Shown here: piece by piece, positions 1 to 64,000 of the stretch
How the letters are laid out: every line of letters starts with the position of its first letter
How positions within the stretch are numbered: position 1 is the stretch's first letter
Virus record (IMG/VR): IMGVR_UViG_3300031248_000001
Strand: one strand, 5' to 3'
Origin: a virus
Lineage: Duplodnaviria; Heunggongvirae; Uroviricota; Caudoviricetes
Length of the DNA: 64,000 nucleotides
Made by a program: the position numbers and the translations under genes
Notes under the pieces: generated by a model
What the model saw: the letters and a program-made list of their open reading frames with translations, nothing else
Databases searched by the model: none
Told to the model about the DNA's origin: nothing

Positions 1-325
1 TCCCCGGATGACGTTGACGCGCATTCTGAAGACGAGTGCTCAGGATCATGTCCGGGCGCTCAACGGGGCTCACTCCCAAGACCTCACCATCGATACAGCA
101 ACGACGCTGACGCCCCCGGCGAACGCAACGGCGCTTATCATCCAGGCGACCATCGCGGCGAAGAACGTGCGGCTGACGCTCGACAGCACCGCACCTACCA
201 CGGCGCTCGGTTTCGTGCTGGTGGCGCTCGATCCGCCGGTCCGCATCCTCATCGCTACCGGGATGACGATCAAGGTCATTGCGGAAACGGCGGGGGCGGC
301 AGTGGATTATCAGTGGGAGACCTAG
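1..325 (+). CDS. C-terminal end of an upstream structural (tail?) protein; partial at window edge
   Basis: Open frame from window start to stop at 325. It is Thr/Ala-rich and beta-like, and lies immediately upstream of the fibre gene. Confidence 0.35.
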   Translation, partial: PRMTLTRILKTSAQDHVRALNGAHSQDLTIDTATTLTPPANATALIIQATIAAKNVRLTLDSTAPTTALGFVLVALDPPVRILIATGMTIKVIAETAGAAVDYQWET

Positions 326-328
326 AGC

Positions 329-1279
329 GTGGCGACTGGTCTTGCGCGTGAATTCGGGGAGCCGTTCATTCGGCGGCGGTTCGCGCCGCCCATCGGTAAC
401 CCTGGCCCTCCTCCTGGCGGGGGCGGCAAGGGCCAGCTGGCTATCGCCGCGCCTACCAGTCTCACCGCCACCACTGTTTCCAGCACGGCGATCAATCTCG
501 CCTGGACAGACAACGCCAGCGGAGAGACGGGGTTCAAGATCGAGCGGAAGGCCGGGGCAGGGTCCTACTCGCAGATCGGCACGGCGGCGGCGAACGCGAC
601 CTCCTACAACGACACGGGCCTGACCGCGAGCACGCTCTACACCTACCGGGTGCGGGCGTATAAGGGTGGGCGGAACGGGGCGTATTCGAACGAGGCGAGT
701 GATACGACGGACGGCGCGACCCTGCTGCAGGACACCTTTACCGACACGGACGCCGACGACCTCATTACCCAACACACGCCCAATGTCGGACCGGGCTGGA
801 CGCGCAACTCGACAACCAGCAGCTGGCTCATTCAGGGGAACCGGGCGCGGGTTACGAAGACCGGCACGGAGCGGGACTTCGCGTGGATGGACAGCGGGGA
901 CGCCGATGTCGTCATCAGTTGCAAAGTCTTTGCTCAGAGCGCATCCAACCTGCCGGGCATCATCGCCCGGCTTTCGGACGATGAGAGCAACTGCTGGATC
1001 ATCCATATTAGTCCCCAGAGCGACACGTTTGCGATCCTGCAGCGGGAAGCGGACGTAAACACCTCGCGGGCCTCGACCTCGGTCACTATCGACATCCAGA
1101 CGCTTTACACCATTGAGGTGACGCTCTCCGGCAGCACGATCACGGCGACGTTGAATGGTGGGAACCAGATCCAGTATGCGAGTGCCACGTTCAACCAGAC
1201 GAGCACGAAGCACGGGATCTCGGACTTCAACGATACGTCCAGCTTCTCGGAGTTTGACGACTTCCTGGTGACCGCGTAA
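329..1279 (+). CDS. fibronectin type III domain-containing tail fibre/structural protein with C-terminal jelly-roll-like domain
   Basis: GTG start. FN3 signature (LTATTVSSTAINLAWTDNASGETGFKIERKAGAGSYSQIG...YTYRVRAY) followed by a beta-rich domain. Sits in the structural block. Confidence 0.6.
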   Translation: MATGLAREFGEPFIRRRFAPPIGNPGPPPGGGGKGQLAIAAPTSLTATTVSSTAINLAWTDNASGETGFKIERKAGAGSYSQIGTAAANATSYNDTGLTASTLYTYRVRAYKGGRNGAYSNEASDTTDGATLLQDTFTDTDADDLITQHTPNVGPGWTRNSTTSSWLIQGNRARVTKTGTERDFAWMDSGDADVVISCKVFAQSASNLPGIIARLSDDESNCWIIHISPQSDTFAILQREADVNTSRASTSVTIDIQTLYTIEVTLSGSTITATLNGGNQIQYASATFNQTSTKHGISDFNDTSSFSEFDDFLVTA

Positions 1280-1812
1280 CTAACCGAATCCTTCCCCACC
1301 CTTCTCCCGTTAGAGTCATATGACTCCCGGTGAGAGGAAATACGCCCTCGTCCTGCTGGCGCTCTTGCTAGCCGTGGCGGCGGCGATCTGGTGGTGGGCG
1401 TTCCGATGATGAGCGTGGAAGCGATGGAACAGGCGCTCGGGCAGGTCTGCGTGGTAGTCGGCGCGGTGATGGCCGTGCTGATCGTGGGGATGCTGGTGTG
1501 CCGGGCGCGGGGGTGGTTGTAGGCGCGACGGCGCTAGTCTTCTTCCCACTGCCGGTAGTGCAGCGTGCCCGGAGTCTCGCGCTCGGCGGAGAACGTCCCT
1601 GGCAAGATGTTGAACACGGCGCCGGGGTTGTCAGGAACGAAGGACAGTTCGGCCACCCAGCGCGGTCCAGGGACGAGGGCGGGGTCCCGAGCGGGCTCGA
1701 AGTCGGGAGCGGACACGGGTTCGGGTAGTTTGTATTCGTCGGCCATGCCTACATTCTAGCACACCGATACTTCGAGGCTCGTCCTGCAGGACGAGCCTTT
1801 TCTTCGTACCCC

Positions 1813-4464
1813 ATGCCTGTAGACGACCTCCTCCGCTCCATCCTCGTGCTTGCCCCTCGGAGGGGCCTGCTCGAAGGAGTAGACCCGACGCTGGACGACT
1901 ACTCGCCTGAATACACGCCCGATGCCTCCAACGTCCGGCTCGTGAACGGGCTGTTTGAGACGCGGCGGGGGATGACGCTCTGGGACCCGGACAGCAACGC
2001 GGGGACCACGACGTTCGGCGTCACGGGCACCCTCACGGGGCTCTGGAACTACTACGAGAGCGACGGTGACCGCTACCGGCTGGTAGCGATTGGCGGGGCG
2101 CTCCGCCAGATGCTTTCCACGGATACGGCCTTCTCGAATGCGACGAACGGGACGGGCCTCGCCTCCTCCTCCCTCTGGAACGGCGTCACGCTCGCCGACT
2201 TCTTCTACTTCACCGACCGGGTAAACTCGTTCAAGCGGTGGAGCCCCTCGGCCGGCGTGGTCGTGGTCGCCCAACCCGCCGCACCTTCCGCCTCCCCGCG
2301 CACCAAGCCGTGGGTGTTCGGCATCCTCGACGGCTGGTCCGGTGTCGATCCGTTCGGGTGGACGGAGAGCGATGCCTCGAACTTCTTCGTGGATGCGGGC
2401 GGCGCTACCGACCCCGACCTCCCCCTCTCCGTCCCCTACAACCAGTCCGCGCTCCGCACCGTGAAGGTGACGGTGGACAGCAGCGGGAGTAAGTCGGACA
2501 CGATCACGAAGAACGCGACCTATACGCTCGGCTCGAACACGATCCACTTCTGGGCGGAGAGCGACAAGGCGAAGACGCTCATCCAGCTTCAGATCGGCGT
2601 GAACATCGAAGGGGAGCAGAGTTTCCCGATAGGGCCGTTCCCCGATATCGATGAGGGGTATCCGTTCTTTGAGCCTATCGGGGACCTCACCGCGATCAAC
2701 TTCCTGCGCTTGCGGTGCCGGAAGACGCCGGGCGCGGATAAGAAGGTCAACTTCTCCCCCCTGACCCTGCCCGGCAAGCTCCAGGGTCTGTACCGCTACG
2801 TCTACACGCATTACGATCCGTCTACCGGGGAAGAGAGCGAACCGAGCGACATCAACGACAGCGGCGTGCCCGTCGATCTGTCCACCATCGGGGTGACGTT
2901 CAAGCCGGAGACGGCGAAGGCCGCTTACAAGTGCGTGATGCTCGACTTCACGAGCGACAGCGGCACGGACGCAGCGACCACGAAGTTCCGGGTGTATCGG
3001 AACGGCGGGGTGCCGTCACTCACGAAGGACAGCCGCGGGCAGGATGTGTGGTTGCGGGTCGCGGAGATCTTCGACTACTCCACCCAGCTCAACGGGGCGG
3101 CATCCGCTGCCGCGACCTCGTTCGTGGTGGACGCGGAAGGCAACATCGCGGCCGGCGACTGGCTGGTGGTGGATAAGGGGACGAGCACCGAGGAGTATGT
3201 GAAGGTCAGCTCCGTGGCTTCGACCACGATCAACTTCACCAGCACCCCGCTCCAGTACGCCCACTCCGACAACGACACGGTACAGATCGCGTGCCTGGAC
3301 AATACGTCGAACCAGGCGCTCGCGGGGTCCGTGAACGTCATCGACCGCGAGCGCGACAACCCGCCCAGCGCGGCGCATTGGGTGGCGAAGGCCCCGGACG
3401 GGCGTATTTGGATCTTCCGTTTCGACGGGAAGAAGATGGGCGTGGCGGTCAGTAACCGGCCCACGGTGGAGCGGCCCTTCGATCACGAAGTCTTCCCGAG
3501 CGGCGTCAACCCCCTGACGCGGGGGCATCCACTGCAGGGCTGGCGGTTCGACGTGGACGGGGACGCGAGCGGGGATGAGATTGTCTGGGGCGGCTTCTTC
3601 AACGGGGTGCCTACGGTCCTGACCCGGAGGGGGCTGTGGCAGATCGACGCTTACTCGCAAGACCAGTGGAGCCCAACCTCGGTCCGCAAGGTGTTGACTG
3701 AAGGCTGCATCGCGGGCGAGACGGTGCAGGTGCTGAACGACCAACTTTATTGGGTCGGGGAGGGGCCGCGGCTCTTGCGCTGGGACGGGCGCGGCGGTGC
3801 CCAGGACCTCTCCTATCTGCGGTTGACCTCGACGCTGAAGAACGCGCCGACCGCCTATTGGGGGCAGTGGGTCGCGCGAGGCCAGAGCGACCACAATGGC
3901 TCCTCTTACTGGCTGTTCATGACGCCGAGCGGGCAGACCACGAATACGAAGGCGCTCCGCTACACGGTGGGGGATGAGACCTGGGAGCCTTACGCCTACG
4001 GGGTGCCGTTCGCCACGGCGCTCGTGTGGGATGGGCCGAGCGACGTAAGAGAAATCTATGCCGCGCATCCCAGCTCCGGCAACGCTTATCGTTTGGAGGT
4101 GCCGTCTCAGGTGACGGACGCGGGCACGGCCATCTCGACCTCGGTGAAGTCGAAGCGGTTCCGGTTCCCCGGCAACGTCATCGGGCAGGTGGAGCGGATC
4201 TGGATACGCGGGCTGGCGGCGTCCGATACCGTGTCCGTGACGGTGACGGTGGGCGGGTCAGAGTATGGGCAGGTGGAGGCCACGTACTCGTCGCTGTCGT
4301 TCTCGGGCTCAAACGATAAGGAGTTGGTGAAGCGGACCGCGTACGGGACGCTGGCGGGCCGCTGGGTGCAGATCACTCTAGCGTCCTCTGCGAGTAACGG
4401 GGTGGCGCCGCGCGAGGTCGGGATTGACTACACCGTGCGCCGGCTGGGGCGGTTGACTATCTAA
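1813..4464 (+). CDS. large tail structural protein (883 aa)
   Basis: Long ORF preceded by a GGAG-type site. Beta-rich with no enzymatic motif recognised; flanked by fibre genes. Confidence 0.5.
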   Translation: MPVDDLLRSILVLAPRRGLLEGVDPTLDDYSPEYTPDASNVRLVNGLFETRRGMTLWDPDSNAGTTTFGVTGTLTGLWNYYESDGDRYRLVAIGGALRQMLSTDTAFSNATNGTGLASSSLWNGVTLADFFYFTDRVNSFKRWSPSAGVVVVAQPAAPSASPRTKPWVFGILDGWSGVDPFGWTESDASNFFVDAGGATDPDLPLSVPYNQSALRTVKVTVDSSGSKSDTITKNATYTLGSNTIHFWAESDKAKTLIQLQIGVNIEGEQSFPIGPFPDIDEGYPFFEPIGDLTAINFLRLRCRKTPGADKKVNFSPLTLPGKLQGLYRYVYTHYDPSTGEESEPSDINDSGVPVDLSTIGVTFKPETAKAAYKCVMLDFTSDSGTDAATTKFRVYRNGGVPSLTKDSRGQDVWLRVAEIFDYSTQLNGAASAAATSFVVDAEGNIAAGDWLVVDKGTSTEEYVKVSSVASTTINFTSTPLQYAHSDNDTVQIACLDNTSNQALAGSVNVIDRERDNPPSAAHWVAKAPDGRIWIFRFDGKKMGVAVSNRPTVERPFDHEVFPSGVNPLTRGHPLQGWRFDVDGDASGDEIVWGGFFNGVPTVLTRRGLWQIDAYSQDQWSPTSVRKVLTEGCIAGETVQVLNDQLYWVGEGPRLLRWDGRGGAQDLSYLRLTSTLKNAPTAYWGQWVARGQSDHNGSSYWLFMTPSGQTTNTKALRYTVGDETWEPYAYGVPFATALVWDGPSDVREIYAAHPSSGNAYRLEVPSQVTDAGTAISTSVKSKRFRFPGNVIGQVERIWIRGLAASDTVSVTVTVGGSEYGQVEATYSSLSFSGSNDKELVKRTAYGTLAGRWVQITLASSASNGVAPREVGIDYTVRRLGRLTI

Positions 4465-4730
4465 GCCGTCTCGTGGCAGTCCTCGCACTCATAGTAGTAG
4501 CCGCCCCACACGCCCTGAAAGTGCATGAAGCCGCCGCACTTCCTGCAAGGGCGGTCGGCATTCCTGCCGCAGCAGTTGGTTATCCGGTTAGGCGAGTGGT
4601 GTTTTGAACCGTCCATTTCGAAGGTGACGATCTCCACTAGCTCGTCGCCCTTCGGGTCATTGACAAAAAGCCGCGACCCGGCAACGCCCTTCTCGAAGAG
4701 TTCGTAAGCTCTGAATTCGGTTTCGCTCAT
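4461..4730 (-). CDS. small Cys-rich zinc-ribbon protein (opposite-strand moron)
   Basis: ATG at 4728-4730. Motif CCGRNADRPCRKCGG...CEDCHE; encoded on the opposite strand inside the tail gene block. Confidence 0.45.
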   Translation of the reverse strand: MSETEFRAYELFEKGVAGSRLFVNDPKGDELVEIVTFEMDGSKHHSPNRITNCCGRNADRPCRKCGGFMHFQGVWGGYYYECEDCHETA

Positions 4731-4744
4731 AGTCTCAGTTTACC

Positions 4745-6067
4745 ATGCCCGAAGGACTAGGCAGATTCCAGAAGAAGCGGCTCGGCAACTCCGACGATCA
4801 GATTCTCTGGAACGCTATCGAACATATCGAGCGGCACCTCTCGCTCCTGCCCGGCACGCCGGCCGTCCAGTTGGACGAGGCGACGGGCGGGGTGAGTTCG
4901 CAGGATGGGACGCCGCTCGATTTCGGGGGTGGCGGAGATAGCGGTGGAGGTGGAGGCGGCGGTGGGTCGCACACGATCCTGTCCCCCACGCACATTGATA
5001 CGGAGCCGGCGGACCTGGTGGCCGGTGACCTGCTCTATGCGAACGCGTCCGCGCTGCTAGAGCGGCTGGGGATAGGGGCCAGCACGCGGGTAGTGAAAAG
5101 TGACGGCTCGCTACCTGCGTGGGGGCAGGTAGCCCACAGCGAGCTTTCCGGTGTCACGGCCGACCAGCACCACAACCAGGCGCACGCACTAGATGGGGCC
5201 GACCACACGCTCTCGGGCGCCGTCGCCGGCCACATCATGGCGGCGACGGCCGCAACTACCTTTGCTTTGCAGGCGCCGGGCACGCAGGTTATCCGGGCGG
5301 GGACGACCGCAGCGCGGCCGGCTGCCACCACCGTGCCCGCCGGCACCCTCTACCTGGCCACGGATGATGACGGGGGGACGCTATTTCGGAGCGACGGCAC
5401 CAACTGGGTGCAGTGCGGGCTGGGGGTGAGCGAGAGTAGCAGCGGGGGCGCCCCGGACAGCGCCAGCTACGTCACCACGGCGGCGGAGAGCGGACTGTCG
5501 AACGAGAAGGTGCTGGGTACGACCGTTATCCAAGCGGGGGTTTATGCAAGCCGTCCTGCGGCGTCCAGTGTCGCGGCTGGAACGCTGTACCTGGATACGA
5601 CCAATCTTCAACTTTACCGCTCGGATGCGTCGGCCTGGGCGAAGTGTGGCGCGCCGGCGCTTTCATCCAGCGTGCTCGCGGCCTTCACCGTCAACGACTT
5701 CAACGGATGGAGTACCAGCTATGCCCTGATGAACAATGCCTGGACGGATGGAGCCTCTCGGAACTACCCCGTCCGGTCTTACGCAGCAGGGTTCCTGGTG
5801 GGGATGAGCGTTCAGCTCAATGGCGATATCGGCGGGGCTGGTGTGAACCTCGACTTCCGGGTGTACGTCAACGGCAGTTTCGTGGGGGAGACGATGCAGT
5901 TAACCGGAGGTGCAGGGACCGAGGACGGCACGCAGTTAGATTGGACGACGGATGTTCCAATCGTCGCAGGCGATGAGGTGCAAGTCTACGCGCAGCGCAC
6001 CGGCACTATCGGGGCTGGAACCCGTGGGACGGTCTACGTCTTCTGGCGATATGGTGGCGGCGAGTAA
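4745..6067 (+). CDS. tail fibre-like protein with Gly-rich segment and internal tandem repeat
   Basis: G-run (GGGGDSGGGGGGGGS). Repeated segments RPAATTVPAGTLYLATDDDGGTLFRSDGTNWVQCG and RPAASSVAAGTLYLDTTNLQLYRSDASAWAKCG. Confidence 0.55.
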   Translation: MPEGLGRFQKKRLGNSDDQILWNAIEHIERHLSLLPGTPAVQLDEATGGVSSQDGTPLDFGGGGDSGGGGGGGGSHTILSPTHIDTEPADLVAGDLLYANASALLERLGIGASTRVVKSDGSLPAWGQVAHSELSGVTADQHHNQAHALDGADHTLSGAVAGHIMAATAATTFALQAPGTQVIRAGTTAARPAATTVPAGTLYLATDDDGGTLFRSDGTNWVQCGLGVSESSSGGAPDSASYVTTAAESGLSNEKVLGTTVIQAGVYASRPAASSVAAGTLYLDTTNLQLYRSDASAWAKCGAPALSSSVLAAFTVNDFNGWSTSYALMNNAWTDGASRNYPVRSYAAGFLVGMSVQLNGDIGGAGVNLDFRVYVNGSFVGETMQLTGGAGTEDGTQLDWTTDVPIVAGDEVQVYAQRTGTIGAGTRGTVYVFWRYGGGE

Positions 6068-6071
6068 GAGA

Positions 6072-6560
6072 TCAGGGCCGCGCCGTTAACACGTAGAAGC
6101 TGTCGTCGTCGCCCCACACCAGCGCGGTGCGCGTCCCGGCAAACGAGCCCGTTCCTGTTGCGCTACGCGGTTTCAGGTTCCCGCCCCGCCAAGCATCACC
6201 TAGACTGACCGTAAGTTGGCCCTCCGCAACTTGCAAGGTCAGGGTGCCGGCGATGACCGGAAGGCCATTGGACTTGATCTTCACGGCGGCGGCGGTTGAC
6301 TCCCACGTACCGACGACCGCGCCAGCGTGGTAGACGCTCCCCGAGTGCGCGCCGTGGTCGCCGATAGACCATCCGAAGGGCGGCGTATCGACCCAGGCGA
6401 GGTCACTTTCTACCCGGCACTCCAACACCGGTTGCGTCGGGTGAGGAAGCGCCAAATGGTTGCCGGGAGTGACGGCGAGTCCGGTTTCGGGCGCGGGCCT
6501 TACGGGCGATCCGGTGACCAGAAGTAAGAGTAAGCCGAAGACTGAATATCGCGCGAGCAT
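6072..6560 (-). CDS. secreted protein with N-terminal signal peptide (opposite-strand moron)
   Basis: ATG at 6558-6560. N-terminus MLARYSVFGLLLLLVTGSPVRPAPE is signal-peptide-like. Encoded opposite to the structural genes. Confidence 0.5.
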   Translation of the reverse strand: MLARYSVFGLLLLLVTGSPVRPAPETGLAVTPGNHLALPHPTQPVLECRVESDLAWVDTPPFGWSIGDHGAHSGSVYHAGAVVGTWESTAAAVKIKSNGLPVIAGTLTLQVAEGQLTVSLGDAWRGGNLKPRSATGTGSFAGTRTALVWGDDDSFYVLTARP

Positions 6561-6633
6561 TGGGTTGGTCCTTTTTATCAGTATGGGTTCTTGTTAGAAG
6601 ACGAACGCAGAAATCCTGCGGGAGGTTACGCAG

Positions 6634-7290
6634 ATGCCTTTCCCTATTAGCGCGGCCCTGGGAGCCGGTGGCGCCCTGTTCGGCGGCCTCTTCGGCGGGT
6701 CCGAGGAACCGTCGCTCAGCCCGCAGCAGGCCTGGGCAGCGAAGTTCCTGAAGCGCTACGCGAAGCGGATGATGCAGGAAGGGAACGCGCCGCCCCTCTC
6801 GCTCCCGCAAGAACTGCTGGGCCTGGCGAACGTGAAGGGGCTCGCGGGCGAACAGATGGGTGGCGACTACCGCAGCCTGCTTTCCGCGCTTGGGGCTCGC
6901 GGCTCGCTCGGGGACAGCAGCGCGGACGCCATCGCCTCGCTCCAGCAGTCGCAGCAGGGCCAGTTGATGAACCTGGACGCGCAGGCGCTGTTCCAATCGC
7001 TGATGTCGCGCCAGGATATGAAGGCGCGCGGTGCGGCGGCGGCCGGGCAGGTGGCCGGGATCACGCCGTCGATGCCGGGCCAACAGGGCCTGGATATGGG
7101 TTCGCTGTTCCAGGCTATCGGGCGGACCTGGGGGTATCAGCAGGGGCGGGGGAGTGCGGGCGGGAGCGCGTTCAGCCCGCCGTCGTCCTCTGTGTCGCAG
7201 GCGCGGCCGTTGACGGGAGGACCGCAAAGGCCGGGGTCGTTCATGGATGATGAGGACTACTTCTCGGACTTCCGCTACGGAGCCTTCTAA
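6634..7290 (+). CDS. hypothetical protein, putative internal virion protein (small)
   Basis: ORF preceded by GGGAGG. Gly/Gln-rich. First of three consecutive genes ending in the giant protein. Confidence 0.45.
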   Translation: MPFPISAALGAGGALFGGLFGGSEEPSLSPQQAWAAKFLKRYAKRMMQEGNAPPLSLPQELLGLANVKGLAGEQMGGDYRSLLSALGARGSLGDSSADAIASLQQSQQGQLMNLDAQALFQSLMSRQDMKARGAAAAGQVAGITPSMPGQQGLDMGSLFQAIGRTWGYQQGRGSAGGSAFSPPSSSVSQARPLTGGPQRPGSFMDDEDYFSDFRYGAF

Positions 7291-9105
7291 ATGAAGCTTC
7301 AGTTCGATCCCAGATCGGCCTTTAGCGCCCTCGTCGGTCTCTATGTCGGCACCTCGCAGGGCAAGCAAGAGTTCCGCCACGAGCGCCGGCAGGAAGACGA
7401 CCAGGCGTTCCGCGACTCGCTCCTGCTCGGGCGACTGGAGGACGAGCAGTTCGAGCGGGAGGCGGAACCGTATCGGCTCGCCGCGAGTGCGCCCGGCCAG
7501 ACCCCGGAGAGTATGCAGCAGACCTTCAAGGCGTATCAGGAGATGCAGGCGAGGCGGCCGCCCTCGGCGTCGTTGAAGGCCGCGCAGGGCGTGTTTCAGA
7601 AGCGGTATCCGGGGATGCCGTTTCCGACCGGCACGCCACCCATGGCTCCGGCGGCGGGTCAGGGCGCCCCCCTCCCCCAATTCCGAAACCCCGGCGAGGA
7701 AGAGGCGCGGGAATCGCTCTTGCTCGACTTGCGGGGGACGATCCGCAACCTGATCGACAACGGGGATGAGGCCGGGGCGCAGAAGGCGCGGGCGGTAGGG
7801 GTGCGGCTGTCCAAGCGCGAGATCACGCCGGAGCAGGCGATAGCGGAGTTGGGGACGGTGGAGCAGCAGGGACGCGTGACGGCTTCCCAGGACCGGACGC
7901 TGGAGACTGGCTTCGCGCGGCTGCAGAAGCTGCACGATGAGCAGCGGATCAAGGGCGAGGCGCTGCCGCAGGCGAAGCGCGTGCTGGCCGCCTACGCATC
8001 CGCGCCTCCGTCTGGGACCGAGCGCCGCGCCTATCTCCAGCACCTGCGGGACGAGGAGTTGGCGGGGCTGGAGTCGTCCGACTACCTGCAGATGAGCCCG
8101 GACGACCAGCAGCGGATGGAGCTGGCGAAGAGCTACGCGCAGTCGCGGGTGATGAACACGTATGAGGGGCTGCTGCGTGAGATCCCGAAGACGAAGAATG
8201 TGGCGTCCGCGCGGGACCTGGCGGGCCGGCTGTGGGCGCGGGCGAATTCCGAAGAGGGCAAGGCAGCCGGCCTCGTCGTCCCCGAAGACCTGAACCCGCT
8301 CCCCATCTACGGCGGCGAGACGCCCGAAGAGATCGACGCGCGCATCCACGCGGGGTTGGCTTCGCGGATCGAGGACACGGAAGCGAACCGAAAGGACCGC
8401 GAACGGCTGCTGACGGGCGGCGTGCGGTTCCTCGAACGGCTGCTGATGAGCGGGAAGCTCGCGGAGAAGGACCTGACGCCGGTGTTGGGGCGGCTGGAGC
8501 AGTTGTACGGCGAGGCGGGGGTGGACCTGAAGCTGCCGAAGATCAAGATCGGGGCGCTGTCCGAGGCGCAGCAGGAACAGGTGCGACAGTTCAACCGCCG
8601 GTTCATGCAGCAGGAGGCGCAGCAGAAGATCAGCCAGGGTCATCTGGAGTTGGCGCGGACGCGGGAGGCGCGGGAGCGGCAGAAGTTCGCGCTGGAGAAG
8701 CAGAGCGGGAAGTACGCCAAGAGCGCGGCGGGCGGGAAGTTGTCGGATCGGGATGAGAAGCGGTTGGCGGAGGCGCAGAAGGCGCGGAGCACGGCAGTCC
8801 GCCTTATTGACAGTATCAATCGCAAATTATTCATCGAACCAACCGACGAGACCACAAAGACCGCCGCTGAGAAGCAGTTGAAGGACGCGCAGGCGACCAT
8901 CGATGCGATTGTGGGGCCGCTGGGGGCCGAAGCGCCGCCTCCGCCGACCGGAAAGCCGGATCAGGTCCAGAAGTCCAACTATGAACGGGGGCTCGCGGCG
9001 CTCCGCGAACTGAACCAGCGTCTCCCGGCCAACAAGCAGCTGACAGAGCAACAGATGGAAGCACAGGCCCGGTCCGCTTACCCGAACACGGCCCCGAAGC
9101 GCTAG
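7291..9105 (+). CDS. coiled-coil protein, putative internal virion/ejection protein (604 aa)
   Basis: Start is adjacent to the previous stop. Highly charged, E/R/K/Q-rich coiled-coil-like sequence. Confidence 0.5.
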   Translation: MKLQFDPRSAFSALVGLYVGTSQGKQEFRHERRQEDDQAFRDSLLLGRLEDEQFEREAEPYRLAASAPGQTPESMQQTFKAYQEMQARRPPSASLKAAQGVFQKRYPGMPFPTGTPPMAPAAGQGAPLPQFRNPGEEEARESLLLDLRGTIRNLIDNGDEAGAQKARAVGVRLSKREITPEQAIAELGTVEQQGRVTASQDRTLETGFARLQKLHDEQRIKGEALPQAKRVLAAYASAPPSGTERRAYLQHLRDEELAGLESSDYLQMSPDDQQRMELAKSYAQSRVMNTYEGLLREIPKTKNVASARDLAGRLWARANSEEGKAAGLVVPEDLNPLPIYGGETPEEIDARIHAGLASRIEDTEANRKDRERLLTGGVRFLERLLMSGKLAEKDLTPVLGRLEQLYGEAGVDLKLPKIKIGALSEAQQEQVRQFNRRFMQQEAQQKISQGHLELARTREARERQKFALEKQSGKYAKSAAGGKLSDRDEKRLAEAQKARSTAVRLIDSINRKLFIEPTDETTKTAAEKQLKDAQATIDAIVGPLGAEAPPPPTGKPDQVQKSNYERGLAALRELNQRLPANKQLTEQQMEAQARSAYPNTAPKR

Positions 9106-9317
9106 GGTTCTTCGGGAACCGGCGCAGGGGGTGTTCGCGGCGGGAGCGGCTCCGTGATGTCCTGAAAACCGCGTGGGTGGTAGAGCCGCACATCCCCCGT
9201 CTTTGTGTCCAATCGGTAGATGATGGCCTCTGTGCTACCCGGAACGACTTGGTAGCGTGGTGCTTCTTGGCATCCCGCTAGTATTCCAAGCCCGAGAAGT
9301 AGTAGCAGTGATTTCAT
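9102..9317 (-). CDS. small lipoprotein (signal peptide + lipobox LAGC), candidate superinfection-exclusion moron
   Basis: ATG at 9315-9317 (MKSLLLLLGLGILAGC...), 72 aa. Encoded opposite strand between the structural genes. Confidence 0.5.
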   Translation of the reverse strand: MKSLLLLLGLGILAGCQEAPRYQVVPGSTEAIIYRLDTKTGDVRLYHPRGFQDITEPLPPRTPPAPVPEEP

Positions 9318-9369
9318 GGTCAGACTCTTCACGCATCCTCTAACGCGGATTCCTGCGCTGTAGATACGA

Positions 9370-12300
9370 ATGACACCACCGCGCACCCCAGAAGAATGGG
9401 CCGCCCAGGTCATGCGCGAACACGCGGCGGCGAACCCGGTAGTCGAAGCCGCCCGCGCCCGTGCCGGTGAAGAGTGCGGACCGCTCGGCTGTTCCCGGTT
9501 CGCTTCCCGCGCCCTCAAAGACGCCGGCTACGACTTCGCCTCCGCCTCCTCGTCTGATCTCCGCCGCCAGATCCTCGCGCGCGGTGGGCAGGAAGTCCCC
9601 GACCCCCGCGCGGGTGACCTCTTCTTCCACGTCGGCGGTCCGACCGGCTACTCTCACGTGGGCGTAGTCGGCCAGGACGAGATTATCGACGCCCCCGGCC
9701 GTAGTGCCGCCTACCGCGCCCTGGTCCGCCGGGGCGCTCCCCGCAAGCCGTCCGTCTACGTGCGGCTCCCCGAAACCCCCAACGTCTCCGTCTCCAGCAC
9801 TTCGCGTGGCGCTCTCGCCTCCCGCGGCGGCACTCCTCCGCGTACGCCCGAAGAGTGGGCGCAGCAGCAGATCGCGGCCCAGGAAGCGAAGACCCCGGAG
9901 CAGTGGGCGGCGGAAGTCATCCGGCAGCGGATGAACGAGACGGAAGATCCGCGCATCACTGCCGTCCAACGCCGTGCCCAGGCCAAGCCCGGCTACACCC
10001 AGCAAGCCGCACAGGCCCCCGCACGTCCTGCGCCTGCTCTGGGGTCGGGGAAGACCCCCCGCGATTTCATAGGCGGCGTGCCGATCTTCGGCGGGATGCT
10101 GCAGGGCGAACTGGATCGGAACGCGGCCATTGAGCGGCAGTCCGGTCAGCGGATTCGCGGGATGATGCGCGGGCCTGCCCCGGCCGCGCCCTCGATGCGC
10201 GACCTTCTCAACCGCCCCACCCCCACGCGCGCTTACATCGAAGGCTTGACCTCGCCGGGTGCGGGGCAGCGGGCGAATGCGCGGGCGGCGACCCCGGAGC
10301 GACAGCGCGAGGTGCGCTACCAGGCGACCAGGAGCGCCCAGGCGTTCAACCCGTTCACGAACGATGTGGTAAGGCCGCGGACGGAGACGGAGAAGAACCT
10401 CGCGTATGCGGAGGGGGCGTTCCTGCCGAGCGGGCAGGCGGCCAAGAACACGGCGGAAGAGGCGTGGCGGCAGGCCGTGGCCGATGAGAAGTATCCCGCG
10501 CCCCCGCAGATTCCCGCGCACAAGAAGGCCGAGTATCTGAAGAAGATCCGGGCGGCGCTGCCCGCCTACAACCGCTACGTCGATGAGCAGCAGCGGTTGC
10601 TGGATCAGGCGCGGGAAGCGAGCTTGAAGGAGTATCAGCGGCGGGCGGCGCCCCTGCACGCCAGTTTCGATACGCCGGAGCGGGCAGCGGAGTTCGACCG
10701 GCTGGATGAAGAGCGCCGGCAGCGGGACGCCCGCATCCTTAAAGGCTTCCTGGCCCGGATGGAGCCGGAAGTGGTCTTGAAGTCGATGGGGGAGCTGACC
10801 CCACTCCAGCGTCAGGCACTGGCTGCGAAGGCGGGCGCCGATGTGGTCTGGACGCTGCAGTCCCCGAACATCCTGCGGAGCTACGTGTTCGATGCCGGGG
10901 TCACGGCGGTTGCCGACCGGATCGGGGCGGCGGCGGCCGTCAAGATCTTCTCGAAGACGCCGGCCGGACAGGCGGTGGTCCGGCGCCTGATGACCGAGGG
11001 GGCGATTGCGGGTGGCATCCAGCAGCCGGCGACGCGGGCCTTCGTGGACCCGAACGCGACTCCGCAGGACCTGGCCCTGGAGGCGCTGGCGGGGACGGCG
11101 GGCGGTGCGGTGTTCGGCGGGGTGGTCGGGGCGGCGGGGAAGGGCGCGCGGGCGGTGATGGGGCCGGTGGATGTGGGGGCGGTGCCGCGCCCGAAGGCGA
11201 CGAAGGGACGCGTGCCGGTGGTGAAGCCGAAGGCGCCGGTGCAGGCCGAGGCGCAGGCCGCCCCGATACCTGCGGAAGCGCCTGTAGCGCCCGTGGTGGT
11301 GGCGAAGGCGAAGGCGGCGGCGGTAGAGCCCGAGACGCCTGCGGCACCTCTTGCGAAGGCCAAGCCCCCTATCCAGGCACGCAACAAGGCGGAACTTGCC
11401 CGCGCCCTGGTGAAGCAGGCGGGCCTTCCGCCCGAACAGGCGCGGGCCGGCGCCGAGGTCTTCGACGCCGCCGCGCAGACCGCCGCGAAGCAGCAGGGCC
11501 TGCCCGTAGAAGAACTATACGGGCGTGTGTCGTATGCGAAGGGCGGGAAGGCGGCGGAAGGGGCGCTCCAGCAAGAAGGCAAGGCCCCAATCTTTTACTC
11601 CCAGCTATCCCGCGTGGTAGACGCGAAGATGCCGAACCGCGCGCCCGTGTCGCAACTGCGCGGGCTGCTGAACGGGGCGGGGGTCAAGGCCGAGGAGTTG
11701 AAGTGGACGGGGCTGGATGAGTTCCTGGGGGAGGCGGAGAAGGCGGGGCGGCCGGTCACGAAGGCGGAAGTGCAGGAGTGGCTGCGGGGGAATGCGGTGG
11801 AGGTGAGGGAGGTAACGAAGGGGGGAAGCGACCGCGCGGAAAGGGCACTGGCGGAACTTGGCTATGAGCCGGTTTGGAACGATGGAGCCTATCGTCTGCG
11901 GGATAGGGAAGGGAACGTTTACAGCTACCACGATCAAATTGAGGCTCCTCGCGGTGAACGTGACCGCATCATCATGGCCTGGGACGATCTGAACACACAG
12001 GACGCTACCCGCAGGCAGATGGGCACGGATACGAAGTTCGGCCAGTACACCCTCCCCGGCGGGAAGAACTACCGGGAGTTGCTGCTGACGTTGCCAGAAA
12101 CACAGGCAGCCAAGAAGTACCGCGCAGTCGTGGAAGAGATTAACCGTCGCGCTGATGCTGACCCCGAGATTGCTGCGTTGCGGGCGCGAGCGAAGAGGCT
12201 TCAGGATGCGGTAGAAGGTGCTTCTGATTTGGGGCAGGCGCGGGCAGCACGAGACGCGGCAGAGAACGCGCTCATCACGCTTCGCAATGAGCGACTTGGT

Positions 12301-15300
12301 GATTTGCAGGCAGAGGCTACCCGCCTCTCGGATGAGGATGCCCGCTCACGCTACCACTCCCCCCACTGGGACGAACCCAACGTCCTCGCCCACGTCCGGT
12401 TCGATGAGCGCGTGGATGCGGACGGGAAGCGGGTCCTGCACGTCGCGGAGATCCAGAGCGACTGGCACCAAGCGGGGAGGAAGAAGGGGTATAAGGGATC
12501 GCTCCCCGAAGGGCATCGCGTCCGCGAACTGGACCCTGAATCCCAGAACTACAAAGACGGGTTCCCGTTCGTCGTAGAGGATCGCAACCACTTCCCGCTT
12601 GCCGTGGGGCGAACACCGGAACAGGCGATTCGCAACATCGCAGGCCTGGCCCCAGCCGCCCCCTTTTCCAAGACCTGGCACGAACTCGCCCTGAAGCGGT
12701 TACTAAGATTCGCTGCCGAAAACGACTTCGAGCGGGTGACGTGGGACACGGGCCTCGAAAACGTCCGTCGCTATGAGGATGAGTTCCGCAAAAACGTTGA
12801 TGAGATCCAGTGGGAGGACACCGGCAACAAGCATCACGTGCGAGCGGTCAAGGACGGCAAGGTGGTCTACGAGGATGACTTCGATCCGACTACCGGCAAG
12901 GGCACCAAGACCTTCAGGGACGAAATTCCGTCGCTCGATGAGGTGGTGGGGAAGGACATCGCTAGTCAGATCCTAGAGAGCTCGGGAAGGGCGGAAGCCA
13001 GTAACTCGGCTTCGTGGTCGGGCAAAGACCTCACCATCGGCGGCGAGGGCATGAAGGGCTTCTACGATCAGATCCTGCCCGCTGCCGCCGCGAAGCTCGG
13101 GAAGAAGTGGGGGGCGAAGGTTGGGAAAGTGCAAGTCGGGGAACGCGATTTCGTCGAGGCAGTCAAAGGGCAGTACTTCGTGCGCGGCGCGGACGGTCGC
13201 CCCTACGGCGGCGGACTTTCGCGTGCGGAAGCCGAAGGATTGGCCCTCCGTGTAGGCGGCGACGTAGTGCCTGAACAGGCACCGGCCCGTCGTTTTGTAG
13301 ACGCCCACTCCCTCGACATCACCCCCGAAATGCGCCGCTCCGTCCTCACAGAAGGCCAACCCCTCTTCCAATCCACCAAGGCCTCCGTCGAATTCACCGA
13401 AACCAACGACGCCTTAATCCGTTTCTTCAAAGGCGCCGACCTCTCGTCTGCCCTGCACGAACACGGCCACGTCTTCCGCCGCTGGCTGCCCGAAGCCGAC
13501 CAGGCTATCGCCGCCGAGTGGGCGGGCGCCACGGATGGGAACTGGACGCGCCCGGCCGAAGAGAAGTTCGCGCGCGGCTTCGAACGCTACCTGCGGGACG
13601 GGAAGGCGCCGACCCCCGAGCTCAAGCAGGTGTTCGCGAAGGTGCGCGAGTGGCTGATCGGCATCTACCGGCGCATCAAGGGCAGCGATATCGATGTGGA
13701 AGTCTCGCCGGAGATGCGGGACTTGTTCGATAGGATGCTCGGTGGGGAGGGCGCGCTGGCGAAGAAGGTGGCCAGGGAGGCAAAGAAGCCGGGGCCGGAG
13801 TATGCCGCGTCGATCAATCTCGACAAGATTAACGCGCCCGAACCGCTGAAGGACCTGATCCGCGAGACGGCGGAAGCGAACGACCAGTGGCAGGCGCAGC
13901 GGCGCGGGACGAAGACCTGGGAAGAGACGCAGAAGCGGGCTAAGGAGTTGATCCGCACGGGCGTTATCACGCCCGAGTCCCTGAAGGGGGTCAAGCGTGG
14001 CACGGCCCTGAATGCGGAAGAGGTGCAGGCGGTGGCTACCCTGCACGTCCGCATGGGTGACGAGGTGCTGCAGGCGCGGAATGCCTACGAGGCGCACCCG
14101 ACCCCGGAGAACGAGGCTGCCGTCATCGCAGCGATCTCGCGGTTCGGGGTCGTAGAACGCACGCTGGCCGGAGCATCGTCGGAAGCGGGCCGGGCGCTGA
14201 ACATCCATCGGCTGGTCAAGGAGACGTATCAGGGGGTCGTGGGGACGGCGGAGCGGATGTTCGGCGAGGGGAAGGGGGAACCAGCGCGGAAGGCACGGCG
14301 ACCCGCCGATAAGCCGTTCACCGGGGAGCGGAACAAGGACTTCACGCCCGCACGCGCGAATGCGGCGCGCGACCGGCTGCAGAAGTTGGCGGGGATCGGC
14401 AAGGGGAAGGGGGAGCCCGAGGGGCCGCTGCGACAAGAGGCGATGACGCCGGAGGAGCGGGCGGCGGCCAAGCTGTTCGCGGAGAACCTGCCTGACCTCC
14501 GCGAGCTCGGCGGCTTCTACGTGGAGACTTACTTCCGCGATGAGGGAGTGCCGATCAACTTCCGCGAGTGGTCCGGCTTGATGCAGAAGGACCTGGGCGG
14601 GACTTTCACGGAGCCGCAACTGCGAACGCTCTGGGACCGCTACCTGAAGCCGGAGGCCGTGCAGCGGGCGAAGAGCCGCGTTACGCGGGACAAGGCGACG
14701 GAGAAGGTGCTGGAGGCGCTGGGCGGGAAGGACGCGCCGGAGGAGGTGCTTCGCAAGCTCGCCGCCTTCACCCCCGACGACACGGTAGGGCTGACCCAGT
14801 TCCTCCGTTCGCAGCAGCAGTGGACGTTCGCGGACCGGATGCACGCCTACTGGACGGCGAACATCCTCTCCGGGGTCCGCACGCAGGGGCGAAACATCGC
14901 CTCGAACGCCATCTTCGGGATCACGCAGATGCCCGTGCGGGCCGTGGCGGGCGCCGTGGACTTCGTAGCGACGGCGGGAGGGAAGGTTGGGGAGCGGCAG
15001 ATTTACGCTTCGGAGGCGCTTCCCGCCGCCGTGGGCTACCTGCGCGGGATGCCGGCAGGGTTCCGCAAGGCGGCGTACATCCTGCAGCACGGGTTCGGGA
15101 TCGAGGATGCCGGGAAGTTGGAGTTTCCGAACGTGCCCGAGTTCCGGGGCGGGGCGGCCAATCCGTGGAACCAGGTCGGTCGGATGCTCTCCGCGGCGGA
15201 CGCGCTTTTCAAGTCGATGTCCTACGAATCGGAACTCCACGCGCTGGCGACCCGGCAGGCGCTTCGGGAGGGACTGAAGGGGAAGGCGCTGAGCGAGCGC

Positions 15301-16542
15301 GTGACGGATCTGCTGCTGGCCGCTCCCGAGGCGCTCGTAGAGGGGGCGCAGAAGCGCGCGGGGTATGACACGTTCACGAGCGATCCGGACGCGGTAACGC
15401 GGCTCTTGATCGGCGTGCGGAACACGCGGGTCGGCGGGCTGCAGCCGGTCCGCTTCATCATGCCGTTCATGAACACCCCCGCCAACATCCTGAAGCGGTC
15501 TTTCGAGTTCAGCCCCGGCGGCGCGGCGCACGGCCTGGCGCTTCTGGCGAAGAAGGACCCCGAAGCGGCGCTGGTGACGGCGCGCGGGCTGGTCGGCAGC
15601 GCGGTGCTCGTCTACGCAGCGTCCCTGGCAGCGGGCGACAATCTGACGGGCGCGGCCCCGCAAGGAGATCGGGAGAAGGCGGAGTTCTACCGGCTCGGGA
15701 AGCAGCCGTATTCCGTGAAGGTGGGCGGGAAGTGGATGGACTACCGGACGCTCGGCCCCCTGGCCTTCCCGTTCGTGGTGGCAGCCGCCTTCCACGACGC
15801 TTACACGCGGGAGAAGAAGATCCCTGACAGCCAGCGGATCAGCGAGGCCGCGGGGGCGCTGGGGAAGTCCATCGTGGATCAGACCTTCTTTAAGGGCCTT
15901 TCCGATCTGGTGGAGGCGATAGAGAACCCGGGTCGCGCAGGCGGAAACCTGGTCGGCAACGTCGCTGGCGGGTTCGTCCCCCTCTCCGGCCTCGCCCGCA
16001 ACATCGCCCAATCTCAGGACCCGTACGTGCGCGACCCGCAGGGCATTTACGAACGCATCATCAAGGACCTGCCGTTGGTGTCGGGGCGAGTACCGGCACG
16101 GGTAGGGGCGCTAGGTGAAGACCTGCGCCGTCAGGGGAGTGAAGGGCTCCTCGCGCTTTCGCCTTCCGGGGTCTCGCCGGAGACTAAAGACCCGGTGAAC
16201 CGTGAGTTGGCCCGGCTTGGAGTGCGGCCCGGCCTGCCCGGCGATACGCTGACGATCCGCGGTGAGAAGACGAAACTGGAGCGCGATGTGGCGCGGGCTT
16301 ACAAGCAGATACCGGGGCGGCTGATCCGGCAGGAGATTGCGCGGCAGATCGGGACGCCGGGTTATGGGAAGGCGTCGGATGAGGCGCGGCAGAAAGCGTT
16401 GGAACGGCTTATCTCGCACCGGCGGAACCAGGCACAGGAGTTGGTGCGGGCGGCCTTGGCGGCGAAGCGCGATCCCGTGGTGCTGCTGCAGCGGTGGTAC
16501 GACGCGCAGGCACGGAACCTACCGGCGCTTCCCGAACAGTAG
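9370..16542 (+). CDS. giant multidomain virion-associated/polyvalent-like protein (2390 aa): N-terminal CHAP/NlpC-P60-like Cys-His peptidase, Ala/Pro/Lys linkers, internal HExxH zincin-like motif
   Basis: N-terminus has CGPLGCSRFASRALKDAGYDF...FHVGGPTGYSHVGVV. The motif TPPRTPEEWA occurs twice. Motif ALHEHGHVFRRW (HExxH). One uninterrupted ORF. Confidence 0.8.
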   Translation: MTPPRTPEEWAAQVMREHAAANPVVEAARARAGEECGPLGCSRFASRALKDAGYDFASASSSDLRRQILARGGQEVPDPRAGDLFFHVGGPTGYSHVGVVGQDEIIDAPGRSAAYRALVRRGAPRKPSVYVRLPETPNVSVSSTSRGALASRGGTPPRTPEEWAQQQIAAQEAKTPEQWAAEVIRQRMNETEDPRITAVQRRAQAKPGYTQQAAQAPARPAPALGSGKTPRDFIGGVPIFGGMLQGELDRNAAIERQSGQRIRGMMRGPAPAAPSMRDLLNRPTPTRAYIEGLTSPGAGQRANARAATPERQREVRYQATRSAQAFNPFTNDVVRPRTETEKNLAYAEGAFLPSGQAAKNTAEEAWRQAVADEKYPAPPQIPAHKKAEYLKKIRAALPAYNRYVDEQQRLLDQAREASLKEYQRRAAPLHASFDTPERAAEFDRLDEERRQRDARILKGFLARMEPEVVLKSMGELTPLQRQALAAKAGADVVWTLQSPNILRSYVFDAGVTAVADRIGAAAAVKIFSKTPAGQAVVRRLMTEGAIAGGIQQPATRAFVDPNATPQDLALEALAGTAGGAVFGGVVGAAGKGARAVMGPVDVGAVPRPKATKGRVPVVKPKAPVQAEAQAAPIPAEAPVAPVVVAKAKAAAVEPETPAAPLAKAKPPIQARNKAELARALVKQAGLPPEQARAGAEVFDAAAQTAAKQQGLPVEELYGRVSYAKGGKAAEGALQQEGKAPIFYSQLSRVVDAKMPNRAPVSQLRGLLNGAGVKAEELKWTGLDEFLGEAEKAGRPVTKAEVQEWLRGNAVEVREVTKGGSDRAERALAELGYEPVWNDGAYRLRDREGNVYSYHDQIEAPRGERDRIIMAWDDLNTQDATRRQMGTDTKFGQYTLPGGKNYRELLLTLPETQAAKKYRAVVEEINRRADADPEIAALRARAKRLQDAVEGASDLGQARAARDAAENALITLRNERLGDLQAEATRLSDEDARSRYHSPHWDEPNVLAHVRFDERVDADGKRVLHVAEIQSDWHQAGRKKGYKGSLPEGHRVRELDPESQNYKDGFPFVVEDRNHFPLAVGRTPEQAIRNIAGLAPAAPFSKTWHELALKRLLRFAAENDFERVTWDTGLENVRRYEDEFRKNVDEIQWEDTGNKHHVRAVKDGKVVYEDDFDPTTGKGTKTFRDEIPSLDEVVGKDIASQILESSGRAEASNSASWSGKDLTIGGEGMKGFYDQILPAAAAKLGKKWGAKVGKVQVGERDFVEAVKGQYFVRGADGRPYGGGLSRAEAEGLALRVGGDVVPEQAPARRFVDAHSLDITPEMRRSVLTEGQPLFQSTKASVEFTETNDALIRFFKGADLSSALHEHGHVFRRWLPEADQAIAAEWAGATDGNWTRPAEEKFARGFERYLRDGKAPTPELKQVFAKVREWLIGIYRRIKGSDIDVEVSPEMRDLFDRMLGGEGALAKKVAREAKKPGPEYAASINLDKINAPEPLKDLIRETAEANDQWQAQRRGTKTWEETQKRAKELIRTGVITPESLKGVKRGTALNAEEVQAVATLHVRMGDEVLQARNAYEAHPTPENEAAVIAAISRFGVVERTLAGASSEAGRALNIHRLVKETYQGVVGTAERMFGEGKGEPARKARRPADKPFTGERNKDFTPARANAARDRLQKLAGIGKGKGEPEGPLRQEAMTPEERAAAKLFAENLPDLRELGGFYVETYFRDEGVPINFREWSGLMQKDLGGTFTEPQLRTLWDRYLKPEAVQRAKSRVTRDKATEKVLEALGGKDAPEEVLRKLAAFTPDDTVGLTQFLRSQQQWTFADRMHAYWTANILSGVRTQGRNIASNAIFGITQMPVRAVAGAVDFVATAGGKVGERQIYASEALPAAVGYLRGMPAGFRKAAYILQHGFGIEDAGKLEFPNVPEFRGGAANPWNQVGRMLSAADALFKSMSYESELHALATRQALREGLKGKALSERVTDLLLAAPEALVEGAQKRAGYDTFTSDPDAVTRLLIGVRNTRVGGLQPVRFIMPFMNTPANILKRSFEFSPGGAAHGLALLAKKDPEAALVTARGLVGSAVLVYAASLAAGDNLTGAAPQGDREKAEFYRLGKQPYSVKVGGKWMDYRTLGPLAFPFVVAAAFHDAYTREKKIPDSQRISEAAGALGKSIVDQTFFKGLSDLVEAIENPGRAGGNLVGNVAGGFVPLSGLARNIAQSQDPYVRDPQGIYERIIKDLPLVSGRVPARVGALGEDLRRQGSEGLLALSPSGVSPETKDPVNRELARLGVRPGLPGDTLTIRGEKTKLERDVARAYKQIPGRLIRQEIARQIGTPGYGKASDEARQKALERLISHRRNQAQELVRAALAAKRDPVVLLQRWYDAQARNLPALPEQ

Positions 16543-16680
16543 GGCGTAGGCGACGAGGGCGATGAGGGCGGCCGACCAGAGTGGTTCTGCTTCTGGACCG
16601 CCTATCCAGGCGAGGAATTGGGTCACGTCTTCATCCCCGCCCCGCCTCCTCCCCCGCTTCGCGCGGCTCCTCGGTCCCCC

Positions 16681-16914
16681 TCAACACACGAACAACCAAT
16701 GCTGGTGCGTCTCCGGATGGTCGTGGCAGGTGCACCCGTTCGGCGTGCCGTCGCGGAAGTCTTCGTCAGATAACGTCCACGGCCCGACCCCCGTAGGATG
16801 CTCGGCGTTCAGACGCGCCGCCGTTTCTTCCACGGGCAGCGCGCTGCACACGCTGGCGTGGACGAGGCCCACGGCGTAGGCGATGAATGCTGGTGCGGTC
16901 TCTTCCGTCTTCAT
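16681..16914 (-). CDS. small Cys/His-rich hypothetical protein
   Basis: MKTEE start is preceded by GGGGGAAAG. C-terminus NGCTCHDHPETHQHWLFVC. Confidence 0.35.
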   Translation of the reverse strand: MKTEETAPAFIAYAVGLVHASVCSALPVEETAARLNAEHPTGVGPWTLSDEDFRDGTPNGCTCHDHPETHQHWLFVC

Positions 16915-17177
16915 CTTTCCCCCGGTCAACACGAACACGAGAACGCCCGCGGCCGGTGCGGGGGCCAAGCACAGAGCGTCACAGCCGCCGCAACACCAGC
17001 CACACAACAGCGATAGTGACGAGCCCCGCCGCTGCCTGGCCGAGCAGAGCTCCCTGTATCGCGGGCGGTAGTTCCCAAGGCCACATCCTCACTCCTCCTG
17101 GCCGGCATCACGCCGGGCGGTCTCGTCCAGCAGCGTGCCGATCAGTGTCTGGGTGTCAGTCATCCTTCTTTCCCCCC

Positions 17178-17210
17178 AATCCCCCGGCAATCCCCCGGCA
17201 ATCCCCCCGA
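17178..17210. repeat. tandem 11-bp direct repeat (aatcccccggc x ~3) in non-coding region
   Basis: Sequence ccaatcccccggcaatcccccggcaatccccccg, read directly. Confidence 0.6.
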
Positions 17211-17226
17211 TGCGTGGGGGATGCTC

Positions 17227-17646
17227 CTACTCGCTCTCGGCTACTATCCGGACAGGCCTGTAAGCGTCTTGGGCCATCCCCTCCACCGCGTTCAACTCAT
17301 CTTCGGAAAGCAGGCTCACTTGGGCGTGCTGCGCGACAGCCTCCGTGTAGTGCCTGGACGCCCTCTCTAGAGCCTCGCGTGCCTGTTCTATTTCGGCTTT
17401 GCACCGCTCTACCGTCTTTTCGGCGGCGGCGGGTGTTGGCAACAGCCACGGCGCGGGGCCTCTGGTTGAAATGCCGGAGTTCCAACCACGCCCGTCCTGT
17501 CCAGTCGCCGCTATCCGATACCGCTCTAACTTCCCTTGTTCGACATGCTCTGTCCAGCGCCGGAGTTCCTCAACTACCCGCGCACGATCATACTTCTGCA
17601 TGCGGACATCGACGGTGACCACGATTTCGTCTCGTTCGGCTTGCAT
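17227..17646 (-). CDS. hypothetical protein (139 aa), member of SPFH-led minus-strand cassette
   Basis: ORF co-oriented with the cassette; no recognised domain. Confidence 0.5.
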   Translation of the reverse strand: MQAERDEIVVTVDVRMQKYDRARVVEELRRWTEHVEQGKLERYRIAATGQDGRGWNSGISTRGPAPWLLPTPAAAEKTVERCKAEIEQAREALERASRHYTEAVAQHAQVSLLSEDELNAVEGMAQDAYRPVRIVAESE

Positions 17647-17722
17647 CCTACCCCTCCTCCCCTCCCTTAACCTTCCCCCACCGCCGCCCGCAGCCCCGCC
17701 ACCGCGTCCGATACCGGCACAG

Positions 17723-18094
17723 TCACGGCGTTTCCCCGGTCGCCTTGGCTAGGGCTGCGCGGGCCACCCCTCGGGCATCATTTAGCGTGTAAAAGGCGTG
17801 GTCTGTGATCGGATTCGCCGTCCGCTCCAAGAGCATCTCCACGGCCTGGATAAGGTCGGGCACCGCCGTGATAGCCCGCATCACGTCCTCAGGGCCGTCC
17901 ACGTCCGTGCAGTCGATGAACCCGCCGCCGAAGAGCACGCACTCATCCCCCGCGTAAAGGTGGGTGTCCGTGTCCCCCAGCGCGTAGGGATCTTCACGCC
18001 ACTCCCACGTTCGGCGCAGGCGGTCTGTGGGTTGCTTCCCCTCGCTCATCCCCTCGCTCCTTCCGACCGCCTTCCCCTCCGGCTTGGTGGTCAT
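17723..18094 (-). CDS. hypothetical protein (123 aa), cassette member
   Basis: Its start overlaps the stop of the upstream gene by 4 bp (translational coupling). Confidence 0.5.
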   Translation of the reverse strand: MTTKPEGKAVGRSEGMSEGKQPTDRLRRTWEWREDPYALGDTDTHLYAGDECVLFGGGFIDCTDVDGPEDVMRAITAVPDLIQAVEMLLERTANPITDHAFYTLNDARGVARAALAKATGETP

Positions 18095-18336
18095 CCCCTC
18101 GCCTCCCGCCGCTCTTCCCTTGCCCGGTAATCCGTATCCACCTCCCGCAGGTAGCTGTTCACCAGCCCCGCCGTGACGTGGCCCCGCCCTGCCACCCGAT
18201 CAATCGTCTTCTGGATCTGCTCCGGCCGCTCCCCGGCTCGGAGCAGGGCGTCGATGCGGTCACAGAGCGCCGGGTGCTGCTCGCGGAGGATGTTGGCCAG
18301 GGCGCTGCGGGCTTCGGATTGGAACTGGGTGCTCAT
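18091..18336 (-). CDS. hypothetical protein (81 aa), cassette member
   Basis: GAGGAG site precedes the ATG; coupled to the downstream gene. Confidence 0.5.
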   Translation of the reverse strand: MSTQFQSEARSALANILREQHPALCDRIDALLRAGERPEQIQKTIDRVAGRGHVTAGLVNSYLREVDTDYRAREERREARG

Positions 18337-18383
18337 CGGCTCTTTCTCCTCTTCGTCTCCCGGCGGCGGGGGGGGGCTAGAAC

Positions 18384-19268
18384 CTACTCCTTCGTCATCA
18401 GTGATCGCACGTCAACGATGTTGCCGCCGCTAGAGCCGACCACAGGCAGTTTGCCGTCCCACTTCTCGATCCACTCGCGAGCCAGCACCTTTGCCCCGCC
18501 CTGACTATTGAGCGCTGCCGCCCGCACGCGATGTGATTCAGCCTCGCCCTTCGCCTTAGCGATGGCGGTCTCGGCTTCCATCTTGGCCTTCGATAGCACG
18601 TACCGCTGCTTTTCGCTTTCCTGCTGGGCGACCTGCTTTTGCTCGATGGCCTTGTTGAACTCGTCGGAGAAGTCGAAGTTGGTGAGGCTTACGCCGCCGG
18701 GCTCGACCGCGATGTTGTAGACGGCGAGGCGCTGGGTAAGGCTCGTGTCCACAGACGCTTTGACCTGCTCGCGGTTGCGGATCAGTTCCTCAGCGGTGTA
18801 GCGGCTCACGACCGCCTTTAGTGTTTCCTGCACGGCGGGTTGGATCACGCGGGCATCGTAGCCAATGCCGACCGTCTTATAGAGCGCCCCCACCTGCGCC
18901 GGGTCCAGATGGAAGTTGATCGCTACGTCAGTGTGGACGATCTGCAGGTCCTTGCTCGCGGCCTGTGCCTTGGCGTCGGAACGCTGCGTGCGAACCTCCA
19001 TGCGTTCTACGCCCTGCATAACCGGCATGATGAAGTGCGCCCCTTCCGAAAGCACCCCCTTGACCGCCCCGAACTGCAGCAGCACGCCGCGATGGCCCGC
19101 CGGGATGCCGACGTAACTCGCCAGCGGTATCCCGATGAGTAGCAGTGCCACGCCGCCCGCTGCGAGGCCGCCCTTGAGCCTCCGGTAGTGCTGACCGTCG
19201 ATCTCCTGCGGGAACGCGATGCCCGCCACGACCAGTAAGACCCCTGCCACCATCAACAGTATGCCCAT
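18384..19268 (-). CDS. SPFH/band-7 (prohibitin/HflC-like) membrane protein
   Basis: N-terminal TM helices followed by a PHB domain (…HFIMPVMQGVERMEVRTQRSD…TAEELIRNREQVKASV…) and a coiled-coil C-terminus. AAAGGA precedes the ATG. Confidence 0.85.
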   Translation of the reverse strand: MGILLMVAGVLLVVAGIAFPQEIDGQHYRRLKGGLAAGGVALLLIGIPLASYVGIPAGHRGVLLQFGAVKGVLSEGAHFIMPVMQGVERMEVRTQRSDAKAQAASKDLQIVHTDVAINFHLDPAQVGALYKTVGIGYDARVIQPAVQETLKAVVSRYTAEELIRNREQVKASVDTSLTQRLAVYNIAVEPGGVSLTNFDFSDEFNKAIEQKQVAQQESEKQRYVLSKAKMEAETAIAKAKGEAESHRVRAAALNSQGGAKVLAREWIEKWDGKLPVVGSSGGNIVDVRSLMTKE

Positions 19269-19321
19269 CGTGTTTCCTTTCGGTATCGTCTAAATCTCTC
19301 GTAGTCAGTATAGCCGCAGTA

Positions 19322-19351
19322 TTGACAGGTCGTCAAGTCCCGCGCTATACT
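19322..19351 (+). promoter_or_regulatory. sigma-70-like promoter (TTGACA-18 bp-TATACT) for the early-left RHH gene
   Basis: Consensus -35/-10 hexamers read directly. GGAGAAG site and ATG at 19374 lie downstream. Sits in the divergent intergenic region opposite the SPFH gene. Confidence 0.5.
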
Positions 19352-19373
19352 CTTTGTGAACGGAGAAGCAGGC

Positions 19374-19661
19374 ATGGGCGATACTATGACGATACAGACC
19401 GTGACGAAGAGGGTTCGCCCCTTGGCTAAGACGCCTGCCAGTTTCAAGCTCAACCCCGCGACACTGGAGAAGCTGAAGGATCTCTCCAAGGCCACGTCCC
19501 GCAGTCAGGCGGGGGTGCTGGATGATCTGATACTCCGAGAGCACGCGCGGGTGATGACGGACACGGATGCGCGGCTCCGACAGGTTGAGGAGCGGTTAGC
19601 GCGGCTGGAGGCGGCACCCCCACCGCCCCCCGACCGGGACGGCGGAGACGGACAACAATGA
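19374..19661 (+). CDS. ribbon-helix-helix (CopG/Arc-like) DNA-binding protein
   Basis: RHH-like N-terminus (…FKLNPATLEKLKDLSKATSRSQAGVLDDLI…). Confidence 0.55.
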   Translation: MGDTMTIQTVTKRVRPLAKTPASFKLNPATLEKLKDLSKATSRSQAGVLDDLILREHARVMTDTDARLRQVEERLARLEAAPPPPPDRDGGDGQQ

Positions 19662-19680
19662 GCGAGGAGGGAGAGGAAGT

Positions 19681-19896
19681 GTGATGAAGCTGGAGCCCGC
19701 AAAGAAGTTCGTCGAGTATGAGGTCCAGCGCTGCGGGTCCGACTGCTGGCGGCGCGTGCCAAACGGACTGTTCGCGCACCTCGACGCGGCGTGCTATCGG
19801 GCGTGCCAGATTAGGAAGCGGGACCCGAGCGCCGGGGTCCGCGTGATCCGCCGCGAGGTTACTGAAGAGGTGGTTCCGGATGCCTAACGACCGCAC
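19681..19896 (+). CDS. hypothetical small protein
   Basis: ORF in the early block. Confidence 0.35.
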
Positions 19897-20350
19897 CGAG
19901 ACCCAGCTAGAGCCGTCCGAGTGGAATTACGAACGGCTCCTCGGCTACACGATGGACCTGGGCTACCGGCTCCGATGCCCGGAAGCGGACAAGCTTCCCC
20001 CCGGCGCGCAGGAACGGTATCGGGAGAATCAGGAGCGCCTGCGCGTGATGCGGCTGCAGCTCTGGCCCGAGGAACGAGAGGTGCCGGAGGGGACGAAGCT
20101 GTATTCGGCCACGCTCGACGCGGACGGGCGAGGGGCCATAATCGAGGTCGAGGTCATGGGGCAGGAGCGGACTACGTTGTATCTCGATCACCCGCACCAT
20201 CCGGGGGAGCCCTACATCGGGGAGTTGGGGCACGTGTGGTTTGCGACGCCCGCCGAGGCCGTGGCTGCGTTGAAGGAGCGGTATGCCAGGGCGCTGGAGA
20301 AGGCCCAGCAGAAGTATGATGCCGTGGTGGCGTTGGAGAAGGAACGATGA
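19880..20350 (+). CDS. hypothetical protein
   Basis: ORF overlapping its neighbours. Confidence 0.45.
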   Translation: MPNDRTETQLEPSEWNYERLLGYTMDLGYRLRCPEADKLPPGAQERYRENQERLRVMRLQLWPEEREVPEGTKLYSATLDADGRGAIIEVEVMGQERTTLYLDHPHHPGEPYIGELGHVWFATPAEAVAALKERYARALEKAQQKYDAVVALEKER

Positions 20351-20553
20351 GTGCGGAGCCGGTGGTGACGGAGCGGGAGGAGTGGGAAATCGAATACCTG
20401 CACTCGGACGGCGATTGGGTCGGGACCGGTCCCACGTTGTCAGAGGCAGGGCGCCGCGAGGACTTGGCGAGGTGGCGAGATACTGACCCTGCCGCCCGCT
20501 TCCGCTTGCTCCGCCGCCGCATTCGGATTGAGGAGGTCGTGGAAGATGAGTGA
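20347..20553 (+). CDS. hypothetical small protein
   Basis: ATGA overlap with the upstream gene. Confidence 0.4.
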   Translation: MSAEPVVTEREEWEIEYLHSDGDWVGTGPTLSEAGRREDLARWRDTDPAARFRLLRRRIRIEEVVEDE

Positions 20554-21238
20554 CCAGAAGGAACCCGCTGCCCCCCTAACCCCCACCGACCTCGCCCGCC
20601 TCGAAGCCCTCTGGTGCGGGGACCGGGAATGGGCGACGGACCTGCGCGAGGTGTTCCGGTTGGCGGGCGTGGGGTTGGAAATTCACGCCGAAGCCAACAA
20701 GGATCTGACCATCGTTCATCAACCGGGGCGCTGCTCAGGTCACCCCACGGTCGGCCACACGCGCATTTGTGTCCACAACATCGTTCAGTATCTGGAGGAC
20801 AACGGTTGGGATATCGAAGGCTACCTGAATGACTTCCAGCACCAGACGCGGGCGCAGGTAGACGCGGCGATTGCCTATTACCGGGAGAACGAGCCTGAGA
20901 TCAGAGCCATTTGGGAAGACCAGAAGCGGCTCTACGATGAAGGCTTGAAAGCGCAGGAAGAACGCGAGCGACGCAAGGCTGCGGGGCTGTGCATGATGTG
21001 TGGCGCTGCCCCCGTGCCGGCCTGGACGCGGGAGGCGCCAACGGAGCCGGGGACTTATTGGTGGTCGCCTTGGGCTGGAGCTACCCCCGCGCTGGTAGAA
21101 ATCCGCTTCTCATTGGCTGATGGGCTCTACGCCTGGGACGGCACGGAGCGGAAGAAGGCTTCCGCATTCATTGGCTGGTGGCTGCGGGTCGAGGTGCCGG
21201 GGGCGCCCCAACAGGGAAGCGAGGCCGAGGGTGAGTGA
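20546..21238 (+). CDS. DUF433-domain protein with C-terminal extension
   Basis: Motif GHTRICVHNIVQYLEDNGWDIEGYLNDFQHQTRAQVDAAIAYY matches the DUF433 pattern. The C-terminal ~50 aa are paralogous to the next gene. Confidence 0.55.
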   Translation: MSDQKEPAAPLTPTDLARLEALWCGDREWATDLREVFRLAGVGLEIHAEANKDLTIVHQPGRCSGHPTVGHTRICVHNIVQYLEDNGWDIEGYLNDFQHQTRAQVDAAIAYYRENEPEIRAIWEDQKRLYDEGLKAQEERERRKAAGLCMMCGAAPVPAWTREAPTEPGTYWWSPWAGATPALVEIRFSLADGLYAWDGTERKKASAFIGWWLRVEVPGAPQQGSEAEGE

Positions 21239-21584
21239 AGCAAGTGCCACACTTCAGGAGGTGGCCGAGGAACTGTGGTCGTGCGCTACTGCGTGGGACC
21301 CGGAAACCCGCCTGCTGGGCAACGTTCGGGCGGCGGATATCGCCCGGCTGTGTTCGGAGTGGACAGGATTGCCGGCGCGGCGGTCGTGGACCCGCACCCC
21401 GCCGAGCGAGCCGGGCTGGTACTGGGCCGTCACCGCCGGGGGTGAAGTCCGCATTGCCGATGTCAGGGATGGCCTAGCGTGGGGGTTCGCGCTGGACGGA
21501 TCGAGATACGGAGGATCGTGGTGGCTCGGCCCGCTGCCCGTTCCGCCGCTGCCCCAAGAGGAGGAAGAAGGAGAATCGGAATGA
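21229..21584 (+). CDS. hypothetical protein carrying a paralogous copy of the DUF433-protein C-terminal module
   Basis: GTG start overlaps the upstream stop. SEPGWYW…VRIADVRDGLAW…WWLGPLP aligns to EPGTYWW…VEIRFSLADGLYAW…WWLRVEVP. Confidence 0.45.
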
Positions 21585-21802
21585 CGCGACGTGCTTTTAT
21601 CGAACGGGCCTTTACGGTGTTCTGCGTGACGGCTGGAGTAGCAGCGAGTACCGGAGCCCTTGAGCCCCAAGTGGAACCCGAGGTGTATGCAGCCACAGCG
21701 AGCGGGACGGTGACCCAAAACCCAGATGGATCTTACTCCGTCAACTTCGCGTGGGGGCCGTTGCCTGCGGAAGGCGGAGAAGAGGAGGGGCGGCGGGAAT
21801 GA
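21581..21802 (+). CDS. small protein with twin-arginine-like N-terminal signal
   Basis: MTRRAFIERAF followed by a hydrophobic stretch. ATGA coupling. Confidence 0.4.
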   Translation: MTRRAFIERAFTVFCVTAGVAASTGALEPQVEPEVYAATASGTVTQNPDGSYSVNFAWGPLPAEGGEEEGRRE

Positions 21803-22002
21803 CCAGACGGCAGGCCCGCATTCATGCCCTGGATTTGGCATCACATACGCTTGTCAGCCACGATTGGCCGTTCGTCCTTGAGGAGTTCGGGGATGCGGAC
21901 GGCGAGAAGGTCAAGGCTGAACTTTACCGTCTGGGGCGCGAACTCGGGCAACAGGCCGCGCTCCTGGCAGGGCGTCGAGTGAAAGGAAACGCTGATGCCT
22001 GA
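21799..22002 (+). CDS. hypothetical small protein
   Basis: Coupled ORF. Confidence 0.4.
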   Translation: MTRRQARIHALDLASHTLVSHDWPFVLEEFGDADGEKVKAELYRLGRELGQQAALLAGRRVKGNADA

Positions 22003-22309
22003 CTCCTGGCCCCCGGCCCGCCGGGCGGAGATCGAGGCGCGGCTCACGGCCGCGGAATACCTCCGCCCGCCGAAGGGGCTGTTGGAGGCCGACCTCCGCG
22101 ACTGCCTGGCCCGGATCGCCGAGCTGGAGGCCCAGGTCGTGGGAGTCCGCGCCGAAGCTCTGGAAGAAGCCGCGCAGGAGTGCGAGAGCCTCATTTACCG
22201 AATCAATGAGGAGATCGTGCCTGCCCGTCTGGCAAAGAATATGGTTCTGGACGAGGCGGCCGCCGCGATCCGTGCCCTGGCGGCGCGGGAGGAGAATGAT
22301 GGAACCTGA
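21995..22309 (+). CDS. hypothetical protein
   Basis: ORF. Confidence 0.45.
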   Translation: MPDSWPPARRAEIEARLTAAEYLRPPKGLLEADLRDCLARIAELEAQVVGVRAEALEEAAQECESLIYRINEEIVPARLAKNMVLDEAAAAIRALAAREENDGT

Positions 22310-22688
22310 CGAGCGGGACCCTGCGCCCTGTGCGCCCGAAATCTACAAGAACGGCACGCTCGTCCTCACGACACACACCATTTCCGTGGACGGATTCGAG
22401 GAGTGGGTGCAGGCGGTCGCACGGCGGTCCGGGCAACCCGTGGATTGGCATTTCGTGGGAGGCGTGGCTTGCGTGCTGGCGCTTGGGGACCTCGGCAAGG
22501 TGCGGGAGGCTATCCTGGCGTTGAAGGATCAGCACGACGCGCTCCAGTCCGAATCGGCCAAGCGCTGGGCGGCCTTTTACGGAGGGCCGATGTGGACGCT
22601 CTACGGCCCGGACGAGTGGAACCCTGCCCACGAGTTCGCGCGGCAGGAGAACGTTGCCCTGGCGGCGCGGGAGGGAGGCGAGGGGTGA
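22296..22688 (+). CDS. hypothetical protein
   Basis: ORF overlapping the upstream stop. Confidence 0.45.
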   Translation: MMEPDERDPAPCAPEIYKNGTLVLTTHTISVDGFEEWVQAVARRSGQPVDWHFVGGVACVLALGDLGKVREAILALKDQHDALQSESAKRWAAFYGGPMWTLYGPDEWNPAHEFARQENVALAAREGGEG

Positions 22689-22831
22689 AACCCACTGAAG
22701 AAAGCGTAGGAAGTTTGGTGGCAAGCAAGGCGAATGTTTGATAGAATAACCTGTCTGCCCTTTGTGCAAAAACCCCCGCACCTGCTGGAAACAGGCCGGG
22801 GGCGTGTCTCGACCGCTGGAGGCGGTCAAGC

Positions 22832-23413
22832 ATGCCTGAGTCTATCTTCCCACGCGTCGTTTGCCCTAACTGTGGCCGACGTGTTTCCACTAATGAGTTC
22901 ATGCCTGACGCCAATGGCATGATGACCACGCGTCCGCATCGCACTTCGGCAAATCGTTATCAGCCATACACGCTCTGTCAAGCGCTTGTTCCTGCTCCAC
23001 CGGAATGCTTTTTTGAGGTGCGGACTTGCCGCCAGTGCGGGCAGACAAAGGCCATTTCGGAGTTTCCTCAATGTTCGAAATCCGGGCACTTGACACGATG
23101 CGCAGCGTGCCGCGCTCTCGACAGACGCACTTCTTATCGGAGGAATTACGAGAAGCAGCGCCAAGCTGACAAAGAGTATCGCAAAACCCATCCAAATCGA
23201 CAGACTGACAGGGCGAAAGCAAGAGCGCGTGAGGCGGTAAAACGATCTGTGAAATCTGGCATTTTGGGCAAGCCAGACGCTTGTTCGAAATGCGGTGCAG
23301 AATGTTGCGTTTTAACAGCGCATCATCACGACTACTCTAAGCCACTCGACGTTACCTGGCTTTGTTACAAGTGCCACGGAAATGAACACCGAACGGTCTC
23401 GCCCAAAGATTAG
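22832..23413 (+). CDS. HNH endonuclease with N-terminal zinc ribbons (homing-endonuclease-like, low-GC island)
   Basis: C-terminus CSKCGAECCVLTAHHHDYSKPLDVTWLCYKCHGNEH. Local GC ~50-55% versus ~67% in flanking sequence. Confidence 0.6.
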   Translation: MPESIFPRVVCPNCGRRVSTNEFMPDANGMMTTRPHRTSANRYQPYTLCQALVPAPPECFFEVRTCRQCGQTKAISEFPQCSKSGHLTRCAACRALDRRTSYRRNYEKQRQADKEYRKTHPNRQTDRAKARAREAVKRSVKSGILGKPDACSKCGAECCVLTAHHHDYSKPLDVTWLCYKCHGNEHRTVSPKD

Positions 23414-23660
23414 CAACGCGCAGAGGCGCGTGCTGGAGGCGCTGGCGCGAGAGGGCGCTACCATCGAAGACGATGGCGACTATGTGGATATTCGCGGCGC
23501 AGGGGTCCATCACTTCACGCGTCCGATGCTGGAACGGCTGCTGAAGAACGATTGGGTGGCGCTGGTGTGCGAGCGGAGGAAGGTCATCCGCTACGGCTTC
23601 TATCGGACATACGCGATCACTGACCTGGGCCTTGCCGCCCTAAAGGACCCCCGCCTATGA
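23382..23660 (+). CDS. hypothetical protein, possible winged-helix
   Basis: ORF; overlaps the upstream gene's end. Confidence 0.4.
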   Translation: MNTERSRPKISNAQRRVLEALAREGATIEDDGDYVDIRGAGVHHFTRPMLERLLKNDWVALVCERRKVIRYGFYRTYAITDLGLAALKDPRL

Positions 23661-24121
23661 CCTCAAAAGTAGAAGTCACTACTCGAATCATCCCCGGCGT
23701 GAACAGGCGCGGCGTGCTTGCCGAACAGCAGGGGGAACGGTTCATCTGCCCGGAGTGTGGCCGAACGATAACCGCTCCTCCGGTGGCAGTATTCTGGTGC
23801 CTGTGCGACGGCCGGTTCTGGCATCATGCCCGCTTCGATGGTGCTTTCACTGCACACATCCCGTTTGAGAAGCAGCAGGTCGATGTTGTCATAGCGGCCC
23901 TTTCGGATGCAGCCGAACGGCTCCGGGCGGACCTCGGATACTTTCACTGCCCACCGGATGCCACACCCGAGGCGCGTGAATGGGAAAACACGGCTCGCGC
24001 CCACCTGGGAGCCGTCGAGCGGTTGCAGGCGCAGATTGCGGAACAGATGCAACAGGCTACGGTGCAGGCTTATGAGCGCTGGCGAGAGTTCGGCGGTTGT
24101 GCGAAGGACCCCCGCCCATGA
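23657..24121 (+). CDS. zinc-ribbon protein
   Basis: CPECGRT…CLCDGRFWHH. Confidence 0.45.
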   Translation: MTSKVEVTTRIIPGVNRRGVLAEQQGERFICPECGRTITAPPVAVFWCLCDGRFWHHARFDGAFTAHIPFEKQQVDVVIAALSDAAERLRADLGYFHCPPDATPEAREWENTARAHLGAVERLQAQIAEQMQQATVQAYERWREFGGCAKDPRP

Positions 24122-24795
24122 CCACCACGCCGATTGAGAAGCTAGCCGGACGCGAATTGGATGCGGCCGTCCATGCCGAGGTGTTGGGCCAGTGCCCGCA
24201 CTTCATCGAGTTCGACCCGACCGTCTCTGATGAAGAGTTGTTTTCCCTCGACTACACCCCGAAACGCTGCCGGGACTGCCACAAGCCCTTCAGCGGCCTG
24301 ATGTTCACGGCGGGCTTACCAGCCTGCCCGGACTACAGCACATCCCTCGACGCCTGCGCGGCCGTCATAGACCACCTGCACCAAACCGGGTGGGCAGTGT
24401 TAGCCTACCGCCCGCCCGCCCATCACTCCAAGGACCCAAACGACCCGGTGTGTTGGTCGGTGAGCCTTGGCATAGCGGGCGAAGACGGGATGCGGATGCC
24501 GGTGATACGGAGATCTCTGGCGGAAGCCGTGTGTGTGGCCGCGCTGGCTGCCGTACGTGGGGGGGGAAGCCGATGCCTGAAGAAGAACACTGGACCTGCG
24601 AGCGCTGCCACCCCATCCCGGCCGCTGACCGTCATCCAATCCTGGCCGTGCAGCGACTTCGCCAGCAGATCGGCGAGTGTTCGATACACGGCCGGGTCTG
24701 GCTGCGGTGGGTGCGGGCGGGGGAGACGCTGGCTGTGGCCCGGTCGCCCGAGGCGGGGGAGGGAGAAGCGCCGTGACGGAACAGCAACGGGTTGA
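24118..24795 (+). CDS. phage ABA-sandwich-like domain protein (3' end uncertain; G8 tract at ~24556)
   Basis: …PDYSTSLDACAAVIDHLHQTGWAVLAY…VCWSVSLG… resembles the paralog at 51248. Downstream translation deteriorates after the G-run. Confidence 0.4.
   Translation: MTTTPIEKLAGRELDAAVHAEVLGQCPHFIEFDPTVSDEELFSLDYTPKRCRDCHKPFSGLMFTAGLPACPDYSTSLDACAAVIDHLHQTGWAVLAYRPPAHHSKDPNDPVCWSVSLGIAGEDGMRMPVIRRSLAEAVCVAALAAVRGGGSRCLKKNTGPASAATPSRPLTVIQSWPCSDFASRSASVRYTAGSGCGGCGRGRRWLWPGRPRRGREKRRDGTATG
24573..24776 (+). CDS. small Cys-rich protein (alternative frame)
   Basis: MPEEEHWTCERCHPIPAADRH…. Confidence 0.3.
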   Translation: MPEEEHWTCERCHPIPAADRHPILAVQRLRQQIGECSIHGRVWLRWVRAGETLAVARSPEAGEGEAP

Positions 24796-25048
24796 TTTCT
24801 ACTTGGGCATATTCGAGATCGAAAAGTCTTCCCATCAGTGGGAGACGGTGTATGTCGGCTGGGGGCTCTGGCGAAAGGAAGTCAACCGGTGCGCGGTCTG
24901 CCGGCGCTACCTGCGCGACGCTGACCTGCCCGCGTGCCCGGGTCCGCCTTTCCCCATCCCCGCCTCCGCACCCACGCACGACCTCCCACGCCCGGCCGCC
25001 GCCCCACCCGCCGACCGGACGACGCTGCCGGTGGTGGGGGAGGGCTAG
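24773..25048 (+). CDS. hypothetical protein
   Basis: GTGA overlap start. Motif CAVCRRYL. Confidence 0.3.
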   Translation: MTEQQRVDFYLGIFEIEKSSHQWETVYVGWGLWRKEVNRCAVCRRYLRDADLPACPGPPFPIPASAPTHDLPRPAAAPPADRTTLPVVGEG

Positions 25049-25095
25049 CCCCCCTTCACCCACGCCGCCACAATCCGCGCGGCCAGAGTTTCTCC

Positions 25096-25135
25096 AGGTC
25101 GGCGGCTGACTCTTCTAGGACGCAACAACACCGTT
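25096..25135. other. imperfect inverted repeat (AGGACGCA…TGCGTCCT) immediately downstream of the integrase gene; candidate attP core
   Basis: Read directly; 8-bp arms, ~24-bp spacer, 20 bp from the int stop. Confidence 0.3.
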
Positions 25136-25155
25136 GGCTCCATAATGCTGCGTCC

Positions 25156-26658
25156 TTAAACCCGCCACACGATCTCCAGGTCGTACCGCCCGCGCTCCGG
25201 GTAGGTCGTCAGTCGGATTCGCTCGATCAGCGCCGCGCACGCTTCCTGCCGCGCCAGCGGGTCCGGACCCGCCCCTAGCGCTTCTCTGACCGCCCGCGCC
25301 AATTCCGCCCGCTCCAGCCCCCGCTCCTCCGGTTCCTCTCCCTCTAGCGCCGCCCAGCGCTCCGTCAACAGGGCTTGCTCCGCCTGCACCTCCGCGAGCT
25401 GCCGGTCCAACTCCGCCTCCGTAATGACGCCGCGCCGGTAAAGGGACAGGACCCGCTCTCGTTCCCCGGACTTCGCGTCGATCCGCGCCCGCAGCACCTC
25501 GCGCTCCCTCGCCCGCTCCGCTTCCTGCACCCGCCGACTTTCCGCCTGCCCCGCCAGGCTGGCGTCCACCGCCTCCTCCGTCCGCAGCCACGCCTCGACT
25601 TCCTGCCAGACCGCCTCCTCGATCCGTTCCGCGGCCACCAGCTTCCCCGCGCATTTCGGCCGGTAGCGCCAGCCGTGGCACATATAATAATGGTAGCCCG
25701 AGGTTTGCGGCCAGCCGTGGTAGCGCCGACCGCAGGCGCCGCAGACGAGCAGGCCCCGGAGCAGATAGATGCGTTCGTTCGGACGGGTGCGCGGGCTCCG
25801 GTTCCGCACGAGCACGGCCTGGACCGCCGCCCAGGTCCGGTCATCCACGAGCGCCGGGCACGCCTGCTCTACACCTCTCCGCAGGCGCACCCCCTTGTAC
25901 GTGGTATTCCGGAGAATCTGCCGCACCGTGTTCGGCTGCCAGCGCCCGGAGTAGGGGCGGCCGGTGCGGTAGTGGGTGACGGCACGACCCGCCCAGGCCG
26001 TGGGGACGGCGAGCGCGTTGAGGTAGTCGGCGAGCTTGATGCAGCTCCAGCCCTGGGCCGCCAACTCGAACAGCCCCCGGACGATCCGAGCCTCCTCCTC
26101 GCAAGGCACGATATAGGAGCCGGTCTCCCGCACCTCCACTGCATACCCGTAAGGGGGCCGCGCGCCACCCATCCAGCGTGCCGGCTCCGCGTGCGCCCGG
26201 TGCATCCCTGCCCGGACCCGCTCCGCTATCGAGTCGCGCTCCCAGGCGGAGACGACGGCCAGGAAGCCGATCATCGCCCGGCCACTCGGAGAGGTGGAGT
26301 CGAAAGATTCCGTCACGGAGACGACCGCGCAGCCTGCCTCCGCCAGCGCGTGGATCGCGTTATGCGTCACGCGGATGTCGCGCCCGAGCCGGTCCAACCG
26401 ATACAGATAGACGGTGGTGATGCGGCCGGCACGGGCGGCGGCCAGGAGCGCCGCGCCGCCAGGTCGTCGTTCGAGCGGGATGGTGCCGGAGATTCCGTCA
26501 TCGAGGAACGTCTCCGCAAAGGTGAGCCCGCGCAGGGTGGCGTAGCGGCGGGCTTCGTCTATCTGCGTGTTGATGGTCTGGCGTTCGGCCTGCTCCGTGC
26601 TGGAGACACGGGCATAGAGCGCGTCACTCCCCCCGCCAGACCCGCACGGCCCGCTCAT
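25156..26658 (-). CDS. large serine recombinase (phage integrase)
   Basis: N-terminal resolvase domain (ALYARVSSTEQ…RLDRLGRD), recombinase domain, Cys-rich zinc ribbon and coiled-coil C-terminus; 500 aa. Confidence 0.9.
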   Translation of the reverse strand: MSGPCGSGGGSDALYARVSSTEQAERQTINTQIDEARRYATLRGLTFAETFLDDGISGTIPLERRPGGAALLAAARAGRITTVYLYRLDRLGRDIRVTHNAIHALAEAGCAVVSVTESFDSTSPSGRAMIGFLAVVSAWERDSIAERVRAGMHRAHAEPARWMGGARPPYGYAVEVRETGSYIVPCEEEARIVRGLFELAAQGWSCIKLADYLNALAVPTAWAGRAVTHYRTGRPYSGRWQPNTVRQILRNTTYKGVRLRRGVEQACPALVDDRTWAAVQAVLVRNRSPRTRPNERIYLLRGLLVCGACGRRYHGWPQTSGYHYYMCHGWRYRPKCAGKLVAAERIEEAVWQEVEAWLRTEEAVDASLAGQAESRRVQEAERAREREVLRARIDAKSGERERVLSLYRRGVITEAELDRQLAEVQAEQALLTERWAALEGEEPEERGLERAELARAVREALGAGPDPLARQEACAALIERIRLTTYPERGRYDLEIVWRV

Positions 26659-26887
26659 CCTCCGCCAGCAATCGCTCCGCCCAGCGCACGGCCGGCGGGT
26701 CCGGTTCGCGTATCAGGAGCAGCACCGGCGCCCTTCCGTGGTAGATCGCCCGCGCCTCCAGCGCCCGGCACTCCAGCACCCGCAGCGTTACTGCTTCCAT
26801 TGCCGCGCCCTCCTGATAAACGGGAGGTCAGGCAAGGGGCCGCTGGGGTCCTGCATCGAATCGGCGGATTTCGTTCCATCTTTCGAT

Positions 26888-27388
26888 CTACTCCGCCATC
26901 TTCTGCCGCCGCTGTTCCGTCCGAAGAATCCGCACGGCGCGGTTCAGGATCTCCAGGTCGGAAGGGGTCAGGTCGTCGTCGCCGGTGCGCTGCTCGACCT
27001 TCAGGTGTTCAAGGTCGGCGTCGTATTCGAGGGGTTCGCGGGTGGCGGCGTCTAGGATCGCGGCGGCGGGGTCCTGGCCGATCTGGCGGAGCGCTTCGCG
27101 GGCTGCGGCTTCAGCGATAGCTTGGCGTTCGTCCACAGGGGCAGGGCCACCGTAGCCAGCTAGCGCCAGCCATTCGTCCCGGTCCAGGCTGTATGCCTGG
27201 ATCAGCCGCTCTATGAACTCGCGGCTAGGTCGTTCGCCTCGAAGAATCTGACCAATCCGCCCGCCGGTATATCCCAGCCTGCGCCCTACGTCACCTTGCG
27301 CTTCACCTGCGACCAATTCACGGAACCGGCGGCTAAACCCGGAGAGCGGTGGGCCTGGCATAGTAACCACTTCTGTAAGGACACTCAT
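26888..27388 (-). CDS. XRE-family HTH repressor (cI-like)
   Basis: HTH QGDVGRRLGYTGGRIGQILRGERPS. Divergent from a cro-like gene and adjacent to the integrase. Confidence 0.65.
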   Translation of the reverse strand: MSVLTEVVTMPGPPLSGFSRRFRELVAGEAQGDVGRRLGYTGGRIGQILRGERPSREFIERLIQAYSLDRDEWLALAGYGGPAPVDERQAIAEAAAREALRQIGQDPAAAILDAATREPLEYDADLEHLKVEQRTGDDDLTPSDLEILNRAVRILRTEQRRQKMAE

Positions 27389-27498
27389 ACTTACGCAGAA
27401 CGGCAGTAGCAGGAAAAAGTTTCCTGCAAAACCTGCAACCTTAGAAGGACTTCTGCCGTCAATTGCAGTAGAAGTAAGAGACGCGGCTTCTTGTAGCA
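27389..27498. promoter_or_regulatory. divergent cI/cro-type control region with candidate operator repeats
   Basis: Repeats GCAGTAG x2, CCTGCAA x2 and inverted ACGGCAG…CTGCCGT. Lower GC than the flanks. Confidence 0.4.
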
Positions 27499-27747
27499 AT
27501 GACAAACGGACAGATACCAGAGACCGGCCCGGAGCTCCGGGCACTGCGGATCGAGGGAGAGCTTTCCCTGGTGACGGTCGCCGAGGGGCTGGGCGTGAAC
27601 CGCACGATGCTCTCTAACTGGGAGCGCGGGATGGCGATGCCCGCTGACGTGCCCGCCCGTTACCGCAAGCTCGTGCAGGAGTTGACAGCGGCGCGGGCAG
27701 CGAAGGTGCGCGAGCGGTGCCGCAAGCCGCGGAGGGCGGAGGCGTGA
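27499..27747 (+). CDS. XRE-family HTH protein (Cro-like)
   Basis: LSLVTVAEGLGVNRTMLSNWERG. Confidence 0.65.
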   Translation: MTNGQIPETGPELRALRIEGELSLVTVAEGLGVNRTMLSNWERGMAMPADVPARYRKLVQELTAARAAKVRERCRKPRRAEA

Positions 27748-28889
27748 GCCGGAAGCACGCCAATCAGCCCGGTCTGCTCGAAGTCCCGCCCGCCTGGTCG
27801 GAGAAGTGGCAGGGCATGCCCGAGTTCGATCAGCCGAACCAGATGCCGTGGCAGTCGATCAAGGTCCACTTCCGCAACGCCGAGGACCGGCAGGCGTTTG
27901 CAGACCTTATCGGCCAGCCGGTCTACTCGCGGACGAAATGCGTCTGGTTCCCGAAGGCTGAGATCGGGCGCATCGCGGATAAGCGATACCGCGCTCGTTC
28001 CGAAGTCCTCCCGCAATACCCGGTCTACGTCATCTCGAAAGGGCGCTGGAAATTCCGACATACCGCGAAGGCGCTTGAGGCTATGAGAGTGCCTTACCGC
28101 ATTGTAGTTGAGCCGCAAGAGTTCGATCTTTACGCCGAGCACATCCCTGCCGTGAAGATCCTGACCCTGCCCTTTAGCAACCTCGGCCAGGGGTCGATCC
28201 CGGCTCGGAATTGGGTGTGGGAGCACGCGGTATCCGAAGGAGCCGAGCGTCACTGGATATTAGATGACAACATCTATGCCTTCTTCCGTCTCAACCGTAA
28301 TCTAAGAGTTAAGTGCGAGACCGGAGCGACCTTTCGAGCGGCTGAAGAGTTCACCGACCGCTATGAGAATGTAGGGCTGTCTGGCTTCAACTACAAGATG
28401 TTTGCCAAGCGGAAAGACGACATCCCGCCCTACGTCCTGAACACCCGCATCTACTCCTGCATCCTCATTCGTAACGACATCCCGTTTCGCTGGCGAGGCC
28501 GGTACAACGAGGACACGGACCTCTCTCTTCGCGTGCTTAAAAGCGGTCTTTGCACGATCTTGTTCAACGCCTTCCTTGCCGACAAGGCAACGACGATGAC
28601 GACAAAGGGCGGGAACACGGACGAGCTTTATCAGGACGACGGGCGGCTCAAGATGGCCGAGTCTCTCGCGGAGCAGCACCCTGACCTCGTGAAGATCACC
28701 GAGAAGTGGGGCCGACCGCAGCATAGCGTCAATTACCACGTGTTTCGGCACAACCGGCTGAAGCGGAAGCCGGGCGTTGAGCCGAGCGAGGGCGTTGACG
28801 ACTTCGGGATGAGCCTGGAGTTCATCGCTCCGAACGGAAACGGGCACGAGCCGGTCTGTGACGGCCTCTTCGCGGAGGCCCAACTGTGA
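27717..28889 (+). CDS. GT-A-fold-like putative glycosyltransferase (function uncertain), first gene of the early-right operon
   Basis: GTG start overlaps the cro-like stop. Conserved-looking blocks YVISKGRW…RVPYRIVVEP…WILDDNIYAF…GFNYKMFAKR. No TM segment. Confidence 0.4.
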   Translation: MPQAAEGGGVSRKHANQPGLLEVPPAWSEKWQGMPEFDQPNQMPWQSIKVHFRNAEDRQAFADLIGQPVYSRTKCVWFPKAEIGRIADKRYRARSEVLPQYPVYVISKGRWKFRHTAKALEAMRVPYRIVVEPQEFDLYAEHIPAVKILTLPFSNLGQGSIPARNWVWEHAVSEGAERHWILDDNIYAFFRLNRNLRVKCETGATFRAAEEFTDRYENVGLSGFNYKMFAKRKDDIPPYVLNTRIYSCILIRNDIPFRWRGRYNEDTDLSLRVLKSGLCTILFNAFLADKATTMTTKGGNTDELYQDDGRLKMAESLAEQHPDLVKITEKWGRPQHSVNYHVFRHNRLKRKPGVEPSEGVDDFGMSLEFIAPNGNGHEPVCDGLFAEAQL

Positions 28890-29046
28890 AGCCCACCCCC
28901 ACCCTCCACGAACACAACACCCCCTCACCCGAGGCCCTGAAAGCGGGCTGGCGGGCACTGCGGGGGGTCACGATCACCCACGTCGGGCGGCCGTCTCCGC
29001 GGGTGCTGGCGGCGGGGGTGAGGGTGGTGGTTAGGGAGAAGGGGCG

Positions 29047-29247
29047 ATGAGCGCCACGCTTATCCTGCCCTGCCCGCATTGCGAGCACCCGGTCATTGAC
29101 CGGCACGACTACTCGCGCCCGGTCTACCAGCAGCACGCATGCCCCCGGTGCGGGCTTCGTGGCCCCAAGGGCGCGACCTACGCGGAGACGGCGGGCCTGT
29201 GGAACAGCCTGCCGCGCCGCCTGAACCCGGAGGCCTCCCATGCCTGA
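29047..29247 (+). CDS. zinc-ribbon small protein
   Basis: CPHCEH…CPRCG. Confidence 0.45.
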   Translation: MSATLILPCPHCEHPVIDRHDYSRPVYQQHACPRCGLRGPKGATYAETAGLWNSLPRRLNPEASHA

Positions 29248-29554
29248 CACCCTCCCCTGCGGCCCCTGTCACGGCACCGGCCGCGTGCCCATCGACTCCT
29301 TCCTCTTCCCTGACCGTGAACCGGGCGTGCGCTGCGACGTGTGCAAAGGGCGCGGCTGGCATCCTCGGGTTCCGCGCGGCTGCGTGGAAGTCACGCTGCG
29401 GTTCGCGTGCGGGTGCCAGAGAGCGTTGATCGTGGCGCGCGGGTGGGCGGAGAGCGAGGTGGAGTTCGCGGCGGGCGTCGGTTGTGGGCGGTGTGCGGTG
29501 GCCCCGAACCAGCGGCCGGCGGTGACGGTGGCCCTAGTGAGGGAAGCGGCGTAG
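29240..29554 (+). CDS. DnaJ-type CxxCxGxG zinc-finger small protein
   Basis: CGPCHGTGRV…CDVCKGRGW. Confidence 0.45.
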   Translation: MPDTLPCGPCHGTGRVPIDSFLFPDREPGVRCDVCKGRGWHPRVPRGCVEVTLRFACGCQRALIVARGWAESEVEFAAGVGCGRCAVAPNQRPAVTVALVREAA

Positions 29555-29561
29555 ATGTGCG

Positions 29562-29759
29562 ATGACGGCCGAGAGCATCCGAAAACTCGTGGATGAGGAT
29601 AGGCGCTTTTCACACTGCCTGCGCTGTGGAGCGATCATCGTGTTTCACGCAAGGTTCTGCCGGGATTGCGACTTCCGGATAGTGCGGATGTTGCGCGAAG
29701 GCTTGCGAAAGAAGCGAGCCTCGGGGAAGTGTTTTTCAATAGCAGAGGATCAGGAATGA
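29562..29759 (+). CDS. zinc-ribbon small protein
   Basis: CLRCG…CRDCD. Confidence 0.4.
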   Translation: MTAESIRKLVDEDRRFSHCLRCGAIIVFHARFCRDCDFRIVRMLREGLRKKRASGKCFSIAEDQE

Positions 29760-30154
29760 GCACCGTAATCCACACCTGCCAGGCCCCCCTAGAACGCACC
29801 TACGGCCCGCAAAACTCGCAGCCCCTGGTCCGCGATCACACCTGCTCCTGGCAGACCGTCTGCCCGCAGTGCAGCGTGCGGGTAGTGGATGCCGACCTCG
29901 AAGAACTGACCCCCTCGCACTGGTGCCGCGAATGCGCCCACCCGCTCTATCGCCATGTCGGCAAAGTGGACGGCGTGGAAGAGGGGTTCGCTATCGACTG
30001 CGTGAGCGGTGCGGTGCTGGATGACGGGCGGTGCCCGTGTGGTTGGGAGATCCAGTGGGCGGTGGCGTTGACTGAGGCTCCCGGCGACCACTTCCCGCTG
30101 ATGCCGTCCCTGATGGACACGCTGGGAGCGGCTTTGAAAGAGAGCATCCGATGA
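29756..30154 (+). CDS. Cys-rich hypothetical protein
   Basis: AGAGGATCAGGA site before the ATG. Motifs CPQCS, CREC. Confidence 0.45.
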
Positions 30155-30801
30155 CCACGCAGCTGGCGGTGGAATTGACGGTGGAGCGGGTGCGGGAGTG
30201 GCTGAACCTGCCCAACTTGCAACATTGGAACGAGCGATATTCTGAAAACCCGGTTACCAAGTGTTACGAGTGGAGTGGCGCAAAATCTCAGGGCTATGGC
30301 GCTGTTTCGATACTCGGGAAGGTCTACAGGGCGCATCGTATCGCTTACTTATTAGGGCGCGGCACAATCCCGCCAGGGCTTCTCGTTTGTCACAAATGCG
30401 ATAACCGGTGCTGCGTCAATCCCGATCACCTGTTTCTGGGCACTCATCAAGATAACAATGCCGATGCGGCCCGCAAAGGACGAATGGCCTCGGGCGATCA
30501 CAGTGGGTCTAGGCTGCATCCCGAGCGGTTAGCTCGCGGGTCACGCCATGGTTCTCGCACTCACCCACATCGAGTGCCCCGAGGTTCAAGAATCGGAACA
30601 TCGAAACTGACCGAGACGCGCGTACTGCAAATCAAAATACACCTAGCCAATGGCAAGAACTGTCGTCAGGTTGCCTTGGAGTTTGGTGTTTCTCGATCAT
30701 CTATTTCAAGGATCAGATCGGGGAAGGCGTGGCGGCACCTCACCGCCTCCGTCGCCCTCCGCATCCTGAACGAAGTGGCGCCCGAGGAGCAAGACAAGTG
30801 A
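30151..30801 (+). CDS. HNH (AP2-type) homing endonuclease with C-terminal HTH; low-GC island
   Basis: [14 protein letters not shown]…[28 protein letters not shown]. Local GC ~53%. Confidence 0.65.
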
Positions 30802-31139
30802 GCACGCTAGAGGTTCTAAAAGCGGCGCGGGAGTTGATTAGCGTGCGCGAACGGTGGACGCAAGGGCTTTCTGCCCGAAACGCTAGGGGCGCCCGCGTAA
30901 AGCCTCAGACGGAAGAGGCGACTTGCTGGTGCGCTATAGGGGCGATTTGCCGGACTGCTGAACCGGGCACGCTCCACCGACCCGTTGGCCCAGACTCTCC
31001 CGTGTGGCCTGCCATTGATGAGCTGTCGAAAGGGCTCCGGTTCGGGCTCGCCTATTTCAACGACCACAACCCGCATTCACGCGTTCTTGCACGCTTCGAC
31101 CGCACTATCGCCCGGCTGGAGAAGGAGGCAACCGGATGA
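30798..31139 (+). CDS. hypothetical protein
   Basis: GTGA-coupled start. Confidence 0.45.
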
Positions 31140-31429
31140 CCACCCCCTACCGCATCTCCCGCTGTGAACGCGAGGCCCAGGAATACGGCCTCGACCCCTC
31201 GGTTTTCCACGACACGCTGTCACCGGAAGCTCAGCTCCGCGCGTGCGAGCAGGCGGACGAACGGGCGCGGGTCCGGGCACGGTATCCGGTGATTATGAAT
31301 GCCGAGGATCTGGAGCCGGAGGAGCGGCCCGTGCCGCGCTGGTGGGGGTGGGTGGAACTCGCCTTCATGGTGTTCGCGGCGGTGGCGATTGTGGTGCTGG
31401 TTTGGGTGCAGTTTCAGACGTGGAGGTAA
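31136..31429 (+). CDS. small membrane protein
   Basis: C-terminal TM (WWGWVELAFMVFAAVAIVVLVWV). Confidence 0.45.
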   Translation: MTTPYRISRCEREAQEYGLDPSVFHDTLSPEAQLRACEQADERARVRARYPVIMNAEDLEPEERPVPRWWGWVELAFMVFAAVAIVVLVWVQFQTWR

Positions 31430-31434
31430 CCCGG

Positions 31435-31773
31435 ATGCGCTGCGAAGAGGCCGAACCCTATTCGATCTCCGTGGAAGACCTGCCACACCTCCCGGCCGAC
31501 CCCACCACCCTGCGTGACGCCTACGCCGCCGCTCGCGCCCGCCAGGCACTCCGCGAATTCCAGGCCCAACGCCGCGCCGCCTACGAACGCGAGCGCGGGC
31601 TGATCTGCCCCTACTGTGATGGGCTGGGCGGGGAGGACTGCCATCGCTGTGAGGACGGGTATGTGCCCCGGTCCCCTGTGCTGGGACGCCGCTGGTACCT
31701 GCTGTGGGTGGCGGTGGCGGCGTTTGTGGGGGCGGTCGGGGTGGGGTGGGTGATGGTGGGAGGGTGGCGGTGA
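31435..31773 (+). CDS. zinc-finger plus C-terminal TM protein
   Basis: GGAGG before the ATG. CPYCDGLGGEDCHRCEDG followed by a TM segment. Confidence 0.45.
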   Translation: MRCEEAEPYSISVEDLPHLPADPTTLRDAYAAARARQALREFQAQRRAAYERERGLICPYCDGLGGEDCHRCEDGYVPRSPVLGRRWYLLWVAVAAFVGAVGVGWVMVGGWR

Positions 31774-32156
31774 TGGCACTGATCGGCATCGAAGTCGAGG
31801 TTTCTCGCAATCAATACAGCGCCGTCATCCTACTCGTGGATGACGAGGACGTGCGCTTCAAAGACGCTATCGGCAAGGTTGGCCTATGGGATGCTGTCGC
31901 GCCCTTCGTGGAACCCGCAATCACCACGACGCTTGACTGTTCGCGTCACTCTTGGGACTGGGAAGCGGAACCGGGAGAAGACGGCTTCGAAGTCCAGGGC
32001 GTGAAGATCATTGCCGAGCGAGAGGCCCGCCAGTTCAAGTTTTTCGAGGTGGGTTACGCAGGCCCGACCCCTGCCGAAGTGAAGGCCGCGCGGGAGGCTG
32101 CGGGCCAGATAGCGCTTGCGTTGCCCCCCGACCCCCAGGAGGCGCTGCCGCTATGA
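31773..32156 (+). CDS. hypothetical protein
   Basis: TGATG overlap start. Confidence 0.45.
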   Translation: MALIGIEVEVSRNQYSAVILLVDDEDVRFKDAIGKVGLWDAVAPFVEPAITTTLDCSRHSWDWEAEPGEDGFEVQGVKIIAEREARQFKFFEVGYAGPTPAEVKAAREAAGQIALALPPDPQEALPL

Positions 32157-32797
32157 GCACCTCCCGCGAACACCCAATCTTATTCAGCGGCGAGATGGTC
32201 AAGGCGCTGCTGGAGGAGCGGAAGTCTCAAACGCGCCGGGTCGTGAACCTCCCTGGATACGACGGTGGCGGGGTCTACGAGACGCGAGACGCCCGCGTGG
32301 TTTCCGTCTTGGCCCTTTCCCCCTACGGCGGGGCGGGAGCGCACCTCTACGTCCGCGAAAAGTGGCGCGTCATCCCTTCTGACAACGGCCACGACTTCGC
32401 CGTGGAATACGCGGCCGGGGGCGACCTCCAGCACTGGCGCGACGGCGAGCTCCGCTACCAGCACCTGTGGGCGGACCTGTATGAGGGCGGCAACTGCACT
32501 CCGGCCGTGCAGGCTTCGGAGTGCCGGTGGCGGCCGTCGATCCATCTCCCTCGGGCCTTCTCCCGCCTCACCCTCGAAATCACCTCCATCCGCGTCGAGC
32601 GCCTCACGGCAATCAGCGAGGAAGACGCGCGGGCGGAAGGCTTCGACCCGAACTGGCTCTATGCTCGCGAGTTCGGTGTCGGGCCGCTGGACTGGTTCTC
32701 CTTTACCTGGAACGGAATAAATGGCAAGCGCCCCGGCTGTTCCTGGGCGGCCAATCCGTGGGTGTGGGTGCTGGAGTTTCGGAGGGTTGAGCCGTGA
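32153..32797 (+). CDS. ASCH-like domain protein (tentative)
   Basis: N-terminus ILFSGEMVKALLEERKSQTRR is typical of a phage ASCH-like family; recalled from memory, unverified. Confidence 0.4.
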   Translation: MSTSREHPILFSGEMVKALLEERKSQTRRVVNLPGYDGGGVYETRDARVVSVLALSPYGGAGAHLYVREKWRVIPSDNGHDFAVEYAAGGDLQHWRDGELRYQHLWADLYEGGNCTPAVQASECRWRPSIHLPRAFSRLTLEITSIRVERLTAISEEDARAEGFDPNWLYAREFGVGPLDWFSFTWNGINGKRPGCSWAANPWVWVLEFRRVEP

Positions 32798-33204
32798 GCT
32801 ACGCACTTCTCGACTTCTGGGAATTCCCCGCCCCGGTGCAGGTGGAGGTCCAACGTGTCATCAGCGCGGCCCTCGTGGAGGAGCTCAACGAGTTCCTGAA
32901 GCCGTGGGACGGCGAGGCGAGCCTCAGCGAATACAACGTGAACGACGGCGCGCTAGCTGACTTCGTGGTCTTCGGCTTCCCCGACCCGGAGGGGCTAGGA
33001 GATGCCCACCCCGCAATCGTGGCGCTGGAGGCGGCGGGATACGAAGGCATCGTGGGGGGCACCGACCGGGGCCGCTATAGCGGCGATATCTGGCCGCGCC
33101 AGGAATATCCCGAGGCGACCGCTATTGAGCGGCGGGCTACGGAGCGGATACGGCGGGCGCAGCGGAAGGCAGGAAGCACTCAACAGAACGGAGCTTTTCG
33201 ATGA
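32794..33204 (+). CDS. hypothetical protein
   Basis: ORF. Confidence 0.45.
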   Translation: MSYALLDFWEFPAPVQVEVQRVISAALVEELNEFLKPWDGEASLSEYNVNDGALADFVVFGFPDPEGLGDAHPAIVALEAAGYEGIVGGTDRGRYSGDIWPRQEYPEATAIERRATERIRRAQRKAGSTQQNGAFR

Positions 33205-33494
33205 CCGACGACCAGCTACGCGAAGCCGCCCGCGAGATGGGCCGAAGAGGCGGACAGAAGCGCAAGGAAGCGATTGGGACCGAAGGGTTCCGCGAGATGG
33301 GACGCCGGGGCGGCCAGGTGACGAAAGAGCGGGCCGCGCCCGGCTTCTACAACGAGATCGGCCGAAGAGGCGGGGCCGCGTGCCTTGCCAAGCACGGTCG
33401 TCAGCATTTTGAGGCGGCCGGGAAGCTCGGTGCCTCGCGTGTGGCCGAGTTGATCGCGGCGGGGAAGGCGGCGATGGAGAGGGAGCGACCATGA
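33201..33494 (+). CDS. KGG-repeat stress-induced-protein-like small protein
   Basis: Three EMGRRGGQ / EIGRRGG repeats. Confidence 0.55.
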   Translation: MTDDQLREAAREMGRRGGQKRKEAIGTEGFREMGRRGGQVTKERAAPGFYNEIGRRGGAACLAKHGRQHFEAAGKLGASRVAELIAAGKAAMERERP

Positions 33495-33577
33495 CCTCCC
33501 TCCTCACCCGCTACCGCTGCGCCGTGTGCGAGACGGACACCAACACCAACTGACTGACCTACAGGAGAAACACGCAA

Positions 33578-34060
33578 ATGGCAACGACGTTCCGCAACGA
33601 TGAATCCCTCGCGCGGCTGGGCGCGGACCTGATTTCGATGCACCACAAGCACCTCCTCGAAAACGGAGTGCGGGTGGAGTTTCTGTTCCGCGACGACACG
33701 CCCAAGAGCGCGGGCAAAGAGCAATGGGGCGTGGCGCGGAAGATCACGAACCTCAATGCCTTCCTCGCCGGGGAAGCGGAAGACGAGGGCGCGGACCCGT
33801 TCTTCTGCATCGTCATCTCCGAGCCGATCTGGACAGATCTGACCAACAACCAGCGCCTCGCGCTTCTCGATCACGAGCTGTGCCACTGCTGGGCGGAAGA
33901 GGACAAGGAAGGCGCGGTCAAGCTGACCATCCTCGGCCACGACCTGGAGGAGTTCGGCTCCATCGTGGAGCGTTACGGGCTCTGGCGTGAGGACGTGAAG
34001 CTCATGGCCCGCAGCATCGAGAACGCGCAGCTTCGGCTCACGCTGGATGAGGCTGCTTGA
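33578..34060 (+). CDS. putative HExxH metallopeptidase-like phage protein
   Basis: LLDHELCHCWAEEDKEG (HExxH). Confidence 0.45.
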   Translation: MATTFRNDESLARLGADLISMHHKHLLENGVRVEFLFRDDTPKSAGKEQWGVARKITNLNAFLAGEAEDEGADPFFCIVISEPIWTDLTNNQRLALLDHELCHCWAEEDKEGAVKLTILGHDLEEFGSIVERYGLWREDVKLMARSIENAQLRLTLDEAA

Positions 34061-34125
34061 CCGTAACCCCCCGGCGCCGGGGGGGGTGGGGGGCGATTAG
34101 GTGAGGCCGAGGAGAGACCGAGACG

Positions 34126-35034
34126 ATGGAACTGACAACCGAGATCTTGACGAAGCTGGGCGCCCCGTTTAGCGCCGACGAACTGGAATTCCTGCCGCGG
34201 GCCACGTCGGGCGGCAAGGCCATGGCCCTCCCCTACATCGACGCGCGCAACGTGATGCGGCGGCTCGATGAGGTGGTCGGCCCCGAGAACTGGTCTTTCG
34301 ACTTCGACCTCTTGGAGCCGACCGGGAAGATGGTCAAGGGCCGGCTGCGGGTGTGCGGTACGGAGAAGTGCGATGCCGGCGAAGCAGCCGCCGAAGACGA
34401 GGTGCTGAAGTCGGCGGTTAGCGACGCCCTGAAGCGGGCCGCCGTTCACTTCGGGATCGGCCGCTACCTCTACCATATGCCGCGCGTGTGGGCCGCCTTC
34501 GACGCGCAGAAGAAGCGGTTTACCGAGACGCCGCAGATCAGCGAGGCCGCGGAACGGCGCGCCGTCGCCCTGGCGCTCGGGGGCGCGCTGGTTTTGACCC
34601 GCCCCGCCGTCCAGGTGAACACCGAGACGGGCGAAGTTATCGAACGGCCCCCGGCCACTAACGGAACGAAACGGGAATGGACCCCGCCCGCGCCTTCCGC
34701 CGCCGGGAAAGACGCGGACATCGCGCGCGGCAAGTTCTTTGCCGACCTCAAGAAGCTCGCGCCCGACCTGGCGGGAGATGCCGCCGAAGGTGCCCGTCAC
34801 TGGCTCTATGGTCTGCTGCTCGGGAAAGACCGCCAGGTAGATCCGGCCGGGTGGCCCGCCGACTACTGGCAGAAGCTCCACGAGGCGCTGCAGAACGCGG
34901 CCGACGAGCAGAAGCTGGGCCGGCTCGTGAAACAGGCCAAGGACCGCGCTGTAAGCCTCGGCACGGTGGAGGGAGACCCGTTCGCGGAGGGTGACGCGCA
35001 AGCGGCTTTGCCGGCGCAGGCGAGGGGGCTCTAG
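34126..35034 (+). CDS. Rad52/Rad22-family single-strand annealing protein
   Basis: …AAVHFGIGRYLY… plus a C-terminal low-complexity tail. Confidence 0.7.
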   Translation: MELTTEILTKLGAPFSADELEFLPRATSGGKAMALPYIDARNVMRRLDEVVGPENWSFDFDLLEPTGKMVKGRLRVCGTEKCDAGEAAAEDEVLKSAVSDALKRAAVHFGIGRYLYHMPRVWAAFDAQKKRFTETPQISEAAERRAVALALGGALVLTRPAVQVNTETGEVIERPPATNGTKREWTPPAPSAAGKDADIARGKFFADLKKLAPDLAGDAAEGARHWLYGLLLGKDRQVDPAGWPADYWQKLHEALQNAADEQKLGRLVKQAKDRAVSLGTVEGDPFAEGDAQAALPAQARGL

Positions 35035-35787
35035 ATGGCAGTCCAAGTTTTGGAAATGCCAAAAGAAGAACAGGCCGAGCCCCGGTACTTCGAGGCGGTG
35101 GACCTGGACGGCGATTTGCCGGTTCATCCGGTGCTCTCGCTGCTCTCGGACGAAGAACTGGAGCACGGATCTCATGAGGCCCACGTCAATGCGGAGGGGT
35201 CCTTGCTTCTCCGCTGCGACTTCCTGGTGGAACACGTCCGCCGCGCGGGGTCAAGCCGCACGGCGCGCGCCCAGGCTCTAGCGCAGTTCCGGCAGGCCAC
35301 TGGTCTCAGCGCGTGGTTGGTCTACCAAATGCTGGCTGTGGGCCGCTACTGGACGTACGAGCGCCGGGAGCTGTATCCCACGCTCACTTTCGAGGTGCTG
35401 GCCGAGACGGTGCGTCATACCCGACGCGACGGCGACACGCCCCGGACCCGCGAGGAGCGCATTGCCCGCGTTGCCAAAGAGGCGGCCGACGCCGATCTCA
35501 ATGCCAGCAAGACGAAAGACCTGGCCCGGTCCATAGATCGGCCGGAGCGCCAGCCGGGTTCGCACCTAGAACTCGACGCCCCCCACCCTGCTACCGTCGC
35601 GGAGACGCCCCCGGAACAGCAGGCGGAGTTGTGCGTGGAAGACATGATCCCCATCCTGACGCGCGGGTTGGAGAAGCGGTTTCGGGACGACAACCCCGGC
35701 ACCCCCAAGATGATGGTCGCGGTGGTCGTGGATCACCTCCACATCTTGCTTCCCGATCTGCCATGGACGGTAACGGTGACCGCATGA
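35035..35787 (+). CDS. hypothetical protein
   Basis: ORF. Confidence 0.45.
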   Translation: MAVQVLEMPKEEQAEPRYFEAVDLDGDLPVHPVLSLLSDEELEHGSHEAHVNAEGSLLLRCDFLVEHVRRAGSSRTARAQALAQFRQATGLSAWLVYQMLAVGRYWTYERRELYPTLTFEVLAETVRHTRRDGDTPRTREERIARVAKEAADADLNASKTKDLARSIDRPERQPGSHLELDAPHPATVAETPPEQQAELCVEDMIPILTRGLEKRFRDDNPGTPKMMVAVVVDHLHILLPDLPWTVTVTA

Positions 35788-35987
35788 GCGACCAAGCCCT
35801 GCCCCTCGATTACGAATTGGACCCGTTCGACGGAGCGCCCGTGACGGAAACGGAGAGTGGGCCCTGCGCCAAATGCGGACGGCGCGAACCGGACGGGCAC
35901 CTGTGGGAGCCGGATCGTCTCTGCTCGGATTGCTTTTCGGGGCCGGATCGGTATGTGCGGGATGCGGAACGGGAGCCGAGAGTATGA
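35784..35987 (+). CDS. small Cys-rich protein
   Basis: CAKCGRREPDGH…CSDC. Confidence 0.4.
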   Translation: MSDQALPLDYELDPFDGAPVTETESGPCAKCGRREPDGHLWEPDRLCSDCFSGPDRYVRDAEREPRV

Positions 35988-36220
35988 AGATCCTCTATTC
36001 CTGCGGCTGCGAACGCCCCGCGCGAGACGTGGCCTGTGACCACTACTGCCCTACGGCCGAGGTGCTCAAGGAGTTGTGCGCCACCAGCAAGACGGCGCTG
36101 TTCGCGGCCCCGAAAGGTGAGGCCACGTCTCGGCTCAGTCGGCTGCATCACGCGCACCTGCGCGCGTTGACGGCACACTACGCGCCGGGTGGGCGGTGGA
36201 GTTCGGGGAAGGCGGCTTAG
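35984..36220 (+). CDS. small Cys-rich protein
   Basis: SCGCE…CDHYC. Confidence 0.4.
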   Translation: MKILYSCGCERPARDVACDHYCPTAEVLKELCATSKTALFAAPKGEATSRLSRLHHAHLRALTAHYAPGGRWSSGKAA

Positions 36221-36399
36221 GCGGCGCAGAATCCGCCCTTCCGTCCTTCGTCGCGGGGGTTGGTCGGCAAGTTGAGCTTCTCGCGGAGCCACTCCTCAAC
36301 GAGAGCTTGGATGGATTTGTCCTGTTCGGCGGCGGCAAGGCGCAGCGCCTTGTGGGTTTCAGGATCAATGCGAACGTTGAGGCGGCGGTCGTCGGCCAT
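36217..36399 (-). CDS. ribbon-helix-helix (CopG/antitoxin-like) DNA-binding protein, divergent from the HNH-helicase gene
   Basis: LNVRIDPETHKALRLAAAEQDKSIQALVEEWLRE. Confidence 0.55.
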   Translation of the reverse strand: MADDRRLNVRIDPETHKALRLAAAEQDKSIQALVEEWLREKLNLPTNPRDEGRKGGFCAA

Positions 36400-36450
36400 C
36401 GGGCTTCTCCTCTACCTGGAAGTATAACGCCCCCAAGCAACAAAGGATAC

Positions 36451-36467
36451 GTTGCGCCAGTGGCGCA
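36451..36467. promoter_or_regulatory. perfect 17-bp palindrome TTGCGCCAGTGGCGCAA overlapping a putative -35 (TTGCGC-18-TACAAT) upstream of the HNH-helicase gene
   Basis: Read directly in the divergent intergenic region 36400-36500. Confidence 0.45.
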
Positions 36468-36500
36468 ATTTGGGCTACAATAGTGTGGGAGGGCTAGACG

Positions 36501-38504
36501 GTGCGGCGGCGGTTCAACAAGTCGGAGCGGATAACGCTTTACCTCTCGGCCGATGGTAGGTGCCAAGCGTGTGGCGCTAGGCTCGGCGGGGGATGGCACG
36601 GTGACCACAAAACTCCTTACGCTGCTGGCGGGCCTACGGAAGTCGAAAACGGGCAAGCCCTTTGCCCTAGTTGCAACCAGACGAAAGGGGTTCGGATGAC
36701 CGGGAACCTTGTGCGGCGGCGCTGGCAGGAAGACTGGCTGTCGGCCGCGCGGATGAAGGTCGAGTTGGGTGAAAAGTTCCTCGTCGGAAACATCTTTTGC
36801 GGCAGCGGCAAGACCTTCGGGACTAACGATGTAACCAACGAGCTTTACCGGCGTGGGATCGTTGACGCCGTGGTCGTGCTTGTTCCGCGCATTAACCTTT
36901 GCCGCCAATACGAACTAGATTGGAGCGAAGCTAAGTGGCTCTACTCAGAGCCGATGGGTGAGATAGTCCACCGACAGAACGATGCCCCTCTCTTTCGGGT
37001 AGGGAGGTCGAATCATGAGAACTTTGGGTATGTGACCACCTACGATTCGGTGGTGAGCCGACTCGATCTACACCTCAGAGAACTTCAGGGCAAGAGGTTT
37101 GCCCTAGTCTTGGACGAGGCCCAGCGGCTGGGCGCGCGTGTAGCGGATGATGACGGCACGAAGGCCGCGACAGCGGTTCTCTCACTAGCCGAGCGGGCGA
37201 CCTTCGTCCAATTGGTTACCGGAACTCCATACCGCGCAGACGGGCAACCTCTAGTCCTAGCGAGATATAGCGCGCCGGACAGTGAGGGGCGCCGAACATT
37301 AAACGCCGATGTTAGGGCTACTTACCTAGAGGGTGTCCGAGAAGGTTACTTGCGTCCATTCGAGGCGTTGCTAAAAGACGGCAAGGGCGTGCAGGAGTAC
37401 CTGTCTGGTGGAACCGAGTACCTTCGCTTGGCTGAGATGGAGCGGGGGTTTTGCAAAATTGTAGAAGCGCCTGAATTCTGGAAGCCGCTCGTAGATGAGA
37501 CGATAGCCCTAGTGAAGGCGGCCCAGGCTGTGGACATTAGAGATCCCAAGGAACCGGGCTTCCAGCGTCTTTGCGGGCTCATCGGCGCGTGCCGACAATC
37601 CCACGCCCGCCAGATCATCGCCTATCTCCAAGAGAAGCGTGTGAGCGCAATCCTGGCTGTAAGCGAACAGGCGAACGCCGCTAAAGAGCTTGAGCGGTTT
37701 AAGGACGGAAACACCGACATCCTCGTGACGGTGGCGATGGCCCACGTCGGTTACGATCACAAGCCAATTACTGTTGTCTGCTGCCTCAACCATTACCGAC
37801 AGCGGTCATGGCTCGATCAATTCGCAGCTCGCGGGTTGCGGATGATGCGCGGGATTCCGAGAACGGATCAGACCCTGCGTTACATCGGGCCAGACGACAT
37901 CTTGCACCGTGTGTGGGCCGATGAGATGCGGCGTAATTCGGATATGGGGATGTTAGAGCGTGATATGCGTGGAGTGGCCGAGGAGCGGGATCAGGAGAGA
38001 GCCACCCCAGAAGCTTTTGTTATGCGTGATGTCGAGGTTTTGGGGGGTCGCGCGATTGGAATGGACGAGCAGTACGACCTAGACTACCTCGGTTTCGCGC
38101 ACATCGACGAATTGGCTAAACGATTCAATATCAGTGCCGCGCCGCACACGGGGCTCGCCGCATTGTTGATTAGCCAGGGCGCAGAGATCCCGACAGGAGA
38201 TCCCTATCGAGCCCAGCCGCCCTTACCTATAGAGTCTAGGCCCAAGATGACCGAGCAGGATTGGGAGAGCACCGTGAGCAGTAGGCTCAACGATCTGTGT
38301 ATAGCCTGCGACTCGAAGTTGAAGAAGAAGTTGGGCGAGGATCGTTGGCAGTTTGGGGAGACCGGAAGTCAAGCGTGTAAGTACTTCAGGGTGACTAACT
38401 GGAAAAACCAGGGCGTGCAGTTCATGCTCAAGGTCGAAGCCTACATTAAAAACACCTTCATACCCGAAAGGCTGGGGGCCGACGGTGACGATCTCCGCAG
38501 TTAG
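36501..38504 (+). CDS. HNH nuclease fused to SF2 (DEAD/DEAH-like) helicase; lower-GC gene
   Basis: N-terminus CQACG…HGDHKTPYAAGGPTEVENGQALCPSCNQTKG (HNH). Walker A GSGKTFGT, Walker B LVLDEAQ. Body GC ~55%. Confidence 0.75.
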   Translation: MRRRFNKSERITLYLSADGRCQACGARLGGGWHGDHKTPYAAGGPTEVENGQALCPSCNQTKGVRMTGNLVRRRWQEDWLSAARMKVELGEKFLVGNIFCGSGKTFGTNDVTNELYRRGIVDAVVVLVPRINLCRQYELDWSEAKWLYSEPMGEIVHRQNDAPLFRVGRSNHENFGYVTTYDSVVSRLDLHLRELQGKRFALVLDEAQRLGARVADDDGTKAATAVLSLAERATFVQLVTGTPYRADGQPLVLARYSAPDSEGRRTLNADVRATYLEGVREGYLRPFEALLKDGKGVQEYLSGGTEYLRLAEMERGFCKIVEAPEFWKPLVDETIALVKAAQAVDIRDPKEPGFQRLCGLIGACRQSHARQIIAYLQEKRVSAILAVSEQANAAKELERFKDGNTDILVTVAMAHVGYDHKPITVVCCLNHYRQRSWLDQFAARGLRMMRGIPRTDQTLRYIGPDDILHRVWADEMRRNSDMGMLERDMRGVAEERDQERATPEAFVMRDVEVLGGRAIGMDEQYDLDYLGFAHIDELAKRFNISAAPHTGLAALLISQGAEIPTGDPYRAQPPLPIESRPKMTEQDWESTVSSRLNDLCIACDSKLKKKLGEDRWQFGETGSQACKYFRVTNWKNQGVQFMLKVEAYIKNTFIPERLGADGDDLRS

Positions 38505-39129
38505 TAACCTCGCGGTCTCGCCCGAGGAAGACCGCCGGCAACAGTTTTACGTTCAACTCCTTCAGGATAGCCGTAACGTCAACGGCCTGCTTGACCTATT
38601 GGGGCTAGTCGTGGAACGCGAGGACTGGACACGCCTTAGGGACGTAGACGGCCAACCGCTCACCTTCCGGGCGTACATAGAACTCCCCTATGGAGACGGC
38701 GGTATCGGGTGGAGTGTAGACAATCTGCGGATCATCCTGAGGCTAAAACACGACCACGAGACGCCCGGCCGGGAGATTGCGGAGACGGTCGCGCGGCTGG
38801 GTTGGATGCGAGAACGCGTAGAGGACTTGCTCCTAACAGATCGCCCGCGCAGCGGACCCAAACCGAACGGAGCAATTTCATTACCACGTAATGAAATTAG
38901 GCAAGGAAACAGTTCAGCCTATCTTCGTTCACGTTTGGCGCAAGAGGCACCCGATGTGCTGGAGCGGATGAAGGCCGGCGAGTTCCGCAGCGTGAGGGCC
39001 GCCGCACGAGAGGCAGGGATCATCAAGGACAAGACGCCTCTAGAGAAGGCGCAATGGGCGTGGGGGAAGTTGACCCAGCAGGAGCGGCAGGAATTCTTGG
39101 AGTGGATCAGGACAACGGAAAAACCGTGA
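38485..39129 (+). CDS. hypothetical protein
   Basis: ORF. Confidence 0.45.
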   Translation: MTISAVSNLAVSPEEDRRQQFYVQLLQDSRNVNGLLDLLGLVVEREDWTRLRDVDGQPLTFRAYIELPYGDGGIGWSVDNLRIILRLKHDHETPGREIAETVARLGWMRERVEDLLLTDRPRSGPKPNGAISLPRNEIRQGNSSAYLRSRLAQEAPDVLERMKAGEFRSVRAAAREAGIIKDKTPLEKAQWAWGKLTQQERQEFLEWIRTTEKP

Positions 39130-40052
39130 AGCGAGCTGCCGTCGATCATCCGAAGATCCAGCGCCTCCAGCGCCGCCTCTCCCTGACCCGTTTCGAGGCG
39201 ATGGGGCTGCTAGAGGCTCTCTGGCACTTCACGGGCCGCTACGCGCCGCAGGGCGACCTCGGGCGCTGGTCCGATGAAGAAATCGCGGCCTGGATCGAAT
39301 GGCCCGGAGACCCTGGTGAGTTGATCGGAACGCTGGTCATTTGCGGCTGGTTGGACGTGAACGAGACCTATCGCCTGGTAGTCCATGATTGGCCCGACCA
39401 CGCCGACGAAGCGACGAAAGTAAGCCTGAAACGGGCCGGAAAGACGTTTGTCGTCGCGACGAATTCAGGCACCGTTCCGACCAAACCCCAACCTGTTGCG
39501 ACAGTGTCGGGACCGCCTGAGCCTGAGCCTGAGCCTGAGCCATGCCATGCCATGCCAGAGCCTCCCCTACGGGGAGGTACTAACATGGCGGCTGAAACGG
39601 CGAGTTCCGCCGGCCGGAGTGAGCCTATCGCTCCTGCTCCGAGGTTTCGGGCCGAGGATTGGGAAGCGTTCATCGCGGTTTACCCGCCGCGGAACGGGGA
39701 CCGGGGGCTGGCGAAGGGCCGGGAGAAGTTCATGGCGCTCATCAAGTCCGGGGTGCCGCCGGGTGACCTGCTGGAGGGAGCGCAGCGGTATCGGGCCTGG
39801 GCGGATGCCGAGGGCTCTACCGGCTCGCAGTTCGTGCAGCAAATTCCGACGTGGCTGAACCGGAAGGGCTGGCAGGAAGAGTGGGCGATCAGGACGGGAG
39901 GCAACGGGAATGGACCACACCCAGCAGGGCAACGAGGAAACCGGGCGGCGTCGGAGTCTCTTGAAGCCGAAAGAGACCGCATCCTCGGAAACCTCGCCAA
40001 GCGCAACGCCGCTGCAGGTAGCGATCACGGAAGGCTTGCTGGTGATGGGTGA
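39126..40052 (+). CDS. putative replication-associated protein with PEPEPEP linker
   Basis: N-terminal domain followed by an acidic Pro-Glu linker encoded by a microsatellite. Lies in the replication/recombination block. Function inferred. Confidence 0.4.
   Translation: MKRAAVDHPKIQRLQRRLSLTRFEAMGLLEALWHFTGRYAPQGDLGRWSDEEIAAWIEWPGDPGELIGTLVICGWLDVNETYRLVVHDWPDHADEATKVSLKRAGKTFVVATNSGTVPTKPQPVATVSGPPEPEPEPEPCHAMPEPPLRGGTNMAAETASSAGRSEPIAPAPRFRAEDWEAFIAVYPPRNGDRGLAKGREKFMALIKSGVPPGDLLEGAQRYRAWADAEGSTGSQFVQQIPTWLNRKGWQEEWAIRTGGNGNGPHPAGQRGNRAASESLEAERDRILGNLAKRNAAAGSDHGRLAGDG
39520..39560. repeat. adjacent in-frame microsatellites: (CCTGAG)x4 then (ATGCC)x3
   Basis: Sequence cctgagcctgagcctgagcctgagccatgccatgccatgcc, read directly. 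Confidence 0.7.
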
Positions 40053-40737
40053 GGTGCTCGCCAATCCCAAGGCCGTGAATGAGCGCCTCGTGTTGGCCTG
40101 GGACATGGCCTTGAAACTGGCGGGGGTCCACGCCGAGCAGGTCGCCCCCACGGTGGCCCGTCTCCTGCAGACGCAGACGTTCTTCCCCACCCCGGCGGAC
40201 TTCCTGAAGATCGTCAACCCCGCCGAGGACCGGGAAGCGGGCGAGGAGTTGGTCTGGCAGAAGGTCCTCGATTGCGTCCGCAAGATCGGCCCGAACGCCA
40301 GCCTGCGCCGGGAAGACCTCGGCGGCGACGGAACGGCGCTTTGGGCGGTGGATCGGATGGGCTGGGAACGCCTTTGCCGGGAGCTGACCTTTGACAATCG
40401 GTCGATCATGCGGGCCGACTTCGTGCGGCTGTACCGGGCCGGGAAGACGACGGGGGCCGCGCTGGATTACGTGGCCGGCTGGTTGCACAAGGCCAACGAG
40501 AACGAGGGCCACCAGGTCACCACCCCGGCATTGGTAGGCCGACCCGAATGGGAGGCTCTGCCCGCGGCCCCGGTGGCGACCCCCGTTCTTCCTTCCCCTG
40601 TGTGCCCGGAGTGTGGCTCGCGGAGCCGTCACCTGCTGTGGTGTTCCGCCCTGGACTACCTGGACGAACGGAAGGCGCTTCCCGCCCCGGATGGGATGTC
40701 GGCGCTGGGCGATGTGACCATTGAGGAGGCTGCCTGA
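40045..40737 (+). CDS. hypothetical protein (replication module?)
   Basis: ORF; its start overlaps the upstream stop. Confidence 0.4.
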   Translation: MGEVLANPKAVNERLVLAWDMALKLAGVHAEQVAPTVARLLQTQTFFPTPADFLKIVNPAEDREAGEELVWQKVLDCVRKIGPNASLRREDLGGDGTALWAVDRMGWERLCRELTFDNRSIMRADFVRLYRAGKTTGAALDYVAGWLHKANENEGHQVTTPALVGRPEWEALPAAPVATPVLPSPVCPECGSRSRHLLWCSALDYLDERKALPAPDGMSALGDVTIEEAA

Positions 40738-40828
40738 TGGACCCCGCCGACCTAGAGAAACTCGGGCCGCGCGGTGAGCCGCCGCCCGCCCTACCGCCCG
40801 CGCGGCGGCAGCAGGGGGAGATCAGCCG

Positions 40829-41971
40829 GTGATGATGCACTGCGGCAGCCTCTTCTCGGGCGGCGGGTTAGCGGACCTGGGCCTGGTCGCCGCTGGCTAT
40901 ACGCCTGTGTTCGGCGTCGAGTATGACGCGGCGATAGCGGAATGCTACGCGGCGAACGTCGGCCCGCACGTCACGGTCGGCCGCGTGGAGGAGCAGGACT
41001 ATCGGGGTTGGACGGATCTGGACCTGGCCTGGGCCTCCCCGTCCTGCGTGCGGGCCAGCGTAGCGAATGCGAACGCGGGCGAGACGGAAGAGGACCGGAA
41101 GGCGGCGGCGGCGGTGTGCCGGTCCCTGTGGGATGCGCGGCCGGCCCGCTTCGTGTTGGAGAACGTATCCGGATACCGGGCCTGGGAGAGCTTTCGGATG
41201 ATCGTGCGGACCTTGCTGGAGTTAGGCTATGCCGTGGATTGGGGGCTCCACAACGCGGCCGACTACGGCGTGCCCCAGACCCGCCGCCGCTTGATCCTCC
41301 GAGCCCTCCGTGACGCGCGCTACGTGCCGCCGCTGTGCCCGACGTATGACGAGCGGCCGATGAGCGCGGGCCTGTTCGAAGAGGTGTCGCCGCTCTTGCC
41401 CTGGCAGGGCTGGTACGCGGCGGTGGAGGACCTGCTGGACGGGCTGCCCGAGAGCCGGTTTGCCGCCTGGCAGCTCGCGCGTCTTCCCGAGAGCTTGGGG
41501 ACCTACCTGGTCGGTGGGAGCAACACGAGCGACGAACAGGCCGCGCCTGGGGTAGGGGTGAGCGGGCAGGCGGAGCCTGCCCGCTGCGTGGCGGGGAACT
41601 CGGATCGGTGGCGGGCGGTGTTGGTGGACAATGGCAACCCTAACCGAAACGGCGGGATAGTCCACACCGCAAATCAACCGTGTGTCACTGTCTTGGCTCA
41701 GGCTGATCGCGTTCCATTACGTGCCTTCCTCGTAGAAGACCGGCGCGCCTCCGGGTTCGCCAACGAGACGGTGCGTGCTTCCGATACGCCGCCCCGCGCC
41801 TGGCTCGAACAGGGCCGCGTCGTGCAAATGAACGCCCGCTGCCTGGCGCGGTTCCAGTCCGTGCCCGACAGCTACGCGCTGCCCGAGAAGAACAAGACCG
41901 CTTACAGAGTTATCGGCAATGGGGTCCCGCCGTTGTTTAGCCAGCGGATTGCGGAGAGCCTACACCGATGA
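40829..41971 (+). CDS. DNA (cytosine-5)-methyltransferase
   Basis: Motif I LFSGGGLADLG, PSC-type motif IV, ENV (FVLENVSGY), QTRRRLIL, C-terminal GNGVPPL. Confidence 0.8.
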   Translation: MMMHCGSLFSGGGLADLGLVAAGYTPVFGVEYDAAIAECYAANVGPHVTVGRVEEQDYRGWTDLDLAWASPSCVRASVANANAGETEEDRKAAAAVCRSLWDARPARFVLENVSGYRAWESFRMIVRTLLELGYAVDWGLHNAADYGVPQTRRRLILRALRDARYVPPLCPTYDERPMSAGLFEEVSPLLPWQGWYAAVEDLLDGLPESRFAAWQLARLPESLGTYLVGGSNTSDEQAAPGVGVSGQAEPARCVAGNSDRWRAVLVDNGNPNRNGGIVHTANQPCVTVLAQADRVPLRAFLVEDRRASGFANETVRASDTPPRAWLEQGRVVQMNARCLARFQSVPDSYALPEKNKTAYRVIGNGVPPLFSQRIAESLHR

Positions 41972-42250
41972 CGGGGGGACCGGACTGAGGTTGCGCTGGC
42001 CGAGGCCCCCCGCTAATGCCCCGCCCCACCGAAACGGCGGCCGGAGAGAGAGAACGATGAGCACGAATGAACACGAATTCGAGACGCAGGGTTCACGTCA
42101 GATCTGCGCTCGGTGCGGTCTGATCCAGCATCGCGGCAATGAGGTGACACCTTGCTCTGGGCCTTGGGTTTTGGAAGGCCGGTATCAGTTTGGAAAGGGC
42201 GCGGTGAGTGACGGCTCCGAGGCGGAGAGTCAGACCAAGGCGGCTGCGGA

Positions 42251-42730
42251 ATGATCCTCATCAGCATCGATCCGGGCAAGAGCGGGGCCATAGCGATCTT
42301 CCACGCGGGCGCCGGCCTCCCCGAGGTCTACGATACGCCGGTCGCCGGGGGCGAGTATCTGATGGCTGACATGATGCACTTACTGGCGAACGCTTGCGCC
42401 ACGCACTGCATCATCGAACAGGCCCAGGCGATGCCCAAGCAGGGCGTCTCCAGCACGTTTCAGTTCGGGATGGGTTACGGGCTCTGGCTCGGGCTGCTGG
42501 CAGGGCTGGGCATCCCGTTCGAAACCGTGACGCCCGCCGTGTGGAAGCGCAAGATGGGGCTCACGTCCGAGAAGGGCAAGAGCGTGGCCCTGGCCCAGCA
42601 GCGGTTCCCACATCTCGGGAAGCAGTTACTCCGGAGCAAGGACGGGCGGGCCGAGGCGCTGCTGTTGGGGGTTTGGTATCTGGAGCGGCGCGGCCTCCCT
42701 GCCGCCCCGCGAGAGGAAGGCCAACCATGA
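42251..42730 (+). CDS. RuvC-like Holliday junction resolvase (phage-type)
   Basis: N-terminus ILISIDPGKSGAIAI. Acidic residues spaced as in RuvC/YqgF-fold resolvases. Confidence 0.55.
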   Translation: MILISIDPGKSGAIAIFHAGAGLPEVYDTPVAGGEYLMADMMHLLANACATHCIIEQAQAMPKQGVSSTFQFGMGYGLWLGLLAGLGIPFETVTPAVWKRKMGLTSEKGKSVALAQQRFPHLGKQLLRSKDGRAEALLLGVWYLERRGLPAAPREEGQP

Positions 42731-43506
42731 ACGCCACCCGAGCCCGCATCAGCCTCGACTTCGGCACGCACCACGAAACCGTGCCGGCCGAGGTAGACGG
42801 CCCCCTGGCCCTGCATCCCGTGTGCGGCTCCGGTGGCTGGGCGATCACCCACGTTGCCACCGGCTATCAGGTGGTGCCCGGCTGTCGCTGGGACGAGTTG
42901 ACGGAAGACCAGGCGCGGCGGCTGCTGATCCGGCTGCGGGGGCTTCCGTGGGAGACGGTCACCGACCCGTTCCGACGGTTACCGCCCGCGTTGAAGGCGG
43001 CGGCGAAACGGATCATTACGCGGGAGATGACGGCGATGGGGGTGCGGCGGATTGGGGAGCCCGCCCCTGAGTCACGAGAAACGCCCGAAAACGGCGGGGT
43101 GACACTTGATAGCCGCCAGCCGCCGGGCGGCGGTGTGTGGGGGGTTGGGGGGAGGAGGAGACGGGATGGGCGAGCGGCCGGACGACAAAGACACGAGCGG
43201 GTGGTGCGGGTGCATTGCCCTGATTGCCCTCCTGATGCTGGCGCCGGGGCTGTTGGCGATACTCCAGGCGGCGGCCGATTGGTTGCGGAGGCATTGATGC
43301 CTAACCCCACCCACTGCGGACACCCCGCCTCCCAATTCGCCCACGGCGACGAGGGGACCGCGCACTGCCCGGCGTGTGAGCGAGAAGGGCGGCTGAAGTG
43401 GATTGCGGACAACCTGCCTACGGTGGGGGACTGGACGCTGGAGGACTTCCGCGAGTTCTGCGTGCGGGTAGGGCTGCGGGCCGCCCTGGCCGGCGAGGAG
43501 GAGTGA
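42727..43506 (+). CDS. hypothetical protein(s); gene boundaries uncertain (possibly 2-3 small genes incl. a 43166-43297 TM peptide and 43297-43506 Cys/His protein)
   Basis: ATGA-coupled start. The middle part translates as low-complexity sequence while an alternative frame gives a TM peptide. Confidence 0.3.
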   Translation: MNATRARISLDFGTHHETVPAEVDGPLALHPVCGSGGWAITHVATGYQVVPGCRWDELTEDQARRLLIRLRGLPWETVTDPFRRLPPALKAAAKRIITREMTAMGVRRIGEPAPESRETPENGGVTLDSRQPPGGGVWGVGGRRRRDGRAAGRQRHERVVRVHCPDCPPDAGAGAVGDTPGGGRLVAEALMPNPTHCGHPASQFAHGDEGTAHCPACEREGRLKWIADNLPTVGDWTLEDFREFCVRVGLRAALAGEEE

Positions 43507-43508
43507 CG

Positions 43509-43958
43509 ATGGAACCGTGGGCGTGGTGGGTGGTCGGCGGAGTGCTGGTCTACGTGGTGGGGATGTGGCTGTCGCATCGCCTCTACTGTTGGATGTTCGT
43601 GCGTGGCTGGGTGCCAGATTACACGGACGGAATGAGTGCGTGGATCAATCCGGGCTACGCCTGTTTTCTTCTCACTTGGCCGGTATGCGTCACGCTCGCA
43701 CTCCCTGTTTGGAGTATCTACCGAGTGTGGAGGGTCGTTTCAGACAAGCTCGTATCGGACGGCGAAAAGGTGCGCCTCGCCGCCGCCGAATACCAGCGCC
43801 TCAAGGGCTTGGAAGCCGCCCAACTCGCCGCCCGTAAAGAGAAGCACGAACGCGGCATCGAGGACCTGCCCGTGCCGTCCCGCCAGAACGGCCGTGACGC
43901 CGCTTCGCTGCCCGTCCCCTCTGACCGGGCGGCGGGGGTCGGGGAGGGACGGGGGTGA
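43509..43958 (+). CDS. membrane protein (3 TM)
   Basis: WWVVGGVLVYVVGMWL…. Confidence 0.45.
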   Translation: MEPWAWWVVGGVLVYVVGMWLSHRLYCWMFVRGWVPDYTDGMSAWINPGYACFLLTWPVCVTLALPVWSIYRVWRVVSDKLVSDGEKVRLAAAEYQRLKGLEAAQLAARKEKHERGIEDLPVPSRQNGRDAASLPVPSDRAAGVGEGRG

Positions 43959-44101
43959 GCACACGTCAGGCGCTCGCTGTTCTTGGGTTGATGTTCGGTT
44001 CCTTCCTCTTGGGAAATGCTCCGATCCCGTTGTGGTTGATGGTCGTTTTGTCGCTGCTGGCCGGGCTGGTCGTGGCAGCGAGTTACCCGAGGTTGAGATG
44101 A
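43955..44101 (+). CDS. small hydrophobic peptide (48 aa, 2 TM)
   Basis: GTG start; ATGA-coupled to the next gene. Confidence 0.3.
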   Translation: MSTRQALAVLGLMFGSFLLGNAPIPLWLMVVLSLLAGLVVAASYPRLR

Positions 44102-44346
44102 CGCCTGACCTCTGCCGCAACGGCCACATCATGACCGCTACGAACACCTACGTGGAGCCGCACAGCGGGCGGAAGCGCTGCCGCCAGTGTCGCGCGGCCA
44201 GCACCGGGCGGCGCCACCGGGAGAAGCGGGCTCCGGTCGGTCCGCGACCCCGGCGCCTACCCACCCTGGAGGAAGCTCGGGCCTATCGGCTGACGGCCGA
44301 GGATTGCGACCGGCTGCTGGATGCGGTGGCGGAGGAGCGCCGATGA
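44098..44346 (+). CDS. small Cys-rich protein (CRNGH…C…CxxC), paralog 1
   Basis: MTPDLCRNGHIMTATN…CRQCR. Confidence 0.45.
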   Translation: MTPDLCRNGHIMTATNTYVEPHSGRKRCRQCRAASTGRRHREKRAPVGPRPRRLPTLEEARAYRLTAEDCDRLLDAVAEERR

Positions 44347-44729
44347 CCCCCCTCTGCCGCAACGGTCACCCCCGCATCGAGGAGAACCTCGACTGCCGCA
44401 ACCGCTGCCGAACCTGCGTGCGGGAACGGCTGGCACGAACCGGCCCGGTGCGCTCGTTCTGTCGCGGAGAGGTGGTTGCCAAGACGCGCGGCTTGCAGCT
44501 TCTCACCAGAATCCCGCCGGTCAGGAAGGGCGACCGAATCCAGCTTCGCACGAACGGAGCCACGCCGCCCGATCTGCGCGGGAAGGTGGTCACGGTGCGG
44601 AGCCTGACGTGCGCGATTGTGGATCGGGAAAAAGTAGCCTGGCGGATTGTGCTGGAAGACGGCCGGTGCGTGCGTTGGGGGTGGGTGGAGCGGTTGGTGG
44701 ACGACGGGCGGGCGGGGGAGAAGAGATGA
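44343..44729 (+). CDS. small Cys-rich protein, paralog 2
   Basis: MTPLCRNGHPRIEENLDCRNRCRTCVRER. Confidence 0.45.
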   Translation: MTPLCRNGHPRIEENLDCRNRCRTCVRERLARTGPVRSFCRGEVVAKTRGLQLLTRIPPVRKGDRIQLRTNGATPPDLRGKVVTVRSLTCAIVDREKVAWRIVLEDGRCVRWGWVERLVDDGRAGEKR

Positions 44730-44738
44730 GCAGCGGCG

Positions 44739-45467
44739 ATGGTTGACAGGGCGTGTAAACAGTGCGGAGGGCCTTTAAAAGCTACCCAGAGAGCTTGTTG
44801 CTCTCACGCGTGTCGCGATGCCTACCTTGGAACGATCCGGCGCACTGATGGATGTTTGTTGAATGATGTGAGCCCTGCTCGTCTCCACGAATTGTATTGG
44901 GGACTCGACTCAGGGTATCCGTCGCTAAAGAAACTCGCCGAGCAACTTCGTTGCGGCGACAACACACTGGCAGCGAAATTCCGGAAACTTGGTATTGCTG
45001 TTCGATCAGTATCCGAACAACTCAAGATCGAGGTGCAGCAAGGACGGCGCGGTGTTCCCGACATGACTGGAACGAAGCATGACCGAATGTCGAAAGGTTA
45101 TCGCCCGCCGTGGTTGACTCTTAGCGGCGAACTGGAAAAACAGCGGCTTACTAATTCCGCGCTCACACGGCGACGGCGAGTGGTTGTGCCATGTGGTTGG
45201 TGCGGTGCCCCCGTAGAACGGACCCCCGCCAAACTTCAGGCAGCTCGTGACGTGCACTGCAATTACGATTGCAGCCAACGACATCGCGTTCACATCCGGT
45301 GGCATGGACTTGAGGGTCTACGTCCACGAATACTTGCCCGACTCCAAGAGGAAGCCGCAGGCATCATCACAGAAGAGCGCCTGAACCGCATCGGTAAAGA
45401 GATCGGAGCACGACCTAGCGAAATCGATGAGGTGCTGTTCGGGCAGGCTGTAGGTGACCCCCCGTGA
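44739..45467 (+). CDS. zinc-ribbon/HTH protein in low-GC island (possible degenerate homing-endonuclease-like gene)
   Basis: CKQCGG…CCSHAC. HTH-like LAEQLRCGDNTLAAKFRKLGI. GC ~52%. Confidence 0.4.
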   Translation: MVDRACKQCGGPLKATQRACCSHACRDAYLGTIRRTDGCLLNDVSPARLHELYWGLDSGYPSLKKLAEQLRCGDNTLAAKFRKLGIAVRSVSEQLKIEVQQGRRGVPDMTGTKHDRMSKGYRPPWLTLSGELEKQRLTNSALTRRRRVVVPCGWCGAPVERTPAKLQAARDVHCNYDCSQRHRVHIRWHGLEGLRPRILARLQEEAAGIITEERLNRIGKEIGARPSEIDEVLFGQAVGDPP

Positions 45468-45742
45468 CCACCTCCTCCGTCCCCACCTTCGCCCGCGCCC
45501 TCGGCCTCCGGGTCCGGCAGGAACGCGAGGCGCATGGGTGGACGCAGAAGCAGCTTGCGGAGCTGGCGTGCCTCGCGCCCCGCACCGTGCGGGCGATAGA
45601 AAACGGGGAGTATGGGCCGTCCGCTTTTACGCTGGTGGCAATCTGTGGGGCGCTCGGATGCACCGTGGATGAGGTGACGGCCAGTATTTTGCCCCTCAAA
45701 AGGCAAGGACAATTGCAACGAAACAGTGTAGAAACTATCTAG
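45464..45742 (+). CDS. XRE-family HTH regulator
   Basis: LRVRQEREAHGWTQKQLAELACLAPRTVRAIENGE. Confidence 0.6.
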   Translation: MTTSSVPTFARALGLRVRQEREAHGWTQKQLAELACLAPRTVRAIENGEYGPSAFTLVAICGALGCTVDEVTASILPLKRQGQLQRNSVETI

Positions 45743-45764
45743 AGACCTTGGAGGGTGCGCCCGA

Positions 45765-46184
45765 GTGTCCGAGCCGACGACCGCCGAGTTCCATCACTAC
45801 GCAGCCGAAGCGCGGCTGACGCCCGAGCAACTCCGCGCCGCCGAACTGTGGATCGCCGGCAACTCGTATGATCGGATCGGCGCCCTGCTGGGGCGAAACC
45901 GCCGGGAGGTCTACTGGCTTTTGCGGGGCGCGACGGAGGCCCTGGCGAAGGTAGCGCCGGACTTCTGGAAACCGGGCCGGGACTTCCCCCGTCATCTGGT
46001 GCGGGCCGTGGCGAACAAAGCGGACCACCGGGACGGGAACCTGACCGGGGTAGCGCCAGCATACGACGTGCGAGACAAGTTGCCCAAGGCCGAGGTGTTC
46101 ACGGCCGACCGAGAAGAGATCCGCCAGTCGAAGGAATGGTGCCTGCGGCATTGGGCACGGGAACTGGTGGGCGCGACAGGTTAA
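45765..46184 (+). CDS. sigma-70 region 4 / LuxR-type HTH protein (candidate late-gene regulator)
   Basis: LTPEQLRAAELWIAGNSYDRIGALLGRNRREV. Confidence 0.45.
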   Translation: MSEPTTAEFHHYAAEARLTPEQLRAAELWIAGNSYDRIGALLGRNRREVYWLLRGATEALAKVAPDFWKPGRDFPRHLVRAVANKADHRDGNLTGVAPAYDVRDKLPKAEVFTADREEIRQSKEWCLRHWARELVGATG

Positions 46185-46297
46185 CCGAGCAAGCGGGGCG
46201 CTTCGCCGACGCGCCGAGAGGCGGCAATATCGGCTGAGCTTGCAACCGGTCCTGCGGTTTTGGGGCCGGCCTTCACCTTTGCTATAGTTGGCAGTGA

Positions 46298-46537
46298 ATG
46301 ACCTTCCGCGAAGCGATAACCGAAGGCGCGAGAGACGCCTGGCGCACGATGAAGCGGGGCCTGATCGGTGCGGTCATCGGGTCGGCGGTCATCGTCTCCG
46401 GCGAGGTCGCTCTGGGCCATTCGCCCCCACACGAGCTTTTCGGGTGTGCGTGGGAGCGATGGTCATTTGGCGTAATCATCACCCTGCAGGTCGCAGCGAT
46501 GCTGTGGCTGTCTTGGCGCAACGGCGAGTTTGAGTAG
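46298..46537 (+). CDS. small membrane protein
   Basis: Two hydrophobic helices. Confidence 0.4.
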   Translation: MTFREAITEGARDAWRTMKRGLIGAVIGSAVIVSGEVALGHSPPHELFGCAWERWSFGVIITLQVAAMLWLSWRNGEFE

Positions 46538-46539
46538 GC

Positions 46540-47076
46540 TTGATGAGCGAGCCACAGGGCAACTTGCAATACGGCTCCGGCCTCTTCCGAACGCTCACAG
46601 TAATCTGCGGGTGGGACGAGGACGAGGCGCGGTCTGGTGTGGCTCGATGGTTACAATGTCCGGCTGCTTTTCGGCCACCGTTTCAGTTCGTTGACCCGCG
46701 CGAAGAACAGCCGTCAAGCCGGAAACCGGCAGTTAGCCTAAGCCCGGAACAAATGGCGGTTGTCCGAGCGCGGTATGCTCACGGCGAGAGTCAAACAGCC
46801 TTGGCGCGCGAGTTCGGAGTGAGCCAGCCGTATGTGTCGCCGCTCAATCACGCGGCGGGGGAGAGCACGGGGGCGGGCTGGCAGAGTTGCGTAAACCGCC
46901 GGAGCCGTGTTACAGTGGGGGCGAGTCTCGCACCCCGAGCCGTACTCGGCTCCTACACGGCCTCACCTTCACGGGTGGGGCCGTCTCCGTTTCTGTTGAT
47001 CGAGAGAGGACCGGAACGAAGGACTAGCAACCCTCCGCCCCGGCCCTCCAGCATCCCGACCCCGACGAGCGGCTAA
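46540..47076 (+). CDS. HTH-containing protein
   Basis: LSPEQMAVVRARYAHGESQTALAREFGVSQPYVS. Confidence 0.4.
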   Translation: MMSEPQGNLQYGSGLFRTLTVICGWDEDEARSGVARWLQCPAAFRPPFQFVDPREEQPSSRKPAVSLSPEQMAVVRARYAHGESQTALAREFGVSQPYVSPLNHAAGESTGAGWQSCVNRRSRVTVGASLAPRAVLGSYTASPSRVGPSPFLLIERGPERRTSNPPPRPSSIPTPTSG

Positions 47077-47230
47077 CTCGCCGGGGCCAGCCGAACCAAC
47101 GAACCGAAGCCCGCTGATCCGGGTCCCAGACGAGTGACCGCCTGGAACGCTATGACTCCTACCGTAACCGCGCCTCTGTTTCAAGGGCGCGAGTTATCTA
47201 ACGCCCGGTGCGGCAAGAGGTTGCGTTCCG

Positions 47231-47647
47231 ATGCCCTGGACGGCTGCTGCTTTCTCGTGGGGGAGCCTGATAACCGGGCTGGTCTTCTTCGCGATGTTCC
47301 TGCGCGGCGTCTGGTTCCTGCGGCGGCGACCGGAGTTCGTCTTTGCACGGCGCGAAGCCTACTTCACGGCGTTCTGGTTCATCGTCTCCCTGACCGTGTT
47401 TCTCTCCCTGGCGCACACCCGAACGGACCCGAGCCCCGAACTGGCCGTAGGCCGCTGCGTGGCGGCCTTCTCGTCCGTGCTCCTGGCGGTCGGGCTGTGG
47501 TTGGAAGAACGGCGGCTGCTGGAGTGGCCGACCCCGCGGGAGATAGCAAAGCGGCTCGACACTCAGGCGGACATCGAGGCGCTGCGACAGACCATCGAAC
47601 GGTTTGGAGTGCGGCCTGATGACCGAAAGCGAGAAGTCCGCCGGTGA
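47231..47647 (+). CDS. membrane protein (holin-like candidate, 3 TM)
   Basis: Hydrophobic helices followed by a charged C-terminus. Confidence 0.4.
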   Translation: MPWTAAAFSWGSLITGLVFFAMFLRGVWFLRRRPEFVFARREAYFTAFWFIVSLTVFLSLAHTRTDPSPELAVGRCVAAFSSVLLAVGLWLEERRLLEWPTPREIAKRLDTQADIEALRQTIERFGVRPDDRKREVRR

Positions 47648-47984
47648 GATTGGCGCCCGCGTCCTGGACATCGTTACCAAGCTGGAGGAACGGCTCTCCC
47701 GGTTAGAAGGCAGCCAGCGCCGCACCCCCGTTCTGGACATCGGGAAGGACACGCCGATCCGAACCACGGTTACCGTGCTGATCGCAGCGTTCCTGATGGG
47801 GGCGGGGTTCGCTACCGGGGCGGAGAGCTCGCGGGAACGGACGAAGCAGGAGATCCGGCAGGAGTGGGATGCGGCGCTCCGGCAGTATCCGAACCGGGCC
47901 GACGTGCTGGAGTTGTTTCGTATCCGAATGGACGAGTTCGAAGTGCGGCTCTTGCGGCGGATCGATGAGCGGTTGAAACGATGA
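47619..47984 (+). CDS. membrane-anchored coiled-coil protein
   Basis: TM segment TVTVLIAAFLMGAGFATG. Confidence 0.4.
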   Translation: MTESEKSAGEIGARVLDIVTKLEERLSRLEGSQRRTPVLDIGKDTPIRTTVTVLIAAFLMGAGFATGAESSRERTKQEIRQEWDAALRQYPNRADVLELFRIRMDEFEVRLLRRIDERLKR

Positions 47985-48045
47985 ACAACCCTGGAGGTGT
48001 GTCATTCCCGAATTTGGAGAAATCCTGGACAGCGCCCTATCGGCA

Positions 48046-48414
48046 GTGACGGCGAGCACCGACCGTCAGGAGAACAAGCGGCTGAAGCAGCACGTCAAGG
48101 CCGTGGAGCGGCTGGCGGGCTCCGCGCCCGGCACGGACGAACTGGTGACCCTGCTGGACGAGGGCTACCTCCCGCACTACGACCACGCGGCGCGGGCGAC
48201 CGTCTCCGCCTCCCTGGCGATGAGCACGACCCGCACGCGGAAGACGGAGGCGGGCGGGTCCGTCACGGTCGGCCCGCTGGTCCTGCGCGGGGAGCTGTCT
48301 AACGCGTTCGGCCAAGAGACGGCGACGAACGTGCAGGTGAGTATCGAGTTGGAAAGGCGGCTGGTCGCGCAGTCGTATGCGGAGCTGCTGGCGGCGTTCG
48401 GGCCGAGTGGGTAG
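48046..48414 (+). CDS. hypothetical protein
   Basis: ORF. Confidence 0.45.
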   Translation: MTASTDRQENKRLKQHVKAVERLAGSAPGTDELVTLLDEGYLPHYDHAARATVSASLAMSTTRTRKTEAGGSVTVGPLVLRGELSNAFGQETATNVQVSIELERRLVAQSYAELLAAFGPSG

Positions 48415-48418
48415 AACG

Positions 48419-48649
48419 ATGGAACCCCTGCTCTGGATTGGTGGTTACCTCATCGCTGGCGGGCTGGCGTTCCGGTTCGTCTACCTGCGGTCCGTGCGGC
48501 CCGACGATTATGGTGAGGCTCTGCTTCTCGTAGTGCTCTGGCCGCTGTGGATGATGGTGATGCCTCTCGCCCTGCTTTCCCGGCCGTTTCCCAAGCCGCT
48601 CCGCGAACGCTACGCCGACGAATACCGAGAACTTGAGGAGACTCGATGA
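48419..48649 (+). CDS. small membrane protein (2 TM)
   Basis: LLWIGGYLIAGGLAF…LLLVVLWPLWMMVMPLALL. Confidence 0.4.
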   Translation: MEPLLWIGGYLIAGGLAFRFVYLRSVRPDDYGEALLLVVLWPLWMMVMPLALLSRPFPKPLRERYADEYRELEETR

Positions 48650-48945
48650 ACCCCTACACCGGACAAATCACGAACGATCCCGCTCTGATCAAGCAGTGGC
48701 GCGATGCTGGTATCCCGGTGGTTGACCTGCCCGACTACGACGCATCCGGCGAGGTCTACACCACGCCTCCGGTAGCACCGCATAGCGAACTGCTGGAGGC
48801 GTTGGGGGGCAAGATTGTGGATCTCAAGGCCCAGTTCGCGGAGGAGCAGAGGGCGGCGTCAGACGCCTTCTGTGAGCGGGTTCGCGAGAGCGAGGCGCGG
48901 CGGCAGAACAACGTCCGCCTGAACCAACTCTGCGGACGGCGTTAG
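48646..48945 (+). CDS. hypothetical protein
   Basis: ORF. Confidence 0.45.
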   Translation: MNPYTGQITNDPALIKQWRDAGIPVVDLPDYDASGEVYTTPPVAPHSELLEALGGKIVDLKAQFAEEQRAASDAFCERVRESEARRQNNVRLNQLCGRR

Positions 48946-49197
48946 ATGCCTGCTCCGAGTGGAGACAAGCTCCCCTTAGTCGAATACGTGGCTTCGATCA
49001 TGGAGCAAATGGCTGAGGCGGCGGCGCGGCTGGAGACCCGGTTCCCGCACTGGAAGGTCGTGTCGTGTGACTTCACGGCGCGCGCGTGTTTGAAGCCGCT
49101 AGGCGGGGTGGTGTGGGCGGATATCGATGAGCCGAAGAACCTGCCGATGAGCGACATTCCAATCAAGATGACGCGGGTGCCGGGGGCGGATGAGTGA
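48946..49197 (+). CDS. hypothetical protein
   Basis: ORF. Confidence 0.45.
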   Translation: MPAPSGDKLPLVEYVASIMEQMAEAAARLETRFPHWKVVSCDFTARACLKPLGGVVWADIDEPKNLPMSDIPIKMTRVPGADE

Positions 49198-49286
49198 AGG
49201 TCCTGCCCGGTGCGGCGGTATCGTGCCGACGCCAAGTGGTTACTTCCAAGAAAACAGCAGCCGGGAACCTACAAAAGGAGAACGCG

Positions 49287-49469
49287 ATGGACGAACAGCA
49301 TGCACGCAAGTGCGCGGGCGGTGCCGGATTCTGGACGCGACTGTGGCGGGCTCCGCGCTACTTCCGCAACTACCTGCGGGTCTATCGCGCCGACCGTGCT
49401 CGACCTTCAGCAGGGCGGCGTGCGGCTTGGGTGCGGACGAAGAAATACGTGCTTACCGGGCGCTGCTGA
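49287..49469 (+). CDS. small basic protein
   Basis: AAAGGAGAA before the ATG. Confidence 0.3.
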   Translation: MDEQHARKCAGGAGFWTRLWRAPRYFRNYLRVYRADRARPSAGRRAAWVRTKKYVLTGRC

Positions 49470-49888
49470 TGCCCACCCAAGGCCCCGCCCCCGGCGACCA
49501 GACCTTATCGCTGCGCGAGTTCCGCGAGGCAGCGCATGCGCAAGGCGCGGAACTGCCGTCAGGTTTACAGGCCTGGTACGAAGCCGAGAACATCACGTAT
49601 GTCTGCGTGCAGGATGGGCGTGTGAGTTACTTCACGGCTGATGCGAAAGAACGCTGGCCGGTTGAGATTGATGGGCGCTACGTCAGCCTTCCTGTAGGGA
49701 GCCGTCGTGACTTTGGCCCCGCCCCCGGCGACCCGCTCCCCACCGGCATCCCGCAGCCCGAGCCGCCGAAGCCGAGCAAGCTGCCCCGGTGGCTGCAGCG
49801 GTTGTTGCGGAGCGAGGTGCAGCCCACGGTGATTACGGATAAGGGTGGGACGAGTAGGCCGGGGATCCGGTGGGGCAAGCGGTTCTGA
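49469..49888 (+). CDS. hypothetical protein
   Basis: TGATG overlap start. Confidence 0.35.
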   Translation: MPTQGPAPGDQTLSLREFREAAHAQGAELPSGLQAWYEAENITYVCVQDGRVSYFTADAKERWPVEIDGRYVSLPVGSRRDFGPAPGDPLPTGIPQPEPPKPSKLPRWLQRLLRSEVQPTVITDKGGTSRPGIRWGKRF

Positions 49889-50079
49889 TGAAGATCTCAA
49901 TCTTTTGCACGCGGGGTGAACTGGACCTGATCGCCTCCCTGGCCCCGCCCCTCGCGCCGGCCGTGCCCCTGCTCAAGCCGCTGAACGCGCTCAAGAGCAC
50001 GGGCGAGGCGGAACTGGTAAACCCGGACGGGATCGCGTCGAGGGTGACGTGGGAGGTGGAGGTCGGGGCGGAGCCGTGA
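49888..50079 (+). CDS. hypothetical small protein
   Basis: TGATG overlap start. Confidence 0.4.
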   Translation: MKISIFCTRGELDLIASLAPPLAPAVPLLKPLNALKSTGEAELVNPDGIASRVTWEVEVGAEP

Positions 50080-50285
50080 AAGAGCAAGAGACAATCCGGC
50101 TGCTCCGTCACGCGCTGGCCTGCGTGTGGACGGAACTAGAGAAGGACGCTCCTGATTGCGAGGGGGCGCAGCGAGTGGCAGGCGAAGCGCTTGAGCGGTC
50201 CGCGGAATGGGCAGAGCCTCGGCAGTTGAATGCCCGAATGCACGATGTGGGCATTGAGGGCTGGCCGCCGTGCTCTTCACCCTAG
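50076..50285 (+). CDS. hypothetical small protein
   Basis: GTGA overlap start. Confidence 0.4.
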   Translation: MKEQETIRLLRHALACVWTELEKDAPDCEGAQRVAGEALERSAEWAEPRQLNARMHDVGIEGWPPCSSP

Positions 50286-50671
50286 AGGCGACGGGGGCCG
50301 AACAGGATTGGCTCCTCGCTTGGCTCCCCGACCTCGGCATCAAGCAGGTCCGGTTAGATCCCGGCGGCGGTGCGAGAGCCCTGGTCCTGGGCGGGAAGGC
50401 CGAAGCTGAACTCGACATCGAAGTGCAGGGCGGGTCGCTCGTGGTCACGTTCGCGGCGGCCCGGCAGAAGATCATCGGCAGCGTGAAGGTGCCGCCCGCG
50501 CTGTGGTGGCCGGGCATACGGGCGAAGATCCAGGCGGCCCCGCCCCTCCCCGGCGTGACGCTGCGCGTGCAGGACGAGGGGCGGCGGTTGTGGGTCACGG
50601 TGGCGGGGTGGGAAGTGGTGCGGGTGCTGATTTTGGGTGAGCGGATCTCAATCGAGGTGGAGCCGGTATGA
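50270..50671 (+). CDS. hypothetical protein
   Basis: ORF. Confidence 0.45.
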   Translation: MLFTLEATGAEQDWLLAWLPDLGIKQVRLDPGGGARALVLGGKAEAELDIEVQGGSLVVTFAAARQKIIGSVKVPPALWWPGIRAKIQAAPPLPGVTLRVQDEGRRLWVTVAGWEVVRVLILGERISIEVEPV

Positions 50672-50892
50672 GCCCTGGCGAACGTTACTTCGTCCTAAAG
50701 CTGGTCAAGCACGCGGCTCGTGGTGAAATGGACGCCTTCCGTAACTACGGGCTGCTGTGGGCTGATCGGCTGCATCAGGACGGCGACCTGGGCTTGGAAC
50801 TGCGCCTGCGGGCGGCATTAGACGGGGAGAGTGTGGGAGACCCGATCGTGCTAATGGTGAGCACGGGGGACTTGGAACTAGAGGCCGCCTGA
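50668..50892 (+). CDS. hypothetical small protein
   Basis: ATGA overlap. Confidence 0.45.
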   Translation: MSPGERYFVLKLVKHAARGEMDAFRNYGLLWADRLHQDGDLGLELRLRAALDGESVGDPIVLMVSTGDLELEAA

Positions 50893-51251
50893 TGATCCCC
50901 CCCGACCGCACCCCCCCCACGCCCGAACCGGAGCCCCAGCCGCCTTCCACCGTCACCACGCCCACGGCCACCTCCCCGAGCCTCTACATCACGTTCGCCG
51001 GGGAAGCGGTCATCATCTGGGGGGTACTGGAGGCGGCCGGCGCGTTCGCTAACTTGCCGCCGCAACTGGAGCCGTGGGTGCTGGGTATCGGAGCCGTGCT
51101 CAAGATTGTGGGCGAGGTGCTGAAACGGAGAGGGACGGTCCACGCGATCCAGAGTGTGGAGCAGGGCACGCGGCTGACGGGCGCAGTAGCGAGTGCGGCG
51201 TTGGAGACGAGTCAGACGGCGGTGAGTATTGCGACGGAGGAAAAGGCGTGA
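50892..51251 (+). CDS. membrane protein
   Basis: Pro-rich N-terminus plus a hydrophobic core. Confidence 0.45.
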   Translation: MIPPDRTPPTPEPEPQPPSTVTTPTATSPSLYITFAGEAVIIWGVLEAAGAFANLPPQLEPWVLGIGAVLKIVGEVLKRRGTVHAIQSVEQGTRLTGAVASAALETSQTAVSIATEEKA

Positions 51252-51628
51252 GCGTCGAAGCCGCTGAGCGAACCGAGGAACTACTGACAGGGCGCGAGAT
51301 GGACGCGCGGATTGCCGCCCTGATAGGTGATACGCAGGACGAGGAAGGCTGGTGGGTGTCGCGGGACGGGTCACGGATCAGCGTGGATGACGGCGGGCCT
51401 CGGCACTACAGCACGGAGATTGCCGAAGCGTGGAAGGTAGTGGAAAAGCTCATACGTGAGGGGCAGGGCGACTTCCACATTGAGCACGTGGGGTCAACGG
51501 ACGGCCAGCACCACGATTGGTGTGCCGGCCGTTTCTGCTTTGACCCGGCAGAGAAGTGGGGGTATGCCGACACGGCTCCCCTCGCGATCTGTCGCGCCGC
51601 TCTGAAAGCCTGCGAGGCCATCCGATGA
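51248..51628 (+). CDS. phage ABA-sandwich-like domain protein (paralog of 24118 gene)
   Basis: …RHYSTEIAEAWKVVEKLIREG…. Confidence 0.4.
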   Translation: MSVEAAERTEELLTGREMDARIAALIGDTQDEEGWWVSRDGSRISVDDGGPRHYSTEIAEAWKVVEKLIREGQGDFHIEHVGSTDGQHHDWCAGRFCFDPAEKWGYADTAPLAICRAALKACEAIR

Positions 51629-51786
51629 CCGACCACGCCCTCGCCCGCATCGCCAACGAGGCCCGCCGCTTCCTGCATACCTGCCAGCGCGGCGACACGC
51701 AGGCCGAAGTCGAGGCGGCGGTCCAAAGATTGCGGGATGCGATCAAGGACGCGGAGCCGCGGGAGACGGAAGGGTGCGTCGGATGA
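51625..51786 (+). CDS. hypothetical small protein
   Basis: ATGA overlap. Confidence 0.4.
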   Translation: MTDHALARIANEARRFLHTCQRGDTQAEVEAAVQRLRDAIKDAEPRETEGCVG

Positions 51787-51792
51787 GCCGCA

Positions 51793-52296
51793 CTAGCCAG
51801 TCGGCTTGACCGGCCGCCCGCGCGGGTTGCGCGTGAACTGATCCGCATCTTCGGCGCGCACGTAGTAGACCGGCCCTCGCGCTTCCTGCACGCATTCGGC
51901 GGGGAGGCGCTGTTCGCGGATGTAGCGGCGGACGAGGCTCGGGTCGATCCCGAGCCGGGCGGCGGTCTCGGTTACGGTGAGGCGTCCGTTTTTCCAGCGC
52001 TCATACTCCGAGCGAGCGAATGCGCCCGGGGTAACCCGTTCGATAGAGCGATAAAGCGGTCGGTCCTTCCATGCTGTCGGGCCGTTGGGAATCATGGTCG
52101 AGGCGTGTGCGATGCCAGCGGCCCGCGCCTCGGCCAATGTTTCCGGGGGCGCGTTAGTCAGCAGGTAGTCCTGCAAATCGCCTTCTCGATCCCTCGCGGA
52201 ATAAGCTCCGGCCCAATAACCACGCTGGGTCAGGTAGCAGAAGGCGGTATTAGTCGCGGGCTTGGGTATCCACGCCTTGTGAAAGGTTTCGTTCAT
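51793..52296 (-). CDS. protein with C-terminal excisionase/Xis-family HTH
   Basis: RLTVTETAARLGIDPSLVRRYIREQRLPAE…YYVRAED. Confidence 0.45.
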   Translation of the reverse strand: MNETFHKAWIPKPATNTAFCYLTQRGYWAGAYSARDREGDLQDYLLTNAPPETLAEARAAGIAHASTMIPNGPTAWKDRPLYRSIERVTPGAFARSEYERWKNGRLTVTETAARLGIDPSLVRRYIREQRLPAECVQEARGPVYYVRAEDADQFTRNPRGRPVKPTG

Positions 52297-52301
52297 TTGG
52301 C

Positions 52302-52595
52302 TTACCTGCGCATCCACTTCTGGGCTTCGGTCCACTGCGCCGGATCATTGACTACTTCTACTGCCTCGATTTCGGCAGCGTGGGTATCGTAGACGGAGAG
52401 AAGGCGCTCTCGGGCCAGGTCAATCGCCTTGTAGAAGGGGACGCCGGGGTAATCCAGGGCCGCTCCAAGGATGGCCTTGTCGGGGACCCGGTAACGCTTG
52501 CGCTCCGGGCGAACTAGCGTGACGGCGGAGGCCTCTTTAAGCAGCGTGAGCACGTCAGCGTCCGATGCGGTGCGAATGTTCAATCCAGCGTCCAT
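52302..52595 (-). CDS. hypothetical protein
   Basis: ORF upstream of and co-oriented with the HTH gene. Confidence 0.45.
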   Translation of the reverse strand: MDAGLNIRTASDADVLTLLKEASAVTLVRPERKRYRVPDKAILGAALDYPGVPFYKAIDLARERLLSVYDTHAAEIEAVEVVNDPAQWTEAQKWMRR

Positions 52596-52639
52596 CGTCT
52601 CGTCCTTTCGTCGTCGTTCCTGCCTACACCACTATTATC

Positions 52640-52700
52640 CCTAACGCGGGACAAATAGTCAAGCGATCTGGAAAATAAATGTCCTGCGATTTTAGGGAAG
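52640..52700. promoter_or_regulatory. AT-richer promoter region with imperfect inverted repeat (TCCCTAACGCGGGACA…TGTCCTGCGATTTTAGGGA)
   Basis: Read directly; sits upstream of the minus-strand operon at 52595. Confidence 0.35.
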
Positions 52701-52812
52701 GTCCTGTCTCGTGAGCCGGACAGGAATCACCGGCCCCGGCGACGTGGGGTGCCTGTGGTTGATTGTGGTTACGGCGCTGCTGGCGGGGGTGGGGGCCTGG
52801 ATCGGGGGAAGG

Positions 52813-52843
52813 TGAGGGGGCGCCCGCTCCCTTCACCCGGAGC
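52813..52843 (-). terminator. GC-rich hairpin (9-bp perfect stem GCCCGCTCC/GGAGCGGGC) downstream of minus-strand gene 52865-53110
   Basis: Read directly; no clear U-tract. Confidence 0.35.
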
Positions 52844-52864
52844 GGGCGGGGAGAGGACGGAAAG

Positions 52865-53110
52865 TTAGCGTTTGGTTTCGCCGGCAGGCGGACGGCACGC
52901 GACTAGTCGAGCGGCGTAATAAGCCCGCTGTACAAGCAGGGAGTCGTATTTCACGAGGGTCCGCCCGTCATATCCGTTGGGATCGTCCAGCATCACGGCA
53001 TCGGGGTAAGCGCAGGTAACTCGGTAGTTGTGTCCGTCTAGGGTGATGAGGTCTCCCCCTCTGGCGTCGTAGTTCACGTATCCGCCTTCGGTTCTGGTCG
53101 CGGTCTTCAT
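52865..53110 (-). CDS. hypothetical protein (81 aa) downstream of RHH gene
   Basis: ATGA coupling with the RHH gene. Confidence 0.45.
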   Translation of the reverse strand: MKTATRTEGGYVNYDARGGDLITLDGHNYRVTCAYPDAVMLDDPNGYDGRTLVKYDSLLVQRAYYAARLVACRPPAGETKR

Positions 53111-53286
53111 TTCCTCTTCTCCTCATTGCCCCCGGGCTGGGGGGCGGTAGAGCGGCGGTCAAGATACTCGGTCAGCGCGGCGCGGATCACCTCGGACTGA
53201 CCGAGCTGGGTGCGTTCACAGTAGGCCCGGAGGTTTTGATCCAGCACCTCCGGGCATTCGAATTGGATGCGGTTACGCGGCTTCAT
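53107..53286 (-). CDS. ribbon-helix-helix protein (antitoxin/CopG-like)
   Basis: IQFECPEVLDQNLRAYCERTQLGQSEVIRAALTEYL. Confidence 0.5.
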   Translation of the reverse strand: MKPRNRIQFECPEVLDQNLRAYCERTQLGQSEVIRAALTEYLDRRSTAPQPGGNEEKRK

Positions 53287-53402
53287 GCCCTTTCTCTCTG
53301 GAAGGCTGCGCGAACCCAAGAGCGAGCACAGCGGACTTTGCCCTTTAGGGCGTAGTGGGCGGCGATCTTCAGCACGCCGATGTAGGGGAAGTAGCGCTTA
53401 AG
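53283..53402 (-). CDS. tiny basic protein (40 aa)
   Basis: Coupled at both ends (ATGA and ATGCTTAA overlaps). Confidence 0.3.
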   Translation of the reverse strand, partial: LKRYFPYIGVLKIAAHYALKGKVRCARSWVRAAFQRERA

Positions 53403-53622
53403 CATTGGGGTCTCCTTCGATAGAGATGAGCAGGTTGCAGTTGCGGCAGTAGAAGGGCTCAACGGCCGCCTCAGTGAATTGGGAGCGCCGCCCGCAGGCG
53501 TCACAGGCATAGGCGTGCTCCTCGACCTCTGTCACGCCCGCCACGTAACTGAAGGTGCCGATGCCCTGAATCCAGCGGTCGGCGCGGATGTTCTTGATGG
53601 CCTTGGTGATACCGAGATACAT
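53398..53622 (-). CDS. zinc-ribbon protein
   Basis: CDACGRR…CRNCN. Confidence 0.45.
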   Translation of the reverse strand: MYLGITKAIKNIRADRWIQGIGTFSYVAGVTEVEEHAYACDACGRRSQFTEAAVEPFYCRNCNLLISIEGDPNA

Positions 53623-53694
53623 GACGTTGGTCCCTTCTGTCCGTCCACTGTCCTACACCCCTAGTATCGGCGATTGTAGTGACAGTGTCAACCA

Positions 53695-54114
53695 TTGGGC
53701 CGTTGCGCTTTTGTTGAGACTGCTATGCACCTCCTCCACGACCACGCGGCCCGGCAAAACATACAGGACGAAGCGCACGCCCCAGGCCGCGTCGTGGGCG
53801 ATGAGCCGATCCACGCTTGGTTCGAACTCACTTACGCCCAATACCTGACCATCCCGCGCAGCATCCTGGAGGCGATGCCTCAGGAGTGGCAGGCCCGGTT
53901 CGTGCGCTGCCTGGAGGAGTTGGATGAGGCGTTCGATTGGCGCCCGTCCGAGGGCCGTTACTGGGTGCAGTTGAAGGACGCTGACGGGCGGTATGTGGAG
54001 GACCCGCTGCGGGAGTATCGGCATCCGAACCGGGCTTACATCGCGGGGTTGGTGCGGCCGTTGCCGGACGTGGCTTTGGGTGCGGAGGTGGGGGGAGACG
54101 ATGGCGCGGCGTGA
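53695..54114 (+). CDS. hypothetical protein
   Basis: ORF preceding the small terminase. Confidence 0.4.
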   Translation: MGRCAFVETAMHLLHDHAARQNIQDEAHAPGRVVGDEPIHAWFELTYAQYLTIPRSILEAMPQEWQARFVRCLEELDEAFDWRPSEGRYWVQLKDADGRYVEDPLREYRHPNRAYIAGLVRPLPDVALGAEVGGDDGAA

Positions 54115-54547
54115 GTGGTCGGATAGTGAGAAGGCCACGGCGCTCGCGGCCCTGGATGCGAATGGGGGGAACGTCTCCCATACTGCCCGGCAGCTTGGTA
54201 TCCCCCGGATGACCCTCGCGGATTGGGCCGCTGGCCGGGTGACGGACGATGTGACGGAACTCCGTCAAGAGAAAAAAGAGAGCTTGGCAGACGCCTTCGA
54301 AGCGCTGGCCCGCAAGCTCGTGGCGGGGGTTGGAGTGTGGGTCGACCAACGGTTAGAGGAAGGCTGCAACCCGGCGACGGTGGGGACCACGCTCGGTATC
54401 GTAGTGGACAAGATGCAGCTTCTCCGCGGTGACCCCACCCATATCGCCGGGCAGGCTGGTATGCCGCCGCGCCGCCTGGACGGCATCATTGAGCAACTTG
54501 GGGGAGATCGGCGGGAAGAAGAATGCACCCCGCAACCTACGCCTTGA
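54101..54547 (+). CDS. terminase small subunit (putative)
   Basis: N-terminal HTH (GNVSHTARQLGIPRMTLADW). Lies immediately upstream of and overlapping the large terminase gene. Confidence 0.5.
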   Translation: MARREWSDSEKATALAALDANGGNVSHTARQLGIPRMTLADWAAGRVTDDVTELRQEKKESLADAFEALARKLVAGVGVWVDQRLEEGCNPATVGTTLGIVVDKMQLLRGDPTHIAGQAGMPPRRLDGIIEQLGGDRREEECTPQPTP

Positions 54548-56748
54548 ACGAGGAAACACTCCTCGACCTTGCGATCCGGGCAAAGTCACTCCCGTTTGAG
54601 CAGCAGGAACGAATTGCGGTAGAGCTGGAGGCGCTGATCCCGCTGGCCAAGTTCGGCCCACGTTGGCTGCGAGGGACAGCGCCGAAGACCTGGCGCTGGG
54701 AATGGGAATACCAGCAGCGCATCTATCAGGCGTTGGATCGGATCACCCGTGGCGAATGCCGGCGGATGATGCTGTTCGTCCCGCCCCGGCACACCAAGAC
54801 GGAGACGGTCACGGTCCGCTACAGCGCGTGGCGGATAGAGCGTGAGCCGACTGAACGGGTCATCGTCGCCGCTTACAATCAGGACCAAGCGAACCTCTAC
54901 GCACGGAAGATCCGCCGCATTGTGCAGGCGCGGGTGCCGCTGGCGAAGGACTCGAAGCGCGTAGACGAGTGGGAGACCGCGGAAGGCGGGGGGTTGATCG
55001 CCAGAGGCGTTGGCGCGGGCGTAACCGGCCGCGGCGGTAATCTCATCGTCATCGATGACCCGGTGAAGTCACGTGAGGAAGCCGACTCCGACGCCTACCG
55101 GGAACGGTGCTGGGACTGGTATACAAACGACCTGTGGACCCGCCAGGAGCCCGGCTGCGCGATTCTGCTGATCCTGACCCGCTGGCACGAAGACGACCTC
55201 GCCGGTCGGCTCCTGCAAGCGCAGAAGGACGGCGGGGAGTTCGCCGAGCAGTGGGAGGTGTTGAACTTCCCGGCACTCGCGGAAGAGAACGATCCGCTGG
55301 GCAGAGAGCCTGGCGAGGCGCTGTGTCCGGAGCGGTTCGATGAGCACGGCCTGCAGGTAGCGAAGACGGTCCTCGGGCGCAACTTTTACGCGCTCTACCA
55401 GGGGCGACCGCAGGCGGCGGAAGGCGCGATCTTCAAGCAGTCGTGGTTCCGCTACCACACGGAAGAGGGCGCGTTCTACGTCCTGCATCACCCGGATGGG
55501 AAGCAGGAGCGGGTAAGGAAGGCCGACTGCTGGCGGTTCGCTACCGGCGACTTCGCGGCGAGTGAGAAGACGAACGCGGACTGGACGGTGGTGCCCGTGT
55601 GGGCAGTCACTCCGCGCCGACAGCGGTTGCTGCTTGACGTGCTGCGGGAGCGCTGGGAAGGCCCAGAGGCGAAGGGCCTGGTACGGACCGCGTTCACCAA
55701 GCACAACCTTTCCTCGTTCGTGGTGGAACGGAACGGGCTCGCCCTGCCGATGGTGCAAGACCTGCTCCGCGAAGGCTACCCGGTCCGCGGCGTGGTCGTG
55801 CATCGCGATAAGGTAGCGAGAGCACAGGGCAGCGCCGCTTACTACGAGGCGGGCCTGGTCTATCACGCGCAGGGCGCGGCGTGGCTGGATGCGTGGGAAG
55901 CGGAGCACCTGACGTTTCCGAACGGCGCCCACGACGACCAGGTGGATACCGGCTCCCTCGCTGCTGAATCGATTAAGCCCGGTATGGAGATCATCAGCGA
56001 ATTCTACGAACCGCTCCACGTCGCCCACGACCCGCTGGAGATCGACCCCGCCCTCCCGCTCCTCTGCGGCTGGTGCTTCGATCCCTACCCGGCCTGGATC
56101 ATCGGCCAGCTCGACGCGACAGGGGCCGGCCGCGAGGGGACGGGTCAATACCGGGTGCTGGCGTGTGCGGTAGGTGGGCCGGAAGAGGGCGCGTATACGT
56201 TCGCGGAACGTATCCTGCACCTGCTGCGGCGGCAGGGACTCGACCCGGCGGCGCTGGACCTGCGGCATTTCGCGCACCCGCGGCACTGCGGCGTCAAGGG
56301 GCATGCCGGGCGGAATATGGATGCGTGGATGCAGTTGGCGACCGGGGTGCCGGCCGTGGTCGGGTATGATGAGCGGCGGCGACCGGAGAAGAATGGTAGG
56401 GCGGCATTAGGGGTGCGGTTGATCCCTGGGGACCCGGACCGCCACACGCGGGACGAGGCGCTGCGCGGGCGGCTCAAGACGTTGGAGAGAGGGATACCCG
56501 CTTTGGCGGTGGACCCCGGCTGTCGGCCGTTGATCGCGGCGCTTACCGGCGGCTACTGCTGGAAGGTGCAGGTGAGCACGGGGCTGCCGACGGGCGAGGT
56601 GGACCCGAACCCGAGCAGTGCGCTGGTGGAGGCGCTCACCGTGAGTTTGGGCGGGTTGTATGCCGGGGCGCCGCGGCCGGATGAGGATGAGGGCTGGGGG
56701 CCGGTTGGGACGGCGAGTGGGGCCGGTAGACGAAGGGAACGGGTATGA
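54523..56748 (+). CDS. terminase large subunit
   Basis: Motifs FVPPRHTKT, LIVIDDP, TRWHEDDL; 741 aa. Confidence 0.85.
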   Translation: MHPATYALNEETLLDLAIRAKSLPFEQQERIAVELEALIPLAKFGPRWLRGTAPKTWRWEWEYQQRIYQALDRITRGECRRMMLFVPPRHTKTETVTVRYSAWRIEREPTERVIVAAYNQDQANLYARKIRRIVQARVPLAKDSKRVDEWETAEGGGLIARGVGAGVTGRGGNLIVIDDPVKSREEADSDAYRERCWDWYTNDLWTRQEPGCAILLILTRWHEDDLAGRLLQAQKDGGEFAEQWEVLNFPALAEENDPLGREPGEALCPERFDEHGLQVAKTVLGRNFYALYQGRPQAAEGAIFKQSWFRYHTEEGAFYVLHHPDGKQERVRKADCWRFATGDFAASEKTNADWTVVPVWAVTPRRQRLLLDVLRERWEGPEAKGLVRTAFTKHNLSSFVVERNGLALPMVQDLLREGYPVRGVVVHRDKVARAQGSAAYYEAGLVYHAQGAAWLDAWEAEHLTFPNGAHDDQVDTGSLAAESIKPGMEIISEFYEPLHVAHDPLEIDPALPLLCGWCFDPYPAWIIGQLDATGAGREGTGQYRVLACAVGGPEEGAYTFAERILHLLRRQGLDPAALDLRHFAHPRHCGVKGHAGRNMDAWMQLATGVPAVVGYDERRRPEKNGRAALGVRLIPGDPDRHTRDEALRGRLKTLERGIPALAVDPGCRPLIAALTGGYCWKVQVSTGLPTGEVDPNPSSALVEALTVSLGGLYAGAPRPDEDEGWGPVGTASGAGRRRERV

Positions 56749-57071
56749 GCGTCAAGCGGATAGCTACGTGCGATGGGTGCGGCGTGCGGAAGATCGAAAA
56801 CGAGCCGAAGGAGCCGGAGCCGAACATCGAGCGGTTCACCTTCAAGCACGTGCAGGGCGCGCTGGGCGTGGTGCAGGTAGACCTGTGCCGCCCGTGCCTG
56901 GAGGCAGAGCAGGAGCGGCTGCAGCAGAGTATCGTAGGAAGGCGGCTGATCATTCACGCGCGCGCGGGAGTGTTCACTGCGCCTGTAGCGCCCAAACCTC
57001 AACCACAGCCAGACCCGCTGCCTTATCGTGGGGGTCCTTGGCCGGGCTTCCTCCCGCTCAAGAGCCAATGA
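56745..57071 (+). CDS. Cys-containing small protein
   Basis: CDGCG…CRPC. Confidence 0.45.
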   Translation: MSVKRIATCDGCGVRKIENEPKEPEPNIERFTFKHVQGALGVVQVDLCRPCLEAEQERLQQSIVGRRLIIHARAGVFTAPVAPKPQPQPDPLPYRGGPWPGFLPLKSQ

Positions 57072-57889
57072 TCCAGCCCCTCGCCTCCCGCTACTACGTC
57101 CGCCTCCTGCCCCCACCCGCCGAGACCGCTTCCGGCATCGCGATCCCCGAGACGGCCCAGGAGCCGGTGTTCGATGCCGAGGTGCTGGGTGCGGGGCCGG
57201 GCAGCGTCTTGCCGAGCGGGGCAACCTACCCGATGCAGGCGCGGGTAGGTGATCGGGTGGTGTTCGAGCGGCGGGACTGGATGCCGTATGAGGATGGGGC
57301 GGGCTTCATCGCCGACTCCCGCCTCGTCGCCGTCATCCCTGGCCCGCGACACGCCCTGATGCGCCCGGCCAACGACTACGCGTTCGTGGAACCGGAGAAT
57401 ACCGGGTGGCTAGTGGAGAGCGAGGGCGGCGTGCTCGTGGCGGCCTACTCGCTGGCCGGTGCGGACGCGCGGAGACTGCGCCAGGGCGACGAGCTGTATG
57501 CGGAGTTGCAGACGCTGGAGCATACGGAGCGGTATCGGAACGCGTCCACGGAGTACGAGCAGCATCGGGTGGTGTGGGATTGGCTGGATGGGAAGACGCC
57601 CGGCGAGCAGAGCGCCGTGTATGAGGCGTGGGAGCGGAACGGGAAGCCGAGCCGCTGGCGGTCACGCGTGCTCTACGTCCGACCGCATCAGGCGAAGTCC
57701 GGCCGCGTGCTGGATGTGGGGCCGGGCCGCGTGAACCGGGCAGGCGAGTGGGAATACCTGTTTGGGGACCTGGGGCCGGGTGCGCGGGTCTGGTTTGAGG
57801 ATGCGTACCAGGCGGTGTCGCTGACGGTGGATGGTCGGCGGTGCCTGGCTATCCGGGCAAGGTTCTTGGTGGCGGTCCAAGATGAGTGA
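57068..57889 (+). CDS. GroES (Cpn10)-like domain protein with C-terminal extension
   Basis: The N-terminal ~95 aa align to GroES: PLASRYYVRLLPPPAETASGIAIPETAQE…AEVLGAGPG…VGDRVVF. Confidence 0.45.
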   Translation: MIQPLASRYYVRLLPPPAETASGIAIPETAQEPVFDAEVLGAGPGSVLPSGATYPMQARVGDRVVFERRDWMPYEDGAGFIADSRLVAVIPGPRHALMRPANDYAFVEPENTGWLVESEGGVLVAAYSLAGADARRLRQGDELYAELQTLEHTERYRNASTEYEQHRVVWDWLDGKTPGEQSAVYEAWERNGKPSRWRSRVLYVRPHQAKSGRVLDVGPGRVNRAGEWEYLFGDLGPGARVWFEDAYQAVSLTVDGRRCLAIRARFLVAVQDE

Positions 57890-58088
57890 ATCTCTCTGTC
57901 CCCACTGCCAGACCACATCCACCGCCCTCCCCGACTGGCAGGCCGCGTCCCAGAAGCATCAGGATCGGATGGCGGCGGCGAACGGAGCGGGGTGCGGCTC
58001 CGTGCCGGCTGCGGTGCGGAACGAGTTGCGCGAGGCGACGGTGAAGCTGGAGCGGCGGCGGGCGTGTTCGGAGGGCCACAGCGAATGA
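57882..58088 (+). CDS. small Cys-containing protein
   Basis: CPHCQ…. Confidence 0.4.
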   Translation: MSESLCPHCQTTSTALPDWQAASQKHQDRMAAANGAGCGSVPAAVRNELREATVKLERRRACSEGHSE

Positions 58089-58345
58089 CGGCAACGCTCG
58101 GGAATACGGACTTCCACTACGCGCTCGGCGCGGACGGCCGTCTCTACGCGCGGTGGACGCAGGCGGAGGACGGGTCCTGCCACTACGGCGTGGTGACCGA
58201 GATGAATGGGGCGACGCCGATCATCGGGGGGCGGGACGTGGAGCCGAACGACTTGGCTCGGGCCTGGGTGCCGGAGGGCCTGGCGTTGGCGCGGCTCGGG
58301 CCTGCCTTTGCGTCGCTCAGCCAGTTGTGGAGGGCGAACCGATGA
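58085..58345 (+). CDS. hypothetical small protein
   Basis: ATGA coupling. Confidence 0.4.
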   Translation: MTATLGNTDFHYALGADGRLYARWTQAEDGSCHYGVVTEMNGATPIIGGRDVEPNDLARAWVPEGLALARLGPAFASLSQLWRANR

Positions 58346-58560
58346 AGTCGAATGACGGCACGATGTATTTCCGCGTGATCGGCGAGATAGGCCGCTTCGC
58401 CAGCACGACGCTTAATATGGGCGTGCTGTGCTCGGACGGGAGCCACTGGGGCGAGGCGATGGCGTCTATCGAACGACACCGGGCGCATCAGCGACAGGAG
58501 AACCCGACGCAGGCCATTCGTGACGCGCAGACCGGCGAGACCCTCTGGGAGGCAGCGTGA
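58342..58560 (+). CDS. hypothetical small protein
   Basis: ATGA coupling. Confidence 0.4.
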   Translation: MKSNDGTMYFRVIGEIGRFASTTLNMGVLCSDGSHWGEAMASIERHRAHQRQENPTQAIRDAQTGETLWEAA

Positions 58561-58673
58561 TGAAGGCGTGCGCGAAGTGTGGGAAGAAGCACAAGGCTGG
58601 CGCGTGCCCGATGGACAAGGGCGGGAAGAAGGCGCCGCCGATGAAGCCGAAGCCGAGGATGCAGGGGTATTAG
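58560..58673 (+). CDS. tiny Lys-rich Cys protein (37 aa)
   Basis: MKACAKCGKKHKAGACP…. Confidence 0.3.
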   Translation: MKACAKCGKKHKAGACPMDKGGKKAPPMKPKPRMQGY

Positions 58674-58674
58674 G

Positions 58675-58905
58675 ATGACGCGACGCGGACTGTTCGGGCT
58701 TACCGTGGGTGGGGTGTTGGCGGCGATGGGGGTGAAGGCCCGGCCGGCGTGCAGCGATACGCTCGCGTGCAAACTCGAAGAGGGTAAGTGGGGTCAGCCA
58801 TTAGGAACAGCCATCGATCCCGAATGGACACTCGGCGAGGTGAGGATCATCACGGGCGAGTACCACGTCCGCTACACTCACTACAACCCCGGAGGTCAGG
58901 GATGA
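58675..58905 (+). CDS. small protein with twin-arginine-like signal
   Basis: MTRRGLFGLTVGGVLAAMGVKA. Confidence 0.45.
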   Translation: MTRRGLFGLTVGGVLAAMGVKARPACSDTLACKLEEGKWGQPLGTAIDPEWTLGEVRIITGEYHVRYTHYNPGGQG

Positions 58906-59372
58906 ACCGGCGTAACTTGTTCGTGGCTGCGGCCGGCGCCGTATTGGCGTGGCTAGGGATACGAAAGGCGGCGAGCGACCCCGCCCGTATCCCCTCAACG
59001 CTGCCCGAACTGCAGGAGTGGTTTGGGATAGCCTTCCGCGACCTGGGCGATTCCGATACACGCACGGTGGACGTTCTACGGCGAGATGGTGTGCTCAAGA
59101 CGAACCTGATTCATCAGGAGTACGTGCTGGCCGCCCCGTCGCGCGGATTCGAGGCGGAACTCGCTCGCGCGATGTACGTTCGCTTCCTACCCTTTGCCTA
59201 TAAGGGCTACGGCATCATGTGGCGAAAGCGGTGGCACTGGTCCGAGTTCTGGCCTCCCCCTGGTGAGCCTGGTGCGGTGATCCGGGCTCGGTTTGCGTCC
59301 GCCGACTTCTACGTGCCAGGGCGACAGGAGTTTGGGCCACATCCAGCGCTGGGCGAGGTCCACGATGCCTAG
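58902..59372 (+). CDS. protein with twin-arginine-like signal
   Basis: MNRRNLFVAAAGAVLAWLGIRKA. Confidence 0.45.
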   Translation: MNRRNLFVAAAGAVLAWLGIRKAASDPARIPSTLPELQEWFGIAFRDLGDSDTRTVDVLRRDGVLKTNLIHQEYVLAAPSRGFEAELARAMYVRFLPFAYKGYGIMWRKRWHWSEFWPPPGEPGAVIRARFASADFYVPGRQEFGPHPALGEVHDA

Positions 59373-59739
59373 CCCCGCCCTCCCCGCGACCCCCCGCAAA
59401 TGCCCCTTCCCCGGCTGTGAGGCGGAATTCGACGGCCTGGCGGAGTTCGCGCGCCACACGGACGGGCACGCGCTCCAGATGTGGAAGCGGAACCAGGAGC
59501 TAGAGCACGTGGTAGCGCAGGTGCAGGCGCAGAGCACGGGCGGGATCGGGCCTGGACGCTACTTCACGGCAAACGGGCAGCTCGCGTGCGTGGCGTTTCG
59601 GTGTGAACCGCGGGCGGGCGCGCCTTACTGGTCCGGGATGCTGGAGCAGGGCGGCCCGTGCGCGTGGGATGACGAGGGGAAGGACCTGCGTGGCGGTGGG
59701 TATGAGGAGTGGGATTTGAGGGAGCGGGTTGATGCCTAA
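59365..59739 (+). CDS. C2H2-like zinc-finger protein
   Basis: CPFPGCEAEF…HTDGH. Confidence 0.45.
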   Translation: MPSPALPATPRKCPFPGCEAEFDGLAEFARHTDGHALQMWKRNQELEHVVAQVQAQSTGGIGPGRYFTANGQLACVAFRCEPRAGAPYWSGMLEQGGPCAWDDEGKDLRGGGYEEWDLRERVDA

Positions 59740-59843
59740 GGCACTGGAGAAGAAGTTGAAGGCCACCGCCCGAAAGCGCGGGTATTCCGAAGAGCGGAGC
59801 GATGCCTTCGTGTACGGGAGCATGAGAAAGACCGGGTGGGTCC

Positions 59844-60329
59844 CTAGTACTCAGAAGGGCTCGAAGCCAAAGCCGAAGACTCGGAAAACCTCCCGTTGAG
59901 GGTCAGTATCCGTTCTCGGAGCACGTCCCGCCGCTGCAACAGTTCGCTATCCACACGCCAGTACTTAGGCCTGCCTTTGTTCGGAGTTCGTGTTTCGGCG
60001 AGTTCTAGGACGAGTTGCGCTTGTTCGCGTTTGATGATCAGGTAAGGCAGAATAGCCCGAATAAGGGCTAGCATTCGGTTGTTGGTCCATCGAAGCCTAA
60101 AGATCGGCTTCCCGATGGTCCGCTGTGGGTTTTGCCGTATAGATGGAAAGAGTGAGTCGAGAGCATCTAGCGCGGCCTTCGACGTGTTGGTAAAGACAAC
60201 ATAACCTTCATGGCACGGTGACCGCCCGCACCGGCTCCTGCGGAGCCCGATACCAATGTTGCCTTCGGCGTCAATCATTGCTGCTACGTAAGCGAGTTGG
60301 GCTTCTCTCGGCCAGGTTTGAATGTCCAT
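59844..60329 (-). CDS. LAGLIDADG-family homing endonuclease (free-standing, low-GC island, opposite strand)
   Basis: LAYVAAMIDAEGNIGI motif. GC ~52-55%. Confidence 0.65.
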   Translation of the reverse strand: MDIQTWPREAQLAYVAAMIDAEGNIGIGLRRSRCGRSPCHEGYVVFTNTSKAALDALDSLFPSIRQNPQRTIGKPIFRLRWTNNRMLALIRAILPYLIIKREQAQLVLELAETRTPNKGRPKYWRVDSELLQRRDVLRERILTLNGRFSESSALASSPSEY

Positions 60330-60431
60330 AGTCCAATTCTATCCCAAAGTGCCGTAGAGAAACCTAATACGGAACAATGCAATCTCTACAGGCCCCGAGC
60401 GCGGTGCTCGGGGCCTGTCTCTTTACTCCTG

Positions 60432-62591
60432 ATGACACCCTACCCGCCCACCGAACCCGAACCGGAACAGGAACCGGGCCTGGGCGCGCCCCCCGAGTAC
60501 GCCGAGCCGACCGTCGATTACAACGTCGGGCTCAGCGCGGACGAGCTGCAGGCGCTCGGACAGCGCGTGAAGCGGGAGATCGAGGCGTACGAGCAGGCCG
60601 TATCCGACCGCCGCTCACTCTGCCAGCAGTGGCGGGATGACTGCGAGTTGGTGGAGGCGGATGTCAACCAGCCGTGGGACAACGCGGCGGCCGTGCGCGT
60701 CCCGTTCACGGCGATGGCGGTGGATTACCACGTCGGGCGCTTGAACGAGCAGGTGACGGCCCCGAACCCACCTTTCGCGGTCAATGCCGGCGAGGCCGAA
60801 GCACAGGAGTATGTGCCGGTCATCGAGGACGTGCTGCCCGCGAAGCTGGAGGAGTGCGGGTGGAAAGCGCCGGCCAGAGGTAACCATGCGGAACTGGTGG
60901 CTACCGGGAACACGCTGCTGTGCGCGACCTGGGAGCGTGAGACGCGCCGCGTGCCCCGTCACGTCCGCAACCTCGATACGGACGTGTTTGAGGCGGTCGT
61001 TGAGGCGAACGTCAACCCGGTAGACGCCTTCCAATACGCGAGCGATCCGGGCTGGAGCCTGGTGTTCGAGGAGGAGGTGGTGCGGGACGGCCCGGTCCTT
61101 TCCGTCGTCCCCTTCGAACGCGTCTTTATGCTCCCGCCGAATGCGCATTCGGCGGAAGACTGCTGGGCGTTTGGGGAAGAGACGCTCATTCGCGGCTTGG
61201 ACCTGAAGCTGGGGGCGAAGAAGGGGACCTATCTCGAAGAGCCGGTCCGGGAGTTGTTGGAGCGGGGCGCGGCGACGAACACGCAGTCGGAGTTGGAGGC
61301 TACTCGCGACTACCATTCGGGGGTAGACACGGCGGGGTACGAGCCGGTGGACCCGAAATACCGGGACTTCCGGTGCGCGGAGCTCGCGTGGTGGGACGAC
61401 CTGAACGAGGACGGGGAGTGTGAGTGGTATTGGCTGACCGTGGAGTTGGAGACGGGGAAGGTGCTCCGGTGCCAGTATTCGCCGTACGAGCACGGGCAGG
61501 CGTGGTACACCCCGTTTACCTACTATCCGCGCGAAGGCTACCTGTTCGGTGCGGGCCTGCCGGAACGGATCGCGGGCCTGCAGGACGCGGGGACGGCGAT
61601 CTACTGCGACCTGCTGAATATGCAGGACCAGGCGACGGGCGATGCCAATAACTTCGCCTACGATCTGCGGTCCGGACTTGACCCGTCGCGTGTGACGCGC
61701 GGGCCGGGCGTGCCCCTGTTCGTGCCCGGCAACGTGGACGGGCTGCTCCCTATCCCCGTGACGCCGCCCGGCCCCGCGATGGCGCAGGGGATGGCGCTGC
61801 TCCAGTTGACGAAGGACTGGATCGAGTTGTTGACCGGCGCGTCGAACGTCAGTCTCGGCAAGGAGACGGACACGGACAAGACGCTGGGCGAGGTGCGGTT
61901 GGCGGCGGGGAACGCGAACCGGGCGACGGAAGACAACGCGGCGGGCGTGCTGCTGGCGTGGGCGAAGGTTTGGGATCAGGTCCGCTGGCTCATCTCGCAG
62001 TATGGGGAAGGCGGCCAGGTCAAGTACCGGGCGGTAGCGAAGCCGGGCACACAGGCGCGGGTGTGGCTGACCGATCCGATGAACCCGGGGCTGCCCGTCT
62101 CCCAGCCGATCCCTGAAGGCCAGGAGTACGCGTTTGGGAACGTGCCGGCCGAGGTGCTCCGGGCGAAGGTGGACCTGGAGCCGACCGGGCTCTCTTCTTT
62201 GCCTGACCCGGCCGCCCGGCTGCAACGTGACATGCTCGTATTCAACCTGACCGGGCAGGTGCTCGGCAGCATCATGGCCCCCGGTGCGGACGCGCTCCTG
62301 GAGGTGTATCGCCAGACCCTGCAGGACGCCCGCTTCCCCGGCGCCGACCGCATCTATCAGCAGGTGCAGCAGGCGCGCGTGCAGGCGATGACGGCGACGG
62401 TGATGGCGGGGATCGTGGGCGGGGCGCAGCAGGGTGCCGAGCAGGCGGAGATGGAGCGGCAGGGTGCCGAGCAGGGGGCGAGAGAGCAGGAAGCGCACGG
62501 GTTGGCGATGGAGCAGGGGCGGCAGGGCTTGGTGCAGGGTGATATGGCGATGAGCCAGCCGCCGGCCAAGAACGGGAAGGCGAAGAAGTGA
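60432..62591 (+). CDS. portal protein (putative)
   Basis: ~719 aa, follows the terminase, acidic Q/E-rich C-terminus. Assigned by position and size. Confidence 0.55.
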   Translation: MTPYPPTEPEPEQEPGLGAPPEYAEPTVDYNVGLSADELQALGQRVKREIEAYEQAVSDRRSLCQQWRDDCELVEADVNQPWDNAAAVRVPFTAMAVDYHVGRLNEQVTAPNPPFAVNAGEAEAQEYVPVIEDVLPAKLEECGWKAPARGNHAELVATGNTLLCATWERETRRVPRHVRNLDTDVFEAVVEANVNPVDAFQYASDPGWSLVFEEEVVRDGPVLSVVPFERVFMLPPNAHSAEDCWAFGEETLIRGLDLKLGAKKGTYLEEPVRELLERGAATNTQSELEATRDYHSGVDTAGYEPVDPKYRDFRCAELAWWDDLNEDGECEWYWLTVELETGKVLRCQYSPYEHGQAWYTPFTYYPREGYLFGAGLPERIAGLQDAGTAIYCDLLNMQDQATGDANNFAYDLRSGLDPSRVTRGPGVPLFVPGNVDGLLPIPVTPPGPAMAQGMALLQLTKDWIELLTGASNVSLGKETDTDKTLGEVRLAAGNANRATEDNAAGVLLAWAKVWDQVRWLISQYGEGGQVKYRAVAKPGTQARVWLTDPMNPGLPVSQPIPEGQEYAFGNVPAEVLRAKVDLEPTGLSSLPDPAARLQRDMLVFNLTGQVLGSIMAPGADALLEVYRQTLQDARFPGADRIYQQVQQARVQAMTATVMAGIVGGAQQGAEQAEMERQGAEQGAREQEAHGLAMEQGRQGLVQGDMAMSQPPAKNGKAKK

Positions 62592-62833
62592 CCGCCCGCG
62601 AAGCCCTCCAGGAACTCGTAGACGACCCCGGCGGCGCGTATCCGCACCTCCGCCGCGCCCTGGTCCGCAAGCAGGCGGAAGTGGCGCAGGCGCTGGTGCA
62701 GACGACCCCGGACCCCGCCACGGCTTACGCGAAGCTGCACGCCGCACACACGCTCTGGCTGGAGTATGAGCGGCTGAAAGACCCGAAGCTGTTCGTGGAG
62801 CACTTCGCGGAGAAACCGACTTCGGGCGGATAG
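62588..62833 (+). CDS. hypothetical small protein
   Basis: ATGA coupling to the portal gene. Confidence 0.45.
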   Translation: MTAREALQELVDDPGGAYPHLRRALVRKQAEVAQALVQTTPDPATAYAKLHAAHTLWLEYERLKDPKLFVEHFAEKPTSGG

Positions 62834-62867
62834 CCCGAGGACCACAACTGCATAGCGGTAGCGAGGA

Positions 62868-62900
62868 GTGAGCCTCCCGGGCGCGATGCCGGGAGGCCTT
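62868..62900 (+). terminator. rho-independent terminator-like hairpin (GCCTCCCGG…CCGGGAGGC + CTTTTTA)
   Basis: Read directly between the 62588-62833 gene and the scaffold-like gene. Confidence 0.55.
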
Positions 62901-62950
62901 TTTATGCCCCGCGCCCTTAGTCGGAAGACCTCGGCGCGGCGGCGGAGACC

Positions 62951-63892
62951 TTGATGGAACGCGAAGACGAACTGCCGGAGCCGGAAGGCGACGAGCAGGA
63001 AGAAGAAGAGACTACCGACCCCCTGGCGGAATTGCCGGAGGACCCGGAAGAGCGGAAGGCGGCCCTCGCCACCTACCTCGAAGCGGAGCGGGAGCGTATC
63101 CGCGCCGAGGAGAAGCAGGCGCAGGAGCAGGTTTTCCAGGGCCACAAGGCGGCGTACGAGGCGGCGGAAAAGCGGCGGCTGCGCGACCGGTTCGGGATCG
63201 AAGTTGGGGACAACGACGATCTGACCGTGGCGGACCCGCAGCGGGCGTTGAGCTTGCTGCAAGGTGCGCCGAAGCAGGCCGAACAGCCGGACCCGCAGCC
63301 GGACCCGGTGTATCAGCCGGCCGAGTTCGCGGCCTGGAACCAGCGTCAGATAACGAAGGCGGCGGGTGAGCTCCTGGCGCCGGTGATGGCGCGGTTGGAC
63401 GCGCTCCAGACGGCGGCGCTGCAGCCGCAGGTGACGGCGGCGGAAGGGCAGGCCCGCGAATCCCTGGAAAGGGTGGGGCTCGGCCACTATGCGGAGCATC
63501 CCGAGTTCGGGCGCGAGTTCCGCGCGGCGCTCAACCAGTTCCCGCTGGAAGCGCGGCACGATCCGCGGGCGATCACGATGGCGGCGCGCTCGGTGACGGC
63601 GCTCCTCGAAGACGACCGCCTGCCGCAGCCGAAAGCGCGGGAGGAGGAGCCGGTACGGGATGAGCGCACGGGGCGCTTCGCGACGGTGCAGGACGTGTCT
63701 CGGGCGGGGCTCGGGCAGGCGACGCGCAGCCGCGGGGGCGGGCGACCGTCCAGCGAGCGGTATTCGCCGGAGTTCCGGGCGGAAGCCGAGAGCGCAGACA
63801 TGACGCCGGAAGAGTACGAGGCTTACGGCAACGCGGACGCGGACCCGTACAAGTACGCGGACGCCAAGTTCGCCAAGCAGGGTCGGAGGTAG
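62951..63892 (+). CDS. scaffolding-like protein (acidic N-terminus, coiled-coil)
   Basis: EDELPEPEGDEQEEEETTD…; position lies between the portal gene and the next head gene. Confidence 0.45.
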   Translation: MMEREDELPEPEGDEQEEEETTDPLAELPEDPEERKAALATYLEAERERIRAEEKQAQEQVFQGHKAAYEAAEKRRLRDRFGIEVGDNDDLTVADPQRALSLLQGAPKQAEQPDPQPDPVYQPAEFAAWNQRQITKAAGELLAPVMARLDALQTAALQPQVTAAEGQARESLERVGLGHYAEHPEFGREFRAALNQFPLEARHDPRAITMAARSVTALLEDDRLPQPKAREEEPVRDERTGRFATVQDVSRAGLGQATRSRGGGRPSSERYSPEFRAEAESADMTPEEYEAYGNADADPYKYADAKFAKQGRR

Positions 63893-63897
63893 ATAGA

Positions 63898-64000
63898 TGC
63901 GACGGAAAGCGGATCAGGAAGAAGAGCAGGCGCCGGTAGGTTCGGACCTGCAAGCGGCAGCGGTAGACCTGGTGGAGCGGCTCGAATCCGGGCAGCTCAC
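63898..64000 (+). CDS. start of next head gene (partial)
   Basis: ATG with an open frame running to the window end. Confidence 0.35.

Follow-up and report, generated by a model that had tools for sequence, protein, structure and literature searches.

In phage T7, the internal virion protein D, gp16 (1318 aa), is encoded by the last gene, also the largest, of an ejection cassette made up of a small, a medium, and a large gene, and joins an N-terminal cell-wall hydrolase, an SLT transglycosylase, to a C-terminal part proposed to insert into the membrane. A 2022 review recognizes ejection operons of this kind by consecutive gp14-like (~200 aa), gp15-like (431-982 aa), and gp16-like genes situated beside tail genes, the largest gp16 homolog therein being 1337 aa long (PMC8954989). 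A usually separate literature is devoted to polyvalent injected effectors. Large polyvalent proteins, a class described by Iyer, Burroughs, Anand, de Souza, and Aravind (2017; PMC5512222), are giant single chains that carry unrelated enzymatic-looking domains, a zincin-like HExxH hub, and a peptidoglycan-attacking domain, and are encoded among late virion genes. The main text of that description mentions neither gp16 nor "internal virion" proteins, and NlpC/P60 is absent from it, its peptidoglycan section naming other enzymes. The giant gp47 of the Stx phage phi24B (2811 aa), a polyvalent protein with a metallopeptidase domain, was found in virions by proteomics and proposed to be an ejection protein (bioRxiv 10.64898/2026.04.10.717836).

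A gene in a 64,000-nt stretch of phage DNA (the window, meaning the whole stretch analyzed) joins these two literatures. Its 2390-aa product is likely a large polyvalent internal virion protein of a temperate, probably short-tailed phage, standing in the T7-like gp16 place, with the third and largest ejection-position gene serving here as a cargo vehicle. The protein adds a further example to the recognized polyvalent class and does not establish a system of a new kind.

The giant gene and its neighborhood

The open reading frame spans 9370..16542 on the plus strand, begins with ATG, and encodes 2390 residues followed by a stop codon. It is a genuine gene: its GC content at codon positions 1, 2, and 3 (0.71, 0.49, and 0.82) fits a genuine high-GC coding frame, and an ENA contig encodes an identical protein (P0001), in agreement with the single 2390-aa multidomain frame described in an earlier note on this DNA. 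A start upstream of 9370 is impossible, because this is the first start codon past a stop. In the ENA entry the start is called at Met15, which would discard the first of the TPPRTPEEWA motifs remarked upon in the earlier note. These motifs are exact at residues 2 and 155, with a degenerate third copy at residues 174-183, such that one copy precedes the N-terminal domain and two follow it (Table 1). The two exact copies are identical at 28 of 48 nt over 16 codons, and it is thus the peptide, not the DNA, that is the conserved entity. The retention of the same peptide in differing codons supports the start at 9370 and disfavors Met15. The closest homolog of the giant protein, P0002, also begins with its own motif copy and carries a different motif, PEEEALxDLQxLH, at all three places.

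Upstream of the giant gene lie genes for an fn3 tail-like protein and for proteins of 883, 440, 218, and 604 aa, and the same window contains TerL and a portal-like gene (60297..62591). The placement at the end of a tail and ejection block, after the 218-aa and 604-aa genes, was already proposed in the earlier note; both frames exist, and the 218/604/2390-aa order is conserved in a related contig (L001). Between the 604-aa gene and the giant gene are 265 bp with a small minus-strand ORF. The three genes display the ejection-operon layout of PMC8954989, with the giant gene being largest and last and the set adjoining tail genes. A small/medium/giant layout is likewise found in Bordetella phage BPP-1 (231/720/2052 aa) and in an Autographiviridae phage. 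With the 218-aa and 604-aa proteins as queries, BLASTP gave no match to their T7, BPP-1, and CRP-804 counterparts, and a megablast search with the giant gene among the INPHARED phages gave none either.

Table 1. Positions in the window of the giant protein's features and of its two upstream partner genes.
Feature	Position	Strand	Remarks
218-aa gene, gp14-like position	6634..7290	+	N-terminal Gly-rich hydrophobic segment aa 3-21; 40% identical to syntenic L001 gene
604-aa gene, gp15-like position	7291..9105	+	37% identical to syntenic L001 gene
Motif copy 1, TPPRTPEEWA, aa 2-11	9373..9402	+	Upstream of peptidase-like domain
NlpC/P60-CHAP-like papain-fold domain, aa ~30-135	9457..9774	+	Sub-threshold Pfam; candidate triad C41, H96, D106
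Motif copy 2, TPPRTPEEWA, aa 155-164	9832..9861	+	
Motif copy 3, degenerate, KTPEQWAAEV, aa 174-183	9889..9918	+	
Long Ala/Pro/Gly/Arg-rich linker, aa ~185-734, low-complexity	9922..11571	+	P0002 alone aligns, weakly
Gly/Ala-rich hydrophobic segment, aa 568-586, LALEALAGTAGGAVFGGVV	11071..11127	+	Kyte-Doolittle mean 1.56 over 19 aa
Module A, aa ~735-1335	11572..13374	+	Conserved in about 40 giant homologs; no Pfam/NCBIfam family
Predicted GNAT-fold core of module A, aa 893-1262, variable inserts	12046..13155	+	AF2 model
Module B, aa ~1336-1470, zincin-like metallopeptidase domain	13375..13779	+	phrog_9880, E 1e-28
HEHGH, aa 1363-1367	13456..13470	+	HExxH motif of module B
Module C, aa ~1475-1620, helical	13792..14229	+	Usually accompanies module D
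Module D, aa ~1761-2370, all-alpha "internal virion protein" module	14650..16479	+	phrog_6651, E 3e-24
Hydrophobic helix in module D, aa 2066-2084	15565..15621	+	Conserved as GTxxxxxxxxLAxxGxxTG; Kyte-Doolittle 1.63

Modules of the giant protein

The protein is composed of five separable modules (papain-fold-like, GNAT-fold, zincin-like, helical, and internal-virion), each with its own phyletic distribution, and judged by these distributions they shuffle independently of one another. Apart from the identical P0001, 104 homologs were found, all of them giant (1400-4167 aa), many of which carry Pfam polyvalent-protein domains such as ART-PolyVal, LPD22, InPase, RadC, and GGDEF. Domains diagnostic of the class include ART-PolyVal, the LPDs, InPase, DdrB-ParB, and RadC, and many of the homologs bear PF18760, PF18763, PF18823, PF18834, PF18857, PF18796, or PF04002. 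Pfam searches with the whole protein and six segments, at E up to 10, yielded only sub-threshold NlpC/P60 and CHAP matches and no polyvalent-protein model. NCBIfam gave no match to the giant protein, and PDB sequence searches were empty for the whole protein, its N-terminal 170 aa, and the profiles A1 (module D), A2, and A3. The earlier note listed the peptidase, the zincin motif, and long linkers, but passed over module A, with its predicted GNAT fold, and module D at the C-terminus, which are the two most extensive conserved regions.

The N-terminal domain is, from its sequence, a probable cell-wall peptidase. Its matches to NLPC_P60 (E 0.0011-0.0035, 17.7-19.4 bits vs. a cut-off of 23) and CHAP (E 0.005-0.011, 16.7-17.8 bits vs. 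26) fail the Pfam gathering thresholds of both families, and the N-terminus of P0002 matches the same two (CHAP 21.2 bits, NLPC_P60 16.2 bits). By inspection, a Cys, then a His, then a polar residue are present in the order and context of the family, in the candidate catalytic contexts GPLGC41SRF, GDLFFH...SH96VGVV, and IID106AP, all kept in P0002. The only cysteines in the 2390 residues are C36 and C41, both in this domain. The Cys-His peptidase of CHAP or NlpC/P60 type proposed in the earlier note is therefore upheld by the C/H/D order and by weak matches in two proteins, but not by scores above the Pfam cut-offs. A homolog search with the N-terminal 150 aa returned no match, not even the identical protein, and is hence uninformative. 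The domain is followed by a low-complexity stretch of about 500 aa, as the long linkers of the earlier note implied. A Kyte-Doolittle scan located one hydrophobic segment in this linker (residues 568-586), a possible membrane helix, and one conserved segment C-terminally (residues 2066-2084).

Module A is predicted to have a GNAT fold on the basis of one AF2 model (mean pLDDT 76, pTM 0.57). About 20 polar and glycine residues are invariant or near-invariant among sequences merely 30-47% identical, a pattern typical of active or ligand-binding sites; in the core, these include the polar residues R1010, E1027, Q1029, S1030, D1031, Y1232, and D1233. The canonical acetyl-CoA loop, Q/RxxGxG/A, is not evident by inspection. 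The predicted beta4-alpha3 junction reads VPDAPFxxTW, which leaves GRKxGY (residues 1036-1041) as the sole, loose candidate for this loop. None of 23 module A members matched an Acetyltransf family, and the A3 profile found no match among PDB chains at E up to 10. The polyvalent class includes two RimI-like GNAT families (PMC5512222), and module A is not recognizably either.

Module B occurs in about 55 homologs, and also in Bbp10 of BPP-1 and in Caulobacter, Xanthomonas, and Pseudomonas podophages. The internal HExxH zincin motif pointed out in the earlier note, HEHGH at residue 1363, hardly varies among the 51 sequences aligned (H in 47 of 48, E in 48 of 48, H in 48 of 49). Downstream, hE.FARgFE.YL.EGkAP, containing E1398 and E1405, is kept in at least 80% of the 51. 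The predicted strands and two helices of the module fit the MPTase layout of a small beta-sheet, an HExxH helix, and a second helix bearing a Glu. The module has no Pfam, NCBIfam, or PDB sequence match, and no curated peptidase model covers it. Identity with Pfam MuF_C (PF18819) is ruled out, as in two homologs (P0058 and P0093) MuF_C sits just upstream of the region that matches module B.

Modules C and D occur in combination in 12 homologs. Module D matches 28,193 cluster representatives, lying at the C-terminal end or close to it in all matches listed, and the N-terminal cargo that precedes it is extremely varied. By tblastn, it matches marine Autographiviridae proteins that bear the annotation internal virion protein D, including Syn5 gp45, and hhalign aligns it with the C-terminal half of gp34 of Roseobacter phage CRP-804 (probability 100, E 4e-46). 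These sequence comparisons make clear the homology of module D to the protein that marine T7-like phages encode at the gp16 position. The earlier note recommended a domain-wise check by HHpred and Foldseek; hhalign provided this link, and Foldseek found no significant PDB match to the two AF2 models. For the model of module D (pLDDT 79, pTM 0.73), the T7 ejectosome entries were included in that search, and only chance-level transporter hits emerged.

Three large conserved modules (GNAT-fold, zincin-like, and C-terminal internal-virion, the last with about 28,000 cluster representatives) accordingly lie outside curated domain libraries. Defining modules A, B, and D would help to annotate many giant phage proteins now labeled "hypothetical" and would offer tangible starting points for work on what enters the host along with phage DNA.

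Likeness to described systems

The giant protein shares with the polyvalent class its single-chain architecture, its enzymatic-looking domains, its zincin-like hub, its probable peptidoglycan-attacking domain, and its place among late virion genes, and its homologs bear the Pfam domains of the class (PMC5512222); it differs in that its own modules match no Pfam polyvalent-protein model. Bbp10 of BPP-1 (2052 aa) is similar in being the third and largest gene product of its cassette, after tail genes, in carrying an HExxH module B (37% identical over residues 784-931), and in being polyvalent, with LPD22 and PBECR1. However, BLASTP finds module B alone in Bbp10, with no module A or D match, and the wall hydrolase of BPP-1 (SLT) resides on the preceding Bbp11, not on the giant Bbp10. 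The phi24B gp47 resembles the giant protein in size, polyvalency, and metallopeptidase domain, and, compared by description, differs in its reported domain set (LPD5, LPD1, LPD38, and MuF-C).

On the ejection side, CRP-804 gp34 (1217 aa) occupies the gp16 position, after tail tubular proteins, and shares homology with module D over its C-terminal ~570 aa. It bears no detected Pfam domain, its BLASTP match is confined to module D, and, like Syn5 gp45, it is about half the size of the giant protein. T7 gp16 has the same cassette position and a similar layout, with a wall hydrolase at the N-terminus and a possible membrane-inserting part at the other end. It differs in that its hydrolase is a transglycosylase, as opposed to the papain-fold peptidase-like domain here, and in having a basic C-terminal tail, which the giant protein lacks; at 2390 aa, the latter also has 1.8 times the length of the largest gp16 homolog covered by the 2022 review (PMC8954989). 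T7 gp14, gp15, and gp16 have no detectable sequence similarity to the giant protein or its two upstream partners, an equation of module D with gp16 was rejected at the hhalign sensitivity used (module D profile vs. gp16, probability 0.4), nor was any sequence similarity detected between CRP-804 gp34 itself and T7 gp16. What supports the "gp16-like" link is therefore position and annotation. The T7 gp14/gp15/gp16 analogy drawn in the earlier note finds support in size order, in position, and in the link of module D to CRP-804 gp34, though not in sequence similarity to the T7 proteins.

Proposed function and rival readings

We infer for this phage a podovirus morphology, and for the giant protein packaging, ejection, all enzymatic activities, and any processing. 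Modules C and D would form a conserved "chassis" that packages the protein inside the capsid with its 218-aa and 604-aa partners. At infection, they would exit by way of the portal and tail and contribute to building or anchoring a trans-envelope DNA conduit, and the hydrophobic helix of module D could enter the membrane. The NlpC/P60-CHAP-like peptidase would locally cleave peptidoglycan peptide stems, in the role of the T7 gp16 transglycosylase, and the central cargo would travel in with the DNA. The zincin-like module B may cleave the giant polypeptide itself into working parts, or cleave host proteins, and module A, with its predicted GNAT fold, is a candidate effector against a host target, working by acyl transfer or ligand binding. 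The polyvalent injected effector envisaged in the earlier note finds support, at the level of sequence, in the homologs' domains, the HExxH conservation, module D, and the cassette position. A bolder version, which we consider improbable, is a self-processing polyprotein whose motif copies are cleavage or docking sites of the zincin, co-evolving with it, such that the wall peptidase and module A are freed as separate effectors after ejection; module A would then be a new family of GNAT-fold enzymes devoid of the CoA loop. Separately, module D would be a very widespread "universal adaptor", as yet uncurated, by which cargo of any kind is loaded into phage heads.

The reading of the protein as a vehicle that also contributes to the conduit must be weighed against one in which it is packaged cargo only. 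Module D would then be a capsid- or portal-docking module like MuF or SPP1 gp7, loading variable effectors into the head, and the conduit would be made by other proteins. The varied cargo in front of module D and its lack of a structural match to solved ejectosome proteins speak for such docking, as does one contig (L008) in which the gene for a module-D protein of 2584 aa, bearing an M23 peptidase, immediately follows the terminase and a portal-sized gene (654 aa), where MuF classically lies. The genomic position of module-D proteins indeed varies: in another contig (L006) the surroundings are not clearly structural. Nevertheless, in the window, L001, BPP-1, and CRP-804, the gene follows tail genes in the ejection-protein position, and a conserved hydrophobic helix lies within module D. 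Identity with MuF itself was rejected, since hhalign against Mu gp30 gave a probability of 0.2 (a single-sequence template of limited sensitivity) and no Phage_Mu_F Pfam match was found. We regard docking alone as unlikely.

Considerably less probable is an essentially structural internal core protein, whose peptidase-, zincin-, and GNAT-like parts are non-catalytic relics or scaffolds. It would account for the sub-threshold NlpC/P60 and CHAP matches, the missing Q/RxxGxG/A loop and GNAT-family sequence match, and a zincin module foreign to curated peptidase models, but it sits poorly with the retention of HExxH (in 47-48 of 48-49 aligned sequences) and of two glutamates downstream of it, with the invariant or near-invariant polar and glycine residues of so divergent a module A, and with the fact that C36 and C41, the sole cysteines of the protein, fall within the peptidase-like domain, where a catalytic Cys is expected. 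The injected polyvalent protein also has to be told apart from a tape-measure protein of a long-tailed phage bearing lytic domains, a highly improbable reading that its great length, partly helical character, N-terminal cell-wall-hydrolase-like domain, and tail-gene region might nonetheless invite. A clear match to tape-measure families, which the earlier note named as evidence against its own reading, was sought in Pfam and PHROGs and none was found; sheath, tail-tube, and tail-chaperone genes were likewise unmatched among the neighbors scanned. The tape-measure reading was rejected on these scans and on the homology of the C-terminus to internal proteins of Autographiviridae, phages that have no tape measure. 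The giant protein moreover contains folded alpha/beta modules, and a relative encodes SU10-type podophage adaptor domains.

The giant gene and its neighbourhood

The 2390-codon frame named in the earlier note is present as claimed, with an ATG at 9370 that is also its earliest possible start, and its GC content at the three codon positions (0.71/0.49/0.82) marks it as a genuine high-GC coding frame. Several long antisense ORFs, one of them inside this gene and others elsewhere (for example 6403-8643), are best explained as by-products of high GC rather than as genes. A 31.8-kb metagenome contig in ENA encodes an identical twin of the giant protein, and the gene has the same 218-aa and 604-aa neighbours there.

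Upstream of the giant gene, a tail-like protein with a fibronectin type III (fn3) domain is followed by genes of 883, 440, 218 and 604 aa. On the 66-kb Logan contig L001, the closest relative, the order is likewise 880/260/223/615 aa and then a 2882-aa giant; the genes that this contig has in common with the window are 37-60% identical, and it also encodes SU10-type podophage adaptor domains. With tail and ejection genes at its start and terminase and portal-like genes at its far end, the window has the appearance of a circularly permuted and almost complete phage genome of ~66 kb. A 2022 review describes the ejection cassette as gp14-like (~200 aa), gp15-like (431-982 aa) and gp16-like (609-1337 aa) genes, and reports that many ejection-protein assignments rest on size and synteny (PMC8954989). 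The locus fits this cassette apart from its third gene, which has 1.8 times the length of the largest in that survey. In Bordetella phage BPP-1 the tail genes are likewise followed by a small, a medium and a giant gene: Bbp12 (231 aa, "internal virion protein"), Bbp11 (720 aa, SLT) and Bbp10 (2052 aa). Besides module B, Bbp10 carries LPD22 and a PBECR1 nuclease. Neither the 218-aa nor the 604-aa protein shows sequence similarity to its T7, BPP-1 or CRP-804 counterpart. An analogous polyvalent protein of 2811 aa, from Stx phage phi24B, was detected by virion proteomics and has been put forward as an ejection protein.

Features of the window and modules of the giant protein
Feature	Position	Strand	Remarks
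fn3 protein, 316 aa	329-1279	+	
Antisense ORF, 746 aa	6403-8643	-	elsewhere in window
218-aa gene	6634-7290	+	gp14-like position
604-aa gene	7291-9105	+	gp15-like position
71-aa ORF	9102-9317	-	
Giant gene	9370-16542	+	
Antisense ORF, 865 aa	13414-16011	-	wholly within giant gene
294-aa gene	18384-19268	-	
500-aa gene	25156-26658	-	serine recombinase homolog
Large terminase	54523-56748	+	phrog_38, E 2e-91; towards far end
409-aa gene	56660-57889	+	
Portal-like protein	60297-62591	+	weak, phrog_1216, E 2e-7; towards far end
Module N	aa 1-240		common only to giant protein and nearest homolog (match mapping)
Linker	aa 240-700		unshared
Module A	aa 735-1335		~40 matches
Module B	aa 1336-1470		~55 matches
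Module C	aa 1475-1620		~14 matches
Module D	aa 1760-2370		~28 matches

Modules of the giant protein

A search of ~5.8 billion proteins returned 105 matches, the identical one and 104 others, with sizes of 1400-4167 aa. Pfam domains that define "polyvalent proteins" (Iyer et al. 2017, PMC5512222) occur in many of these 104, in support of the earlier reading of a polyvalent protein that would be injected; domains in the homologs include ART-PolyVal, DdrB-ParB, InPase, LPD1/5/22/38/39, RadC, GGDEF, RelA-SpoT, an SNF2-type helicase, SLT, M23 and SNase. The modules combine in many ways (B alone 38, A alone 22, CD 12, AB 8, D alone 8, BD 4, BA 2, NABCD once) and their order also varies; this is domain shuffling, the hallmark of the polyvalent class. 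The nearest homolog, P0002 (L001 10001-18649), is ~490 aa longer than the window protein and has a Topoisom_I match (PF01028); ~450 residues separate its C- and D-matching regions, against a ~140-aa linker (aa 1620-1760) in the window protein. If the Topoisom_I match were located there, cargo would have been swapped inside a single lineage.

For module D, the PHROG match is phrog_6651 "internal virion protein"; tblastn adds genes of marine T7-like phages that are annotated as internal virion protein (D) (Roseobacter CRP-804, Pelagibacter HTVC025P, Synechococcus Syn5 gp45 and S-TIP28, Desulfovibrio ProddE). Its 25-sequence profile aligns with CRP-804 gp34 aa 607-1172 (hhalign probability 100, E 4e-46), and in CRP-804 (Autographiviridae) gp34 occupies the gp16 position, downstream of three smaller ORFs and tail tubular proteins A and B. 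The proposed likeness to the T7 gp14/gp15/gp16 ejectosome lies in the size progression and order of the 218/604/2390-aa cassette and in this homology to a protein in the gp16 position. Module D has no detected similarity to T7 gp16 itself or to Mu gp30/MuF, and BLAST gives none between CRP-804 gp34 and T7 gp16. For the module-D family, "internal virion protein D" is therefore a name based on position. Searched against 1.84 billion cluster representatives, the same profile matched 28,193, and for 19,374 of these E was <=1e-30. Among the matches listed, the proteins are ~500-6000 aa long and have module D at their C-terminus or close to it; the module is hence a fixed C-terminal unit, joined to N-terminal cargo that varies greatly. 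The AF2 model of module D is all-alpha and confident (pLDDT 79, pTM 0.73), with no significant match among solved structures.

The context of module-D genes is not uniform across the family. At another locus (L008 7001-14755), the gene of a module-D protein of 2584 aa that includes an M23 peptidase comes directly after the terminase and a 654-aa portal-sized gene and ahead of capsid genes. It thus has the classical MuF position, and a gp14/15/16-type cassette is not the only setting of module-D proteins. A second lies between tailspike and lysis genes, and a third in a poorly annotated prophage-like region.

The internal zincin motif of the earlier note, HEHGH at aa 1363, is confirmed. Among sequences with a residue at the column in a 51-sequence alignment of module B, H1363 is kept in 47/48, E1364 in 48/48 and H1367 in 48/49, and the downstream segment hE.FARgFE.YL.EGkAP (E1398, E1405) is kept in at least 80%. 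The AF2 model runs from short strands through the HEHGH helix to a second helix with glutamates, a predicted layout that agrees with the minimal zincin architecture described by Iyer et al. 2017 (PMC5512222) for polyvalent-protein metallopeptidases; their proposal is that such enzymes either process their own polypeptide or act against proteins of the host. Module B matches phrog_9880 and no Pfam model. Its identification as MuF_C is ruled out; in two other homologs (P0058, P0093) MuF_C lies just upstream of the module B region.

Module A (~600 aa, GNAT-fold by AF2) has no sequence-level match in Pfam, NCBIfam or PDB. Across sequences just 30-47% identical, it retains ~20 invariant or near-invariant residues, for example in NYRELLLTLP, HxxEPNVLAHVRF, ExQSDWHQxGRKxGY, VPDAPFxxTW, KRMxRxAAExG and GGEGMKGFYDxILP; a canonical Q/RxxGxG/A loop is not evident on inspection of the alignment. 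Its role may be acyl transfer, CoA-like ligand binding or something else.

For the CHAP/NlpC-P60-like peptidase claimed in the earlier note, Pfam matches at aa 39-112 (NLPC_P60 E 0.0011-0.0035; CHAP E 0.005-0.011) recur independently in the N-terminus of P0002 (CHAP E 4e-4, NLPC_P60 E 0.011), but all fall below curated cut-offs. GPLGC41SRF, GDLFFH...SH96VGVV and IID106AP fit the family Cys/His/polar pattern and are kept in P0002; C36 and C41 are the only cysteines in the 2390 residues. From its sequence, a papain-fold peptidoglycan peptidase is likely but not established. The TPPRTPEEWA repeat is confirmed at aa 2 and aa 155, and a degenerate third copy lies at aa 174. The codons of the two exact copies differ at almost every synonymous site, so the peptide is under selection, and its retention in the first copy favours the start at 9370 over Met15. 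In P0002, PEEEALxDLQxLH replaces the motif at the same three places, one before and two after the peptidase-like domain. Because the intriguing replacement is concerted, the motifs may be sites that are recognised for cleavage or docking, a lead and not a finding.

Proposed function and alternatives

The giant protein most likely belongs both to the polyvalent proteins and to the podophage ejection proteins, and three of its sizeable conserved modules remain uncurated. As a whole, the following mechanism is probable. Modules C and D would load the protein into the capsid with its 218-aa and 604-aa partners and would contribute to the ejected conduit or to anchoring it in the membrane; the N-terminal peptidase would open peptidoglycan locally; and modules A and B would be cargo that enters together with the DNA, where B would serve as a protease for processing or against host targets, and A as an acyl-transfer-like effector. 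That module D serves for cargo docking only is rather unlikely. A catalytically dead structural protein is a considerably poorer candidate still, and a tape measure is the most improbable reading, as tape-measure, sheath and tail-tube families went unmatched among the ORFs scanned.

Other genes of the window

The fn3 protein (fibronectin type III Pfam E 2e-10; weak PHROG tail-protein matches) may belong to the tail or be a decoration protein. The 71-aa ORF, located in the 265 bp that separate the 604-aa gene from the giant gene, bears a lipoprotein signal (MKSLLLLLGLGILAGC..., lipobox LAGC); two small minus-strand genes occupy this gap in L001. It could be a moron-like insertion, such as a superinfection-exclusion lipoprotein. 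Within the minus-strand block just downstream of the giant gene, the 294-aa protein matches phrog_200 "lipoprotein" (E 3e-46); the identical gene at another locus (L005) is annotated Band_7/SPFH. The serine recombinase homolog, 47% identical to a Resolvase/Recombinase/Zn_ribbon_recom gene of L001, suggests a temperate lifestyle. In the head-gene region, the 409-aa gene overlaps the end of the terminase ORF; with Cpn10/GroES at aa 138-204 (Pfam E 7e-14; phrog_3188), its predicted product is an unusually long, fused co-chaperonin-like protein.

What the first reader, a model, noticed from the sequence alone, without database searches (positions are those of the whole stretch)
16681..19330. Minus-strand accessory cassette led by an SPFH/band-7 protein with four uncharacterised partners, between the virion genes and the early genes
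Five co-oriented, translationally coupled genes read opposite to both flanking modules and in the same orientation as the integrase and cI-like repressor. This suggests lysogeny-phase expression. The first gene is an unmistakable SPFH/prohibitin-family membrane protein; the other four have no recognisable domains. One of them (16681-16914) has a Cys/His-rich C-terminus. Phage-borne SPFH proteins with private partner genes could modulate membrane proteases (HflK/C-FtsH logic in the lambda cII decision) or act as an abortive-infection or superinfection-exclusion module. I cannot assign this gene combination to any described system from sequence alone.
Basis: partly seen in the sequence, partly recalled or inferred. 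Interest (0 to 1): 0.72.

Follow-up and report, generated by a model that had tools for sequence, protein, structure and literature searches.

The report
Phage copy of host prohibitin gene
A temperate phage, probably of Armatimonadota bacteria, carries a copy of its host's prohibitin-type membrane-scaffold gene at the head of a separately promoted block of small orphan genes, but the downstream genes are not conserved partners, so this is an ordinary accessory ("moron"-like) block and not a new multi-gene system.

Summary
The gene block is real. On the minus strand, 19268-16519, there is an SPFH/prohibitin gene followed by 81-, 123-, 139- and 77-aa genes and up to three tiny ORFs. Only one junction is translationally coupled.

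The SPFH protein is a stand-alone prokaryotic prohibitin (SPFH4 type), not HflK/C. It nests with 50/50 bootstrap support among chromosomal genes of Armatimonadota, so it is host-derived.

The "private partners" idea fails:
- Across 105 independent SPFH loci (25 viral, 80 genomic), no homologue of the 81-, 123- or 139-aa proteins lies nearby.
- The 77-aa protein lies near an SPFH gene in only one locus.
- That 77-aa Cys/His protein belongs to a widespread uncharacterised phage family (440 clusters). In 10 of its 11 other contexts there is no SPFH gene nearby.
- No PADLOC defence model matches any protein in the block.

New here: the block has its own near-consensus sigma70-type promoter. It overlaps a divergent twin promoter inside a 45-bp palindrome, and the twin reads into an operon led by a possible Arc-like (RHH) gene.

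Phage prohibitin genes are already known (phrog_200; 479 phage records) and have been discussed in print as morons that might act on FtsH.

Verdict: a new member of a known kind. Interest is low to moderate.

The parts
19307..19336 (-). Promoter-like site for the block: TTGACG, 18-nt spacer, TATACT
   Evidence: It matches 10 of 12 consensus positions. It is one of only four sites with at least 10/12 in the 64-kb window. It lies 39 nt upstream of the SPFH start codon.
19322..19351 (+). Divergent twin promoter (TTGACA, 18-nt spacer, TATACT) overlapping the block's promoter. Together they form the 45-bp palindrome 19307-19351.
   Evidence: It matches 11 of 12 positions. The inverted repeats are AGTATAGC/GCTATACT and TTGAC-N5-GTCAA.
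19374..19661 (+). First gene of the divergent operon: a 95-aa possible ribbon-helix-helix (Arc-like) regulator and candidate binder of the palindrome
   Evidence: Pfam RHH_3 scores 19.8 bits against a cut-off of 21.6. PHROG Arc-like repressor E = 1.1e-3. Both are sub-threshold, so the assignment is tentative.
18384..19268 (-). Prohibitin-type SPFH protein, 294 aa, with two N-terminal hydrophobic segments
   Evidence: Pfam Band_7 E = 5e-35. phrog_200 E = 3e-46. The best solved relatives are prohibitin 1/2, E = 2.5e-35. TM segments at residues 1-19 and 31-49. It falls in the Armatimonadota clade with 50/50 bootstraps.
18091..18336 (-). 81-aa orphan protein
   Evidence: No family hit. No tblastn hit in 50,697 phage records. 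It has a G-rich ribosome-binding site and high GC3.
17723..18094 (-). 123-aa protein whose start overlaps the stop of the 81-aa gene (ATGA)
   Evidence: phrog_1273 (unknown function) E = 7e-7. Only itself was found in the 5.8-billion protein set. The AF2 single-sequence model is poor, pLDDT 47.
17227..17646 (-). 139-aa orphan protein whose C-terminal half gives only weak matches to helical and coiled-coil families
   Evidence: Only sub-threshold hits. No phage tblastn hit.
17177..17207 (.). Perfect 11-nt tandem repeat (2.8 copies) in the intergenic spacer
   Evidence: TRF score 62, 100% matches. Function unknown.
17089..17163 (-). 24-aa ORF (doubtful gene)
   Evidence: It has a ribosome-binding-site-like upstream sequence. 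It was not called by the metagenome gene callers.
16979..17086 (-). 35-aa single-TM ORF
   Evidence: Called as a gene in three of the four longer metagenome copies (L005, L007, L008). It has one hydrophobic segment.
16681..16914 (-). 77-aa member of a widespread uncharacterised small phage protein family (consensus ASVC...PTG...W...PNPxPC...HxLFxC)
16519..16626 (-). 35-aa single-TM ORF with a GTG start, overlapping the 3' end of the convergent 2390-aa gene (doubtful)
   Evidence: ORF list, hydrophobic segment. Not called by the gene callers.

Best explanation
The block is a moron-like accessory operon of a temperate phage, probably a phage of Armatimonadota.

Its first and only recognisable effector is a host-derived, stand-alone prokaryotic prohibitin (SPFH4 type). 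Transcription starts at a near-consensus sigma70-type promoter. That promoter overlaps a divergent twin promoter within a 45-bp palindrome, and the twin drives an operon led by a possible Arc-like RHH protein. The RHH protein is the likely common regulator of both promoters.

The proposed mechanism is inferred. The phage prohibitin inserts in the inner membrane through its N-terminal hydrophobic hairpin. It then assembles, alone or mixed with the host paralogue, into the ring or cage typical of SPFH proteins. That would change access of the membrane AAA+ protease FtsH, or of other membrane clients, to their substrates during infection or lysogeny.

The downstream genes are not dedicated partners. 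They are lineage-specific small genes plus one member of a widespread family of small early phage proteins that happens to sit in the same transcription unit.

Shown: gene structure, family assignments, host-like phylogeny, lack of conserved neighbours, and promoter architecture. Inferred: cage assembly, the FtsH link, regulation by the RHH protein, and expression timing.
For: - SPFH assignment: Pfam Band_7 E = 5e-35 and phrog_200 E = 3e-46.
- Prohibitin type: prohibitin 1/2 are the closest solved structures. HflK and HflC models score far below their cut-offs (49 vs 159 bits; 31 vs 134 bits).
- Host origin: the 80 closest genomic loci are led by Armatimonadota chromosomal genes at 46-63% identity over the full length, and these sit among housekeeping genes.
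- The window protein falls within the Armatimonadota identity range (median 62%), against at most 42.5% to other phyla. The bipartition is supported in 50/50 bootstraps.
- No conserved neighbour exists around 25 viral SPFH loci or in the Armatimonadota loci.
- No homologue of the 81-, 123- or 139-aa proteins occurs in 1.29 Mb of flanks from 119 loci.
- The p77 family sits in early or recombination modules without SPFH in 10 of 11 other contexts.
- Promoter pair. Only four such sites exist in the whole window.
- SPFH4 p-prohibitins are single-gene units, and related SPFH classes bind FtsH (PMC2636767). Prohibitin and HflK/C cages regulate m-AAA/FtsH (PMC13376388, PMC12048511).
- Phage prohibitin genes have been described as morons (PMC10269572, PMC5834331).
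Against: - No expression data exist, and timing (early lytic versus lysogen) is unknown.
- No terminator was recognised at the end of the block, and its GC content does not differ from the rest of the phage. Two classical moron hallmarks are therefore missing.
- FtsH interaction has not been shown for any SPFH4 protein (PMC2636767) or for any phage SPFH.
- The RHH assignment is sub-threshold.
- One other viral contig (L002) carries both a close SPFH (60% identity) and a p77 homologue 2 kb apart. This hints at some linkage that the 'unrelated passengers' view does not predict.
Confidence: 0.6

Rival explanations
1. The block is a prophage-encoded defence module (abortive infection or superinfection exclusion). 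The SPFH ring acts as a membrane sensor or effector, and the small proteins, including the two TM peptides, act as accessory components.
For: - It has its own strong host-type promoter and an orientation opposite to the neighbouring modules. It also has the same orientation as int and cI.
- It is rich in membrane proteins: the SPFH protein and two 35-aa TM ORFs.
- Phage morons often exclude other phages (general knowledge).
Against: - No PADLOC model hits any of the nine proteins tested, even at E <= 1.
- The gene set is not conserved anywhere else. Real defence systems normally recur as conserved gene sets.
- The SPFH gene is an orthologue-like copy of a host housekeeping gene.
Confidence: 0.1
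2. There is a two-gene functional module. The prohibitin and the 77-aa CCHC-type protein work together, for example with the small protein as an adaptor or client of the cage. The genes between them are interchangeable filler.
For: An otherwise unrelated 124-kb viral contig (L002/L013, GC 40%) carries a 60%-identical SPFH and a 52-55%-identical p77 homologue 2 kb apart on the same strand. No other window protein has a match in the 15 kb of that contig that was examined. Both families are rare enough that chance adjacency is not very likely.
Against: - p77 is absent from the other 104 independent SPFH loci.
- SPFH is absent within 6-8 kb in 10 of 11 other p77 contexts.
- The L002 p77 is not the closest relative of the window p77. 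Others reach 62-65% identity without an SPFH neighbour; for example P0195 lies in L122.
- The host chromosomal prohibitin loci have no p77.
Confidence: 0.12
3. The block is part of the lysis or lysis-timing apparatus. The small TM proteins would act as holin, antiholin or spanin-like factors, and the SPFH protein would modulate membrane integrity.
For: - No endolysin or holin was recognised anywhere else in the window.
- The block contains two single-TM peptides.
- It lies directly after the virion genes.
Against: - There is no muralytic domain in the block.
- Its orientation is opposite to the late genes, and it has a host-type promoter of its own.
- The two TM ORFs are very short. One overlaps the convergent virion gene and was not called by the gene callers.
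- A cluster of TM proteins at 46.3-48.6 kb is an alternative candidate lysis region.
Confidence: 0.05

Closest known systems
Prokaryotic prohibitins (SPFH4, 'p-prohibitins') of Hinderhofer et al. 2009 (PMC2636767) and eukaryotic prohibitin 1/2
   Same: - It has a Band_7 domain followed by a helical region, and an N-terminal membrane anchor.
- The best sequence matches among solved structures are PHB1/PHB2.
- It is a single gene without an NfeD partner.
- The closest relatives are chromosomal Armatimonadota genes.
   Different: It is encoded by a phage and expressed from a phage promoter. Only one subunit type is present, whereas eukaryotic PHB is a PHB1/PHB2 heteromer. FtsH binding is untested.
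Phage-borne SPFH/prohibitin 'moron' genes (phrog_200; e.g. Burkholderia phage CSP3 orf75, Stenotrophomonas phage DLP5)
   Same: - It belongs to the same family: 43% identity to the CSP3 protein, and 479 phage records carry a homologue.
- It is a stand-alone gene among small hypothetical genes.
- The same speculative link to HflK/C-FtsH-cII has been proposed (PMC10269572).
   Different: - This copy clusters with the host phylum's own gene, not with other phage copies.
- It heads a divergently promoted operon with a palindromic twin promoter.
- None of its neighbours is shared with those phages.
E. coli HflK/HflC-FtsH complex
   Same: It belongs to the SPFH superfamily, and a cage-forming modulator of FtsH is the best available functional analogy (PMC12048511).
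   Different: It fails the HflK and HflC equivalog cut-offs. It is a single gene, not an hflK-hflC pair. It is not adjacent to hflX or ftsH.
P22 immI region (Arc/Mnt with overlapping divergent promoters Pant/Pmnt). This comparison rests on recalled knowledge, not on a test.
   Same: Two overlapping divergent promoters sit in a palindromic region, next to a small gene for a possible ribbon-helix-helix protein.
   Different: The RHH call is sub-threshold. No antirepressor is recognised. The operator function of the palindrome is untested.

Membership tests
SPFH / Band 7 superfamily | Match to the SPFH domain model above the curated threshold | tested here: met
   PF01145 scores 121.5 bits against a cut-off of 23.6, covering residues 55-242.
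Prokaryotic prohibitin (SPFH4) | Closer to prohibitins than to the HflK/C, stomatin or flotillin classes | tested here: met
   All eight PDB matches at E <= 0.001 are prohibitin 1/2 chains, the best at E = 2.5e-35. HflK and HflC models score only 49 and 31 bits.
Prokaryotic prohibitin (SPFH4) | Single-gene unit without an NfeD partner | tested here: met
   No NfeD hit in any neighbour at E <= 1. No recurrent neighbour in 25 viral loci or in the Armatimonadota loci.
Prokaryotic prohibitin (SPFH4) | Membrane anchoring and ring/cage oligomerisation | not testable with these tools
   Two N-terminal hydrophobic segments are predicted. Oligomer state is unknown.
HflK / HflC | Score above the TIGR01933 / TIGR01932 equivalog cut-offs | tested here: not met
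   49.4 bits against 159.4, and 30.7 bits against 134.4.
HflK / HflC | Paired hflK-hflC genes | tested here: not met
   There is only one SPFH gene in the block.
SPFH-NfeD operon (SPFH1/2/5) | Adjacent NfeD-family gene | tested here: not met
   No NfeD match in Pfam, NCBIfam or PHROGs for any neighbour.
Known anti-phage defence systems (PADLOC-DB v2) | Any component matching a defence-system model | tested here: not met
   Zero families at E <= 1 for all nine proteins.
Phage moron | Own promoter, independent of the flanking operons | tested here: met
   A site matching 10 of 12 sigma70 consensus positions lies 39 nt upstream of the SPFH start codon. It is one of four such sites in 64 kb. This is a consensus match only.
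Phage moron | Own terminator | tested here: inconclusive
   No convincing intrinsic terminator at the 3' end, and the last ORF overlaps the convergent gene.
Phage moron | Deviant base composition | tested here: not met
   GC is 0.64-0.67 across the block, against about 0.65 in the window.
Phage moron | Expression from the prophage | not testable with these tools
   This needs lysogen transcriptomics.
   The 81-, 123- and 139-aa proteins appear in 0 of 105 SPFH loci, and p77 in 1 of 105.
p77 small-protein family (uncharacterised, no Pfam entry) | Conserved ASVC...W...C...H...C signature over about 70 residues | tested here: met
   The profile search gives 440 clusters. The invariant residues C23, W46, F53, G56, C63 and H72 are all present in the window protein.

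The most novel reading that the evidence does not exclude
Phages of Armatimonadota have repeatedly captured and kept the host's own prohibitin. The three examples are this temperate phage, a 347-kb jumbo contig and a 124-kb contig, which share no other detected genes in the flanks examined. In this reading the viral copy builds a decoy or hybrid SPFH cage that reprogrammes FtsH-dependent proteolysis and so biases the lysis-lysogeny decision or membrane homeostasis. In some lineages it would act with the small CCHC-type p77 protein, and it would be switched by an Arc-like repressor at a palindromic twin promoter.
Probability: 0.15. Interest if true: 0.6.

Novelty: new member of a known kind. 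Interest (0 to 1): 0.3.

Why it matters
Phage SPFH/prohibitin genes are common (phrog_200), yet none has a demonstrated function. This case offers a clean host link: an Armatimonadota-type prohibitin inside a temperate phage. It also offers a well-defined promoter architecture that makes expression timing easy to test.

The negative result is also useful. The neighbouring genes should not be annotated or pursued as a multi-gene 'SPFH system'.

As a by-product, the 77-aa gene defines a large small-protein family. It has 440 clusters, a confidently predicted fold and conserved Cys/His residues, and it has no Pfam entry.

Tried and rejected
- DNA similarity of the 4-kb region to 50,697 phage records found nothing.
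- tblastn of the 123-, 77-, 139- and 81-aa proteins against cultured phages found nothing.
- The word-indexed protein search found only self for the 123-aa protein, and self plus one relative for p77.
- Scans for p77 in viral and metagenome contigs gave only a handful of loci. The genome scan gave none.
- A search for relatives of the phage through the C-terminal 500 aa of the giant virion protein found none, so synteny in related phages could not be examined.
- The AF2 single-sequence model of the 123-aa protein was unusable (pLDDT 47).
- The afdb50 library was not available.
- Rfam found nothing in the region.
- I looked for a shared operator between the cI/cro region and the block's promoter. 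None is visible, and the TTGAC-N5-GTCAA palindrome is unique in the window.
- I looked for a lysis cassette elsewhere, to rule out the lysis reading. None was recognised, so that rival is only weakly disfavoured.
- Assignment to HflK/C was rejected on the curated cut-offs.
Full report
**1. What is in the sequence**

The window is a temperate tailed phage. It has a large serine recombinase (25156-26658, -), a cI-like HTH_31 gene (26888-27361, -) and a cro-like HTH_3 gene (27499-27747, +). It also has a TET-associated glycosyltransferase, Rad52, a C5 methylase and a large terminase (54523-56748, +). A 2390-aa ORF (9370-16542, +) ends the virion module.

Between that giant gene and a + strand operon that starts at 19374 lies the reported minus-strand block:
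- SPFH, 19268-18384, 294 aa
- p81, 18336-18091
- p123, 18094-17723
- p139, 17646-17227
- p77, 16914-16681

Metagenome gene callers made the same calls on five independent contigs that carry this phage. All five contigs are 100% identical to the window over the block.

There are also three tiny ORFs with ribosome-binding-site-like leaders:
- 24 aa (17163-17089)
- a 35-aa single-TM peptide (17086-16979), called in three of the four longer copies
- another 35-aa TM ORF (16626-16519), which overlaps the end of the convergent giant gene

Only the p81/p123 junction overlaps (ATGA). The remaining gaps are 47-76 nt, or about 310 nt between p139 and p77. 'Translationally coupled' is therefore mostly wrong.

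**2. The lead gene**

The 294-aa protein is unambiguously SPFH: Pfam Band_7 at 121 bits and phrog_200 at E = 3e-46. It has two N-terminal hydrophobic segments.

Among solved structures, every match at E <= 0.001 is a prohibitin 1/2 chain (best 2.5e-35). The HflK and HflC equivalog models score 49 and 31 bits against cut-offs of 159 and 134. It is therefore a prohibitin-type protein, the 'SPFH4 / p-prohibitin' class of Hinderhofer et al. That paper describes the class as single-gene units with no NfeD partner and an FtsH link that is still unproven (PMC2636767).

A scan of one genome per species returned 80 loci:
- The best roughly 40 are almost all Armatimonadota (Capsulimonas, Chthonomonas, Fimbriimonadaceae, Armatimonadaceae). 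They share 46-63% identity over the full length, including the N-terminal anchor.
- In those genomes the gene sits among housekeeping genes resembling (read from their sequences, not tested) a radical-SAM methylthiotransferase, LpxK and acyl- and heptosyl-transferases. No neighbour is conserved across the loci.
- None of the other 234 window ORFs tested has a match in those loci, so they are not prophages of this type.

In a neighbour-joining analysis the window protein groups with the Armatimonadota sequences in 50 of 50 bootstraps. So do the proteins of two other viral contigs, L001 (347 kb) and L002 (124 kb). The window protein's identity to Armatimonadota sequences reaches 62%, which lies within their own range (median 62%). 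Its identity to the Clostridia, archaeal and other viral sequences in the set is at most 42.5%.

The gene is therefore host-derived, and the host is most probably an Armatimonadota bacterium. The host assignment is an inference.

**3. Are the downstream genes partners?**

I tested this from both sides.

From the SPFH side:
- 25 viral loci of this subfamily, with 6-kb flanks, contain no homologue of p81, p123, p139 or the tiny ORFs at phmmer E <= 10. They contain a p77 homologue only in L002.
- All-against-all clustering of the flanking ORFs found no family that recurs beyond sets of near-identical phages.
- The 80 genomic loci add nothing.
- The two closest annotated phages, Burkholderia phage CSP3 and MW202545, show the gene among replication and hypothetical genes. 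No neighbour resembles the window's.

From the partner side:
- p123 hits only phrog_1273 (unknown function, E = 7e-7). It found only itself in the 5.8-billion protein set.
- p81, p123 and p139 have no tblastn match in cultured phages.
- p77 is different. An exhaustive profile search found 440 clusters at E <= 1e-3 and 148 at E <= 1e-10. None carries a Pfam domain or a name other than 'hypothetical'.
- The p77 family is about 70-80 aa long. C23, W46, F53, G56, C63 and H72 are invariant, and C77 is nearly invariant.
- AlphaFold2 with 72 sequences gives a confident small alpha/beta domain (pLDDT 94). It has no close solved or viral structural relative.
- A CCHC metal site is a reasonable guess but was not tested.

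Eleven independent p77 contexts were read (L002, L011, L014, L037-L040, L121-L124). Ten have no SPFH gene within 6-8 kb; in L014 only 1.6 kb upstream of p77 was available. In those ten contexts p77 lies in arrays of small early genes next to these functions:
- DUF3799/PD-(D/E)XK, RecT/YqaJ and RusA
- a DNA ligase (read from the sequence, not tested)
- integrase, WhiB or Lsr2

These come from phages and prophages of several phyla.

Only L002 pairs p77 with a close SPFH (60% identity) 2 kb away. The genes in between are unrelated to the window's. That single recurrence keeps a two-gene link alive as a minority reading. However, the closest p77 relatives (62-65% identity) have no SPFH neighbour where context exists.

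No PADLOC model matches any protein of the block.

**4. How the block is expressed**

The 105-nt spacer between the SPFH start (19268) and the first + strand gene (19374) contains two overlapping divergent promoter-like sites:
- TTGACA, 18-nt spacer, TATACT on the + strand (19322-19351), matching 11 of 12 positions
- TTGACG, 18-nt spacer, TATACT on the - strand (19336-19307), matching 10 of 12 positions

Together they form a 45-bp palindrome: AGTATAGC-N7-TTGAC-N5-GTCAA-N7-GCTATACT. The TTGAC-N5-GTCAA core occurs exactly once in the window.

In the whole 64 kb, on both strands, only four sites reach 10 of 12. The other two also precede minus-strand genes, at 52.6 and 53.7 kb. The block is therefore an independent unit read by the host RNA polymerase.

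The first gene of the divergent operon is a 95-aa protein with sub-threshold ribbon-helix-helix (Arc-like) matches. I infer that it binds the palindrome and regulates both promoters, as Arc does in the P22 immI region. That comparison comes from recalled knowledge and was not tested here.

The cI/cro spacer carries a different palindrome, GCAGGAAAAAGTTTCCTGC. Control by the main repressor is therefore not evident.

Whether the block is on in lysogens, early in infection, or both cannot be decided from sequence.

**5. Most likely mechanism**

By analogy with HflK/C and the prohibitins, the phage protein would assemble into a membrane-anchored ring or cage. Those proteins build such cages around FtsH or the m-AAA protease and gate substrate access (PMC12048511, PMC13376388). 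The phage protein is about 60% identical to the host's own subunit, so it could co-assemble with it or replace it.

The plausible outcomes are altered turnover of membrane proteins or of a phage regulator, as in the lambda cII logic, or maintenance of membrane function during infection. The cII idea has already been proposed for phage CSP3 (PMC10269572). All of these steps are inferred.

I put 0.6 on the overall reading, a stand-alone host-derived prohibitin moron with passenger genes. I give the rivals much less: defence module 0.1, SPFH+p77 pair 0.12, lysis apparatus 0.05.

**6. Comparison and novelty**

Phage-borne prohibitin genes are well known as annotations. 479 of 50,697 phage records carry a homologue. 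The family is phrog_200, and the genes are called morons in the CSP3 and DLP5 papers.

What is specific here:
- the clear host-clade origin in a little-studied phylum
- apparent parallel carriage by three viral contigs that share no other detected genes in the flanks examined
- the palindromic twin-promoter arrangement

This is a new member of a known kind, not a new system. Interest is 0.3.

Noticed in passing
window 19307-19351: A 45-bp palindrome holds two overlapping divergent near-consensus sigma70-type promoters (11/12 and 10/12). It lies next to a possible Arc-like RHH gene (19374-19661) and looks like a small genetic switch separate from the cI/cro region.
   Followed up: partly
window 52634-52662 (-) and 53663-53691 (-): These are the only other promoter-like sites in the window that match at least 10 of 12 positions. 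Both lie ahead of other minus-strand genes (an HTH_17 protein at 51793-52335 and small ORFs), so minus-strand units in this phage seem to carry the strongest host-type promoters.
   Followed up: no
window 17177-17207: A perfect 11-nt tandem repeat (CAATCCCCCGG, 2.8 copies) lies in the spacer after the 139-aa gene. Its function is unknown.
   Followed up: no
window 27409-27427: The cI/cro intergenic region carries its own palindrome, GCAGGAAAAAGTTTCCTGC, with nearby CTGCAA/TTGCAG repeats. These are probably operators and are unrelated to the palindrome at 19.3 kb.
   Followed up: no
window 27717-28889 and 40829-41971: A TET-associated glycosyltransferase (TAGT, E = 2e-47) and a C5 cytosine methylase suggest a DNA hypermodification pathway in this phage.
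   Followed up: no
window 9370-16542: The 2390-aa ORF that ends the virion module has no Pfam hit over its full length, and its first 377 residues have no PHROG hit. Its N-terminus looks like an NlpC/P60-type hydrolase by eye only.
   Followed up: partly
window 56660-57889: A 409-aa ORF after the terminase contains a Cpn10/GroES-like domain (E = 7e-14).
   Followed up: no
whole window: No endolysin or holin family was recognised. A cluster of small TM proteins at 46.3-48.6 kb is the best candidate for the lysis region.
   Followed up: partly
L001 5998-6888 and L046: The SPFH of a 347-kb jumbo viral contig is 85% identical to one on an 11-kb contig binned as Fimbriimonadales. This is either a host link for a jumbo phage or a mis-binned phage contig.
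   Followed up: no
P0075 (representative library): A 1070-aa protein matches the p77 profile in 8 separate stretches. Several other hits carry the domain at the C-terminus of proteins of 130-480 aa. These fusions might hint at the family's function.
   Followed up: no
L039 5550-6240: In one phage contig the p77 homologue directly follows, and overlaps, a gene with a Tad3 (anti-Thoeris-like) Pfam hit inside a RecT/YqaJ early module.
   Followed up: no

Follow-up and report, generated by a model that had tools for sequence, protein, structure and literature searches.

Immediately downstream of a divergent pair of cI-like and cro-like HTH genes, the 64,000-nucleotide stretch of phage DNA analysed here (the window) encodes a putative glycosyltransferase, which we call GT. 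As an earlier note on this DNA had described, GT is the first gene past the cro-like gene and overlaps the cro-like stop codon; it does so from either of two candidate GTG starts, 27717 or 27744. The genes considered here, with the region joining GT to the cro-like gene, are the following.

25156-26658, minus strand: serine integrase, beside the cI-like/cro-like pair
26888..27361, minus strand: cI-like HTH repressor gene, divergent from the cro-like gene (Pfam HTH_31; longest ORF reaches 27544)
27499..27747, plus strand: cro-like HTH gene, directly upstream of GT (Pfam HTH_3, E=7e-7; gene calls)
27731..27747, plus strand: putative translational coupling region, read from the sequence (Shine-Dalgarno-like stretch, GTG 27744 and cro-like TGA stop)
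27744..28889, plus strand: glycosyltransferase gene, 381 aa (ORF list, 100%-identical database protein, gene calls on four contigs, PF20691, PHROG 842)
29047..29247, plus strand: Lar-like restriction-alleviation gene, two genes downstream of GT in the same operon (PHROG 599, E=2.5e-5)
40829..41971, plus strand: C5-cytosine DNA methyltransferase (Pfam DNA_methylase, E=1.1e-37)

The longest ORF, 27717..28889 on the plus strand, opens with GTG and would encode 390 residues. A database protein 100% identical to GT has 381 residues, indicating that gene callers place the start at GTG 27744. Just 5' of this codon lies the Shine-Dalgarno-like stretch GGAGGGCGGAGG (27731-27742), and the GTG shares bases with the TGA stop of the cro-like gene (27745-27747) in a GTGA overlap. 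The earlier note took the frame to be a real gene, and this holds: its composition is of coding type (GC3 0.77 versus GC2 0.41), and its homologs, many of them 60-72% identical to GT, make up over 8000 protein clusters at 90% identity, which puts it far beyond chance. The peptide blocks on which that note relied, YVISKGRW, RVPYRIVVEP and WILDDNIYAF, are all found in the translation, the first and third within YPVYVISKGRW and HWILDDNIYAF. No transmembrane segment is predicted from 19-residue hydropathy, the maximum of which is 1.41, which bears out the soluble protein that had been proposed.

The note had read GT as a GT-A-like enzyme of a family that it could not place. That family is Pfam PF20691 (TAGT), which GT matches along the whole of its profile, positions 1 to 205 (E=1.9e-47, scoring 162.3 bits where the gathering threshold is 27.5); GT also matches PHROG 842 (E=2.6e-43), and PF20691 is annotated on 120 of 120 GT homologs among the matches listed. 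TAGT denotes TET-associated glycosyltransferase, a family reportedly defined by Iyer et al. in NAR in 2013. The fold is GT-A (nucleotide-diphospho-sugar transferase), and the structural neighbours of GT in BFVD are TAGT-domain phage proteins, with a T-even-type beta-glucosyl-HMC-alpha-GT of Klebsiella phage PKO111 at E=6.5e-11. GT belongs to a very large and highly conserved 'solitary TAGT' subfamily; a 2026 survey (PMC13216743) flags such enzymes as common, with homologs in 288 of 753 glycosyltransferase-encoding phage genomes, and as functionally undefined. Within GT the following parts can be distinguished.

27792..28007, plus strand: N-terminal module, aa 17-88, AWSEKWQGMPEF...VHF...F..L.GQ...T..WFPKAE...DKRY
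28008..28778, plus strand: GT-A catalytic core, aa 89-345
28035..28046, plus strand: S98-K99-G100-R101, after the first beta-strand; S98, K99 and R101 invariant in 59 homologs
28263..28271, plus strand: D174-D175-N176, putative DxD-type metal and nucleotide-sugar site; invariant in 59 homologs and in tandem paralogs
28509..28514, plus strand: E256-D257 in invariant Y-N-E-D-T-D, candidate catalytic base; invariant in 59 homologs
28779..28886, plus strand: C-terminal tail, aa 346-381, acidic, poorly conserved and probably disordered (pLDDT, pI)

The motifs SKGR, EPQE, GQGSIPARN, DD, NEDTD and GGNTDEL are invariant across more than 59 sequences of 58-70% identity. A DxD-type site, the absence of which the earlier note had named among the conditions that would refute its own reading, exists at D174-D175-N176; its third residue is Asn rather than Asp in every member examined, and the corresponding residues of T6 ggt are DDD. 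Phage GT-A DNA glycosyltransferases that resemble JGT and act on 5hmC bear the signature R...DDD...ED(Y/F) (bioRxiv 10.1101/2023.12.21.572611). Set against this signature, R101, D174-D175 and E256-D257 of GT are invariant, the third Asp is replaced by Asn, and ED is followed by T. By sequence, R101 would be the R of the signature; E256-D257 corresponds to the ED(Y/F) motif and to 'CEDMYAF' of T6, and is a candidate for the catalytic base of an inverting GT-A enzyme. The C-terminal tail segment has a pI of 4.05, and residues 367-381 have pLDDT values below 50 in the predicted structure. Among homologs the pI has a median of 6.5 and ranges from 4.8 to 10, a spread too wide for a conserved basic character that would argue for DNA binding.

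No Pfam family accounts for the N-terminal ~70-aa 'W-x-GMPEF' module; structure prediction packs it, with high confidence (pLDDT 88-97), onto the GT core. The module is found in 2104 representative clusters. In relatives it also closes a separate ORF that lies upstream and carries a ParB_N domain (e.g. in loci L030 and L068, the latter with a ParB_N match of E=1.5e-11), and in other phages it occurs as a free protein of 70-130 aa. In one protein, P0318, a ParB-like part, the module and GT are joined in a single polypeptide, as judged from a Spo0J/Noc match and from module and GT-core motifs read off the sequence. A ParB-like protein is thus adjacent or fused in many relatives, whereas GT's own phage has only the linking module, with no ParB_N among the called genes carrying Pfam annotation. 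ParB-methyltransferase fusions carrying the module were not recovered: both module-only searches returned only free, ParB-linked or GT-linked forms.

The genomic context of the relatives was surveyed in 80 related viral loci, comprising 150 non-redundant ORFs within 3 kb of GT. GT usually lies between replication genes (SSB, primase, helicases, clamp, RecA, exonuclease) and TerS/TerL/portal, often adjoining DNA methyltransferases, a UDG-superfamily protein or a dUTPase. A nucleotide-sugar epimerase/dehydratase is encoded directly 3' of GT in some loci, tandem GT paralogs with intact motifs are present in several, and one relative shares its ORF with a family-A DNA polymerase. A scan of genome contigs for GT gave a single match, in an Acidobacteria MAG (72% identity).

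The earlier note had coupled GT with a 'Dcm-like' methyltransferase as a possible modification system. The gene in question is a C5-methyltransferase by its Pfam match and by its motifs (I, VI, VIII and X present, with a variant motif IV, SPSC), but this motif set and its nearest solved relatives, M.HaeIII and M.HhaI, do not make it specifically Dcm. It sits in a replication module among replication initiator, resolvase and HNH genes, ~12 kb from GT (27.7 kb versus 40.8 kb), with more than 20 genes of unrelated function between them. The product of such an enzyme, 5mC, cannot be glycosylated by a glycosyltransferase and needs TET-type oxidation first. The called genes and scanned ORFs cover about 73 kb of a genome of roughly 75 kb; neither Tet_JBP nor a thymidylate-synthase-type hydroxymethylase was found among them, leaving no recognisable source of a hydroxymethyl base; a ThyA/gp42-like ORF is likewise absent from the window and from the 80 related loci. 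Of the elements of an MT-5mYOX-GT cluster the phage therefore has the C5-methyltransferase, with the TET-like dioxygenase undetected and the genes unclustered. Among the relatives, a motif search finds a C5-methyltransferase in about 4 of 80 loci; phmmer with the window's enzyme under-detected them, giving 1 locus. Since 5mC would have to be oxidized and neither a TET/JBP enzyme nor a hydroxymethylase was found, the pairing of the two genes is not supported, and no evidence that they work together was found. The broader suggestion of a DNA-modification or anti-defence role fares better, because PF20691 is the family of the T2/T6 DNA-glucosylating enzyme. The Lar-like gene two genes downstream also fits such a role and, from its context, may be a functional companion of GT; its precomputed Pfam Lar_restr_allev match is marked weak.

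We propose, with a probability of about one half, that GT is a self-contained DNA glycosyltransferase, probably serving anti-restriction; this and all other functional statements about GT rest on homology and context. GT would act as a soluble, inverting-type GT-A enzyme of the TAGT family, produced early in the lytic cycle by translation coupled to that of the cro-like gene. It would take a nucleotide-sugar from the host, most simply UDP-glucose or UDP-GlcNAc, and place the sugar on DNA after replication, with D174 and D175 holding the metal and diphosphate and E256 and D257 acting as base. The phage DNA would thereby be shielded from host nucleases, alongside the neighbouring Lar-like anti-restriction gene. 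The N-terminal module, in this phage fused to GT, may elsewhere tether the enzyme to a ParB-like, DNA-associated partner. A DNA acceptor is favoured by the ParB_N-borne module, by the position of the relatives between replication and terminase genes and by the polymerase fusion, and also by the characterised members and close structural relatives, all of which have DNA as their substrate (ggt, PMC13216743; bioRxiv 10.1101/2023.12.21.572611). The epimerase/dehydratase neighbours and the tandem paralogs of the relatives argue for sugar chemistry, and the shared early operon with the Lar-like gene for an anti-restriction purpose. Against a DNA acceptor stand the missing enzyme for a hydroxyl-bearing base in about 73 kb of roughly 75 kb, the DDN motif where characterised DNA GT-A enzymes have DDD, the pI range of the homologs and the lack of a ParB-like partner among the called genes.

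To our knowledge, every understood DNA glycosylation needs a prior base hydroxyl, supplied by gp42-type hydroxymethylation, by nucleotide hydroxylation or by TET-type oxidation in DNA, and no DNA glycosyltransferase is known to us to use unmodified bases; JGT, the trypanosomatid base-J glucosyltransferase, needs 5hmU made by JBP. That GT acts on 5hmC or 5hmU formed by a known route is unlikely. The stronger claim that the TAGT subfamily glycosylates DNA with no hydroxymethylpyrimidine at all, at a canonical base or another native position and with host nucleotide-sugars only, we also hold to be rather improbable.

The GT-A/GT2 fold serves many non-DNA acceptors: bacterial GT-A toxins glycosylate host proteins, and S. 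aureus TarP acts on ribitol-phosphate teichoic acid, not DNA. GT might similarly modify a protein, of the host or of the phage, or some other molecule of the cell, for instance RNA, an envelope polymer or a signalling nucleotide, as an early host-takeover or anti-defence step. The absence of a hydroxymethyl-base source from this phage and from about 95% of related loci is in keeping with such an activity, as is the place of GT as first early gene past the cro-like gene, a typical slot for host takeover; a separate late glycosyltransferase cluster adjoining the capsid gene indicates that protein or glycan chemistry is within the repertoire of this phage. The ParB-like domains fused or adjacent in relatives, their usual place among replication and DNA-methylation genes before the terminase and the family-A polymerase fusion are harder to reconcile with a non-DNA acceptor, as is the action on DNA of all characterised PF20691 members (PMC13216743), and we regard this, the main alternative, as possible but doubtful. 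The DDN form of the DxD site, with Asn third in every member examined against DDD in characterised relatives, would also allow GT to be a GT-A protein with altered or no catalysis, acting through the binding of a nucleotide-sugar, of DNA or of a ParB-like partner instead of through sugar transfer. The other nucleotide-sugar and base motifs are strictly invariant in more than 59 sequences, however, a sugar epimerase/dehydratase immediately adjoins GT in some loci, and many active GT-A enzymes carry variant DxD motifs, making a loss of activity very improbable.

GT could instead complete a three-step route in which the C5-methyltransferase makes 5mC, an oxygenase of the host, or of the phage but too divergent to be recognised, converts it to 5hmC, and GT adds the sugar. 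The phage does encode both a TAGT-family enzyme and a plausibly active C5-methyltransferase, two of its early proteins (250 aa and 214 aa) match no family, and for other phages an MT-5mYOX-GT route has been established (PMC8256090). In the relatives, Tet_JBP is found in 1 of the 150 non-redundant ORFs within 3 kb of GT (1 of 80 loci) and an amino-acid:DNA transferase in 1 of 150, so that members of the subfamily can now and then be part of a cluster of this kind. The Tet_JBP ORF is not one of the 29 same-strand ORFs closest to GT in the size range 190-400 aa, all within about 700 nt, was not located by catalytic-motif regex or Pfam scans of locus L018 and related loci, and gave no signal in phmmer with an approximate human TET2 core as seed; five Pfam-annotated contexts of +-10 kb around GT relatives contain no Tet_JBP. 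Such a route is further disfavoured by the lack of a Tet_JBP match in about 73 kb of the roughly 75 kb of this phage, by the 12 kb between two genes that in such pathways normally cluster and by the rarity of a C5-methyltransferase beside relatives of GT. Moreover, of 48 gp42-positive Aeromonas records, the 47 listed include no GT-bearing Aeromonas T4-like phage, the GT-bearing and gp42-bearing sets being essentially non-overlapping, and the cultured Vibrio phage 1.124.O has GT with no annotated oxygenase or hydroxymethylase. A literature search on DNA modification in Aeromonas phage Aeh1 gave nothing relevant. These observations leave the three-step route quite unlikely.

DNA glycosylation is a main means by which phages escape restriction enzymes and CRISPR. 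The solitary TAGT group shares its enzyme family with DNA glycosyltransferases but is hardly ever accompanied by the hydroxyl-installing step. If its members modify DNA, they would point to a new chemistry at the acceptor and to a way of coating DNA with sugar by a single gene, which would bear on phage therapy design, on the sequencing and cloning of phage DNA and on enzyme tools; a sugar placed directly on native DNA would add a new kind of modification of phage DNA, for which one gene would suffice. If they do not, the 'DNA glycosyltransferase' label spread by annotation pipelines misleads, and RefSeq records of phages that apparently do not make HMC carry the label 'beta-glucosyl-HMC-alpha-glucosyltransferase'. 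The GT-bearing phage offers a compact test case, a single soluble protein of 381 aa with no required phage partner.

Among named systems, the T2/T6 ggt enzyme, which adds a second glucose to glucosyl-hydroxymethylcytosine in DNA, is the experimentally defined member of PF20691 (PMC13216743). GT and ggt share this family, the GT-A fold, a beta-strand-DD core and an E-D motif. T6 ggt has 261 aa, DDD and no N-terminal module, in contrast to the 381 aa, DDN and W-x-GMPEF module of GT. Direct sequence similarity is lacking: tblastn with GT matched 25 phage records, no T-even phage among them, and both hhalign of GT with T6 ggt (probability 0.4%) and hmmsearch of ggt with the subfamily HMM (-1.3 bits) aligned only the DxD region, without significance. 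In T6, ggt adjoins the gene for the gp42 dCMP hydroxymethylase, and the same genome encodes an alpha-GT some 12 kb off; T-even genomes among the matches listed repeat the pairing of ggt with gp42; neither gp42 nor an alpha-GT gene was found in the GT-bearing phage. Lacking direct similarity and a gp42 or ThyA-like ORF, GT was rejected as an orthologue of T-even ggt.

The phage-encoded GT57-type enzymes of Pyle et al. (bioRxiv 10.1101/2023.12.21.572611) resemble GT in their GT-A fold, in having TarP as a top PDB relative and in the R...DD...ED layout of the active site. They differ in carrying DDD and ED(Y/F) in place of DDN and EDT and in being clustered with a C5-methyltransferase and a TET-like dioxygenase, whereas in the GT-bearing phage no dioxygenase was found and the methyltransferase lies 12 kb off. 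Phage dioxygenases that modify DNA bases are known to be activated by ParB-like proteins (PMC13229309), and the ParB_N proteins adjoining or fused to GT relatives recall these ParB-dependent T-dioxygenases as DNA-modification enzymes with a cognate ParB-like partner. The catalytic domain of GT is a GT-A transferase rather than an Fe/2OG dioxygenase, its link to ParB runs through a dedicated ~70-aa module, and the GT-bearing phage retains the module without a ParB-like protein. GT answers to the description of the 'solitary TAGT' enzymes, as a TAGT homolog in a phage with neither alpha-GT nor beta-GT; to what the available text of PMC13216743 describes of that group, the present analysis adds three features, namely an N-terminal module with a link to ParB, a DDN motif and a location where replication genes give way to packaging genes.

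The phage protein is clearly a member of a known Pfam family, PF20691, the TAGT family of glycosyltransferases. An earlier note on this DNA had reported its reading frame; the frame exists, and the three peptide blocks quoted from it are all found in its translation.

27717..28889 (+): longest reading frame of the glycosyltransferase gene, 390 aa, GTG start
29047-29247 (+): Lar-like restriction-alleviation protein, 66 aa, Cys-rich (PHROG 599, E=2.5e-5; weak match to Pfam Lar_restr_allev)

The composition of the longer frame is of coding type (GC3 0.77, GC2 0.41; genome 65% GC). A database protein with 100% identity is 381 aa long, and the GTG at 27744, preceded by GGAGGGCGGAGG, is the start in gene calls of several metagenomic contigs. 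This start and the stop codon of an upstream 82-aa HTH gene form a GTGA overlap, suggesting that translation of the two genes would be coupled. The earlier description of the gene as the first early-right gene after cro is fair, since upstream of it lie a large serine recombinase and two divergent HTH genes, one cI-like and one cro-like, and the product, described there as soluble, has no predicted transmembrane segment. The Lar-like gene lies two genes downstream of the glycosyltransferase gene, and the two may together form an early anti-restriction block.

An alignment of 59 homologs sharing 58-70% identity reveals six invariant elements (numbered in the 381-aa form): S98-K99-x-R101, E123-P-Q-E126, a G-Q-G-S-I-P-A-R-N loop, D174-D175-N176, Y254-N-E-D-T-D259 and G289-G-N291. 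Homology between the phage protein and its relatives begins approximately 70 residues ahead of the Pfam domain, in a module with the consensus W-x-G-M-P-E-F ... V-H-F ... F-x-x-L-x-G-Q ... T-x-K-T ... W-Y-P-K (residues 17-88). No Pfam family matches this module, which occurs in 2104 representative clusters, also as a free protein of 70-130 aa. The architectures found were as follows.

Free module
ParB-like-module
Module-glycosyltransferase (this phage)
Duplicated modules
Tandem double module-glycosyltransferase
ParB-like-module-glycosyltransferase in a single chain (P0318; N-terminus matches Spo0J and Noc)

Among these architectures no catalytic partner of the module other than the glycosyltransferase was seen. 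In many loci the module lies outside the glycosyltransferase gene and forms the C-terminal end of a distinct ORF just ahead of it, whose N-terminal part is a ParB N-terminal domain (E=1.5e-11 in locus L068), and the glycosyltransferase ORF starts inside a conserved overlap in which ...GAT GAA TCC TAA is read as ATG AAT CCT in the +1 frame. The junction DNA is strikingly conserved in unrelated phages (L030 3934-3962, L031 10188-10198, L063 3964-3974), with GAT GAA TCC TAA/TAG/TGA (D-E-S-stop) over ATG AAT CCT (M-N-P in the +1 frame). This conservation suggests that the two ORFs would be under tight translational coupling or, possibly, that programmed frameshifting yields a fused product. In the predicted structure the module packs against the glycosyltransferase core (pLDDT 88-97), and we infer that it is an interface coupling the enzyme to a ParB-like partner. 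The called genes of this phage include no ParB-like protein; the module is present, fused to the glycosyltransferase. ParB-like proteins were recently found to activate phage DNA thymine dioxygenases (PMC13229309).

Two tandem full-length paralogs, both retaining the LDDN and NEDT motifs intact, occur in five loci (L015, L017, L023, L028, L078), and a 979-aa homolog, P0380, comprises two module-glycosyltransferase units fused head-to-tail. In one 1210-aa ORF (L043 4184-7816, +) a module-glycosyltransferase (residues ~14-428) precedes a DNA polymerase domain of family A (residues 853-1208), which may reflect either a genuine fusion or read-through in the assembly.

Glycosyltransferases of the TAGT family require a hydroxyl-bearing acceptor. 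In known systems the hydroxyl is supplied either by a thymidylate-synthase-type enzyme acting on the nucleotide or by a C5-cytosine methyltransferase and a TET-like dioxygenase acting on DNA (PMC13216743; bioRxiv 10.1101/2023.12.21.572611). All sizeable ORFs in the window were searched against Pfam and PHROGs, and precomputed Pfam assignments were used for all genes on contigs that belong to this phage, whose genome is ~75 kb with ~11 kb outside the window. No Tet_JBP or thymidylate-synthase-like domain was found in the ~73 kb covered. The C5-methyltransferase named in the earlier note is real, looks active and lies 12 kb from the glycosyltransferase. We consider the methyltransferase-oxygenase-glycosyltransferase route at which that note hinted improbable. 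The catalytic motif IV of this methyltransferase is SPSC in place of the usual PCQ, the remaining motifs being canonical. Otherwise the early region is unexceptional: its genes, for an HNH endonuclease, a Rad52-type annealase, a metallopeptidase, an HNH-helicase, a replication initiator, the C5-methyltransferase and a RuvC-like resolvase, make up a module for replication and recombination. Other features of the window are listed here.

9370-16542 (+): very long ORF (2390 aa) among the tail genes; presumably encodes the tape-measure protein
18384-19268 (-): SPFH/Band-7 (stomatin/prohibitin-like) gene (Pfam E=5e-35) between tail genes and lysogeny module; looks moron-type
32153-32797 (+): 214-aa protein (PHROG 874, unknown function, E=7e-57; no Pfam match) whose N-terminus, HPILFSGEMVKALLEERKSQTRRV, looks ASCH/PUA-like
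36217-36399 (-): small HicB-like antitoxin gene (precomputed Pfam HicB), within the early operon on the opposite strand
36501-38504 (+): 667-aa fusion of an N-terminal HNH endonuclease and a ResIII/helicase-C superfamily-2 helicase
40829-41971 (+): C5-cytosine DNA methyltransferase
48646-48945 (+): 99-aa protein with repeated G-R-R-G-G motifs (LEA_5 sub-threshold, 37.2 bits, cutoff 40), resembling small bacterial 'KGG-repeat' stress proteins

Separate from the early glycosyltransferase, a late sugar-enzyme cluster lies outside the window on a contig of the same phage (L010 14519-20230; window-equivalent ~67.1-72.8 kb). It encodes a GT2 glycosyltransferase (367 aa), a GT9-like protein (166 aa), a faint GT34-like match, and a Methyltransf_24 protein and a 409-aa Methyltransf_13/23/14 protein of the sugar C-methyltransferase type. 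The location of the cluster, just behind the major capsid gene (L010 12701-13639), suggests that virion proteins may be decorated with a methylated sugar.

The genomic context of relatives was surveyed in 80 viral loci (~1 Mb in total), in which ORFs were called and clustered and recurrent neighbours annotated. Among the commonest neighbours are the large terminase, found 300-600 nt downstream in 20 loci, a small-terminase-like HTH protein, which adjoins the gene in 10, and portal, capsid and ClpP; a nucleotide-sugar epimerase/dehydratase lies immediately 3' in a few. Upstream are SSB, primase, helicases, clamp loader, RecA and exonucleases. Seed searches found a ThyA/gp42-like ORF in none of the 80 loci; a C5-methyltransferase is present in ~4 of them. 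An unbiased Pfam scan, covering 150 non-redundant ORFs no more than 3 kb from the glycosyltransferase, detected one Tet_JBP, one C5-methyltransferase and one amino-acid:DNA transferase. It also picked up several methyltransferases of the N6/N4, MT-A70 and Dam types, a member of the UDG superfamily and a dCTP-deaminase-like protein. For close relatives, neither TET nor ThyS nor a C5-methyltransferase is present in any of five +-10 kb contexts with Pfam annotation. Cultured Vibrio phage 1.124.O, whose genome is complete, has the gene next to a Dam methylase and a dUTPase, and no oxygenase or hydroxymethylase is annotated in it. Since such enzymes are rare or absent near these relatives, the labels "TET-associated" and "HMC" are not apt for this subfamily.

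What does the enzyme modify? The activity of characterised TAGT members, the ParB linkage of relatives, the position amid replication and DNA-methylation genes and before packaging genes, the polymerase fusion in one relative and the nearby Lar-like gene all point, indirectly, to DNA. Against DNA are the DDN variant, a basic charge that is not conserved among homologs and, both here and in most relatives, the lack of a known route to a base that could be glycosylated. A non-DNA acceptor is the less probable alternative. Weighing these points, we give a probability of about one half that the protein would be a self-contained DNA glycosyltransferase. The intact-motif tandem paralogs and adjoining sugar-nucleotide enzymes support real glycosyl-transfer chemistry, and a non-catalytic role seems very improbable.

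One study (PMC13216743) records 288 of 753 glycosyltransferase-encoding phage genomes as having a "solitary" TAGT homolog whose function is undefined; solitary TAGTs as a question are already raised in published work. As far as the searches show, the linkage of the subfamily's module to ParB, its invariant DDN motif, the replication/packaging-boundary position and the distribution near-complementary to hydroxymethylase and TET genes are without description. The gene would gain high importance only if the enzyme truly glycosylates DNA without hydroxymethyl bases.

PF20691 also contains, according to the same study, the enzyme by which T2 and T6 attach a second glucose to alpha-glucosyl-hydroxymethylcytosine (PMC13216743). 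The phage protein is too distant from T6 ggt, the beta-glucosyl-HMC-alpha-glucosyltransferase, for a significant direct match by tblastn, hhalign or hmmsearch. Characterised phage GT-A DNA glycosyltransferases are described as bearing the signature R...DDD...ED(Y/F) (bioRxiv 10.1101/2023.12.21.572611); the R, DD and ED are common to both groups, whereas the third residue of DDD is invariably Asn in this subfamily, and T6 ggt has DDD and CEDMYAF where the alignment has DDN and NEDTD. Homologs in Aeromonas phages Aeh1, 65, phiAS5 and Ah1 and in Tenacibaculum phage PTm1 carry the RefSeq name 'beta-glucosyl-HMC-alpha-glucosyltransferase', probably an over-transferred annotation. The subfamily's gene is present in 12 records of Aeromonas T4-like phages (Aeh1, 65, phiAS5, Ah1 and others), none of which appears in a list covering 47 of the 48 Aeromonas records positive for the gp42 hydroxymethylase. 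In contrast to these phages, the T-evens have gp42 directly adjoining ggt.
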